From Lingula anatina (Eukaryota; Animalia; Brachiopoda), in NCBI GenBank assembly GCA_051362555.1, contig CM120641.1:44770401-44834400 (forward strand): DNA of 64,000 nt. Reading direction: 5' to 3'. Positions within the stretch are counted from its first letter, which is position 1; every line of letters begins with the position of its first letter. The notes below the pieces were generated by a model. It saw nothing but the letters and a program-made list of their open reading frames with translations, ran no database searches and had not been told where the DNA came from. This document shows positions 1-64,000 of the stretch, piece after piece. Made by a program: the position numbers and the translations under genes.

Positions 1-321
1 TTCAAGTTTTTGTAGAAAGAACGATTGACAACTCGATTAAAATATTGGAAAATAATAAAAATTCTCAAATCATTTATATATTTTTTACTTGTATATTTTA
101 GAAAGATGACAGAAAATGATAAAAAAGTATTGGCTATTTTAATTGTAATTAAAATTAAAAGATTCAGAAAAGTCAGTTAAGCTCATCGCTGTTAGGCTCA
201 TCACCTCTACCTGGTGATGCACCTTGTTTAAAGGCAGACAAAAAATGTTGGGGGGGGGGGATCCTAAGACCATCATATTGTAAGCTTTTACAAATAGGCC
301 AATAAACAATGTATTACTTGT

Positions 322-479
322 GGGGGCGTCTCGATAGTCCGAAGGTTCATTGGTCCGAAAAGTGGTAACATTTTCATCGCTTTTTTAATCAAGGGTTCAT
401 TGGTCCGAAGGTTCTATAGTGAATATTCGGACCAATGAACCTTCGGACTATTGAACCTTCGGACTATTGCTACGGCCCC
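322..479. mobile_element. MITE with GGGG termini, 16-bp subterminal repeats and an 8-bp TSD
   Basis: Imperfect TIRs GGGGGCGTCTCGATAGTCCGAAGGTTCA...TGAACCTTCGGACTATTGCTACGGCCCC. TSD TTACTTGT at 314-321 and 480-487. A second copy lies at 13001. Confidence 0.85.
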
Positions 480-2123
480 TTACTTGTTACATGTACATAT
501 CTACTAGTACTACAATGTATGGGGCATATATTAAGTAGGGTCTTTTAACTGTTCAATATACTGGTTGAAAAAAAAATTGCTCTACACAAAATTTACTAGT
601 ATTTATTACAAATGATGAATTTTACCCAAATACAAAGATTAAGTATCTTTTTCTTCTTTCAAACAGTTGTCATTAATATATACTAGAACAAGATGACACA
701 TCAAATTCATTCATTTATTAATTGACTCACCCATTTATTCATTCATACCAGTACACTCTTTAAACAACTGTTCTTATTTTGTAGTACTTTTACAGAACAT
801 TAGTGGGCAATGATTCTTAGCAACAATTCCAATATTGTGGAGGCATATTTACAATATAACTAATAAAATGACTAAATGATCCATCCATTAGCTGTCACAA
901 TTACATATTTCTCCTTAGAGCAATTATAAACATACAATGACTAGTATGACTTTAAATAACAACAAAGGAGAAGACAAATGAAAGTAATATCAAACCTTAC
1001 AAAAATGTAAACAAAAATGTTTCCCTTATTTCACTGTTGCATTCATGCTTTAAACGTTATCACCGAGAAAAAAACCCTGGCCAAAGATAACATTTCAATA
1101 AAAATTTACTCAAATGTAACAGTGGTCAAGTTTTTCTCCCTGAGGACTAATCTTGCTACTTTCATTAAATGTATTTATCTTCACGCATAATATGTATCAG
1201 TGATCAATGGATCAAAACAGATAACACAGTTCATAGAAAGACTTAATGAACAATATAAAAAAATATATAAATATATACTTGCATAAATGTGTGATGTTAT
1301 TTTTCTTAAGTTCTAATCAGCAATTTGTATAAAAGACCAAATTTACTTTTCACATTAACACACCTAATTAGACAATAGTGAGATTTCCATTTAAACACAA
1401 ATTCATTATTTACTAGAACAACTACAGAAGGTATCACTTACCCCCTAGCTAGTAAAAAAACAAGATATCAAGGTTACATGTTATATTTACTGACATTACA
1501 GTTAGGGGTGGAGGTCATAAATTAATAAAATTTTCCTAGCCAACATGTCACATTTCATTGAATCTTTACAAACATCTACCAGTATATACAATGAAATGTT
1601 TGATACATATTGTACATGTACAAACAAACATAACAAAAATTCTGTAAAGTCTGCCCACAGTTGTATGGGCAGTTAAGACTTACCCAAAGTGTCAAGATCA
1701 ATGGATTTCATAGTATAAAATAATCTGTGGGTCAAGTTATCAACTTAAATTTCTTTTGGTACAAAATTTGGTCCACTTCAGTTTGAAAGCACACAAGTTA
1801 TAAACAAGCTTATGTAAAGCTCATTATTTCTAAACATCACATATAAAAGTTCAAAATATACAACAGGATGCTTTTATTTAACAAACATATACAAAGAAAG
1901 TGCAAGACATGCATATTATCATAAACTATCAAAAGATTATGGCAAATAATAAATAATACTGTATAAACAATTCTTAATTTTACATTTGTTCTAGATAAAT
2001 CTGTACAAATTGCAACTGAATTTGCTCTCAGTAGTGTTGTACACAATAAGCTCAAAATGCATAACCCTCATGAAATAGCACCTTTTTTTCCATATCCCTT
2101 CATTTTTCTAAGTCATTAAAACC

Positions 2124-5100
2124 TTATAGTGCAAGGAAGAATTTTTTGACATACAGGTAATAAGAAACCAAGACCCAAAAAGCAGCACCCCAAAGGTGAA
2201 CAGCCAACAGAGCACCATGAGTGCTTGGGACCTTGAACTGCACGGGAAAACAATTGGAAAACATTTCATGACACACATAGACAAGGATGGAGTTCTTCCC
2301 TGAAATGGCAAACATCAAGATTACGCATTTCCACTTAAAATAAAAAAACATCAGTGACACATCAATGATGATGGAGCTGTAGAGTATTTATGTTTAACTC
2401 AAAAGTATTTTAGTTTAACTGAAAACAGTTTCCCATCAAAATGCACACACATGTATTTCAGGATTAATGAAAATTGATGGACAACAGGAGAAAATATGAA
2501 CTGATTTTTAACACTGTAATTTCCCAATGTCCTAAATGCATGATAACATTAACAATAGGATAGTTACATGTAACATTATAAATTGATGCACATACTATTA
2601 ATGTGGCAGTAATAACTCAGGTGAAAATCAGTATATTTTTCCAAATTTGCTTCTTAATCAAACTTAACAAGTTAAGGGATGATATTGATAACAATGATAA
2701 GCATATTCACCATTAAAAGCAAACTGCAGTTAAGATTTTTTTTTTAGAAAAGCTAACTTCATTTTGATAGTCTTTTTTAAAGAAGTAAACTTAATCTAGA
2801 TGATCTCTTTTTCTAAGAAATTCAAAATAAGCTTTGACCAAATAATAATAAAAATACAATTAAAAAGAACCAAACCTACCTGGATATATGAAAGGAGCAC
2901 CTGACCAGAATTGTTTCACATCTATAAGCAGATAGCACACAATCAGCAGCAAATACGCCATAGAACCAGTGGCCAATACGAAACTGAGCGACCTAGAAAT
3001 TATTGAAGTTTATTTTAATTTAGTTTTACAAAATAAATCAAGTATGTTAGGTTCCCCTTGTTCCCCCGATGGGCAGGTTACAGTCTAGCTTTTCACAGCT
3101 ATCAATCAAGTTTCAGTCTTAAATTTAAGATATATTTTGGTTTCTTTTTTTAAAAACCCACAAGTAAATCTTTTATAAGAATGAATCTCTCCAACTCTGT
3201 TGGTATTTCTAACTTACCATAAATTTTTGTTAATTGGAACCCATCCTTTATTCTGTGAACACTTGGTCAGCAATAGTGCAAGACCTCCCTGGTAATAAAA
3301 AGAAATGATGTCAAATGCATTCTAAAATCTTATTCACTTGTGCATTTACCATTTTTCTGACAAAATAAACTATTCCCTCATCATTTATATGTATTTTTTT
3401 CCACACCTAAATCTGTCAGCCATCTTGTTCAAAACTGAAATAAAGGACATTCACTGGCTACATTAAATTGGCACATTCAACAGTAAGACCAATTCAAGGG
3501 ATGGTAACTGCCAAACTACATCACTGCAACAAAGTTTCAAAAGACAAATTACTAGTTTATACTCACAGTTAATACTGCAAACAGCATTAATCTTAATATC
3601 TTTGAACTATTTTTCCTGTATGTTATCATAATTTTTCCAGCCTGTAAAAAAATGAACAAGTGATTAGTATTATATTTTGCTTACAGATGTAATATGGTTA
3701 AGACAGCCCAGGTGAAATATTGTACTTAAAACTGAGAAAAATTCTATTCTTTCCTGATTCTCTTTATGAAAGTTTTATTTTGTTCACAGCAGTAAATTAT
3801 ATCATCAGCGTGTGTGTGTGTGTGCGTGTGTGCACGTGCACACACAGGTAAATATAAACTTATTTCAACTTACGTGCAACCCCAGGAAGCATATAAATAT
3901 TGAGGTGAGTGTTCCCAATATTCCCTCTGGATCATAAGGTAAAGTGGTGCTATAAACAAACTGAAATGGTATTGAAAGAGAGAATGTCAGGAAAAAATCC
4001 ATAACAAATCAATTCACATAACACACATGAGATTTCAACATAACTGGTATCATTTCATAAAAATTAAAAGCTGTTAACAAAATCATGTCTGTCAAAACAG
4101 TAAAAACTGTTTACTTCAAATGTGTACATTTTTATACTGTGATCTGTATGACTATTACTCTATGTATACAGTATCTGTTGGATCATAGATAAAAAATTAA
4201 AGAGTCCCAAACTTTAAACTCAAATCCACAATAATTCTACGAAGTTTCAATTCACAGCAATGCCACAGGCAAAAAAAAAAAAAAAAAAATGACTCATACT
4301 AGTAGCTTGTGCAAAAACAATCTGTAAAAATATTGAAATTACCACCAGTTGAACTAGTTACTAGTAAAATTTTTGAATTTTTTTTAACATGTTTGTGGAC
4401 AAATTTATTAGCCAATTTGTCAGGTGGCAAATATCTCAGACTGATCTGATAAAATGTTACAAGCTATTTTTGGCAATTTTTATGAGGAAAAGAGTAACAT
4501 TTAGTTTACATCCACGCACGTACAAATGCACACACAATGGCATGATTAAATGAAATACACTACGGGCAATACAAATGAAAACAGTATCTACCCTAAAGGA
4601 AGGGGATTGATATATCCTGTCCCTGCCAAGAATCCAGCGGTCTATGTACCCAGCAACTCCTCCTGTACAATTAGCGTGGGAGCCATTATAATATAAAGGA
4701 CCACCAGGACCAATGTTGCCACTTTAACATTAAAAAATAAAATAAAATAAAAATTTAAAGAAAAAAATTACATACAATAACATATGGACTTTTATTTCGA
4801 TCAAATTCTTCAAACAAATTGTAAATGGTATGTATTTAAAATAAATATCAAATATCTATTTAATGATGAAATGTTATCTAATGTGCATGCATTGCATTAA
4901 TGTGTTGTTACCACTGATGGAGAGAGAGAGAAAGAGAGAGAGCGAGGAGGAGGGAGGGCTGAAGTCCAACAGAGGGAGGGAATGAGAGAGAGAGAGAGAG
5001 AGAGAGAGAGGCAGAGGGGGGGGGGGGGACTTACATATCACAGTCTGGCACTTGAACAGCAAAAGTTACTGCTACATGAATGATGGCACAGCTTAAACCT

Positions 5101-8100
5101 ATGATCCATTCTGGCCAGTACAGCACTATGTCTCGAATTGGATGCCACCATTTGGTCTGAAAAAAAAAGGAAAAGGTGCAAAACCCAAATGTTCCATTGA
5201 TTTATCTAGCATTACAAATTATCATCCTTTCTACATTGTTATCTAAAAAGTATTGAACAGATTCTTTAAACTAGCTCATTTAGAACATTAAATATTATGT
5301 CATGAAGGCATGTACTTGAACCATCTATATTATGACAAAAAAAATTAGCAGGCACTGCAATTGCATAAAGGCAAATTTAATGGCAATTATTATCAACTAT
5401 TATCATTGGTTAATCCATGAGACACCTATTTGATCACAACTATAATCATTGCTTAATCCATGAGATATCTATTTGATCAAAGACACTGTTGCTCTTTTTG
5501 TACAAGTTTGTGCGAAAATATATTCATTTTCAATCAGTCATCACTCATTTTTTTCTTTATCCTTCATACAAATACTTGGGGCTTAACAAGTGAAAAATTT
5601 AAGATAAATGCCAAGTAAAATCAATTTATAAATACATAAAAAATACTGTTTTAAGGTGACTGTATAACAGCTGCCAACTATCCTTATTCTTGTCAGTGAT
5701 GGCTAGACAATCATTTTGACTGAAGAAAAATAATGATACCAATAAAAGCAGGGGTGATGGGAGATGTCTTTTGGGTCTTACGGAAGACAATCACAATTTT
5801 CAAGTTTTCTACTGGAAGACAGTCAAAATGAATGATGGATCAACAAAAAAGGCTATAAAAAGATTGTAGTCTGCTTGCCACTGGTCCAAGACAACTGATA
5901 AGTACACTCGGCATCAAATGGCAAAAACTTGAATCTTTAAAGGTTTCTAGTACAACTGGAAATTTAGGCGGTTGTTTTAGATTATTTTTTTACCATAATC
6001 TATATTCAGATTTCATACATGGACTCATAATTTTTTATTCAAACCAGTAAGAAGCTTTCTGAGGTCTACCAGTCAAAAGCTAAAGCCACAGACTGAGAAT
6101 GCATGAGTGATGTTTCAGAAATTGATCAAATTTACCTGCTGCGGGGGATGTGGAGCATCAATAGAGGCCAGGGAATTACTGCCAAGGGATCCGTTGATAA
6201 GCCTCATGTCGTCCTGAAAATAGCAGACTTTTGCAAAAGTTGCAAAATAGGACTTGGGTGACCAAGGAATTCATTTCAGATCCACCACAACTGATGCAAT
6301 CTGCATCTTCTCTCATCTAACACAATCACGCTTTCTCACAAATTATCTCTTTGGAATTTCTCATTGCCAAGTATGATATAAAATCCAAAGATCAACAAGA
6401 ATTATATATAGATTTTTTTTTTGACTAAGCAAGCAGAAGCATGAAGCTACAAAACTTTTAAGACAATTCAGGTTTCTATGTTCAGCATAAGTGATATGTC
6501 TCAAATAAATCTCAAATTGCTTTTGGTTCAGGGTAAAAACATTACAGCATTTAATATCAGGGTTGATATAGCTAGTTTTTTGTTATCCATAATTTTTTAT
6601 TGGTTAGACCCATAGGTGTTGCCCAATCACTGCTATAAATGGTTGCCTCTCTACAGGACTAATAATCAATTGAAACCCAGGATACAAAAGGGCAGCAGCT
6701 GATAAAAAGGTTAGGTTATGGAATTAGGAATATGTAAAAGGCTAGTTTTTCTTCTAAAAAGCACTTCTGGCAAATTACAAACCCTCAAGCCCATTAATCG
6801 TATTTTTTCACTGTCCTTTTCCCTGCCTAGGAGCAAGTCCTCGCTATTTAAATTCTTTTCCTAAAATACAATAAACAAATCCTTATTCCATATACCCAGC
6901 ATCATCTCCTCATAAATAGAGAGTTATCCTCAGCAAACGGCAGCTATAAATTTGTGAATGTATTATTAAGAACCTGAAGTAGTCCTTGACTTGCCTCCAT
7001 GTCTGCAGGATCTGGGTGGGCAAAGAACATCTCCATGACAGCCAGGACTAGGTATGTGGCAGCAAACCTTTGGAGGACGCCTGGGATACGCAACTTATCT
7101 GGTTCAGTTACTAGAAACAAAGTACAGTGTATATCAATACTGCTTTACTTCATACTTCAAATAAAGAGAGATCTGCATAATACATTTATAGATGAAAATC
7201 ACAGACAGAGAAAAGTATGAAAATAGGTGCAAGGTCATAAGTATATACATATACATGTAAATGTTTTCACATAAGATTAAAATTATGAATTTATTAGTAG
7301 AATAAAGTGATTTCTAAAAAGGGGAAAATAAAGAAACAATATCCTGATGAGAAAAAAATGACATTACAATTATAGAATAAGCATAGCAAAAAACTTCTTA
7401 AATCAGTCTACTGTAAAAGTGTTATAATAGTTAATTAACCAATAATGCGCCGTTGTAAGGGTACAATGTAGCACTTTATAATAAAGATCGTATGTGAGAT
7501 TTTGTCTAAAATCTTCCCATTTTGCCTGTGCTTTTGTTGTTACAGCTTCTGAACACAATTCTGAATATTTTGACACTATGTATAAAAGAGATATATGTAA
7601 CCACCAACTAGGCATATGCCACGTCATGCAAAAAGTGGTCTTAAAAGGGTATATTCATAAAACATTTCCAAGTTAGTAACTCAACAGAGTAACTTCAAGA
7701 ATAATGTTATGGACGCCGGAATTTATTTCAATTTGTCACAAATTCAGTTTTAACAAATTTTGAAAATAAACTTACCAGAATCCTTTGTATTGATTATTAT
7801 TCCAAGTATAAAAAGAACAACTGTTCTGAAAACTATTTTCTTCAAAATGTCCAACTTAGATACTTTGCGTTTTTTCACACCACGAAATGAGAAGGCCATT
7901 GCTGTTCCCATGATAAAAACAAACCTGTAAAGTCAGCATGATTTCATAAATTATTAGTATTTGAAAATCAATATTTCATGTCAACTTATATCGGGAAAAA
8001 AATTAAAATATAAAAAATAATTACTGAATTTAGCCATTGCACTTAATTTTGTGTTAAAAGCCATGCCAGACTATAATCTTAATATACTGCACAAAAAGTT

Positions 8101-11100
8101 TTGCTTAATAAAGTTATCATTATGACACCAATAAGGAAAATACTTTAAACACTGTATGTGAAATATATTTTACTTGTAGATTTGTTATATCATCTCATCA
8201 ACATAAACTGATGGATAATTTAAAGCCAGTGCTAAAGGACAAACCAAAAGCATGCAACTACATACAACACTTAGTACTAATTCCCAGTTAAACTATCATT
8301 TTACTCAGATGGATCAAACCCAGTGGGGACATTTGCTGAATGCAATCAGATTAACACCTCTTCTCTTGTTTCCAACATACTCATATAATCATCATTTTTT
8401 CTGTATTCTGCTAGAGCTAAGAAGAGGCATGTTTATCTGATAATAACCTGATTGTATTCAGCGAGACAGGAAACAGGGGCAGGTTTGACAAAAGAAGTTT
8501 GACCCCATTCCCACAGACACTATCGGTCTACGTAGATCCAACTCTTGTGAAGATTCTCTTTGAGTACAGTCAGCTTAACTGAATGACACGCCTAGATTAA
8601 AGCAACTACTAGCTTAAAGCAGACTAAAAATGTTAATTTTAAAGTTTAGACCCACTTTCCATCAGATAGTCTTCTGTGGACCAAAACAAGGAGTAGAGTA
8701 ATGAGAGAACATACCAAGGAAAAACAAGATCTGCTACAGTAAGTCCATTCCATGCAGAGTGGTTAAAGAACCAGTAATGACCTCCGCCATAATTCACAAA
8801 GATCATCACAGTTAGTGCTAGTCTGAAACATTAGGCAGAAACACACATAGAGCACAAACAGAAATCAGTAGCCAAATAGTTGTCACACAAAAGCAAAGAT
8901 CTGGGACCTGTTTCACAAAAAAAAAAGTCCCGTGATTTTGTCTAGCCTAACTGGCTCAAGTTAAGACGGCTAAACTCCAAAAGCCAACTACCAAATGTGT
9001 AAAATCAAACTCTGTCATGTTGGTCAAGATCTAGGTATGCTGCCCCTTAGTTTCTTTGTGAAAGACAAAATGGTTAGCTAACATTCTTTCCAGACTTTAC
9101 CAAGATCTAATTTTTTGTGAAACAGGTTCTGTAATGAAGGCAGACGGGGTGTTGTAGTCAGGTGACAGGGTACAAGAACTCTTCACAGCAGAGATGACTG
9201 AAGAAGAATCTCTGTGATTTATTCCCACTTTCTGTAGTATTTTAAAAACCAATTAATACAAAAAATGGTAAAATTTGATCATTGTCTTTTAATGAAATAT
9301 TCTACTTCCAGACATATTTTCTATATTTTAATGTTAGAAAAATGACCCTCTACAATTCACATGTGAAAATCCTTAACCTTCCCCCTTAAATATTTATTTT
9401 TATCATTTCAAGCTTTTTCACTTTTTCAGTCATCTCTCGAAAGTCTTTCTGGCAAGAAGCAACTGGTCACCTGACCACCTATCTCCAGTCACTCACCATG
9501 GGAACACCAAGTCTGCTACAGTAAGGCCATTCCATCTTGAATGACGGAAGAACCAGTATTTGCCACCCCCATAATTTACAAAGATCATTATTGTTATTGC
9601 AATGCTGAAATAGATTTAGATAAGTCATTATGTATCAATAAACTTTACTGAGATTAAAGAAGTAAACTTGTCTCTGAAAGTATAATTCCACATCTTAGAA
9701 AATTTGTGTTTTTCTCATTTGGATTAAAATCTACTTTTCATTGATAAGTGTAATCCTTGAATCCCTTACCCTCTGAAAGCATCCAGTGAGTTGAGCCTTT
9801 CCTTAGATTTATTGTTTTCTGGTTGTTCTTCATTTACAATTGTTATTATGCCAAGATCCTAAAATCAAATGCTTTGATCAATTTTAAGACAGTAATCACA
9901 ACTTCATTCTAAACAATTACTTTGAAACAGAGAGATATATCTATCTTTATATAGTAAAACTGAACAAATAAAAATAAAACCTGAAACACTTCAAAATAAA
10001 TTTTATCAGCCTTAATTGACACAAACTCAGTTAGATATTCAGTAACAAAAACATACGCCAGGATAAAAAAGTAAGCTAGAAATTCTAAACAGTTTACTTA
10101 CTGTGGTCACCAGGTGGTCAGACTGCATACAAAATAATTTGTATATATACCCTTTCCTGCAGACCAAAGATAAATTGTTTATATCATGATCAGAATAGAT
10201 AAAAAAATATAATTTTTGGATCAATTCATAAATAAAAAGAGGCAAATTTTCAAAACCATGGTCTTACTCCCAATAATTTGTTCTCCATACATTAACTGGG
10301 TTACAGATAGGTTATCCAAAGATATAGGTTGTGAATTTGCTCAGATATTATTATAAATTCTGATTAAATCTTATCCTACGGATTATACTCTCAGACGCTT
10401 GCCACATAATTTCTAATAAGGTTTTATTAATTGTCAACATTTATTTACTCAATACTAACAGTCTTTACATATAATTACCTTATTAGGAATTTCAAAAAGA
10501 TCCACAATAGAGCTAAGGCCACAAAAACTCCAATAGCAACATAGATTGCTGAAAATAAATATAATCTAAAAGGCACCATTTCCAATTTTTGTTTTGTGGA
10601 TGTACACTTTCAAAAAGGGAGAGAAAATTTACTCAAAATGACAAATAACAGATTTGTCAACTCGAATACTGACTAAAGTTTTGTCAATCACCCGTAATTT
10701 TCTCCTTTTTTGATCATTTAATACAGAAGCAAGAAACTTTCAAATCACCCTTTCACAAATAAAAAGGAGGAAATCCCATAAAGGAGGACTAATCCCATCT
10801 CTGTATTGTATGATTTAAATACTCACGTATATTACTGTCCCAGACCTCTGAATCTGGAGTAAGATTACATGTGCTATTCCCAGGTAGGTCTTTCATTATA
10901 TATAAGGAATAATTTCCACACTCTTTAAATGAAAAAGAGTCAACTCTGAAAAAAGATAACAAGTATATTTTACAATTAAATGAAATCATGTGATACAGAT
11001 ATGAAAAATTGTGAGCAGAGGTGTTATCCATTGTGAGGGGAGGAAATTGCTTGACCTGCATAAGTAGATGTTAGATCATTTTCGATCTCAAAAGCAGATT

Positions 11101-12814
11101 CAGTCCATTTTAAGACTATTGCTGTAATGATTAAGACCATGTTAGATCATTTGTTATCTAAAAATGCACTTTAAGACCAAATCAAGCACACTAGTGTCTG
11201 TAGTACCTGCATAATTCAAGGATAGTGCCATTGGGCCATGCTGCAAAAACCATCAGAGCCACTGGGTGCTGTGTATCCACTTTCAGATCAACATTTGAAT
11301 TTTGATGGAAATAAAAGACTCCCCCAGTTGAGCTGTTCAGGACAGGCTGGTACTTACACTGAAATATTAAGACAAAATGAGACATTAACCACCATTTGGA
11401 GACAACTGACTAACCAATCTGGCATATGGCTAGAAAAAATGCTTTTTACAAGAAGTTGTCAGGTTGAACTAGTGGATGTGTAAGTGGTTGTATAAGATTA
11501 TTTTACTAACTTCTATAGATAGACCTCATCTTCAAGCTGGTCAATTTTAATATTGATAAGTGCTTTCTGGGGAATTGTCTTTGTGGGATAAAAATTTAAG
11601 GTAAATACTATGAAGATATTTGGTCCATCAAATCTTTGACAACATAAATAATTTACTTTCATCACTGATATCTGAAAAGGTATAATGAATAAATCGCCTT
11701 CAAAAAAATTAAAAAAAAAAACTTTATATCTCACCAACTGAAGTTTTTTTCACTGAGGCAAATGCTTCCATTTTACTTCCACAAACTTTTTCGCAAAGAA
11801 AAGAATGAAAACCTAAGACAAGACTAAGGGTGCTTTCCCAGAGATTTAGATCGATCTAAAGATTAAGATTTAGATCTACCTAACTCCCTGGGGGTTCACG
11901 CTAAATTGCAGTCAGCCGAGCGGGCACCATAGTTAATTACCCCTTACAGCTTTTAGTAGGCGGGACAGACGCCGGCCAAGCTGACAGTAATCTAGTGAGA
12001 CTCCCCACAGGGTTAGATCGATCTAAAAATCTATGGAAATGGGGTGTAAATTATATTCTCTTTTGCTCCCTTTCAACCCATACTACCAGAAGTCAGATAA
12101 TAGATCCCTCACAATAAACAAATCATACTTCATAACAAACATCAGACTTGTATTCCAGCAAAAACTCCACAGAACTGTCTGGTTTTTCCACAGTGATATG
12201 CACATGAAGCAAAGCTTCATCCATAGTGCAGTCTGCATGGTGAGTCTCATGGACAGGGGCTACTTGGTATGCTGAAAGAACAATAATAATAATTCCAATT
12301 CCTCAGTGATAACAGTTCTTAACAATGATATAATATGCCTTCTATACATCTGCTTGTGTTAAAATGTAAGTAAAAACATATGGACAGACATAGTGATCTA
12401 AATTCAATATACTGTACAAGTAATTTGTAAGGATAACTAATAAGGTAATCGAACACTTGACAAAATTGTGCTCGAAGTTGGTTTCAAAATGTCGTGTAAT
12501 TTTGCAAACTAGAGTGCCCTAACAAGCTTCTTTTAGATTTTATATGTATTGTCTGTTCAAAGTGAAAGAGAAAACGGAAGAGAACCATAATAAAAGTGGC
12601 TTTGTCGATTCAAAACTCAGTTAAAACAAGACTTCCGCAGACGACCAAGCAATTTATACTGTTTGGCATCTATCATATTTACTCATATTTAAAGAACAGT
12701 ATAATGAATATAAACCCTCAGTCCATAAAAATACGCACCTTTAACTGGAATACACATTAAAAGTATTACAGCAAACATAGACCAAAAGAGCGTCAGCGCA
12801 CCTGCACCCGCCAT
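2124..12814 (-). CDS. HGSNAT: Heparan-alpha-glucosaminide N-acetyltransferase (lysosomal transmembrane acetyltransferase), multi-exon
   Basis: Phase-consistent exons assembled by hand: 12739-12814, 12129-12271, 11207-11358, 10827-10945, 10479-10548, 10102-10156, 9770-9858, [9497-9604 or 8715-8822], 7776-7924, 6995-7110, (6136-6213), 5035-5156, 4592-4721, 3874-3960, 3567-3641, 3218-3288, 2880-2992, 2124-2299. The translation has a signal peptide and the family motifs [19 protein letters not shown], [22 protein letters not shown], [41 protein letters not shown] and [10 protein letters not shown]. Confidence 0.97.
4982..5010. repeat. (GA)n microsatellite followed by a G-run
   Basis: Direct reading. 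Confidence 0.9.
6136..6213 (-). CDS. Candidate 78-nt cassette exon in HGSNAT ([26 protein letters not shown])
   Basis: ctattttcag acceptor, CAG|gtaaat donor, phase 0-0, no stop codon, and GC-richer than the surrounding intron. I recall no counterpart in vertebrate HGSNAT. Confidence 0.55.
8715..8822 (-). CDS. HGSNAT: HGSNAT active-site exon, copy B ([36 protein letters not shown])
   Basis: 108 nt, acceptor ctaatgtttcag (branch-point-like CTAAT), donor gtatgt, phase 2-2, open reading frame. It is paralogous to 9497-9604. Confidence 0.92.
8904..9129. mobile_element. Harbinger-like MITE / inverted repeat between the duplicated HGSNAT exons
   Basis: GGACCTGTTTCACAAAA ... TTTTGTGAAACAGGTTC is a 16/17 inverted match, with CTG at both flanks (possible 3-bp TSD). 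Confidence 0.65.
9154..9478 (-). other. Bipartite long-range intronic inverted repeat next to the donor of HGSNAT exon copy A
   Basis: 9154-9166 pairs with 9466-9478 (13 bp, one G-U in the pre-mRNA). 9190-9206 pairs with 9421-9437 (16/17). The two pairings are nested correctly for one stem. Confidence 0.8.
9497..9604 (-). CDS. HGSNAT: HGSNAT active-site exon, copy A ([36 protein letters not shown])
   Basis: 108 nt, acceptor tatttcag, donor gtgagt, phase 2-2, open reading frame in frame with both flanking exons. Confidence 0.93.
11828..12046. mobile_element. PIF/Harbinger-like MITE with TAA TSD
   Basis: TAA flanks at 11825-11827 and 12047-12049, imperfect TIRs with TAGATCGATCTA palindromes, and related copies at 23212-23539. 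Confidence 0.75.
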
Positions 12815-12827
12815 TTTGGCTTCCACA

Positions 12828-12835
12828 TCATGTGA
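12828..12835. promoter_or_regulatory. M-box/CLEAR-like E-box TCATGTGA (MiT/TFE family) just upstream of the HGSNAT ATG
   Basis: TCATGTGA lies 13 nt from the start codon of a lysosomal gene. The ATG itself sits in a YY1-like CAAAATGGCG context. Confidence 0.5.
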
Positions 12836-13000
12836 TTATTTTTTCCCATGAAGCTTTGCGCGTACTAAGGACAAGCGATAATTTTCTCTTAAAAGACGTT
12901 CTAAATGCCATTTATGCTGAGATAATAAGCTCCTTTGTGATGTGACTTAACACCTGTTTGAAATATCCTATTTAATTATTTCCATTTCAGTTCAATTTAG

Positions 13001-13154
13001 GGGGCCGTAGCAATAGTCCGAAGGTTCATTGGTCCGATAGTTCACCACAGAACCTTCCAATGAACCCTTGCTTAAAAAACCGATGAAAATGTTACCGTTT
13101 TTCGGACCAATGAACCTTCGGACCAATGAACCTTCGGACTATCGAGACGCCCCC
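13001..13154. mobile_element. MITE of the same family as 322-479, in opposite orientation
   Basis: GGGGCCGTAGCAATAGTCCGAAGG...CCTTCGGACTATCGAGACGCCCCC. TSD CAATTTAG at 12993-13000 and 13155-13162. Tandem TTCGGACCAATGAACC units inside. Confidence 0.85.
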
Positions 13155-13354
13155 CAATTTAGACCGACATTTATTATAAGCCGAATTTTATTCGAATTTA
13201 TCAACCCTAAAAAAGTTTTAAAAAAGATCGAGAGAGAGAGAGCGTTATAGGGCCTACACGGATATATAGGTCTATTTTACTTTTATATTTTATTAAAAGT
13301 AACGAGCCGTAGAATAGTTTGTCAAAGTGGAAGTTTACTTACATATCAGTCTAG

Positions 13355-13671
13355 CAGTGGCTGATTTAGGGGGAGTGGTCTGTCAGGGGGTCCTGAACCT
13401 CTCCGCCCCCCCCCCCCTTCGATTTCTGAAAAAATCACACCAATGGTCCCCTCTTGAAATTAGAATTTTGACTAGCTGAATTATAGTTCTAAACCGTAAA
13501 AAATGGCACCGTTCGCCCTCTAAAATACCAAAAATTTCGGGACCTTTCAGCGGGCCCCGAACTCCACGCCAAGGGGGAAGTGGGGGGGGGGGGGGGGCGC
13601 CCGGGGGGGGGTTTAAGGGTCGGCTTCGCATCCGCGGACCCCCCCTTCAAATAATCCTGGATCCGCCCCTA
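13355..13671. mobile_element. GC-rich non-autonomous DNA element (CAGGGGCGGATCCAG-type ends), degenerate
   Basis: CAGTGGCTGATTTAGG...CCTGGATCCGCCCCTA termini and G/C runs. No clean TSD. Confidence 0.55.
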
Positions 13672-14805
13672 AGTCTTGCAACTTAAATCAATGAAGAAAT
13701 TATTACTAGTCTCAGCAAATGTCTAGAATGCTTAATTTAGATAACACAACAATTAGGCCTAGCTTTCGCAGCGTCGCCCGGGCCTTAAAAATTGAAAAAA
13801 TCACCTGACTACTTACCCAATTAATATGCTAGCTGCGGGTCCTAATTAAAATTTTTAGTTGTTAGGCCCTATATTTTTTTGTAATATTTTTACAATTTTA
13901 TTTGAATGAAATAAAATCTTCAATTCAGTAACATCCATGACTAGCTAGACGATATGGTGACAGGGCACCATTCTCTTAGAAAGTAATTTGGAAGACATTC
14001 GTTACCAGGCATAGTGAAAAAATATCCCTGAAGTTAAGAACAAAATGTAATGATTAGTAAAATAAAAAACGTGCATCTCGAGATACATACAACCTATCTT
14101 TTAGACGCAGTCTAATTTTTGCTAGCATTAAAAACGTGCAAATATTATCCAAAAGGGTTATTATTTTCACACCGTTCGTTTCTCAAGCCTTCGTTACTGA
14201 ATAGGCCTATATAAAAACTGTGCATGCTATCATGGGAATCGGAAAATGTTTGCATGTTGTACACAAACAAGCTATACCGGCAGGCCTAAAGACCTAGTAA
14301 AGTTCATTCGATTTGCACCTTTAAATTATTCGTGATAAATATGAAGTCCCGTAAAAAACAATGGCATTTCAGAAACAGAATACATAAGGAATACAAATTT
14401 TGCTTCTTTATTTTTTGAAATGTACAAGCCAAAATAACAGATAAACAAACATTAAGTTGCTGTTCATATACATAAAATGGACTGAAAAAATCACGCCAAA
14501 GAGAAGAGGAGACGAAGAGGATTCTATAGCACAATCACAGGTGGCAAACGAGCTGGTACACCGATTCCTTTGACTAATTTTAAAAGACTCAAATTTGCAC
14601 AATCTTTTCCACCATATACAATGAAAAGTGTATAATTTGTCATATCTATAGCTAGATATCTATTATGATGTTTATGTGAGCTAGAAATCCATTACAAACT
14701 TGCCATTTTTTGCTCACAACTTGATTGTGTTTGCCTCCTCCACCCATTAAACATAAAAAAATAATAAAACTTTACAATGGAAAAACTGACTCCCTCTATT
14801 CGACG

Positions 14806-16035
14806 CTATCTCTTTTGTGATTTTTTTGCACCTGTCTGTTTGTCAAATTCCTTCACAGCAGAAATAGCTTTCAACACCGATGTAAACTGATTATTCCTTT
14901 TTTGTCTTGCAAAAGCTTTCGTTTTAACAGTAATCGACATCAGTTCTGAGAGGTTTTCTTTACTGGTATGTTTGCTTTTGTAAGAATTCCAGCGGGATAA
15001 CAGTTTCGTAAATTCTTTATCTTTACTTTTTACGTCCGACAACTGCGGCAGGCTGTGTCGCTTACGTTCAGTTTGGTTGTCTTTTTTCTCCGTTGAATTT
15101 TGGGATTGCTCTTGGTTCTCATCTTCTTCAGGAATATCCGGAACATGACCAAGCTGTGCCGGGGCGTGGAGAAAAGCGGCCCCTTTTGATTTCATGTGTG
15201 CTATGGAGGGTAGTTTCATCTTCTTGAGGGTTATTATAGCTTTCTTTAATCCTTCGCTTTTTCCATAAAGTGATATAGTCGATGAATATGGCATAGGTCG
15301 CGCCTTGCTCATGTAATTACCTTCAAACAACACATTCCCCTTTTTCTGTTTAGCATTAAATTCGTTTTGAGATTCCACAAACTTTCCAATTTTGGACTGT
15401 AAGGTTTGTTTTTCTGTTCTTTTTGGTAGTTTTGGAAGAGCTGGCAAGACAAAAGTTTCTTCTTGAATTCGAGGAAGATTGGGCTCAAAGTCACAATTTT
15501 GCGTTATGAACAAGGTCGATGCACTTTCACTTGAATCTTGGCTGCTTAATACTTCAAGAGTTCCTTGTTGTTCTTCGAGACATTCGCTCCCCGACAACGT
15601 GTCCGGCAAGCAATTTAGTGACGTGCAACGATCTGGCAAGTAAGAGCCAGACTCTTGCTGTGCTTTCGTGTACGTTATATCCGACATACTGTAACTTTTC
15701 TTACCGCTTCTTCGAACAGTTGTGGGTATTTCTTCATTTTCTAAAACGTTGGCTACAAAATCTGCGATTTCGTCCAGTGTGTGATCCTCTAAAATTTCCT
15801 CCTGCCTGTCTTCTATTTTCACTTTCTTCGACTCGACTTTTTTAGAATCGATGTTAATATCTCGCAGACGACTCTTTTCTTCTACTTTTATGGCAAACTG
15901 ATCTAACATCCCTTTGCTCTCACATGTTTTGTGTGCAAGTAAATAACTTCTATTTTTCTCTGCCGTGCGAGAAAATTTCAGATCATAATACAATGTGCTT
16001 TCTTCTGTCTGTTCGTCAAGGTTATTAATCGGCAT
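14806..16035 (-). CDS. Intronless uncharacterised 409-aa Lys/Ser/Glu-rich protein
   Basis: A 1230-nt ORF in otherwise stop-dense DNA. AAGATGC start context, an in-frame stop about 21 codons upstream, and no domain I recognise. Confidence 0.75.
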   Translation of the reverse strand: MPINNLDEQTEESTLYYDLKFSRTAEKNRSYLLAHKTCESKGMLDQFAIKVEEKSRLRDINIDSKKVESKKVKIEDRQEEILEDHTLDEIADFVANVLENEEIPTTVRRSGKKSYSMSDITYTKAQQESGSYLPDRCTSLNCLPDTLSGSECLEEQQGTLEVLSSQDSSESASTLFITQNCDFEPNLPRIQEETFVLPALPKLPKRTEKQTLQSKIGKFVESQNEFNAKQKKGNVLFEGNYMSKARPMPYSSTISLYGKSEGLKKAIITLKKMKLPSIAHMKSKGAAFLHAPAQLGHVPDIPEEDENQEQSQNSTEKKDNQTERKRHSLPQLSDVKSKDKEFTKLLSRWNSYKSKHTSKENLSELMSITVKTKAFARQKRNNQFTSVLKAISAVKEFDKQTGAKKSQKR

Positions 16036-17760
16036 CTTGTCGTTTAAGTAGAACGGAGAAAAAGTCCCTTTATCCTTGCAAACTTTAAACAGGCTCTATG
16101 CTTTTTCCGAAAACGTTAATCGTAATTATGCATCTTTATGTCCAAGACAAGAATAACAGCGAATGTCACAGAGCATCTTTCGAATACATATATTGTAGAA
16201 GCAGGGACTTGTCTCTTGAGCTTCATTTCGTTTAATACCAGTAAGTATTTCTCATCAAAAGCGGTAGCCAAGGAAGCGCTCTGGCGACATTGTAAAGGTG
16301 CACCAAACCCACGGAGCAGTGCAAATATCACAACAAATGAAAGCGCGCATGATTGTTGTTCTTGTCATACGAAATGACCCGGAGTATATTTAGCTAAGCA
16401 AGGTGTCCAAATGTTTTCACACACATTGCATGCGATCTGCTAACATTTAGTTTCTAATGGGTTGGTATATGATAACAAATATCAATATTTAAAGATACAT
16501 ATTAAGCGAGTAGACATGTCAAATTAATAATATACCCGACCAAATAGTCTGAAATATTTTAACTAAAAATTGGGTTTCGTTGCATTATTTTCTTTCGTGC
16601 CATTTTTGCGATGCAATACGAACTGTAGTGACGGATAAGGCCAATATTATGAGCAGAAATTTAAAGGTGCATTTTTAAGTTTTAAATCCTTTTTCAGCTG
16701 ACTGAGTAATAAACTAGGGTTATTTTTATTTCTTTATTATTTTTTTTAGCAGGTGAATTTTGAGGTGCGTAAGAAACTGGTACTAGTAGTTTGTTTGCGC
16801 CACAGGGAATTTACACACCTGTATTTTCGCTTGTTATGCACCTTTAACACGCTGGAACGCTTCATTGCTATTACAGAATCTCATCACCAAAGCTAGTCTC
16901 CATCTCGTGCTATATTTTAGAAGATAAGGGCAGCATAACTTACAGCTGGACTTGGGCATTGCCTTCAATAAATAAAGGTTTAACTTTTTTTCAGTTTTCA
17001 AAAACATTTCCGTACAAATTTCCGATACCCAGAACTGTATGAGAACATTCATGCAACAGAATCACCTATAAAAAATTTCAATAAAATTTGGCTTCATGTT
17101 TGTAGAAAGGTCAAGTATGTGTACCTCACGGATCTGATTTTTTTTTGTCAGGACTTCTCCACTTCATTAATTTCTACACTGAAAGATGAATACAGCATCT
17201 AAGTGGTCCTGTATGCACAAATACTTATGCTGATATATATATTCAGTCCCCTGCTGTATACAAATATAATAAAATCTGCTCAAAACAGTTCATTCTAATC
17301 CTCCAATCCACCATGAAAACACACTGCTCTGCCTTAGTGCCCAGTATATTTTTATCTTTTTTTCCCCCTATTATAATTTCTATTGCCGTAGGGCTATGCT
17401 GTACTGTTGGCAGTGTGCAAATAATTACTTTATCATTAGAGAATGAGTAAAAACGTGAGCTTTATAACAATCGACATGTCTTTTTATTTGATACACAATA
17501 AATTACTGTCCCAGTGTGTTGTCAGAGATTAAAATTCAAATGCACAAATAACAATCTAAACACATGAGTCCTTCAGTAACACATCTATGTAGAGTGTGTG
17601 ATTCTATTCAGTGGTCTTGACAAGAACAAACCATCAATGTGATCCTGCATATCAACTAGCAATGTTTTTCATTACAAAATCTAGTCACAGAAAATGAGGC
17701 TTCAAAACAACAGACGTATTGTCAAGACTTTACATGGTTTAAAATTTCAGTAGTCCCCTC

Positions 17761-19083
17761 TCAGTTATAATATGGTTCGCTTGGATTGTCTACATCTTCT
17801 CTTCTTACAACTGGAAAAAAAACAAACATAATTATGAATACACTGCCAATGTTATTCAAACACAAATGATCAACTAGACAGCAAAGCTTGCAAACATACA
17901 GACACCAAAGAAGGAAATAAAAAAGAAACATTGCAACAATACTTACCCCCCCCCCCCCCCAAAAAAAAATTATGTATAAAAATAATCCAATCATATTGAT
18001 TTTGTTTGCCTTTTACTAAACAAGGCAACTCAGCAAATTTGTATTTAAAAAAAAATAATAAACATTGCCAAATCACAATGACACAAGTAAAAATAATCAT
18101 ATCATACTAATTTTCAAAAGATCCCTTTTTCACCACACAAAGTCACTCAGTACACACGAAGTAAAACAAATTTATGGTTTGGCAGTAACAGGGTTAACAA
18201 CAGATGTCTTAGACAGCAATGACAATGACAGAAATTGAGATTAAAATACAAACAGACTCATACAGTATCATAAAACAGGCCTAAACAAATGATTTTTTAA
18301 TATTTTTAAACCCACCAGTCTATCATTTTAAGACTGTAAGTCAATATACTTGAAGTTAATATCCAAGAGGACCGTTCAAAAAGTTCTTGGATCCCATTCT
18401 GGTCTACATGGATCGACCCAAGTCTTGACAAGTGCAATCAGCTTAACTGAATGACACACCTCCTCTTGTTTCCAACAAACTTGTAAAATCACCTGCTTTT
18501 CTGAATTCTACTTATGCTACGAGGAAGTGTGTCTTTCAGTTAAGCTCACTGCAGTCAGTCTCAGAGTCCCTTCAGAGTTTGGTCTATCCATGTGGATTAT
18601 GTCAATGGGAATGGGGCCTTGGTTTCAGCCAGAAAAAAAAAACAAACTTGTTGGTTTTACTGATATATTTTACCATTCATTCAGACTTGATATTCAAGTT
18701 TCATCAATTGCACTCAATAATGTATCTAAGTGACATTTTACCTGTATATGTCCTTACGTATTTAAAATTCTTCAATTTATAGTTAGCTTCATCTTCAAAC
18801 ATATCTTTCTTCCAAAAGTAGTATGCAATACAACCTAGAAAAAAAATGAGAACAAATCACGCTTTGAATAAACCAACTAAAATCATTATGATGAATGACT
18901 TCTGCTGAGATTTAACCTGTTTAATTGTGGAGTGTGGCGCGTGTGGAGCCAGGAAGATCATAAGAGGATTAGGCAGCCTCGCTCTCAAGTGGGTCGGCCA
19001 TATTTGATCCACAGATCAGTAAGTGCACGGATCAACTTGTTCTGAATGCACTCACAGTAGTTGTGAAATAATGCACCTCCTTT

Positions 19084-19137
<54 letters not shown>

Positions 19138-22100
19138 AGTAATGCAAATAATAAACTAACAAGGCAGCAAAGCTGTCAAATGTACAGACAAAAAGCAGAC
19201 AATAACAATGCACAAAACAGGCTACTGTCAATTCTGATGCAAAAGTACATTATGCTTAACTGCAAATTCAACATCAAATTTTAATTATGCTCAACAGGTA
19301 ATACCAATGTAAGTGAAATGTGTAACAAGCGTAAGGATTCAGGCCCATGGGAGTTTAAGTTCACACTTTGAAAATGCCAGAATGAGAAAAATGAAAATTT
19401 CACATAAAACTGCTTAAATTCAATAATAAATGATAACCCATTTGAGCTGGCTTTCTAATTTGAACTGCATGCCAATCCTACAAATCGTACTTGAAAGTTG
19501 AAAATAATAATAAGTAACATAGTTTTCTTTTCATAATGTTTGTAGTAGCAGTGCAAAAAGATTTTTGTCAATTTTGATGTAACATTACATAATAAATTAC
19601 AGAATAATTATCACCAATTTTTGATTATTGACTACAAATAGCATGGACATGTAGAAAATTTGATTACCATTTGGCTTCATGTCCATGGGAGCTTCGAGTC
19701 CCACAATGAATATGCCAACATGATAAAAATGAATATTTCACTAAAATGTATAACTTCCAGAAAAAGAAGCCAATTAGACTGCTTTTCCAACTCAGGCTGC
19801 ATTTTAGTCCTTTGTTTCTTTTTTGAAAGTTTGACACTCATAAGTAACATGGTTTTCCCATAATGGTCATCATGGCAGCAGCAACCAAAATTGTGTTTTC
19901 TTCTATTTTAATGCAATATTACATAATGCTTAACAGCATAATGACCATCAGTTTTTAATAATAAAAGATCCGTATCGTGGATTTTCAGAAAATGTGACTA
20001 GCATGGGTCTTCAAGCCCGTGGAGGTTCTAAGTCACACCTTGAAAATGCCAACATGTGAAAAATTAAATTTTCACAAAAAGCTGATTAACTGCCAAAAAA
20101 AATTACCAAATAGTCTGCATTGCCCACTGAAGCTTTATTTAAGTCCCATGTTTCTTCTTGTAAGTTTGAGAACAGTAAGTGACATGGTTTTCCTTAAATG
20201 GTCATCATGGGAGCAGTGTCCAAAATAGGGGTGTCTTCAAATTTTGATGCACTATTACATAATGTTTAACAGGATAATTACCATCAATTTTTAATAATAA
20301 AATATTAGTATCATGGATATTCAGAAAATGTTCCTAGCAAAGGTCTTCAGGCCAAAGGAACTTCAAAGTCACACCTTGAAAATGCCAAAATGTAGACAAG
20401 ACAGCACTGTCCTGAAATGTTTTTTTTTTCCATTTTTAACAATTTTTTAACACATAACAAAATTAACAATTTACTGCCATTTATATATGATCAACTAAGA
20501 AAATTGATGAGATGGGAAAAATATCAATAGAACAGTGTTTAATGTCCAATTTCCTCCATTCTGAGTTTCTGAACATAGTGAATGAATGAATCTGACAAAC
20601 TGCAATGATATGAGTTTATTTCCATTTTTGAAACTCTATTATACAATACATGATAACAAGTTTACCATCATTTTTAAATAATCAACTAACAATGTTGTAA
20701 AGATGCAGGAAATGTCAAACAAACACTTTTACGAATCTTATTAGTTAAATAATGAGACTGTTAACATGCCTAAGTATTGAATCTGAGGAAATGTTTAAAA
20801 ACAGCATAACTTATAAAATAATGCCCCGATTATGCTGATTTTCGAACTTGACCTGCATTTTAGTAAGATTGATTACTCCTGTGAGTTTCATGACAACAGG
20901 TCTATCGGTTTTCCTTGAAATGTGTTAACAGTGTTGCACATATGCTGAAAAGTGAAAAAAACAGCATAACTACTAAAATAATGGCCCGATCATGCCGATT
21001 TTCGAACTTGATCTGCGTTTTAGTAAGATTAATTACTCCTGTGAGTTTCATGACAACAGGCCTATCGGTTTTCCTTGAAATGTGTTAACAGTGTTGCATA
21101 TATGCTAAAAAGTGAAAACACAGCATAAATACTACAATAATTGCCCAAACATGCTGATTTTCGAACTTGACCTGTGTTTTATGAATATTCATCAGCTCTG
21201 TAAATATAAAGCCAAAAAGTAAAACTGTCTTCCACTTATCGTGTTAACGATGAAAGTGCACGGCGACGGCGACGGCGACATCGACGGCGACAGGGACGGC
21301 GACGACAGACGCAGGTGATGGCAATATGTACAGACACATCTGTGTCTGTACATAATAAAAAAACTGCATTCTTCCTGTATTGCACTTAGTAAGCTCTACA
21401 AAATGCATGAAAGTAAGAAGTCTTTGGCTTTTAAGGTGCCAAAATTGGTTTTAAACATTAGCATGTAATGGCTGTATTCCCTAACATTGACCAACTGACC
21501 CAAAACTCAAACAGATAAAAGGAGACCTCAGTGTAGGTTCTTGCAATAAAATAGAAAGTGCATAGGTCTAAAGAGCTTCTAGAAATCAACATCAATTTTT
21601 TATATTTAAATTCAAGATATCACCCCACTTGACTTTGAAATATAGCCAAAGGTCAAAATTAATGTTAGATTTGAAATTACCAGTTGACCATCAGTCAGAC
21701 TTCTGGGGTAACTTTTCCCATATTTCCATCATTCTAGGAGACATTTCACTTTTGAATATCTTTGATATGGCTGAATTATTCCATATGTCACATCTATGCA
21801 AATGAACCTACCTAACCCAACATCTGGGTGAAATCAGTAGAAATTAATTTCAAACACAAGGACAGGTCTCAGTTATGAACAAGTAAATGTGTTAACAGAG
21901 AGTTGTATACTAGTACAACAACAACAAACAGAAATCATGCCAGGCAACATAGCTGTGGTGGCACCACAAATACTTACCTGCAGTAGAAACAATTGTACTG
22001 AATGTTAATGCCGGCAACTCATAAAAGTAATCCTTTAAAGTGTCACGTTCTGAAAATGAAGCAATATCAAAATTACAGTAAAGTATATTATGTTGCTTGA

Positions 22101-25100
22101 CACATTTTTCAAGTAGTTGCAAAGCTACAATTCATTAGGTACATTTTAATTAATTTAAAACATTGCAACCAAAAGGATGATATTATACAGATAAATGAGT
22201 TCAAATAAAAATTATAAAATAAAACATTTACTTAACAAAGAATTTACATCAAGATCAAATTAAGTTCGAAATAAAACACAGACGACTAACAGTTAGGAAA
22301 AAAAATTGTGAAGGTTGTCCAAATGAGCAAGGTCTATTGTTTTCAAATTTAAAAAGGGATTTATTTCATTTAAAGGATACCAACTGTTCATTTTGGCCAA
22401 AAAGTGAATTTCCCTAGGGTAAATTCCCCATACTTAACATTGGTTGATGAATCCATTTCTACATTCAAAGTCCCCGTTTTTTTTCTCACAAGTTTTTTTT
22501 TTTTTGTAATAATTATAATTATAATTATTTCAGAGCATAGCCATCTATGGTCAGGTGGCAAGCACAGAATTCAGATTAATTGCAATAACTGCCATTTTGG
22601 TGGTAAAGTAGGATATATAATAATTTTGTAAGTTGTTTACAATGCATTTATTGTGTAATATTGATCTCATAAGAAGAGTTGTTATCCCTTTAAGGTACTC
22701 TTTACAGAATACACCTGAGAAAATGAATTTTCCTCTGGAAAAAGAGCAATTTTCTCCTAATCACACATAATTGCTTGACCTGTCGATGCACTTGGAAACT
22801 TAATGTTTTATTCCAATTAATTAAAATAAATGATTTAGATCTAAAAGACTGGTCATTCATTAATTAAAATGCCATTCCGTACTGCACATTTTAGAACATC
22901 AACTTTGTTAAAATTATGATTCCTTTGGACAGATATGCAGCTTTACATAAACACAGGTACTTACACTACAGATAAAACCCTTTTATATTTTGTAGTCCAA
23001 ATAATGAACACCACATTACTTATTAATCATTCAAAAATTATTCATGTAAAACCTAGCATCATAGTACAAGTTGGTCCAAAAATTACCACGATTATCAATA
23101 ACGCGGTTTCTGTTCATTGACAGTTATTCAGGAGGGAACATGTGGTTACAATTTCAACAGAAAACAGGTTTCCTATTCATGTTCTGATTGAATTAGATAC
23201 ATTTTGCCTTAGACCCCATTCCCAGAGATTAGATCGATCCAACTAGATCGACCTAACTCCCTGGGGGTTAACGCTTAATAGCTGTCAGCCGAGCGGGTAC
23301 GAAAGTTAATTACCCCCTTATAGCTTGTAGTAGGCGGGACAGACATTTAAGCCAGATTATGTGACAGTAATCTAGTGAGACTGCCCACGGGGATAGATCG
23401 ATCGAAAATCTACGTGAATGCGAACTTAGACCCCATTTCCATAGCGCTCGGCTGACTGCAATTTAACGTGAACCCCCAGGGAGTTAGATCAATCTAAATC
23501 TTAATCTCTGGATCGATCTAAATCTCTGGGAATACACCCTTAGTGACGGTCTGCGCTCTTGAGGTGCTCTTTGGTTCTGATTTTAGACTCAATTGATGAC
23601 GGTGCCGCACACTATGGCAAATACCTCGACTAGTCTAGACCAAAATATATTGAAAAATTCTTTACTCTGAATATGGGAAATGAAACATAAGCCATTTTAA
23701 ATTTACGTCTTTATTGTCTGACCACAGGGAGCGCTAATAGGCTATAACAAACAAGTCAGCAAAGCTGTCAAATGTACAGACAAAAAAACAGGCAATAACT
23801 ATGCAGAAAATAGGCTACTGTCAATTCTGATGCAAAAGTAAATTATGTTAAACTGCAAATTCAACATCAAATTTAAATTATGCTCAACAGGTAATACCAA
23901 TGTAAGTAAAATGTGTAACAAGTTAACACTTTGAAAATGTTTAACCTCCAGAAAAAGAAGCCAATTAGACTGCTTTTCAAACTCAGGCTGCATTTTAGTC
24001 CTGTATTTCTTTTTAGAAAGTTAGGCAATCATAAGTAACATGGTTTTCCCATAATGGTCCTCATGGCAGCAGCACGTTTTTTTCAAATTTTGATGCAATA
24101 TTACATAATGTTTAACAGCATAATGACCATCAATTTTAATAATAAAATATTAGTATTATGGATATTCAGAAAATGTGACTAGCAAAGGTCTTCAGGCCCA
24201 TGGAACTTCAAAGTCACAACAACAAAAAAAGCATAACTACTACAATAGTTGCCCCGATCATGCTGATTTTCAAACATGACCTGCGTTTTATGAATATTCA
24301 TCAGCTTTGTAAATATATAGCCAAAAAGTAAAACTGCCTTCCACTTATCGTGTTTACAATGAAAGTGCATGGCGTCGGCGACAGAGACAGTGACGGCGAC
24401 GACAGACGCAGGTGATGGCAATATGTACAGACACATCTGTGCATATTTACTGTATTGTTTGAGAACAGTAAGTGACATGGTTTTTCTTAAATGGTCATTA
24501 TGGGAGCAGTGCCCAAAATAGGTTTTTTTCAAATTTTGATGCAATATTACATAATGTTTAACAGCATAATGACCATCAATTTTTAATAATAAAATATTAG
24601 TATCATGGATATTCAGAAAATGTGACTAGCAAAGGTCTTCAGGCCCATGGAACTTCAAAGTCACAACTTGAAAATGCCAAAATGTAAACAAGACAGCACT
24701 GTTCTGAAATGGGTTTTTTTTTTTTTTTTTAACAATTTTTTGAACATAAAACAAAATTAACAGGTTACTGCCATTTTTATACGATCAACTAAGAAAATTG
24801 ATGACATGGGAAAAATATCAATACAACAGTGCTGAATGTCCAATTTCCTCCATTCTGAGATTCTGAACATAGTGAATGATTGAATCTGACAAACTGCAAT
24901 GATATGAGTTTATTTCCATTTTTGAAACTTTATTACACAATACACGATAACAAGCTTACCATCATTTTTACAAAATCAACTAATAATGTTGTAAAGATGC
25001 AGGAAATGTCAACCAAACACTTTTACATATCTTATTAGTTCAATAATGAGACTGTTAACATGCCTAAGAGTTGAATCTGAGGAAATGTGAAAAAACAGCA

Positions 25101-26434
25101 TAACTTCTAAAATAATGCCCCGATTATGCTGATTTTCGAACTCAACCTACATTTTAGTAAGACTGACCACTCCTGTGAGTTTAATGACAATTGGCCTATC
25201 TGTTTTTCTTATATTGTGTTTACAGTGTTGCATATATGCTGAAAAATGAACAAGACAGCACTGTTCTGAAATGGGTTTATTTCCATTTTTAACACTATTT
25301 AAACATAAAACAAAATAAACAGTTTACTGCAATTTTTATATGATCAACTAAGAAAATTGATGAGATGGGGAAAATATCAAAAGAACAGTGTTAAATGTCC
25401 ATTTTCCTCCGTTCTGAGATTCTGAACAAAGTGAATGATTGAATCTGACAAACTGCAATGATATGAGTTTATTTCCATTTTTGACACTTTATTACACAAT
25501 ACATGATAACAAGTTTACCATCATTTTTACATAATCAACTAACAATGTTGTAAACATGCAGGAAATGTCAAACAAACACTTTTATGTATCTTATTAGTTC
25601 AATAATGAGACTGTTAATATGCCTAAGAGTTGAATTTGAGGAAATGTGAAAAAACAGCATAACTTCTAAAATAATGGCCCAATTATGCTGATTTTCGAAC
25701 TCAACCTGTGTTTTAGTAAGATTGCCCACTCCTGTGAGTTTAATGACAATTGGCCTATCTGTTTTTCTTATATTGTGTTTACAGTGTTGCATATATGCTG
25801 AAAAATGAAAAAACAGCATAACTACTAAAATAGTGGCCCGATCATGCCGATTTATGAACTTGACTTGCGTTTTAGTAAGATTGATTACTCCTGTGAGTTT
25901 CATGACAACAGGCCTAACGGATTTCCTTAAAATGTGTTTACAGGGTTGCATATATGCTGAAAAAAGAAAAAACAGCATAACTTCTACAATAATGGCCCTA
26001 TCATGCTGATTTTCGAACTTGACCTGCGTTTTATGAATATTCATCAGCTCTGTAAATATAAAGCCAAAAAGTAAAACTGTCCTCCACTTATCGTGTTTAC
26101 AAGGAAAGTGCACGGCATCGGCGACGGCATCGGCATCGGCATCGGCGACGACAGACGCAGGTGATGGCAATATGTACAGACACATCTGTGTCTGTACATA
26201 AAAATGTTGAAAGCGCCCACAGCGTGATTTTTGGGCTCCTGATATAAGAGGGTAATACTGTCTTCAAGTTCAAATCCTAGCCAAGGTGGTGTGCAGGATG
26301 CGTATCAAAATGCAACTGCCTTGTTTTATGCAGCAGTATAGGAGAAAAACATTAATGATAAGTCTTAACGTATCAATTTATAACTTACGTTTCATTATAA
26401 TCGCACTGTTCGCAATTCGCCTTAGTGCCGACAT
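17761..26434 (-). CDS. Small single-pass membrane protein, probably a diverged complex I accessory subunit (NDUFA3-like), 86 aa, 4 exons
   Basis: Exons 26389-26434, 21978-22049, 18742-18834 and 17761-17810, all GT-AG and all phase 1, total 261 nt: MSALRRIANSAIIMKQRDTLKDYFYELPALTFSTIVSTAGCIAYYFWKKDMFEDEANYKLKNFKYVRTYTVVRREDVDNPSEPYYN. The pattern ExP + one TM helix + YxVxRxxD recalls NDUFA3. The gene model is strong, while the identity is an inference. Confidence 0.75.
18380..18560. repeat. Degenerate foldback repeat shared with ~8335-8595
   Basis: CAGCTTAACTGAATGACAC...CTCTTGTTTCCAACA is present in both places. There is an internal inverted match GTGTGTCTTTCAGTTAAGCT. Confidence 0.55.
19089..19132. 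repeat. (TA)n microsatellite
   Basis: Direct reading. Confidence 0.9.
19158..21357 (+). mobile_element. Helentron/HINE (pearl-like) non-autonomous element with internal tandem repeats
   Basis: Starts AACAAG with subterminal ATGTACAGACA. Internal ~335-bp then ~160-bp repeat units, a GACGGC microsatellite, and a 3' hairpin TATGTACAGACACA-tc-TGTGTCTGTACATA (21325-21354) followed by an A-run. Confidence 0.8.
23212..23539. mobile_element. Two adjacent Harbinger-like MITEs (family of 11828-12046)
   Basis: Arrangement is TTA(23209-11), full copy, TTA(23426-28), inverted internally deleted copy, TTA(23540-42). Confidence 0.75.
23750..26203 (+). mobile_element. Second copy of the same Helentron/HINE-like element, internally rearranged
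   Basis: Same AACAAG...GCTGTCAAATGTACAGACA start and identical 3' hairpin (26171-26200). There is an extra truncated end module at ~24215-24441 and a duplicated internal block. Confidence 0.8.
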
Positions 26435-26498
26435 CTTGAATTTGGCATTGGAGCATGCGCATTGCCCTGACTTTTACTCCCATCTGACATTATTCAAA
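26435..26498. promoter_or_regulatory. Ultra-compact bidirectional promoter with NRF1-like site GAGCATGCGCA (26451-26461)
   Basis: 64 nt separate the divergent ATGs at 26434 (-) and 26499 (+). The motif is one mismatch from GCGCATGCGCA. A YY1-like CAAGATGTCGGC overlaps the minus-strand start. Confidence 0.7.
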
Positions 26499-28324
26499 AT
26501 GTCAGCCCACAGAGAGGGGCAACGTGAAAATAGTGCTGGTGATTTCTCTAAAATATTTGACCGCGAAGGAAAGCCTTGTAGGGCTTGCACAGACATGCAG
26601 ACTTACAGAAAGATGATGGCACTGAAATTTGGCCAGAATGTTCTGGTAGTTAAATTTTTCATTTATTTTGTAAAGTTGTACACCTTTCGCAACAGCAACA
26701 CTGTTGTTACAGTAACTGCTAGTACAAAAGCACTAGTAACGACCTCATACAGATATCCGATGGTAATTAGGAATGGTGAATCTCTGCTGATTTATAGTGT
26801 TTTTTTTAGGAAAAATTTGAGCTGTTTACAAAAATCTGGTGATCGGATTATTTTATATGAAAGTTATTGAATTTTTGTCTTTATGTATAAAAATCATTGG
26901 GTATATTGATATTACCATTCTTAATGTCTGCATGTATTCATCCTAAAACATAAGTTTCGATCTGCATTTTTTATAATTACATTCAAAATTTGCTGAGTGG
27001 CTCTGTTTGGTAAAAGAAGAAATGCTTGAAAATGCTGCTTACATTACATCCACACACACGTATCTTTGCAATGTCTTCATGATGTTGCGTCATCTTTGGT
27101 TGACATATAAGTTTGTTGCATTTTTATGTGCACATCTGTGCATGTCTTTGGCTGTCACCTAGATCAAGTCATTGAACCTTTAAACCACAGAATACAGCTT
27201 AAAAATATACCATGTCAATCAGGCCCGTAGCCGGGGGGGGGGTCTAAAGAACCGCCCCTTTTGCTGGGAAAAGGTTCACTCTGGGTAAAATTTTATCAAG
27301 GTACATGTAGTTTTTATGGGAAAAGGTCCACTTTTTCAAAAAACGAACCCCCCTTTTGAAATTGCTGGCTACGGGCCTGTCAATTATGTATGAATAAGCA
27401 AAAATGTTCATTAGGCTTGGTAGTAGGATCATAAATGAAAATATCAAACACAAGCTGAAATACTTACATACCATTAGCTTACGGCCAACCTGGACCAAAG
27501 CCTTCATCAGACTGATATGAATAGATGTTGACACTCATTGACTGCTAGTTGGTATAGCAGCAAGGACCCTCTTGCAAATGTCAGGTAACCCCCCCCTCCC
27601 CCATTCATAGGTAGCTGGTGAAGGCTGATGTTGATTGCTTCTCGTATCTTACACGATATTGATTGCTTCTCGTATCAATCAATGGATCGGATGTGATGAA
27701 CAGATCATAAAAAGTCATAAGAAATTTTTTCTTGTTCCTGAAATAAACAGTCCAATAATCATGTTTCTCATGCAACTTACAATGCACTCCAGTCTGACCT
27801 GGTAAAAGTGATATATAGGGGCCCTTCAAAATTTTGGTTGGAGTAGGCATTGGGCTGCCCCTAGGGATGGTTCTTTCTATTCTTATGTTATAACTCTTGG
27901 TATCTCTTTCTACACCATAAATTTAGGGAGTTGAAACTTTAAGAGATTGATAGACCAATCATCAGTGATATGCATGGGCACTTCAGAATTTTTTTGTACT
28001 TTGGGTGGGGCTGTCCCCAGGGATAGATGATTTTGATTTTTGGTATTGTAGTTTCAGCTATTTCCTCCTAAACCATTAGAGCGAGGACCTTCACATTTGA
28101 GGTATCATCAGGGAGTGCATGTGTACTTCAGAATTTTAGTGCATTTTGGGCCTGGGGGTGGATAATTCTGCTTTGTTTACATGAAGCACCGATACTTTTT
28201 CTTATGCTGTTATTATATACTTTTTTTTTTACATTTACATGTAGGACCCAGGCATTGTCATAGATGTCAAGGGTGGAGAAGTGCAGAGGTGTGGGGTGGC
28301 AAACTATCAACACCATTTACTTGC

Positions 28325-28365
<41 letters not shown>

Positions 28366-29354
28366 CAGGCACACAAGCAGGCACATACATCTAAAACAAC
28401 AAATCAGGTCATTGAATCTGAAGAAGTGACAGAAAGAACAGACTGCCCATTGGAAATACATGAACTTGGAAGAAACACTTGGTCATTCTTACATACTATG
28501 GCTGCTTACTATCCAGATAGGCCTACTGAAACACAGAAGGAGGACATGAAAAATTTCATGCATTTGTTTTCAAAATTTTATCCTTGTGGAGAATGTGCAG
28601 AGGATTTGCGTAGACAGTGAGTTATCGTCCAGTGTCCTTTCAGTCTGCAGTTCAACAGACCTTTTCATGCCAAATGATACATGTATCATTTTTTATATAA
28701 ATTGCAAAATACTTGGGAGGTAGATTAACAGTTTTATAGTCCGTATTGTTTGGTTGTGATTGTTGCTGGAAGCTTACTTGTGAAAGAGAGTAAAACCACT
28801 GACAGGGCAGTAACAGTCTAAGTGATTAAATACAGATACATGTCCTGCTTGAAGTGGAACAGCCTAAAATGCATTTTATCAAAATATTATTGATTGTTTC
28901 AGTTCAGTTAAGTACAGCATTACACCTAGGATTAGTTTCACATTATTTAAAGGAGTTCATTTGACTCATAATAATGGGATTTAAAAAAAATTAAGTAGAA
29001 ATACTGATAAGGAGACTGATAATTAAGTATGTTATCTCCTACATTTAGATGTCAATCATGAAGAAGGAAATAGTCAAATGCTTTTGTAAATTGCTTCTTT
29101 TTAACCACTAGAAAAAAATTAAAACTGAAAAGAAATGCTAACATATTCAGGGCTTACATTAATTGTAAATGCTGTATTTTCTTTATTTCAGAATAAAGGA
29201 AAAACCACCTACTACAGAATCCAGACATCAGTTAGCACAGTGGCTTTGTAGGATCCACAATGGAGTGAATGAAAGACTTGGGAAACCAATATTTGATTGT
29301 AGCAAAGTTGATGAAAGGTGGAGAGATGGATGGGAAGATGGAAGCTGTGATTGA
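26499..29354 (+). CDS. GFER: FAD-linked sulfhydryl oxidase ALR/Erv1 (mitochondrial intermembrane-space disulfide relay), 3 exons
   Basis: Exons 26499-26645, 28369-28616 and 29192-29354. Motifs: KPCRAC shuttle, [28 protein letters not shown] redox Cxx[21 protein letters not shown] (CX16C), [11 protein letters not shown]. Confidence 0.97.
27220..27379. mobile_element. MITE with perfect 13-bp TIRs and a 5-bp TSD in GFER intron 1
   Basis: CAGGCCCGTAGCC...GGCTACGGGCCTG, with TCAAT at 27215-27219 and 27380-27384. Confidence 0.85.
28327..28364. repeat. (TTA)n microsatellite abutting the GFER exon 2 acceptor
   Basis: Direct reading. Confidence 0.9.
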
Positions 29355-30500
29355 TGTCTACCTCTAACTGAAATCTTATCACACAAATGTATACTCCTTT
29401 TTGTCCAGTTTAAATCAAGAGAAGACTCAAATTGTGAAAAATAATGGTGGTCATTTTAGTTATGTTGGAAGCAATTTTTTATCTACCTGTTTGAGGAACT
29501 GTCAATAACAGGAAAAAAATTATCATGTTCTAAAATACATAGTGACGTTGCTCAACATGATTGTCAGTAAAATGTTTACTACTACAAATTTTATTGAATG
29601 TTTATTTTGTAAATATTTCATAAATTGGATCTTATTATTAAATATTTTTAAATTAATATAGTGTGTTGTTTTACAGAGATCTTGTTATTTGATTATTTAT
29701 CAGTCATAATTAACAAAACGCACAAAAGTATATTTGAGTTTTATTGCAATACTATGAAAGATTTAACATTTCCTTTCTGTTTTACACATTCATGTCGATC
29801 AAATTTTAGCTATTATCTTCCTTTATTGATTTTAATTAATCAGTAGACTAGCCTTCTGTCTTTTACCAACATGACTAGTTTTTGAAGTCCTCACAGGCAC
29901 TTGATTTAATATCACATTTATTACAGATGACAGAAGACTAATTTCATTCTTTTAGCTTGCCAGCTGTGGCCAAGTTTTACAGTCTGCTCCTTTCAATTCC
30001 TTTGAAATGAGTATAAATAAAAAAAACCAAACACATGTTCACAAGCAAAATTTATAGATAAAGTGGCTTTTTTCATTTTAAGATCATCATGATAGGATAA
30101 CCATTTACAAAATAATGGTCAGTTGAAACTAACAAAAATCAGTAAAATATTTTTTTAACAAAAAAGTCCAGAGGTTATTGATGTAACACCTCTCAATATA
30201 AAAGTGATATTGGTACTACTGTTGTTTATTTAAAACATTTAGTTCTTTTATTAAGTAAGTTTATTTGGCCGTACTGCACCCTTTCCTGACTTTAAAAGTT
30301 TGTTAGTCAGAACATGGGCAACAGTTTTTTCAAACACATACGTAGTTCATTATTATTTGATCCCTACCATATATGTTGGTAAAAAATTATTTATATACAT
30401 ATATAGCTATGCCTGTCCATCAATACAGGAAGCTCTCTAATACACTAGGATCCCGTATAATGAACATTAAAACAAATATTCAATATGACATCATACAAAA

Positions 30501-35869
<5,369 letters not shown>

Positions 35870-36773
35870 CTTTGGGGATGTTTTTGTGCCCTTTGCCCAA
35901 AATTCACTTCAGGTAAATTTAGAAGAAATCTGGATAGAAAAAAAAAATAAATAAAATGTGAGTGATTCACACCATTTCAAATAGTCTAAAAATATATAGT
36001 GGAACTTTAGGCAAACACATATGGCTTCTTTGAAAAGAAATTAAAACCATTAACTTTCTAGCATCCTCACACTTATAACTCTACACTGACTCTTGCCTAA
36101 GAAAATTACTTAAAATTATCTTAATATAATTATAATGGATTTTGCGCCAAATCTAATTTTTCTTGAGATAAAACACAACCATAGCTCGACTCATCCCTGC
36201 ACTTGGATTTGATGTTTTGTATCATTTCTAATGAAATTACTTTATTACTTTTATACATATCATGATCCATTCTGACCGCCACATATTCGGGTAGTCTTCC
36301 TGAACGTCAGAAATAATATCATACCGACATCAGAGATTTTTTTTCTATTTGCGGAGTTTAATTGTAAGGCCTGAACTGGGAGAAATAAGTAACTTTACAA
36401 GTTATGTCGACATAAAAATAGGACTCTGGACCGTTCTAACGCGCAGAACATAACATTAATCTGACCAAAATGGTCTACATCATTAGAAAATACCATCTTG
36501 AAAACATAGTAATTAAGACATGACACATTCCGACTCCACGGTAATTTAAAGTGCAGAGAAATAGTCAAGAAATTCTTTTACATCTTGCTGAATAGATTAA
36601 TTCCATGGTATACAAACCCAGACTACATCGCGTGACTTCTAAATCTGTAATCAACTTAGGCATTGACATGTACTGTAATTAACTCGACCTTAATCTAATT
36701 AACACAAGCAGCATATCTGCTTAACACCAGCAATGTAATAAACCCTAAACTGTTTTGAATAGGTAACACTTAC

Positions 36774-36980
36774 CTTTTACAAAGAGATACTGAAGAGGAT
36801 AATTATGAAAACTACGACATCATGATAAGTCCCTGTACCCGAAATGAGACCCTTGCTGTGAAGTAGCGGCGGTTGCTACGTTGGAGCTTTGTTGTTGCTA
36901 CGATGCAACACAATGGTTGCGCCGGGGCTCGAATTGCGCTAATTGTGACGCGTGAATGTGTTTTCAAAGGGCAACACAAA
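36774..36980 (-). promoter_or_regulatory. Probable non-coding first exon/promoter of ANKEF1 with RFX X-box-like half sites
   Basis: AAG|gtaagt donor at 36773 and an acceptor at 35930 upstream of the ATG. The segment is CpG-rich, with GTTGCTA at ~36872 and GTTGCTACGATGCAAC at 36894-36909. Confidence 0.5.
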
Positions 36981-37735
36981 GCGCATCAAATCACATTTTC
37001 GCAATAGATTGGTTAAGAAAGAAAGTAAAAGGCGGGTCAACGAAACTCTTTACAAAATCGACTGTATTGTTGACTAAGTGCTCTTTTGTTGGTGTTTAAA
37101 AGTAAATACGTCTATATACGGTCTATGATTCGTCTTTAAGAAAGGGCTTCTTTCGACCTGGAGCTGTTTCTGTTAAAATTTCACTGGTGAAAGAGGGGGA
37201 ATAAATTGATAGACTTCTAAATCTGAATGTTTGCCTTTGAATGTCGCGTAATTATGTCTTGTTTTAGGCAGTAGACTATTATTACTTTCAAATTTTTCTT
37301 TTGTTATTGTGATGATTAATTAACTGCTGTGTCGTGGTGTTGATTTTTTTTATACAAAGAGGTGTTCTACATATGCAGGGAGCGCAGCCGAGGAACAAGC
37401 GATGACCTCTTTCATTTTGTAATGTAGTGCAGCCAGGGTACGTCGCTCAAAGGTATAATAACGATATAATGATGATATCCATTATGAGTCTAAAATCCAT
37501 ATTTGTTTGGTTGGTTTTTTCAATGCAACGTAAATAAATAATAATAATAAGAAAAGCAAGTAAAGAGAAGAAAAAATTGATTTAAACAGGAAAATTTGTT
37601 TAAAACAAATAATATTACAGTATTGGACTGGATCTATGAACTGAGAAGATTGCAAAAATCTGACGAAATATATCAAGTCTAGCCCCAGGCTACTACCCCC
37701 CCCCCCAAAAAAAAAAAATAAATTAATTAATTTTT

Positions 37736-37743
37736 ATAATAAC

Positions 37744-37803
<60 letters not shown>

Positions 37804-37810
37804 AATAATA
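37736..37810. repeat. (TAA)n microsatellite
   Basis: Direct reading. Confidence 0.9.
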
Positions 37811-38200
37811 GTTTTTTATTTGGTTAATTCTTTAAAAGTAAAATTGGAAATAGATCTAATGATCAATAGTGAATCAATAATGATCAATAGTGAATCAATA
37901 ATAATCGAACGTCAATAATGATCAATAATGAATAAAAACTAGATAGATAGGGCATAAAAAGTAGACTTCCAAATTTATCCATCAAATTGCACTCAATTTA
38001 CTTTTTATGTTTAAAAACCGATGCGAGATAGGCCTATTCAGCAATGTGTCCTGGTAGGTGGACAGCTGTCGCTCATTGTGGTAGAGAAGACGGCAGCATT
38101 GTGCCGGATGTTAAAAAAACGGGGGTGATGGTCACGATGGATCGGTAGAGCACTGTATAGAAGGTGTTATTTTCACACCGAAATAAATAACAGCATCCAC

Positions 38201-41200
38201 ATGGAGATATTGCATATGATCAGAGATGAACTCAATATTCATCCAGGATGCATACGACTAGTATCGTGCCATAGAGCTGTCTGCTTGGTGAGTGTTTTTA
38301 GATATCATAGCCAATACTTCAGGTCAATGTCAAGGCCAGTTTACAATATCAACAATGAAAAAAAAAATCAGATTTATGATTATAGTGTAAAGTGATTAAA
38401 CCATTCCGTTATGTTCAGCTGTTGTCACTCCATTATATATATGCAAAGAAAATTCATTTCTGTGTGATATATAATTGAAATGATCTTTTTTTAAAACCAT
38501 CGCGTATTGTTATTTGTAATCTACTCTTTTCGTGATGGAGTCAGTTGGTACGAGTAAATTATTAACGTTTACGAACGTTAATTAATTTAAGGTCAACAAT
38601 TTATACAATATTTCTTGGATAATGCCGGTTTTAAAAACTATTAAAACAAGAAAACATGAATTGATTATCTTTAGATTTGAAGTTATTAAATAAAGCTTAT
38701 CCCTGAAATTTGGAAATTTTAAAAAATACAGTGCAATGCCAATTTAATCCTGTAAAATTTTGTCAGTTTATACAGTAACTGGCTACTGTTTCTTCTATAG
38801 GCCATTGGATTCTTTGACAAGAGTATCCTTTTTTTCTGCACAGTCATTATGTGAAAAAGAGTCTTTTGGTTTTGACAATAATGGTATTCAAATGACCCAT
38901 CATACTATCATAATAAATGATTATCTAATATTATCAATGTCAGATGACATTTTGAGTGTTTTAGTAGTCAATTATTATTCAAGCCCCAATGTAACAATCC
39001 AAATTAAACACTTCAGAAGTGTCTTGATTAACAGATATTAATAATAATGAAAATTATTATTAGTTTTATTTTAATATTATTATTTTAATAATGATATTGA
39101 TAATAAATAACCATAATGAAGAAACCAACAACCATTTGTGAAAAAGTCCCACTTTGTCAATAGTGAACATTCTATATTACTTTTACAAAATATTTCATAT
39201 TATTTTTGTATGCACATGGTGGTAAACAATCCTGGTTACTTTTGTTTTAAAGGTCCAAACAGAATGGTTAAAAAAGGCATGCAACAAACACAAAATTCCT
39301 ACAGCCTCCCGATACAACCACAGCCTATCTGAGATTGAATATGAACGACTACTGGCAGCTTCTACAACCGATGTCCCTGAACCGTGGGAGCGGATCAGTG
39401 TAAAGGTCATACAGAAAAGAAATGAAAAAGTAAAATGGTAAGTTATGTGATATTTCAGAATAATATAATTTCATTTATGGTGGCAAAACTTTTCATTTAT
39501 GTACCGATATTGGTTATTTTCAGTTCAGTAGTAAATTAATGCAGTACCAATGGTAGATCTGTGCATGAAAATTGCATGTTATGAAAAAGAAAACGTGCTG
39601 CAAAAGCTACTTTATGGTAGAGTGAAAGTATGAAGTCTTATGATTTATTGTATTTTTCTTTATCAAATTTATTGATAACCCAAATTATTTATAACCCGAA
39701 AGAGAAACTTAAACCATACGTTTTTGCTTTGTTCAATAATTGAAATATGGCAAGAGGAAGTCACTTAATTTGAATGTCATCAAAATAGTACCATGTAAAG
39801 AAGTTATATTTGCATGAACATTATATAAAACCATATTGTATAACAATTATCAAAGGTTGGGGAGATGAGTGATAATAAAGCAAAATATATATATAATCTG
39901 ACTTGGATTGTTATGCCTTAGTGAAGGATAAATAAATGTAAGGACGTGCAGTTTTCTGTTTCTTTCATTTGTATCTTTTTGAATCACTTTGAATAATTGT
40001 AATCATCAGCATGCATCTGTATTACTCATCAGACAGGTGTTGTCAGTAATGTTTGGAATGGTGCTATTGCTTTGCTGGTCAAATGCATATGTTGTGCTCA
40101 TGTTGGTTATATATTTTGCAAAAATATTGATTTTTTATTCAAGCAGAATCACCATCACATTGTGAAATATATTTGACCCATAGTATTTGAAGGGTTTTAT
40201 ACTTTCTTTGAATTTTTCAGCTTTCCTGAGAGTTTTGGACTTCCTCATCTTGAAAATGGGCTGATAGATTCCTTGGCCTATGTGACAGATGAAAACTACA
40301 GACGGTCATGGCAGAATGCATTTGAAAGGTTTGGAAGCTGTGGAAGAAATCTAGAATCATCTACAGCACCTCCTGCAAAGGTATGGCATACATTTTCTCT
40401 GACTCTCTTTTGCAATGAAATCTCAAAACTTTTTGTAGGTGGGGAATTTTGTAAGAATTATGTGTAGTGTGCATTTGCTTCAATTGAAGCTATACAGTTA
40501 AAAAAAAAAAAACTTACAAATGTGCTTAGTATGTTAACTTTAAACTGTATGCCATCCATATTTTATTATTTATCAAAGGATGTTTGATTATTATTATTAT
40601 TATTATTAAATATATATTTTTTAATTTTCAGCCCTTTTGTGATTTTGTTAGAGATGTAATTCAAAGACTTCACAACTGTTCCATCTATCCACTGAAAAGT
40701 TTTGAAAACGGAAGAAGAGAAGGAGTGCCAGAGAAAGAAGAAGAACAAAATGACATCTCTCAACTGGACTCCCCACACCCAAACCTCATCCCCTTGTATT
40801 GTGCGTTTGAATCAGACAGTGCATTTTACCTTTTACAGCCATATATGACTTATTCGCTGCAAGACTGTGTCACTCTCAGTCCTGCCATATTAGGCAACTC
40901 GTATGCCAAACCACTATTCATTGTGTATCAGATCCTCCATGCATTGAGGCACCTTCACAACAAGGGGCTCTCCTTAGGAAACAGAAAACTTCGTGATATT
41001 TTAATCGATAGTAAACTTTGGGTGCAGTGCAGTTATCCTACAATGAAAAGCTTGACAGAAGATGTTCTTTATGAGTGCCAAAAAGATCCAGATGAAATAG
41101 CAGTAAATGCAGAGGGGAAAGAAGTTACCTCTTCAAACTCTTCAACTGTTTTGACAAAAAGGTGCTCAACAATTGAGAATGGCGAAAGAGGGGAGGGAAA

Positions 41201-44200
41201 TGGTGCTGAAAGTGGTGCTGAAATGGATGAAGATGTGGATGAGGAAGCTGAAGACATTTCTGATGGGAACACAGGCAGTCAATATCATGTCAGTGAATCA
41301 GTAGTCCATGTTGATGTTAAGACTGGGAGTTCGGTTGGACAAACAAATTTTGCACCACGGGCTCCATCCAGCACTTCACAAGTGATACAGGGTGCTTCTA
41401 CACAACTGGAGAGTGTTCGGGAACAGGTGGAGTCTTCCTTAGAGAGTTCAGATGAGCACTTTCCTGATATAATTCCAGATAATCATTCTGCATTAGAGAC
41501 AGATTGTGCCATGAGTAGAGCTTTCCTTCATGATGAGCCCAGTCTGGAGACATTGCCAAAGCTCACAGATGACTGGATCAATGGAAGGATTTCCAATTTC
41601 AAATATATCATGGCTTTGAACAAACTTGCAGGGCGGCGGATGGGGGATCCTAACAATCACCCTGTCCTTCCTTGGGTGATTGATTTCACTACTCCCAACG
41701 GAGAATATCGAGATTTTTCAATGTCCAAATATAGACTTAACAAAGGCGATGATCAGTTAGACGTGATGTACAATGTGTCGTTTTCATCTTCAGTGCCAGG
41801 GAGGACCGAGGGTTTGATCCAAGTTCCACACCACATATCAGACGTTCTATCAGACATAACATACTACGTCTATAAAGCTCGGAGAACTCCCAAAGATATC
41901 CTCTGTACCAAAGTCCGATCCAAGTGGGTCCCGCGTGAGTACCCCTCCAGCATGCAGCGTATGCAAGAGTGGACTCCAGATGAATGCATTCCAGAGTTTT
42001 TCACAGACCCGAGTATCTTTGCGTCAATTCATGGTGACCTCCCTGACCTTGAGATCCCACCCTGGTCTTCCTCGCCAATGGACTTTGTCACCAAGCACAT
42101 GGCTATCCTAGAGGGTGACTATGTTTCTAGTCAGCTCCACTTGTGGATTGATCTCACATTTGGATACAAGGTATAAGTTCCTTGGCAGTTTTTTTTAGTC
42201 ATTTTTGGAAAAAAAAGAAAGCGTATATTATTAAATTATCAGACTGATTACTGAAGAATTCAATGCTTCATTATTTGGACTTAACTAGGTGCTTTGTGAA
42301 ATGGTGTCAAGAGAGAGTATGCTTGTTGCAAAATAATTTACCAGAACATCTAACTTTCAGTTGAGTGGTGCTGCTGCAGTGGATGCCAAAAATGTCTGCC
42401 TACAATTGGTTGATGAGCACACAAATTTGACCAATCACGGAGTGGTTCAGCTGTTTCAGAGTCCACACCCACAGCGCAACTGTGGACAGAAGAGTTTTTC
42501 GTCATCTTTGCCGCCTAATGTCATGCGTAACATGTCTTCATACAATGTGAGTTAGGCTCAGTTTGTTTTGTACGTGCTTACCTGATTGGATGTAAATATT
42601 GTATTAGCTGAATAAGTTTTGTTTGTAGAGTCTCGCATATCTGTGAACATGGTTAAGAAAACAAATTGAGTATTCTGATTTTCAAGACTTACTAACAGCT
42701 GTACATGCAAAGATTACATTACAGTTTGTTATCTGATTTGGGAATAGTTATAACACTAACAGAAGATTTCTTTTTTTTTTAATAAAAACTAGAATAATCT
42801 TTTATGTTGTTAGTACCTCAAGTCTCTTCATGAAATACCACAAAATGAGTTCGTAAAAGGCACAGGAGATCCTTACCGAATACAGGCAGCTTTGCAGGTA
42901 GGAAAACCCCATTAACACCATATAAACTGGTACTAGCGCAACTCTGGATTGAGCAGACACTGATTTGCATTGTTCTAGTGAGGGGAAAAGTTGATGGCAT
43001 TACCCCGTCAGAGAGTTAAAATTAGGAAAAAAAAAAAAAAAAGCAAGAATGGCTAAAAACTTATTTGTGTCTTTTCCGAACAAAAACAAGATTTTATGTT
43101 GAAGGCCAATTAAACGGAATGTTGGACAGTTGTAAGATATTTCAGAATAAGGTTAAAATGTGTATTATGAAAATAAGATGCAATATTTTGATAATTTTGG
43201 AAAGGGTGGAATTCATAGAATATTGCCTATCTGTACTTAATCAGGTGTTTGGTGAAACAGTTGAGAAAGACTTGCCAAGACCAGGCACCCCTCCTACAGA
43301 ACGCAGGTAAAGATGTAGTGAAGTGTCAAAAATTATTTTGTTCATATATAGTTTACCTATTTTTTATTAATAATGTAATGTCATTAAAAAATGACAAACG
43401 CACATAAATATGAACATTAAAAGTACGCAAAGAGGAAAATGATTGTAACTTTGATTTTCACTCCTTTGACAAAGGTCAGGAGATTCATTGCTGTGTCATT
43501 TAACTTTATTAGTTTGATGTTAAAATATTTTCACAGGTTGCAATCAGATCCAGGTTTGGTAGCTTATATGATGCCATGGAAAGTGCCAATCACATTGCCT
43601 GAAAATTACGATCCTCTGGAGCTCTTAAAAGAAGTGGAAAGAGGATGTGGCTTTTCCACCTCAGTTCTGCATTCCTGGCCACAAAGAAAGACTGTGGAGG
43701 TAAAGCAATGAAAGAAAAATAAATCCTGTTCATATTTTTTCACTTTGAATGTTCCACAAAAAAGGAGGATGACAGAATATATTAGGAAGTTAAGTAGCAT
43801 TAGCTGCGAAATAAAAGAAAAAAATATTAATTTTGTTAGAAGAAAAAAATTAAAGAAGTATTAAAAATGTGATAATCTCAAGAACTGGAGGGACATAAAA
43901 CCAATAAAAATAGTCCTGTTATCATCAAGAGATAAACTTGATAAAAGGTTGAAAAGATTATTAATTAAATGCTAAACTTGATAAAAGGTTGAAAAGATTA
44001 TTAATTAAAACTAGCATTTAAATCTTTTAATATTTGATATGTGTTTCATGTTTAATTGAATCCACCTTTTTTGTCCATTAGGAAATTCAAACGGTACAGG
44101 CACAGATCCAAGATAAAGTTAACCGAGATATGCAAATCCTGGGCTGTTTACTGGTTGAGATGTTTCTTAGTGCCAAGTTGCATGCCATCAGCTTTGAGAC

Positions 44201-47200
44201 CTCCTTTAAGGGAAGGTGTCGGATTGTGAGGGGCGTAGCAAGGCAATTCTTCCATGAATTACCAAGGTAATGAATACTTGACCTGCAGAATTAAAAATAA
44301 TTGAAAGTCTTCAGTTTTAGCTACAGTGGCACTGATAATAACATTCATTTGTAATAAGTTCCTTGTTTAAGTCATTTAGCTTAACATGTAGCTGGAAATA
44401 TGCCAAAATCTTTTGTAGTTACTTGTCAAAGATCACAACAAATAACTTCCAGTCTCTATGTTTTAATTGAGAATTAATTTGTTTCAAACTGTCAGTCTAG
44501 TTTTCAGTGAGAGTGGTATTACAAGCCAATTTACATGTCTTTCCATGAGTTTTATAGCATAAAATGGAACAGATTTTAGGACAGTTTACTTTGATTACCT
44601 GTTTTTCAATTACATAGGCCTATACGTCATGTAGTGAAGTGGCTTCTTCAACTGAACCGAAGTCTCCCGGCAAGTGCAGCAGATTCTAATCTCGCCTTTC
44701 CATACCGACTGCAGTCGCGAGAAGGTCTACCACCTCCCAATGCCAGCATCTTGCTAGAACCAACATTCCAAGTCATTTCATTTCCTGCTTACTTCCCAGA
44801 GCTGTATGCTTTTTTGAAAGAACTCCGAGCAGCAGACAACAGCTTATTTTCCCACTTCAACGATGTTCATGAAGTCTCGGATGATGGAAGTTTTTCAAAG
44901 CTGATGAAGAATAAGGTTGATATCTTTGCCAGAAATTTTAGCCAACTTAGCCCTAAACTAGACGAGGCTGGGGTTGAACTTCTCATGCCATATTTAAAGG
45001 AGTTGTTCTCAGATCGTGGTACCATGGTGAATGCAGCTTGGAATCTGTTTGGACCTGTTGCCAAACTGCTCGGTCCGACTGCCATGTCTAAGCATTTCCT
45101 GCAGTCTCTCACCAAACTCTACGATGGAGAAAATACTACCCCAAAGCACTTCAAACTTTACCACAGAACATTCGTGTTGCAGTTGCTCATACGCCTAGGT
45201 CTGGAGGTTTTTCTCAACAGTTTTGTGACACTCCTTATTGAGGCCACAAGTGGCTATAAAGATTTCATTCCAGATGTGACCTCTGACCCCAGCGTGTCCC
45301 ACGACGACAATGACCTTGACTCTGCTTCCATGGAAACTGATGAAGACACAGTAATAAAGTATGACTTTATATCTAGTGAGGAAGGAGTAGCCAGTGGCTT
45401 CCTAGACAGACAAATATCTGAAATGTCAGAACAAGCATTGCAGTTTGATGAAAATTTCCCAGAAAAGATCTCATTAGATGGGGTGGAAGAAGAAGATGGT
45501 GCTGTTGCATGTCACCACAACAATTCCACGGATACGGATTCCATTGGGGATCAGAAATCCATAACTAGCGCTAGGTCAGACCTTGAGATGGAGGACATTA
45601 AGGGTGGAGAGGTCCAAGCAGCATTGAACCCTGCCCTAGATGTCCCATCTGATGATGCCCCAGACAGCATAGCTGGCAGTTTAGGGACACATTCCACCCC
45701 CTTGGTCCCTGCGCACAAATGGGGGTCTAAAGGACCCATGGAAGTGAAGGAATCTGAAATTGGAGCCCGTAAACGCATTTCCTCTCAAACCTCCATAAGC
45801 AGTGCTGATCAGACACCCGAACAGAAAGGAAAACAAAGAGGTCAGAGATTACTTTTGATGATTAAAGGCTTTAAAACACACTGAGAAGTCTGTCTGTACT
45901 CAAGATATATTTACTCAGATGATTGATTATAAGTTGGGTATTAAACAGAGAGAAAAATAATGGTTTATTATTAAATTGTTTGATGAATAAAGACCATGAA
46001 AAGATTAAACAATTTATTGTAAGCTATGTAATGACCATTTTTGCTTGGAGGGGCTTTCTTAATTTTTGATATGTGAAGAAGGATTTCACCAAAAGTAATG
46101 ATCAATCTTCAATTATAAAAATAAATTTTCAGTTCAGAGAAAGAAATGGAGCTTGTCGTGCACCTTGGACAGCACAATGAACAGGTCGGAGTACAATGTA
46201 CGGGATGTTGCCACAGAGACAGTCAAGTGGCTTTCACAGAAACTGGGCCCTGTGCTTACTGCTAAACATCTGTCACACAACCTACTACGTATGCTTGTTC
46301 TTTGTTACCTGGAAGAGGAGCAGCTCTGCTTTGTGGAATTTGATGAAATAGGTAAGTCTTAAACCATTAAAAACACTTCTGTTTTATCTCTTTTTCGTGA
46401 TAGATGATTTCAAACCAAATGAAAATGAAAAGAAAATTCAGAATAGTTAACGAAGATAGTGTGTGCAGGGGTGCATCATTGTGTATGTGTATTTTCAAAT
46501 GAAGGTTTAAAACCCGCTTGTTAATCTTATTTTACAGATAATGATATATCTGCCTGTAAGAAAATGGTTGTTGGAGATCTAAATGCCTCTAAGATACTGG
46601 AGTCTCTGGGATACATAGCAGTTCTGTATGGCGAGCAAACAGTTGCTCTGCAGTACTTTAAACACATGTTGGAGCTGGTATGTAGCACATATATAAAATT
46701 ACTAATCATGTACCTAAAAACATCTTAAAGCAGCAAAAAGTTTGCAAAAGAGAAAATGGCCAGAGAAAGTGGTCAGGGGTGGACGAGGGTGTCCAAAAGA
46801 ACTTGAAATTTAAAATGCTGGTCATCCGCACTGTGTGGTTGTAATCTGCTCACAAAGGGCAAGCCTAGAATAAAAATTAAAATTATTGCAAATATTGTAA
46901 ATTATTTTAGTAATCTTATAAAAACTTAACAAGCTTTATGAAATCCAAAAAGTTTTCTGTATCATTTTAGCCCCCCTCCCTTCCCTTTTATTGTATGACC
47001 TATTTCTTTGACTCATTTTATTATTTTATGTAAGGTAGTTTATCTTTTAAGTTTTCTTTTTAGCTTCTCTGGATGGAAGTAACTTCCAAAAACTGGCAGC
47101 TATTAAAGATAAAACAGTTAATACCTTGATTATATTAATAATTCCAGGTGTTCACTGCCATGAAGAGACTGACTCCCCGTAGTGAGGCAGGTCTGGTCAG

Positions 47201-49570
47201 CTGTCTGACCCTTCTCAAATACATCATCCCTTACCTGTCAGACACCACCCTCATGGACTACTTACAGGTAATGGGCACGAAAACTTTTCCAGAGATATTT
47301 ACTGTTGGTCTTCCAAATTTTCTTTTTTGATCCATCCTCCATTTTTGTCCATCTATGAACAGGAAAATAAGATGCCCGTCAGTGTAAACTTGAAAAAATT
47401 CTGAAGACCCAGAAGAGGGCCTTTTGAATTAATTTAGTATTAAATTTTAGTTTTAAGACGGTTATAATTATATAGAGAAGATCTAATGAATTTTTTTTTT
47501 TAATTTGATGTATTTAGGATGATGGAATGAAGACCACACGCAGCATATTAAAAGACATGCTGTACCCTACCATCGAACTTCTCTCCTCCACGACAATCAG
47601 TTTTCCCAGTGGAGGCCATGTGCGGAAACTCCTCTGCTACAAAGTGGTGGATGTGATCTACCTGATTTGCCTCAGGATCGGCTTTGAACAAACCAGACAA
47701 CACATGTCTCAGGTTATGCAGTGTTTCTTCCAAGTCTTTGACTTGGTGCATGAAAGAAAGCACTCAGGCAACAATGAACCAAAGAGAAGTTCTGCTACTG
47801 CCATCCCAAACAAGAAAGGTATATTATACTTGTCTGTTATTCTTTATTAAGGAATAATTTCGATTGCCATATATGTCAGTTTCCACTAAACTTTCAAAAG
47901 CATTTTGGATTTAAAATTTAATAGTTATTTGGTAAATTAATTAAATTTTTTATAAGGTTGACCAGTCGTTTTCAATTGTTATATATTATAGATTATGCTT
48001 GGTTTCTAGAGAGCCTGACAGACTCAAATGAACTATTCCTGGAGATAAAGAAGGACAGTGTCAACAATGAGTACAAGATAGGCACCCCTGTATGTGTTGC
48101 TGATTTGATAAGTCCCACAAAGTCTTTCGGCAGCTCAGGATCATGGCACAGACGCTCTCACAGCCTCACGCCTTTAGAACCAGTGGTGCCCCACTCTCAA
48201 GGTTTGTCTTGGTTAACTCTAAGGTATAATCTGTTACAGCAAAACTGTATAATCACAGTCTGATTTAGATTATGATACTTAAGTGAGCACAGAATGCTTA
48301 TCAGAGTAGACAAACTGACCAAGACATACAGAAATGCTGGTCTGCATGCATGCACATACGCACATTCTGTGCTTTTCGGTCAACATATTAATAGTCGACC
48401 AGTTGTATCTGTTCAGTGTTTTTTGCTTAGATCGCCACTTACCATTTGATTATGTTTTATCACTCAATCTTTATATTGCAGCTGATGAAGACAACCCAGA
48501 GCAGGTAGCTACCAAAGAGAAAATAATGGATGAGCTCAGGCAGACCTTTACTCCTGAGATGGCTTATACTGCTTACATACCTCTTTGCCAAGTTTATGGA
48601 GGGTAGGTTTGACCTTGACCTTTAACCTGTGACCTGACCTCAGGTTTTTTGATTGACATGTTTTCTCTCTGTGTCAGCTTGCATATGACTTATCTGAGAT
48701 GGAAGTGTTCTACCATCTTATTGAACCCTAGATTAGTATTGATGTATTGATGTTGAAAAGTCCTTTGAATTCCTTTTTCAACTGAAAATAGCCTACTATA
48801 GAAATCATAATATTTTTTCTACCTACACGTGAATCTTTTGTAAGATGTGTTGGTTTTTTCAGGATCCACATGGAACAATACCTGAAGAATGAAAGCCTGA
48901 TTCGTGAGCTGTGCACGAGACATGATGAGGAAACGTCACTGCAGAACAAAATGGACTACTCTGGAGACTCCAGTGATTCTGGGGAAAGTGATGGTTTTCT
49001 CAATGGTAAGTGAATAAAAAGCCTTGAGATAGGAGCCTGAAAAACTGACAGTTCATTTTAGATATAGGGAACCAAGCAGGTGATGGTTCATTTATTGATT
49101 TTCACATCTCACTACATCAAGTACACCAATAATGAATTTTATGAAAAATTTTCACAAACCTTCTCACTCACTACACAGACCTTCCTACTCACAGGCACAC
49201 CGGATGGTGTTAAGCCTGGATTATAAGGTTTTACACCAGAATATTACAGCCCACTGAGATGCAGACAATTGAAAGCATTGCACACACAAAATGGCTTTTA
49301 TTTTTGGGCTTAGCGAAGACTGCTACACATGGACAGCTGACTGTGCTTAGTTAACTATGCAATATTGACTGTGTTTAGCTAACTATGCAATATTAGCAGA
49401 ATAGCATTGCTGTATGGAAATGGCTTAGAATAATCATTCACATGTCGGCAGTCACAATTTGCTCTCGTGGCACAATAAAAAGACCAAAAATATGAGGTCA
49501 GAAGTCATTTGCATTATTTATAAAACTGTTCAGGTTGCTAGTCTCTGCTATAGCCTGTCTTTTTACACAT

Positions 49571-49601
<31 letters not shown>

Positions 49602-50984
49602 TTTTTTTATTTATTTATTTATTTATTTATTTTATTTTATTTTTTTGTGAACCAGTTTCTGCACATCCTTATGCAGCTTAATTAATGCACAATGAAGCTT
49701 GCTTGATTATTTCTATCCAGGTGATGTTCTGCCATCCCCTGGACAGACAAGATGGTTCATTGAAGGTGAGTATAGGCACTACTATTATAGTACTAATATA
49801 CATGTATAGAGAATGAACTAGAATTTCAATGAGGAATTTGCTCTAAGAGGTTGTACATGTTCCATTCTCTTGAGGATTTCCAGCAAAGAGATATAGTGGC
49901 ATCACCCAGGCCTTAATGAGGACTTTTGGATTATGTGGGATCTATTGGCCATTTTCTGTTTGGTAAAAGTATGGATGAAAATGTAGAACAATTGTGATAG
50001 TGGTGAAACAGCCTGCCACAGAGGTATTTTAGCATTTGTCATGAATAAAACAGTAAATACCTCTTATTTGATAAATGAACAAAATAGTGGACTAAACACT
50101 ACACTAGAAAAATTGAGTCAGTATGCTCATTAGGCCAACACAACACTACAGTAACTGTATGCATAGACTGTATGGTGGTAAATTTCATGCATGCTACTGT
50201 AGGCTTTGACAGTTGCATGAAATACAGAATTAGTGCTCTACATGAACTACGTAAAGGTTGTATTCTTACCTTGAAAACTGTCACTAGCAGATTATATGAA
50301 AAATTTTAATTTAAACCCCAAAATAGCTCATATCTTTGAAAGTTTGTTACTTACTGTCATTCATATAGTACATGTATATGTATACCAGTACCCATTTGTT
50401 CTAATGATCTTATTAATGATGATGGCTTGTATGACAGTGGTTGGTAAATACTTTGATCAAGGATGGATCAGTTTAAAAATTTCAATGTTACAGTCTCAGA
50501 TTAGTGAAGTCTACTATATAATGTTTGTATTGGCCTTATATCTTATTATGGTATGATGTTCTAGACTAATAGTTGTAGATGGTTTAGCCAAACTAAAACT
50601 TTGAAGCATATCGATGATAAATTTGGCAAACTGTTTTGAAATGTTATATTTTTATAAGGCAAATGAGATAACAATAATATTAGTATGTCACGATATTTTT
50701 AATGCAAAGTTAATGATCTTCACTAACTTTTTCTAATTTTTTTCTAGGCTTCCTTGGTGAGCAGAAGGACAAGGAAGACATAGTGACGGGTTCTTTTGGT
50801 AAAAATGTCAAAGTGGTAGGGAACAAGTTGGCAGTGTCTTGTGAGGATGACCATCTGTTGTCCATGGCAGCAGTGAAACAAGATCGTCTGCTCCCTAAAA
50901 AGAAACTTCCAGATGTCAGGAGATCAGTGGACAATCCTAAGCAGATTGATATTAAGAAACTGAAATGGTTTGTGGAGTATTTCA

Positions 50985-51040
<56 letters not shown>

Positions 51041-53469
51041 TGATGTTGTTGACTTGACATTTAACAAGCATCTGTTTATTTAAAGCGTCTTATAGTTAAT
51101 ATTGCAGCAAAAGGATACAGTTGAAAAAAATTTCTTTTTGCCGTTGACCAGTAACTACTACTTCTGTTCTAGTGCAAAGTTTTATGCACTTTAGGCAGTT
51201 ATTTGGAAACCTAAGGGAGTTTCCACTTAATTGGAGAGCATTTCTTTTTTCTTATATCCTGGGTATAACATCTACATTGAAAAAGGAATCAAAATAAATA
51301 AAAAACACATCCAAATCTCAAGAGAAGCCCTATTGTATTAGATGTTGTGTTAATCTAAGCACAGGATTTAACCAGTTCTTTATGACTTATTTCAGCCCTG
51401 AAATGGAAACTGCCACATCACGCCACCTGAAAGGCAACTGGCTGGCATATTGGGAACATGAAATTGGTACGATTTAGCATATTATCTCGCTAATGCCAGT
51501 TGAAATGTAGACCTGTTACTATATATATTACAATGAAAATAATCTTAATAAGGTTTCTTTTGCATTGTGAAATATTTTCTGTGATAGGGGCCAGAAGGTT
51601 TCATTAAACTTACATGATATATTTGATAGCAAGAAGATCATTACTTTAATTTACAATATTATCATCAATATATACTTTCTTAGGCTTCATTCACATCAAG
51701 TTGAGCCATGGCTCTACAAAGCCGCGACCTAAATATGGCGGAGGTACATGAAAGGAAAACCGCCTAATCTTTTAATAGTCTCTCCGCCTCTCACACGCCT
51801 CCCCACTAGTCGTCCCTGCGGGGGTACAGTCATTAAATCTCGGCTCCATTTGCCCGGAAGCTGTCTGTATGAGCATAAAAGCTTTTAATTATTATAATAA
51901 ATTGATTTTTTGGTTTTATTTTTTAGGATTGAGTGAAAAGGATACAAGGTTTAATTTCAAACAAATAAAATTGCAGACGTTCTCAAGTAAGTTACATTTT
52001 TCACATAAACTTATTAGATTTTTTTTTTTTGGGGGGGGGAGCACATTTCCTCATGTTCTACTTTGAATTTTGAATAGATAAATTTAAAAAGAAAGATGGT
52101 GTTGAATAAAAGATATTACATGAAAAGCAATTCACTTGATGTTACAGATTTTGATTTTATGAAAAAAAATTGAAGTTGAAATTATTTTGAATTTAATAAT
52201 TTATAGATCACACCAACTCTGTGCGCTCAATACATGTGATGGACAATGAGAACTGCTTCTTCAGCGCCAGCAAGGATAAGACTGTGAAGCTGTGGAGTAT
52301 TCAGAGCTTTGGGGATGGTTCTGCGAGGTATGAACTGGGGTCACAGGCAGATCCAGAGCTATTTTCTGACGGTCTTCCAAATTATCTTTCTTGATCAATC
52401 CATCTTTCGTTGGAAAAAAATTAGATACTCGTCAATGTAAACTTGAAAGTCTGACTGACTTCTGGAAGACCCAGAAGACAGCCTCAATCCGCCCCTGGGG
52501 GTTTGGTCTTTTAGTCACTATTCCTGAAAATAAACAAGAATGGAGGAGGGCCATTAGTGGGAAAGAGTTCAACCTTGATTATTCAGGACAGAAGACCTGA
52601 AATACCAAAGATGATGATGATGATTGCATATTACATTATTACACTATTTCATCACGCAGGCACAGATTTTTATGTCAGTACTTATCAATACCACGCCAGT
52701 CACCTGTCTTCCGTCAAATAATTTTTGATTTTCTTCTTGACTTAGGAGTCACCCACAGTGGACATACCTACAACACAGGAAGCCAGTGTTAGCTGTGACC
52801 TTCCTGGAGTCCATGAGACTGGCTGCTTCCAGTGATAGCTCAGTTCATGTAGGTGGCTTATTTAGAATTTGTCTAAAATTCAATACGTTTAAATTTTGAT
52901 GAATTTCTTTTATTATGTTTTTTTAAAGCAATAGCTCAGTAAATATAAGTTGTTTTTGATATCTTGAGGTTCATTTTCCAGCAAATTAATTTGCATGCAT
53001 TTTCATGTAATTTACAATATTCAGATATATATATACATGATATAGATTTCTGGTTCATACATGAGGTCTGTTTGTCCAAATGAGCAGCTTATTTTTTCAG
53101 TTGTGTGCTTTATGTACCCCCCTCAAAAAAAAAAAATAATAAATAAATAAATAAAATAAATCAATATAAATAATCATTGGAAATGGGCATGTTGGTCCCT
53201 GATTACAGGTGATTTTTCTATGATTTTGTTTTTCTCTGCAGATTTGGGACCCATTTGTGGGGATGCCAATACGCCAGTTTGACAGCAGTAAGAACAATCC
53301 TGTGGCAGCATTTTGTTGCATGTCACCACCCCATAACACCATATTGTGTGGAACTAATGAAGGATCACTAAGGTAGTTTATGAGATTAAAAACATTGAAT
53401 TGTAGCCAAATACATCACAGCATTGTGTATAATCACCCCCCCCCCTCCCCCCAAAAAAAAATAAAAAAA

Positions 53470-53512
<43 letters not shown>

Positions 53513-56500
53513 ATATAATGATAAAAAATAATAATACATTAGGATATAACTGAAAGCAGATCATATAAAAGTATAAACATCACTCTTGCTCTTAAACTGT
53601 CTGATGATATCAACTTGGGCTAAGAAGTTTTGTTTCTTTATATATTTCAAAACTTCACCTCTTAGTCAAGTCTGTGGTTACCAAGGTACCTAGATAATAA
53701 AAGTCAAATTATTCTATTTGTTCTTTTAAAAATTAATGCAACATTAATGCTGAATTTTCTTATGTATATTTTGTGATTTTTTTGTTTGACACTTTGTATT
53801 TTAAAAGCCATGACTTTTTACAGTTTAATTATATAGTGGGCATTTATATGACATCATACGTATTCACTTCAGATTCCTAGATGTGAGAGCTGGAAAGTTC
53901 ATGCAGGAATATAAATGTGTCACGGGTCCAGCAGGTACGGGCATGACTTCATTGACTAAATTAAGAAAGCTGTGTGGTTCAATAAAAATTAGTGTAATAT
54001 TGAATAACTGAGAACATTGGTGTAATTTAGATTTTTAAAATATTCTTTACATTCTTATCACTTAATGAATGCTCTTTATTGTGAACCTTTTTAAAAATCT
54101 GTTTGTTTGAGAGATGGGCACATTGATTATTGAAGTAAATCATAACCAGTAATTCAGCAAATTGAACTTTCATTACTATGCATGCAGATCTAAAGGACAG
54201 GTTATATAAACAAAGTGAGTGATTATAAGGAATATCATCCAAAGGAAATTGCATAAAATTGGTTGTCTTAAAAGCTTGGTGTCACATTATTACTTAATAA
54301 AGTCTCTTGTTTGGATCAAATTTTAAAAAAAGGAAAATGTTTTGCAGAATGTTTGTGGTGCATTTTTGGTGTGGATTGCTTTGAGACATTTACATTTCAA
54401 AATTAAGGTGAAGCTGAAGAAAATATTGCCCAAGAAAGAGAAACTAGCTGTCATAGACAATCCATCAAGTTTACGATGGAACTTAATTGTGGGTTTGGCT
54501 TGGGCGTGTTATAATAAAAAGTTTAGTATGTACAGGTAGTGTTAGAGTGTTGGTGTGGAGTACAATGTTAGATGTGTATTGTATATATAAAGAATGGGTA
54601 AGAGGTGGGATGTCATAAACCTATGTGTTGTATTTACTATGTGTGGGGATTGGGGGAAGGTTAACAAAACAAGGTGTTATATGCACAGGGTGGATGTTTT
54701 GGGGAGGGCACTTTGATGCCTCAGCTGATCTTATAGTCCTTCAGTGTGGCTATTTTGTTGCACTGCCAAACACCATTTATCATCAAACAGGAGTTGAAAT
54801 GAAATGTTTATCAATGTGTTTCATATATTAAATATCTTTTTGACTTTGATATTTCTGTTTTCTCAACATTTCCTTGGCATAGGGTACAATGTGTTAATTT
54901 TATACTTAGGGGAAATATTCTTATAACCAAGTTTATGAGCACTGATCGAGTACTTTTACATGTACAGCTGGTTGTCTTGAGTAATGTCTAGTCAAGGTGG
55001 ATTTGTGATCAATATTTTCTGCTTTGCCTATGAATTTTTGTATTTAAGGCTTATTACAGTATCAGTCTCCTTAGCCATTCTAATTATGGAGCTACCTATA
55101 GGATTTCATTAAGACAAATATACATTTTTATTTATTGCGTGACTGATTTTTAACGTACACTGTTATATATTCACAAATGTACCCGGAAGACTGAATTCCA
55201 CATTGTTTTTATAGTTACGGAAATATGATCCTCAGATTCAGTAATCCAAAACTTTTGGTATTGTTCCAGGTGTTCTTCGCTGTGTGACAGTTAGTCCGTC
55301 CAGTAACTGGGTGGCCGTGGGATTCTCTGCCGGGGTGTTGTCCTTGCTGGACACAAGAACTGGACTGTTACTGGGCACTTGGAAGGGACATGAAGGAGAC
55401 ATAATGAAGGTAGCTGTGCTTGAGTTGGTGTACTGTTGTCAATATCAATTTAATTTTCAGTTCATCATTGATAGCTTTGATTTAAAAATGCAATCTCCTT
55501 TCATTTACAGTTAAAGGCATTTAATGACAGAAAGTTTGTCACCTCTGGGGTGGACAACATGGTTCATTTATGGAGGACAGATGTGGATCAGAGATATATG
55601 TGTTCTATGAAAGGTATGTTCATTTTTACTCAAAGTGCCGGAGTAGGTTATGTTTTACATTTTGCTGAAGTTTTATGTGCTTGGTTAATCTGAGCTCATG
55701 GTACATGTATACATGTATTAAGGTGAGAAACTGTGAGCTTGAGCTCTTGGAGCATACTTATGATTTTTTTTGATAGCATAAAAAGGGCATTTATGCAGTT
55801 TTTTAAGGGATACTGATGTTATTGGGTAATATTCGAATTATTCAAACCAAACCTAACATAACCCTTAACACATATAAAAGATTTTTAAAAACAAGATAAA
55901 AGAGTGTGCATACACACAGGAAGCTATTTTGTCATATTTGAATATCATCTTCACTCTACCAGGTCACAGTGAGCCTGTTCATGGCATCAGTTTCTACAGG
56001 AATGAGATGATTTCCATCACAGCAGGGAACAAGATAGGAGTCCACACGTCACTGGACAGTCATGTAAGAATAGAATAAACGAAAAAACTGCTCGCTTCAC
56101 CTTTTAGCGTAGATCATTAAAGTGTGAGGCATAGCCTAGACAAACATCATTTTTTGGTCTCAGAAACCAGTAATCTTGGGTGCAGAGACTTGGGTGCAGA
56201 AGACACCCCCATTTGTATTATTGTACCACCAGCGTTAGCGCTGGCGGTACACATGGTTTTAGTCCCGTCCGTTCCGTTCCGCCGGCTCCGCCGGCTCCGC
56301 CGCCATGTTACCGTTACCGCTTCTCCTCCTAGACGGTAAGGGCCCCCATACCCATCTCTTGGATTTAGGTCACCTATAATCTCAACTCGTTCCACGTAAA
56401 ATTTGGGCTTTGTCGGTATTGGGGTCTAGGTGTGGCACTCATTGCAATGCACCCTTGTCCAAAAATGGCAAAATTAAATGCTAATTATCTACCCTACGGA

Positions 56501-59341
56501 AGGAATTATGGGAAAAATTTCTACAGACGGCTTTCCAAAAGTCATATGTGTAGATTTCAAATATGCCCTTGGATTTGACCTTTGACCTTTATTTCAAGGT
56601 CAAACGGGCAAAAATTTTCAAAAAAATGAATTTTTTTTCGAAAAAAAATTTATTTGCGCTGTTATTCAGACACCACACAGACTTAACCAATAATATTATT
56701 GGAAAATGTTACCCTTCAGGTCATCTTTCATTTGTGTGAATTTGGGGTCAATCGGTGCATTTTCACGGGTGTAGCGGCCATAAGATACCGAAACTGAAAA
56801 CTGTCTCTAATTTGGGAACCGTTAATGCTACAGACCCATTCTTTTTTGCATTTTGTAGAGCATGTAAAGCCCAACACTGGAGGTGGTCTCCGTTTTTTTG
56901 TATTCCATACGGTTTTCGAGTTATGCTGTATCAAAAAGTACATATTGGTGGTGAAAGCAAAATGTGCAGTACGGTAATGGATAATAAATTTTGAACTCCG
57001 GAAAAATAAAACATAAGGCTTGGCAAAGCAGACAACTTGTGGTCAAAAATGACATTATTTCATCAAATTTGAACTTCTGGAACTTCAGAGCACCTCCCAT
57101 TTCAAGAATTTTGACCAAAATGACCTTTTCTTTATTTTAATTAATTTTTTCTGTAGGAAATTTATGGCACATTAAGGTAACTCCGAAATTATAACATTTA
57201 GTCCCTTATATCTCCAAAACTGGCAGAGATAGGTCCATAGTTACTATTGAAGTTGAATAGGAAGTCATGTACTGGCAATCTTACTGTGACCTTGAAATTG
57301 ACCTTTGACCTACTTTTCACCATGAACTGAACTTTGGAAATTTTGCTTCCCTTTTATTTCCAAAACTAGCAGAGATAGGTCCATAGTTACTATTGAAGTT
57401 GAATAGGAAGTCATATACTGGCAATCTAAATGTGACCTTTAAATTGACCTTTGACCTACTTTTCACCATGAACTGAACTCTGCTAATTTCTTTCTCTTTT
57501 AACTCCAAACCTGGCAGAGATAGGTCCATAGGTACTATTGAAGTTGAATAGGAAGTCATATACTGGCAATCTAAATGTGACCTTGAAATTGACCTTTGAC
57601 CTACTTTTTATCATGAATTGAACTTTGCAAATTTTGGTTCCCTTTTATCTCCAAAACTGGCAGAGATAGGTCTATAGTTACTATTGAACTTGAATAGGAA
57701 GTCATATACTGGCAATCTTACTGTGACCTTGAAATTGAGCTTTGACCTACTTTTCACCATGAACTGAACTTTGCAAATTTTGCCTCCCTTTTATCTCCAA
57801 AACTGGCAGAGATAGGTCCATAGTTTCTATTGAACTTGAATATGAAGTCATATACTGGCAATCTAAATGTGACCTTGAAATTGACCTTTGACCTACTTTT
57901 CACCATGAACTGAACTTTGGAAATTTTGCTTCCCTTTTATTTCCAAAACTAGCAGAGATAGGTCCATAGTTACTATTGAAGTTGAATAGGAAGTCATATA
58001 CTGGCAATCTAAATGTGACCTTTAAATTGACCTTTGACCTACTTTTCACCATGAACTGAACTCTGCTAATTTCTTTCTCTTTTAACTCCAAACCTGGCAG
58101 AGATAGGTCCATAGTTACTATTGAAGTTGAATAGGAAGTCATATACTGGCAATCTAAATGTGACCTTGAAATTGACCTTTGACCTACTTTTTATCATGAA
58201 TTGAACTTTGCAAATTTTGGTTCCCTTTTATCTCCAAAACTGGCACAGATAGGTCCATAGTTACTATTGAACTTGAATAGGAAGTCATATATTGGCAATC
58301 TAAGTGTGACCTTGAAATTGACCTTTGACCTACTTATGATCATGAACTGAACTCTGCTAATTTCTTTCTCTTTTAACTCCAAACCTGGCAGAGATAGGTC
58401 CATAGTTACTATTGAAGTTGAATAGGAAGTCATATACTGGCAATCTAAATGTGACCTTAAAATTGACCTTTGACCTACTTTTTATCATGAATTGAACTTT
58501 GCAAATTTTGGTTCCCTTTTATCTCCAAAACTGGCAGAGATAGGTCCATAGTTACTATTGAACTTGAATAGGAAGTCATATATTGGCAATCTAAGTGTGA
58601 CCTTGAAATTGACCTTTGACCTACTTATAATCATGAACTTAACTCTGCTAATTTCTTTCTCTTTTAACTCCAAACCTGGCAGAGATAGGTCCATAGTTAC
58701 TATTGAAGTTGAATAGGAAGTCATATACTGGAAATTTACTGTGACCTTGAAATTGACCTTTGACCTACCTTACAATGAACTTAACTTTGATTGTACCATT
58801 TTAAGTTATATATATATTTTTTTTGCGTATTTTGAAAATTCTTGTTGATTGCATTTTTACAATTTGTCAAGCATAAGACTAGTGGCTGTGTCCCTTATTT
58901 TGCGTATGTGGGGGTCTATACGAATGCGCTTGCTCCAGCTGGTGGTACAATATTCGGAGGCGGTATCGCCTCTCTGATCCTCTAGTTTATAATATCGTTT
59001 GTTGTATTTCAGATATACTTGATTTAAGTTATTTGAATAAATATTAGACTACAGCCAGCATTTATGTCTGCAGTCGAATTTAAAGCAAAGTGCACGTAAT
59101 TGAAAAAGCATGGTAAATAGAATCAATCACTTTCCATTAACAGCATGTTTATAACTCAACTACTATTTTCTTAAAGTAAACTCGACTGTTGATTTTGATG
59201 GTTTGCTTACAGGCGATGTTCAGCAGTACCAAACTACGCTCTGACACCTTCAAGGGATCTTTGACGTCCATGGCTGTCCTACCACTGAACAGAATGTTAC
59301 TGTTAGGAGCAGACAATGGTAGTATCAAATTGCTCTGCTGA
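38201..59341 (+). CDS. WDR81: WD repeat-containing protein 81 (BEACH + WD40 endolysosomal regulator), about 28 exons
   Basis: Exons include 38201-38287, 39253-39437, 40221-40380, 40632-42170, 42361-42546, 43245-43306, 43537-43699, 44082-44266, 44618-45840, 46133-46351, 46539-46677, 47148-47267, 47518-47818, 48010-48201, 48482-48602, 48863-49006, 49721-49765, 50748-50966, 51396-51466, 51927-51986, 52207-52327, 52746-52848, 53241-53372, 53872-53934, 55270-55409, 55511-55613, 55963-56063 and 59213-59341. BEACH motifs [46 protein letters not shown] and [12 protein letters not shown]. Also [14 protein letters not shown]40 repeats and the C-terminus [14 protein letters not shown]. Confidence 0.96.
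49569..49642. repeat. (TTTA)n microsatellite
   Basis: Direct reading. Confidence 0.85.
50987..51035. repeat. (CT)n microsatellite
   Basis: Direct reading. Confidence 0.9.
52346..52497. mobile_element. Short MITE-like repeat, with related degenerate copies at ~47290-47422 and (inverted) ~5749-5850
   Basis: CAGGCAGATCCAG...AATCCGCCCCTG ends and a shared core GGTCTTCCAAATT...GTAAACTTGAAA...GAAGACCCAGAAGA. Confidence 0.55.
53467..53514. repeat. (AAAT)n microsatellite
   Basis: Direct reading. Confidence 0.9.
56217..58987 (-). mobile_element. Helentron/HINE-like element carrying a satellite array, in the last WDR81 intron
   Basis: Perfect 15-bp asymmetric inverted repeat TATTGTACCACCAGC (56219-56233 / 58938-58952). 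Terminal hairpin at 56222-56251 with an adjacent CCGTT/CCGCCGGCT microsatellite. The other end reads AACTAG on the minus strand. Confidence 0.8.
57200..58790. repeat. Tandem satellite, about 11 monomers of 145-146 bp
   Basis: The anchor CAGAGATAGGTC recurs at 57224, 57370, 57515, 57661, 57807, 57953, 58098, 58244 (one mismatch), 58389, 58535 and 58680. Confidence 0.95.
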
Positions 59342-59420
59342 CCTGGATAATTAAAAGTTCAAGGTCATCTAGGACTTAAAGGTCAAGGACGTCTAGACTT
59401 GTAACTGCTTGATACACTGT

Positions 59421-59535
59421 ATGGATGAAAATGTTGAAAGATAAGTCAATGAACAAAAATATGAATGACAATGTTAAAAGATAAGTGAATGAACAAAAAT
59501 ATGGATGAAAATGTCAAAAGATAAGTGAATGAAAA
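59421..59535 (+). repeat. 40-bp minisatellite, about 3 copies, in the WDR81 3' UTR
   Basis: ATGGATGAAAATGTTGAAAGATAAGTCAATGAACAAAAAT-like units start at 59421, 59461 and 59501. Confidence 0.85.
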
Positions 59536-61149
59536 AAAAAAATTATTCATTGAAAAGGAAACTTTTGTCTGGATCTTAAATTCAGATCACTTCTTCATGG
59601 CCCTACTGTGCTTCAGCTGTGGCTGAATGTAGTTTGTCATTGATAGTCTGAATTTAAAGCAAAGTGATAATAAGCAAGAATTGTGTATTATGGTCTACCT
59701 GCATGTGGCAGTCATGGTCAATTACTATAGCTAGGACTTAATTGTTGTTATATTGATATTTTCAAAGATTTACAAATTTACACTGAAATACATCCATAAT
59801 CAGTGTTTTTATCTTGGAACCATGGGAAATTAAAACATTGAAGCTAATTTTGGTGAAATGCTAAATAAGGAATCAGTTTGATTTTGAAGAGATGTTATGT
59901 GGCAGTAAATGAATGGTGTGGTATTATGGTGCTAATTTTAATAGGAAAAAAATGTTTAGATTCATTAGCTGTCTTTATGGTGCCCATAGTATTTGATGTA
60001 AATATAGATATATGTACAACTTAATATTGTAAAAGTTTTATTACTACAGTGTAAATTGTATTTTTAATTTATTTCGTAAATTATTTCTTTCATTTCCATA
60101 TAAGATTGAAATCATGATGTTAATACTCCAATTAAGGCTATAATATTAATTTCGCTTTTTCAAATTGTTCATTTCTTAGGAAAGGCAATTAGACTGAGGT
60201 TTGTCATTCCAGTTGTTTTGTATCCCAATGATATTGCCTCATTTGCAAGAAAGTAAAATGGATATCAGACCTGTTTATGGGGTGCACAAACAAATCCTGT
60301 CAGAGGTCTTTTGCCTACATTGCATCGCTGTTAATCTTTGGAATATTTTGAACCTCCGGCATAATACATTATCTACCATCTGATGTTTGGAATGTGTCAC
60401 CATGCAGTTGCATATATATATAAACCCTGGTTATGTTTCATTGTATATACTATGTTCAATATCTTGATTTTAATACTCTCTATGAATGTTACTGCACTGT
60501 CACAATGGTTTTCAAGAGGTAATTAAGAGCAAATATTATCAGATTCTATGACTTTATTTTGTTACTTTGGATATAAAGGTTAATACTGTATAACTGATCC
60601 AAGACCAGTAGTTATCATTGTTGCTTTTAAAAACTTACCTCAAACAAAAGAGGATCATGGTACAGCGTCCTGCCCATCTTCCCCTTTTAAAACAAAATAG
60701 CAAATCCATTACCCCACCCACCCAACATTCTCTAAAGGTGAGAAAAAAGGCACACTGATCATAAACATGTTTTACAATTACATACTGCAGTATGCCCCAA
60801 ATCATATCATTTTAACAACCCTGCATAGTGGGAGAGGAGGATTGTTGGTGGGGTAAAGAATTGGCATTTTCAACTTTATAGGCAATCCTTTGGGTTTGTT
60901 GGTGCATAAAATGAAGAAGTAAATGGCTTACATAATTTATTGTCAGTAGACATTCCATTTGTTTCAGTTTTCCCTATGATTATACATTCAGCGATTAGTT
61001 AATTTGTCAGCGAATTGTGAAGCAAGATATACATGTTAATACATATCAGTACGTATATATTTGTATGTGTGTTAGATTTTATGTGATTAAAAATCAATTT
61101 ATCAGAATGGAGGATCAAGGAGAGTTAAAGAAATTAATAAACAGCCCGA

Positions 61150-61952
61150 ATTTGGCCTAACCTTGTCTTTAATTATTACTGATATCATTTTTCACTATCA
61201 TTGATTAGGTACCTTATTGAAGATTGCTGCTGATTATACTGTGAAGCATTATGTAATATTGCATCAAAATTAAAGAAAACCCTGTTCTGGGCACTATTGC
61301 CATAATTATTCTCAAAGTTACAGAAAAGATTAACCAGAGTGAAATGCAGATTGAATTGGAAAAACAGCCCGATTTGATTCTTATTTGGGAGTAATGCAGT
61401 TTTTGTGAAATGTTCATTTTTCACGTTGGCATTTTCAATGTGGGACTTCCCACGAGCATGGTAGTTATACATTTTCTGAATGTCCATGGTATGTATAGTA
61501 GATAACTAAAAAAATGGTATTTATTATTCAGTTAATCAGCATGTAATATTGCTTCAAATGGACAAAAAAAATCTATTTTGTGCACTGCCACCCAAATGCT
61601 CGGAAAGGAAAACAATTTTGTTTTCTAACTTACAAGAACAATCCTTAGGATTGAAATACAGTTCAATTTGTTAAACCAGCTTGATAGGATTATTTTTTGT
61701 TGAGTTTATGTAATTTTGTGAAATTTTCATTTTTCTCATTCTGGCATTTTCAATGTGTGAACTCTCCTGCGCCCGAAGCCTATGCTAGCTACATGTTCTT
61801 GATATCCAGACCGTGTTACCTGTTATGCATATATTTAAATTTTGGTGTTGATTTTACTGTAAAGCAATATATAAAATTGCATACCATTGACTAAAAAACC
61901 TATTGTGTGCATTATATTTTGCCTTTATGTCTTTACATTTAACAGCTTTGCT
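61150..61952 (-). mobile_element. Degenerate inverted fragment of the 19158-21357 element family
   Basis: TTTTCATTTTTCTCATTCTGGCATTTTCAA (~61725-61753) and ACAGCTTTGCTG (~61942-61953) are reverse complements of the 5' part of that element. Confidence 0.65.
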
Positions 61953-62089
61953 GAATAATGAGCGCTATGAAATTTTGTTGCCTGTGAATTTCACAAAAAG
62001 TTACAATACTGAAATGGTTTTAGAAGAAAACAGATTAAGGAGTGGGTATTGTCTGCGGCAAGAGTTTAAAACAAAACTGATAATCCTTT

Positions 62090-62560
62090 TGCTACTGCGC
62101 GGATTGCAAAACATTTCCAGATCGTAGTAGTACGGTATTGACCCATTAGAGCCTGCGTCATCAAAACAAACGGCAGCCATACTGGAGGGAGACCGGAATC
62201 GTCTGCTGCGCATGAACAAGCCATGTCTGTAGTTCAGTTTTCGTTTTCTGTATTTATTTTCATATATAACCGAGCAAAATGATGAATTACTGCAGGGTAT
62301 TTGATCGAGAGAAGGTAACTTACTTTACAAGCGTTCTCAGACTGCCTGCAGTGGTAAAAATCCATGTTGAAGGAACTAAAACCATAAACGGAGGAGAGAC
62401 GGCGAGGTGGCTTTGAATCAAGACTCTTCGGAAAAGTAAAGGATAAAACTAATTTATTTTATAGCAAAGAATGAAGAGCCAACTGTGCAGATTTACCATA
62501 AAAGAAAAAACAGTAGAACACCAAAGACCTAGGTGTGTACGTTTGGGGCGCACGTGTATA
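62090..62560 (+). promoter_or_regulatory. CpG-retaining island, possible promoter/first exon of a further gene
   Basis: Local CpG enrichment, TGCGTCA and TGCGCATG motifs, and candidate donors AAG|gtaact (~62315) and TAG|gtgtgt (62533). No product is identifiable. Confidence 0.35.
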
Positions 62561-64000
62561 TTTAAAGTAGTGCCCAAAAAGTGTGGATGGAGAGTGTGTT
62601 AATTTGTTAAAACCTGTGGAAATACCCAGGCAGTGTTTCGACTTTTATAATGAAGACTCACCTATTGCCTTGGGTGTAATTTGTTATCAGTTACGGTGCT
62701 CTCTAGATTTTATCGGCTGTCACCTACCTCTTTTATACCTGGTTAGCATTATTCCCAATTAGTGTCAAGGCTATATTTGTACTGTACACAGCTGAGCTGG
62801 GCCAATTAAATCAATTACCTGTATGAAGAGTATTTGGAAGTTAGTGGCTTAATTTTCGATTTGGTGTAGTGATAAGAGTAATTTTATTTTGCAAGTAAAT
62901 TCTACCTCAGGTGTAATTGACATATAACTTTAATAACCTCATGAAATAATTTTGCACTTTCTTCTCTAAAAAAGTTAAATTCTGCTCCTTTTAACTGTAA
63001 TGTTGTAAGTTATAATATGAATAAAAAACACTATTGTTATCTTTCTATTAATTTAGATTTACATGTAGGAAATTGATCAGGCATTTCCCACCAAGCCACA
63101 CTGATTGGGTGCAAGTAAATTATTAAAAAAAAAAACAAAAAAAAACGGAAGCTTTTGATGACAGGTACAAAAGGCAGCTAGATGACACACAAGGTAGAAG
63201 CAGCAAAAAATATTCCTAGATCTCTGTGACCAGCTGAGGAGACAGGATCTGAACATCAGGAGAGTGAAATCCAGTGCATGACAGGAGTTATTTAATTGAA
63301 GTGACACTCAGAACTCAGCATTTCATGTTCACTTTTATTCATACAAAATGTGCACTTTTCCTATATGTTTAAGCAAATGGTTGCAGAAATCAATTCATGA
63401 ACTGAATTATTATTTTACATTGGACATCATAAATACATGATTGTGAAAAATGCCTTGCTTCTGTGAATGACTGAATAATAATAAAATCCTAACAATGTTG
63501 CTTATATGAATGGTTGCATTCATGGTGAATATTAAACTCTCTCAAACAACAGTCTCGTTACATGTACATTCTAATGAACCAAAATGAAGTACAAGAATGC
63601 TGAAATAATTTAAAAAGTTGATGATGGTATAGAGCAAATGTTCTGCATACTTTACTTCTGTACTGTATAAACAATAGCATCTGAAAATCCCCAATATAGT
63701 TAGGCTTTACATTTAAAAAAAGAGAACAACAAATACCTGATATTGCAGTTTAAAAGTAAATTTAAAATACATGAATTTTGTTCACTGAATACCTAGCAAA
63801 ATATTCTCAATGCAAATGGTATATAAAATTTTATAAAATCAGTTTGATACAATACTTTTTATGACAGTAGATGTATTTTGAAAACTTATTTACAACACAA
63901 CTCACCAGCTTTATTTTGATACAAAGGACACGTCTTTTTCATCATTGACATAGTTTCTATTGCTCCATTGATATCAAGTGTATAGTCCCATGGCAAATTC

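Follow-up and report, generated by a model that had tools for sequence, protein, structure and literature searches.

The HGSNAT gene of Lingula anatina carries two tandem versions of its catalytic exon, 8A and 8B, and probably gives rise to two enzymes by splicing in one of them. Both versions keep the same catalytic residues. They differ in a luminal loop beside the catalytic histidine, which is basic in 8A and neutral in 8B, and this difference is predicted to tune the binding of the acceptor sugar or the response to pH. The gene lies on the minus strand of a 64,000-nucleotide stretch of DNA, the whole of which was analysed and is termed the window here. HGSNAT is the lysosomal enzyme of Sanfilippo C, which acetylates terminal glucosamine across the membrane and has one accepted substrate. 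Isoform pairs of this gene sit unremarked in RefSeq models.

Gene model and catalytic block

HGSNAT was modelled with 18 exons from 12814 to 2124 (Table 1). The splice sites were canonical except for one GC donor, and the frame was open for 639 residues with either 8A or 8B. The GC-AG intron after exon 10 (6994, minus strand) was spanned by 21 reads from four runs. Exons 1-6 encode the N-terminus, the luminal domain and TM1, with RNA joints at 10945/11207 and 9857/10101. In exons 10-18, the equivalents of R372, D497/E499 and H614/E615 were kept, which are acceptor-binding and luminal-entrance residues. Over 520-650 columns, the protein was 42-48% identical to annotated mollusc HGSNATs. For the placement of the gene, the best identity was 45%, to Patella. 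Two trees put the gene outside the molluscs, but a placement among gastropods (AU test, p 0.14) or among bivalves (p 0.10) was not rejected.

The sequences of 8A and 8B aligned without gaps to residues 277-311 of human HGSNAT. Human N286, H297, D307, M282 and F310 fall in this swapped block, and all five are kept in both exons. In PMC11199644, H297 and D307 of this block are described as a dyad, M282 and F310 as gating residues, and N286 is placed in the block as well; the eLife paper numbers N286, H297 and D307 as N258, H269 and D279 (PMC11357348). The first-pass annotation of this DNA had located the catalytic His269 and Asn258 in this human segment; these are the H297 and N286 of PMC11199644, and the assignment holds. 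A Pfam search with the 35-residue segments of 8A and 8B gave no match.

Table 1. Features of HGSNAT and its neighbourhood, in coordinates of the window
Feature	Position	Strand	Description
Exons 1-6	10102..12814 (12814-12739, 12271-12129, 11358-11207, 10945-10836, 10548-10479, 10156-10102)	(-)	Open model
Exon 7	9770..9858	(-)	Shared upstream exon, joined to 8A or 8B
Exon 8A	9497..9604	(-)	Catalytic exon of 108 nt, phase 2-2, with a basic loop (K..R-H-S-R, charge +3); predominant in the runs read
A-B intron	8823..9496	(-)	674 nt
Candidate regulatory tract	8823..8900	(-)	UG-rich, AG-free for 76 nt before the B acceptor
Exon 8B	8715..8822	(-)	Second copy of 108 nt, phase 2-2, with a neutral loop (H..N-H-S-A; charge 0 as K/R minus D/E); minor form
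Candidate pairing site	8461..8485	(-)	Pairs with 9496-9467 just after 8A, -32.4 kcal/mol
Exon 9	7776..7924	(-)	Shared downstream exon
Exons 10-18	2124..7110 (7110-6995, 6213-6136, 5156-5035, 4721-4592, 3960-3874, 3641-3567, 3288-3218, 2992-2880, 2299-2124)	(-)	Open model, RNA joints
Intronic repeats	11500-12050, 8324-8615		Inverted ends; draw many other-locus reads on both strands
Open frame	14806-16095	(-)	429 codons, just upstream of HGSNAT, no Pfam match
Erv1/Alr gene	26256-29500	(+)	
Ankyrin and EF-hand gene	30500-35900	(-)	Presumably ANKEF1-like
BEACH/kinase-like gene	39200-55700	(+)	Presumably WDR81-like
Tandem repeat	57300-58800		Units of about 290 nt, near-identical ORFs

Sequence of the two exons

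Two 108-nt phase 2-2 exons had been annotated at these positions in the first pass, and both were recovered there, flanked by AG and GT and with the same translations. Their acceptors both read ...TTTCAG, and their donors are GTGAGT (8A) and GTATGT (8B). The exons were identical at 80 of 108 bases. An exact recount over the 35 full codons gave 15 identical codons, 14 with synonymous changes and 6 with replacements, equal to the earlier count of about 14 synonymous and 6 replacement changes. The replacements are I/L, I/L, I/V, K/H, R/N and R/A. Based on the Nei-Gojobori method, pS was 0.70 and pN 0.13, with a Jukes-Cantor (JC) dS of about 2.1 and a dN of 0.14. Synonymous sites were near saturation, and protein, length and splice sites were intact. 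Mutually exclusive tandem exons are marked by adjacency, homology, equal length and phase, and canonical splice sites, and 8A and 8B have all of these properties. The introns flanking the two exons showed no similarity apart from short AT-rich matches. A degenerate exon-end pattern matched exactly twice in the window, at 8A and 8B, and not once in 100 shuffles.

The duplication was confined to this exon, as had been claimed: in the window, tblastn returned a single match for each of the 17 other exons. HMMs of the whole protein and of the last exon found no second copies of other exons, with only 2.1 kb past the stop lying within the window. An assembly artefact, which had been named as a possible refutation, can be dismissed for 8B because the exon was found in raw reads, joined to exon 7 in run X8 and with its own upstream intron in run X2.

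A stop codon across the A-B junction

Double inclusion of 8A and 8B cannot be excluded by a frameshift, since both exons are multiples of three. A Trp codon is split at the end of each exon, where its first two bases, TG, stand; since 8B starts with A (8822), joining 8A to 8B creates a TGA across the junction. This stop, which the first-pass annotation had missed, falls on codon 268 of the model, with ten exons still to follow, and blocks productive inclusion of both exons. The A+B product would be removed by nonsense-mediated decay. Skipping both exons leaves the frame intact and gives 603 aa that lack the catalytic His.

Decay is described as unable to enforce exclusion where exons are multiples of three (PMC6071210). 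In contrast to this rule, the stop across the phase-2 junction of the window could enforce exclusion despite such exon lengths. A junction stop across a split codon would be a simple means of mutual exclusion for multiple-of-three exons. Metagenomes scanned for genomic exon ends yielded 23 loci, 12 of them under 3 kb, and none had two copies. Two of these loci, L001 and L007, lie on different contigs of one assembly; one carries a basic exon and the other an acidic exon that starts with G, so that the junction stop is not universal if the two form a true pair.

Transcript evidence

RNA evidence was drawn from seven raw-read runs under the same species label, with 6-26% of each run read and a threshold of 3 reads per joint. 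Exon 7 was joined to 8A in X1 (8 reads), X4 (10), X2 (4), X3 (4), X7 (1+6) and X8 (1+6), with 0 reads in X5; "+6" stands for reads counted with a nearby difference. Joints of 8A to exon 9 were found with 3 reads in X1, 4 in X4, 17 in X7, 0 in X2, 1 in X3, 4 in X5 and 14 in X8. The two joints were located at 9604/9770 and 7922/9495.

Use of 8B, joining of 8A to 8B and skipping of both were judged in X2, X3, X5 and X8, in which all 13 joints were listed, at low depth. A joint of exon 7 to 8B was detected in X8 only, one of these four runs, with 3 reads from 2 starts. It was listed as 8823/9773 with two letters between, and was interpreted as the canonical joint in a sequence that has a synonymous change at 9772. 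Joints of 8B to exon 9, of 8A to 8B and of skipping both did not reach 3 reads among the 13 joints of these low-depth runs. The share of 8B in upstream junction reads was 3/10 in X8 and 0/8 in X2 and X3 together. Sense depth on 8B was 0 in X2, X3 and X5; the reads of X2 on 8B were antisense and ran into the intron. In exon 9, X7 and X8 showed about 10 differences from the window in 100 bases, and X8 may be a sister species. The use of 8B was thus observed in a divergent lineage and not in the window's own.

Among the junctions that the first-pass annotation had singled out, 9770>9604 and 9497>7924 were seen and 9770>8822 was seen in X8; 8715>7924 and 9497>8822 stayed below the threshold in the four runs with all joints listed. 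The mutually exclusive use that it had proposed is supported by the A-only joints, the exon 7-8B joint, the A+B stop and isoform pairs in 19 other species.

The same block in other species

Isoform sets were obtained from protein searches and from 30 clusters picked for having several members. Of these clusters, 16 contained a species with two or three versions of the His block. Pairs from 19 species showed 6-17 differences within the 36-residue block and 0 outside, at the same or nearly the same length. They belonged to eight gastropods (Physella, Biomphalaria, Babylonia, Littorina, Pomacea, two Haliotis with three versions each, and Patella), eight bivalves (Magallana, Mercenaria, Ruditapes, Argopecten, Pecten and three Mytilus), two chelicerates (Tachypleus and Stegodyphus) and one sea urchin (Lytechinus variegatus). 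The evidence from these species consists throughout of predicted protein models, and not of genomic DNA or RNA. The blocks are read as exons because they match the block of the window exactly and because four models are without precisely this block. In these models, Mercenaria X4 and X7, Tachypleus X3 and Stegodyphus X6 (P0376, P0310, P0417 and P0420), the whole His block is missing in frame, and the products would be catalytically dead. Two block copies in a row were present in one Caerostris model and in the genomic ORF P0005. The more basic copy was upstream in all three cases in which the order was visible, namely the window, P0005 and the spider model P0006.

A single version was found in the clusters of Liolophura, Ostrea, Mytilus californianus, Bradybaena, Gigantopelta and Octopus as well as Apostichopus, Tubulanus, Ornithodoros, Branchiostoma and Schistocerca, where annotation may miss a minor exon. 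Nine full-length HGSNAT ORFs of 590-620 aa, each called as a single gene on a long ENA contig, were bivalve-like and are possibly intronless retrocopies (P0082, P0062, P0096, P0173, P0283, P0285, P0288, P0216 and P0219). P0161, an ORF of a B-type exon, was listed on a contig equal in length to that of P0082.

Other parts of the gene also varied between isoforms. Two homologous alternative last exons of about 55 aa with 30-41 differences were present in limpet, oysters, clam, scallops, mussels, abalone and chiton (P0370/P0266, P0291/P0384, P0381/P0274, P0398/P0399, P0273/P0401, P0363/P0263, P0126/P0011 and P0276/P0279). They cover the H614/E615 region and, combined with the choice of the His exon, would allow up to four enzymes. 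A second last exon was not found in the 2.1 kb past the stop covered by the window. In Apostichopus japonicus (P0044/P0134), X1 and X2 differed only at residues 313-351, in the exon after the His exon, which represents a different either-or pair of the same gene.

Age and origin of the pair

In the exon tree, 8B of the window grouped with most neutral forms of molluscs (98 SH-aLRT/63 bootstrap). The same grouping was obtained without the four charge columns (92 SH-aLRT/80 bootstrap). The B forms of pulmonates and the second forms of spiders fell apart from the other B forms. The features of B may be retained ancestral states and not marks of one duplication. Near-identical B forms in gastropods and bivalves suggest that the duplication does not postdate the split of these two classes. 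This split dates to the Cambrian.

Loop charge

Loop charge was calculated as K/R minus D/E over a span of 13 residues that includes the 10 preceding the His and the 2 following it; this gave the values for 8A and 8B in Table 1. Among 17 pairs, the two forms differed by 3 or 4 in 13 pairs, by 2 in three and by 1 in one, a spider pair. A difference of at least 3 was found in 12 of 13 mollusc pairs and in the window, compared with 10% of the background, which comprised 11,437 pairs of homolog segments that differed at 6-13 positions; as the isoform pairs share ancestry and were labelled after the charge was seen, these figures describe persistence and carry no p-value. The pair of the sea urchin, one form of which has a one-residue insertion, showed 0 charge difference and was kept out of the 17 pairs and the exon trees. 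Limpet, abalone, oyster and two clams had D-H-S-D versus K/R-H-S-K/R or K-H-S-I. Across molluscs, the contrast was reached by varied residues, with D, N, A, G or T before the His and D, I, T or S two after it. The replacement of basic residues around the His pointed out in the first pass (K to H, R to N, R to A) was thereby borne out as a charge contrast conserved in sequence.

Homologs from a choanoflagellate, slime moulds and a sponge had a neutral or acidic loop like B. The four vertebrates listed had +1 or +2 like A, with +2 and a Ser two after the His in human. Single-form invertebrate homologs ranged from -2 to +3, which indicates that the loop sites tolerate change. Human K291, K296 and S299, which occupy the variable positions, are unnamed in the main texts of both structure papers (PMC11199644, PMC11357348).

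Choice between the exons

The choice between 8A and 8B would be set by splicing regulators or RNA pairing. Steric exclusion was ruled out, as the A-B intron is too long for it. Inverted repeats were present in this intron (9478-9466/9166-9154, 9437-9421/9206-9190 and 9127-9111/8922-8906), and the fold of the whole intron was not above that of shuffles (z = -0.18). The B acceptor had 14 UG in its last 80 nt, the highest number among 18 acceptors, with TGCATG inside the stretch. We take the UG-rich stretch and TGCATG to resemble CELF and Rbfox sites, respectively, as candidates.

The candidate pairing of Table 1 was matched by 1/300 shuffles, 3/162 real chunks (itself included) and 0/59 best-over-window shuffles. 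It would loop out 8B, like the downstream docking sites described in PMC6071210, and is a weak lead: it covers the donor of 8A itself, and the site sits between two pieces of a repeat relic. A matching selector after 8B was not found, the value there being -19.8 kcal/mol. For an upstream docking site, pairing of the intron between exons 7 and 8A with two later introns was no better than in 15 shuffles.

Proposed function and alternatives

Under the preferred reading of two enzymes with differently charged loops, both isoforms would be active. The basic loop of A at the luminal mouth would suit polyanionic heparan sulfate or shift the pKa of the His. The neutral or acidic loop of B would be an older state that was kept for less-charged or cationic glucosaminides or for another pH. 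In PMC11199644, catalysis is attributed to H297 having a low pKa and to the acidity of the luminal cavity. The residues flanking the catalytic His lie outside the explanation of the structure papers, and these alone are changed by the natural isoform pair. Kept across gastropods and bivalves, the pair offers a natural test of what determines acceptor preference and pH range, and might bring a second physiological substrate of HGSNAT to light.

A bolder version, possible although rather unlikely, has the B enzyme acetylate terminal glucosamine on a second class of substrates, namely glycans that are uncharged or cationic, for example oligomers of deacetylated chitin. This would be the ancestral job of the family, and A would be the heparan-sulfate specialist that vertebrates kept alone. 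HGSNAT is reported to accept a beta-linked glucosaminide analogue (PMC11199644), which makes a chitin-derived substrate conceivable; our literature search found no paper linking HGSNAT with such a substrate. If true, a splice switch would have been held for about 500 million years, locked here by the A-B junction stop, and an unrecognised lysosomal glucosaminide pathway would be revealed.

The charge of the loop may also be irrelevant to function. 8A and 8B would then be mutually exclusive, both active and functionally equivalent, with charge drifting and the pair kept by regulatory subfunctionalisation alone. The identity of all known catalytic residues in the two exons is consistent with this, as are the single-form homologs with any loop charge and the sea-urchin pair without contrast. 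We consider it unlikely, because the contrast recurs in 12/13 mollusc pairs through many residue solutions against a background of 10%. It is improbable that 8B serves to turn down HGSNAT, be it through a subunit of reduced or no activity, for instance in the dimer, or through a transcript destined for decay. The enzyme is described as dimeric (PMC11199644), B was minor in the runs read, some models skip the block and A+B ends in a stop. However, 8B keeps N286, H297 and D307, the B-only frame is open, and B resembles the sole form found in the choanoflagellate, slime-mould and sponge homologs. Decay of 8B into a rarely spliced relic in the window's species would agree with the lack of sense reads on 8B in 3/4 fully listed runs and with the origin of the only B joint from a divergent lineage. 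It is nevertheless very improbable, given a protein, length and splice sites that are intact at near-saturated synonymous sites and equivalent forms in 19 species.

Comparison with known systems

The two-enzyme reading differs from the situation in human HGSNAT (PDB 8VKJ, 8JKV, 8TU9), whose structures contain one form of the block, with K291, K296, S299 and a loop of +2. Shared with human are N286, H297, D307, M282, F310, R372, D497, E499, H614 and E615. HGSNAT was absent from human catalogues of tandem-exon substitutions, as far as the main text of PMC9741552 and one supplement file of PMC8373072 cover them. Our literature searches found no description of the exon pair for HGSNAT; genome-wide exon tables in supplements could include the event.

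Old duplicated exons beside a binding site are also described for KHK (PMC9741552) and for exon 10 of the oyster alternative oxidase (PMC5589949). In both, the catalytic residue is likewise kept and its neighbours are changed; the enzymes are different from HGSNAT. HGSNAT 8A/8B is an old tandem-exon substitution of the kind described for coq-2. Exons 6a and 6e of coq-2 in helminths, molluscs and annelids are exclusive exons of equal length that encode the core of a membrane-embedded transferase, and the pair is common to several invertebrate phyla and absent from mammals, with a single or repeated origin being possible (PMC7434440). In coq-2, the 134-nt exons are a proven substrate switch between ubiquinone and rhodoquinone (PMC7434440), whereas the HGSNAT exons are multiples of three, carry the catalytic His on the swapped exon itself and are known from sequence.

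Follow-up and report, generated by a model that had tools for sequence, protein, structure and literature searches.

HGSNAT and its duplicated catalytic exon

The analyzed stretch of Lingula anatina DNA (64,000 nt, hereafter the window) carries HGSNAT on its minus strand. This gene encodes the lysosomal heparan-alpha-glucosaminide N-acetyltransferase, the enzyme affected in Sanfilippo C. The gene model comprises 17 exons from 12814 to 2124, and its ORF of 616 aa has a single terminal stop, whichever of two versions of the catalytic exon (A or B; Table 1) is used. The open frame needs a GC-AG intron at 6994-5157. Elsewhere in the window lie what we take to be genes for a GFER/Erv1-like protein (~26700-28620, plus strand), an ankyrin and EF-hand protein (30500-35900, minus strand), and a WDR81-like BEACH/WD protein (40530-55500, plus strand). 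Several ORF-like pieces between genes on the minus strand (~16380-14820) could be a transposon remnant, and repeating translations revealed a tandem satellite array with a period of ~145 nt (~57200-58650).

Table 1. Positions of HGSNAT exons, paired arms, and splicing elements in the window
Feature	Position	Strand	Basis or remark
Whole HGSNAT gene	2124..12814	-	Open frame with both forms; family by homology
Constitutive exon upstream of A, 89 nt, phase 2 end	9770..9858	-	RNA joints to A in 4 of 4 runs
Exon A, 108 nt, catalytic, basic residues flanking His, dominant form	9497..9604	-	RNA joints, homology
Exon B, 108 nt, intact copy, neutral residues beside His, rare in RNA	8715..8822	-	Homology, RNA
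Constitutive exon downstream of B, 149 nt	7776..7924	-	A-to-downstream-exon joints
H1 5' arm, from intron +19	9466..9478	-	Pairing scan, fold
H1 3' arm	9154..9166	-	Pairing scan, fold
H2 5' arm	9421..9437	-	Pairing scan, fold
H2 3' arm	9190..9206	-	Pairing scan, fold
H3 5' arm; 9128 mismatched in window	9111..9129	-	Pairing scan, fold
H3 3' arm	8904..8922	-	Pairing scan
H4 5' arm: exon A end and donor +1..+5	9492..9510	-	Duplex of -26.0 kcal/mol
H4 3' arm in exon downstream of B	7899..7917	-	Pairing scan; listed change at 7900 keeps a wobble pair
Proposed donor-masking arm	9131..9137	-	Unsupported; X10 substitutions at 9132, 9135, 9136
Best branch-point candidate for B, A at 8865, 43 nt from acceptor	8863..8870	-	Predicted by eye from a consensus
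Second branch-point candidate for B, 61 nt from acceptor	8883	-	Predicted by eye from a consensus

A and B are separated by an intron of 674 nt (9496-8823), the introns across the cluster measuring 165, 674, and 790 nt. Each exon has AG/GT ends and phase 2 at both ends, and the preliminary description of this DNA was thus correct in reporting lengths that are multiples of 3 and ordinary GT-AG sites. The two translations share 29 of 35 residues, and the codon differences comprise 14 synonymous and 6 nonsynonymous changes. The catalytic exon aligns with residues 277-314 of the solved human HGSNAT chains (TNAT fold), and equivalents of human N258, H269, and D279 are present in A as well as in B. 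According to PMC11357348, N258 contacts acetyl-CoA, H269 is the catalytic His, and D279 belongs to a lumenal ring of salt bridges. In the diverged RNA runs X18 and X20, no change in exon A was found among the best 40 of 64 differences, compared with 17 changes in ~365 nt of the neighboring exons (P = 0.011, among the same best 40). A and B are duplicated, apparently mutually exclusive exons. An Rfam search of 7700-10600 gave no matches at E values up to 1, and a homolog search using the exon downstream of B yielded none among 18 candidates.

Exon usage was assessed in four of the nine listed RNA runs, of which ~6, 6, 25, and 30% of the reads were covered; a joint was listed if at least 3 reads spanned it. 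Joints from the upstream exon to A were found with 8, 10, 8, and 6 reads (32 in total; two rows were summed for X18 and X20), and joints from A to the downstream exon with 3, 4, 17, and 8 reads (also 32). Within the same portions of the four runs, no A-to-B, upstream-to-B, B-to-downstream, or skipping joint was supported by at least 3 reads. Judged from binned depth, about two reads touched B, one each in X15 and X20, and ended at the B donor as a spliced read would. Both stop short of the 5' end of B, and they could have originated from A+B transcripts. We conclude that A is the dominant exon. The predicted U1 pairing is stronger for the A donor (-10.0 versus -5.3 for B). Many RNA reads partly match repeat pieces in the intron after B (8282-8670), which have a related copy near 18430-18620.

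Other animals, too, have alternative versions of the catalytic exon. Database gene models in 10 of 20 animal protein clusters include HGSNAT isoforms that differ in this exon while their flanks are identical. These clusters come from oyster, two clams, scallops, abalone (three versions), limpet, pond snail, sea urchin, and horseshoe crab, and two of the 10 clusters additionally contain an in-frame skip form. In most molluscs, one version is basic around the His and the other has an acidic pair. Compared with 9 mollusc species, A lies nearer to the basic variant in 8 and B nearer to the second-listed variant in 6. A tree of the exons, with support for 2 of 28 branches, does not separate one origin from several. 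Two spider gene models (P0139 and P0076) contain tandem copies of the catalytic exon, and a further locus (L026:50-1865) harbors about six tandem short-form catalytic exons, several of them broken; in this lineage, whose exon borders differ, duplication has taken place repeatedly. A literature search for alternative HGSNAT catalytic exons found nothing, while exon catalogues in supplements might list HGSNAT; the pair of active-site isoforms is apparently undescribed.

A split-codon stop at the A+B joint

The last two bases of A, which belong to a Trp codon, and the first base of B, an A, together read TGA. Codon 271 consequently becomes a stop upon double inclusion, and 9 exon junctions follow at distances of more than 50 nt. 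The argument that exon lengths divisible by 3 leave no role for nonsense-mediated decay (NMD) in this cluster therefore fails. Because the A+B joint reads TGA upstream of 9 junctions, NMD is able to act on double inclusion, and A+B messages would likely be removed by it, as predicted from the sequence. In PMC6071210, NMD is said not to apply to exons whose length is a multiple of 3; the A+B joint is, in principle, an exception to this rule.

All eight single-copy 108-nt exons found in metagenome loci of other animals start with a G, a base that at the A+B joint would give Trp and hence read-through; these exons represent few species and include several near-duplicates. The stop-making base is a free third position, and the probability of such a base arising by chance is ~1 in 4. 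A literature search on split-codon stops at exon joints retrieved nothing. The spider gene model P0139 joins two exon copies with a 35-residue period, without the junction residue, and gives a hint only.

Helices in and around the A-B intron

All arm sequences proposed in the preliminary description for two back-to-back hairpins in the A-B intron were found at the positions given there. H1 (9478-9466/9166-9154) has 13 bp and -22.2 kcal/mol, and H2 (9437-9425/9202-9190) has 13 bp and -19.2 kcal/mol, with 16 of 17 positions paired once it is extended to 9421/9206. The adjacent stem H3 exists as well, with a shift in register: the originally noted register (9129-9113/8920-8904) pairs 16 of 17 positions, and the best one (9127-9111/8922-8906) is fully Watson-Crick paired (17 of 17; -21.9 kcal/mol). 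H1, H3, and H2 are the three best perfect helices of this intron. Among 300 dinucleotide shuffles, the best helix was matched twice and the second and third were not matched at all. In folds of 1.1 and 1.76 kb, core pair probabilities of H1 to H3 were between 0.74 and 1.0. The folding energy of the whole intron was ordinary (z = -0.18, with 7 of 20 shuffles as good).

We compared these helices with the rest of the window. Among 188 tiles of the same size, 7 had a third helix as strong and 25 had a best helix as strong, which indicates that this genome is rich in inverted repeats; other parts of the window also contain helices of -21 to -32 kcal/mol. One background example of -21.0 kcal/mol (12121/11025) was considered as a helix closing one constitutive intron and was rejected, as an exon lies inside it. 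Three helices of the strength of H1 to H3 were found in none of the 15 other HGSNAT segments scanned, the bounds of which were approximate. H1 to H3 alone enclose 551 nt; the previously reported coverage of about 590 of 674 nt is reached (592 nt) only with the proposed extension over the donor. The remainder before the B acceptor measures 81 nt, in agreement with the ~80 nt described.

DNA reads from 4 of 11 runs (X6, X7, X10, and X11) were used for a comparison over 8895-9500. X10 represents a lineage ~10% diverged and shows 53 differences in this region, and X7, with two haplotypes, shows 29. The other-species run X11 gave no contig for the orthologous intron, and no match was obtained in 37 metagenome loci. 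For testing the arms, we used the zones 8925-9150 and 9333-9470, which are inferred to be complete among the best 40 of 64 differences, the others apparently falling close to the ends of pieces and within a bubble of low depth, and which cover 39 of the 94 arm bases in X10. In this one lineage, none of the 39 arm bases was changed, compared with 35 of 325 other bases (one-sided Fisher test, P = 0.015). Nonarm windows of 17 nt served as a control, and 49 of 261 were also free of changes in X10. No compensatory double change in H1 to H3 was present among the best 40 of 64 differences; the arms are spared in their readable part, with no covariation among the differences listed.

In detail, the 5' arm of H2 is unchanged in X10 and in both X7 haplotypes, and the adjoining 9438-9456 carries seven listed substitutions and a deletion. 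In the 5' arm of H1, 9466-9470 is unchanged in X10 and X7, and the 3' arms of H1 and H2 are unchanged in X7. The 5' arm of H3 (9111-9127) is without substitution, but in X10 it has gained 3 nt at the inner A/U end; the 3' arm of H3 is unchanged in X6 and in one X7 haplotype. A change at 9128 in X10 and X7 converts an A-C mismatch with 8905 to a G-C pair and lengthens H3 to 19 bp, which is complete in one X7 haplotype. X6 shows no listed difference, with 9108-9276 lacking cover. X7 provides no independent, arm-specific support, because it has 16 listed alleles in common with X10 and because a 132-nt invariant block common to both of its haplotypes reaches beyond the arms.

The loops of H1 to H3 carry indels and two large insertion alleles. 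Loose contig ends indicate such large insertion alleles in the H3 loop in X6 and X7, from which it follows that this loop tolerates length change. In one X7 haplotype, a MITE-like copy appears to have been inserted there, its ends matching 12043-11835 by eye; this element belongs to a MITE-like inverted-repeat family with further copies near 23200-23540. The two X7 haplotypes differ strongly over 8933-9037, one of them departing from the window at 14 places within 105 nt, which suggests deep polymorphism or a hybrid origin within one species label.

A fourth helix, H4, was absent from the preliminary description and was spotted post hoc. It pairs the end of exon A and its donor with the beginning of the exon downstream of B, at -26.0 kcal/mol. 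In comparison, 17 other junction pairs (scanned with three boundaries misplaced by one or two bases and without one of the exons) ranged from -3.9 to -12.7 kcal/mol. For the end of B, pairing with the downstream exon gives -12.5, which is not stronger than in recoded controls, with averages of -14 to -15. Synonymous recodings as strong as H4 were obtained in 22 and 15 of 5,000 cases. The exon-only part of H4 has -20.2, versus -4.5 to -15.8 in 20 loci of other organisms. The pair probability of H4 in the 1.76-kb fold is ~0.45. H4 covers the A donor, the very site that it is proposed to help, and it may be no more than a hairpin formed in the spliced mRNA. A scan of 7750-10600 for a docking site-selector revealed no element pairing alternately with both exons. 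The only strong rival partner of an H1 arm (10123-10111, in the exon 10156-10102) was rejected, being broken by a change at 10120 in X18 and X20.

Two mechanisms had been proposed for the intron fold, namely, that it masks the A donor or that it blocks A-B joining. The extension over the donor appears when the intron is folded on its own, but with exon A included, the donor bases have a better partner than 9137-9131. Moreover, this segment has three changes in 7 nt in X10, and A is dominant, which together argue against masking. Upstream of the B acceptor lies a UG-rich stretch (8900-8823) in which AG is absent from the 76 nt before the acceptor, and which may serve as a site for CELF-type regulators. 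The distance from the A donor to the predicted branch points is 613 to 631 nt in linear form and 62 to 84 nt when folded. According to PMC5740500 and PMC7969005, the steric limit between donor and branch point is ~50 nt. A steric block of A-B joining, the type represented by Dscam1 exon 17 and OGDH 4a/4b, is thus not supported, since the folded path to the predicted branch points exceeds this limit. For the same reason, the H1-H3 fold looks in this model like a permissive bridge rather than a block; it reduces the distance from the upstream donor to the B acceptor from 947 to 396 nt. Adenosines in the linker were also considered as distant branch points, but X10 carries changes at these positions, which led to their rejection.

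Models for the choice between A and B

We compared the cluster with known systems. It resembles Dscam1 exon 17.1/17.2, where the cluster likewise consists of two exons and RNA structure is present in the intron between them and in its surroundings. The preliminary description had invoked this precedent for structure combined with steric hindrance. Structure is indeed involved there, but the steric hindrance is tied to distant branch points and not to compaction by the fold (PMC7969005), whereas the branch points predicted for HGSNAT lie 43 to 61 nt from the B acceptor. The balancer helices of Dscam1 are more similar: they are noncompeting long-range helices, some with exonic arms as in H4, and they raise inclusion of downstream exons, offsetting the advantage of the proximal exon, as proven by compensatory mutants (PMC12962786). 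They differ in that they operate with a docking site and dozens of exons, while HGSNAT has two exons, no docking site found in our scan, and predicted helices. That helices can bridge splice sites is described in PMC11802352.

Human ATE1 exons 7a/7b are also comparable: ATE1 encodes an enzyme, its cluster consists of two exons with an intronic element lying between them, and exclusivity and isoform ratio are governed by separate modules; in ATE1, however, competing pairs hide one 3' splice site or the other (PMC7797038). In HGSNAT, by contrast, the scan revealed no conserved competing partner, and both acceptors are located outside strong helices. In exclusive exons enforced by NMD, double inclusion likewise leads to a premature stop, which arises there from a frameshift according to PMC6071210 and PMC5740500, whereas in HGSNAT it is an in-frame split-codon stop. 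At the protein level, exons 6a/6e of coq-2 are alike: in several invertebrate phyla, these exclusive exons of equal length alter the core of an enzyme. For coq-2, PMC7434440 demonstrates a substrate switch, while for HGSNAT a functional difference is suggested from the charge beside the His alone. Taken together, the A/B cluster works like known structured exclusive clusters, except for the steric block and the docking selector, which were not borne out.

A and B are likely a new structured mutually exclusive pair backed by NMD. As to the division of labor, we tentatively favor, at slightly less than even confidence, that NMD is the safeguard against double inclusion and that RNA structure sets the ratio. 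H1 to H3 would fold during transcription and bring the B acceptor closer to the upstream donor (path reduced from 947 to ~396 nt), which could help the distal B to compete, in the manner of the Dscam1 balancer helices. H4 may later tether the end of A to the downstream exon, looping B out and favoring A. The strength of H4 (-26.0 for A versus -12.5 for B) is in line with the 32 A joints versus ~2 B reads. The two isoforms would differ in charge at the mouth of the lumenal active site, and they may differ in substrate or pH behavior.

The main competitor, which we regard as possible but doubtful, holds that the helices are neutral, stemming from chance or from decayed inverted repeats of a repeat-rich genome, and that splice-site strength and proteins choose the exon while NMD clears A+B messages. 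It is consistent with the ordinary energy of the whole intron (z = -0.18), with the tiles that match the third (7 of 188) and the best helix (25 of 188), with the helices of -21 to -32 kcal/mol elsewhere, with the absence of covariation among the differences listed, and with a predicted U1 pairing that favors A. However, the X10 changes avoid the arms (0 of 39 versus 35 of 325) and cluster beside them (9438, 9440, and 9416), the 9128 allele repairs a mismatch, and the three helices tile the A-B intron, nested and end to end. We consider H1 to H3 to be real and, fairly probably, under selection.

The original model, in which compaction bars joint occupancy of the A donor and the B branch point, or the donor is masked, so that A-B joining is blocked before NMD, now seems unlikely to us. 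It would fit with the lack of a listed A-B joint in all four RNA runs, with the removal of 551 of 674 nt by the helices, and with the position of bulky helices 18 nt from the donor and ~20 to 40 nt from the branch-point candidates; but the 62- to 84-nt path is longer than ~50 nt, the masking arm is changed in X10, the absence of A-B reads would already be explained by NMD, and the depth was too low for rare joints at a threshold of at least 3 reads. It is very unlikely, in our estimation, that the fold instead bridges the A donor to the B acceptor for regulated unproductive splicing, with the TGA triggering NMD, HGSNAT output dropping, and B being partly a poison exon. An open path of ~123 nt in the folded intron, the junction stop, the rarity of B, and the lack of a listed upstream-to-B joint are compatible with such a role; against it stand the intact catalytic sequence of B, the excess of synonymous (14) over nonsynonymous (6) differences to A, and the B-type single-exon isoforms annotated in other species.

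Least probable of all, and scarcely credible, is the reading in which one or both of the stems are the terminal inverted repeats of a MITE, co-opted or tolerated. The preliminary description had suggested this for the second stem. Similar elements do exist nearby (12043-11835 and 23200-23540) and also between duplicated HGSNAT exons of another animal. In that locus (L035), two tandem 77-nt HGSNAT catalytic exons (645-1258) are separated by an intron filled by a TA-flanked inverted-repeat element with a 26-bp helix (z = -10). Without this element, the intron would consist of 41 nt containing a branch-point-like motif. In the present intron, however, there is no internal palindrome, and the only candidate for a target-site duplication was a 2-nt flanking repeat, seen for one of four choices of ends. 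No other copies of the arms were found within the 64-kb window, and there was no pileup of foreign contigs: the 4, 13, and 4 contigs over the intron in three whole-genome runs are explicable as alleles of the HGSNAT locus, although arms of 13 to 19 nt alone would escape this contig test.

A more extended scenario, which we regard as rather unlikely in its entirety, is that the catalytic exon was duplicated once or repeatedly in molluscs, chelicerates, and echinoderms, giving two charges at the active-site mouth, and that here the choice is made by a four-helix switch, in which the intron hairpins would favor B and the exon-exon helix A, together with a selected split-codon stop.

Exons with lengths divisible by 3 can still be policed by NMD if the joint codon is a stop, which is checkable across all such clusters. 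With introns of 165, 674, and 790 nt, the cluster is a compact minigene target outside insects and vertebrates for distinguishing hairpins that tune from hairpins that enforce. The natural basic and acidic variants beside the catalytic His would, in addition, probe the recognition of the sugar acceptor by HGSNAT.
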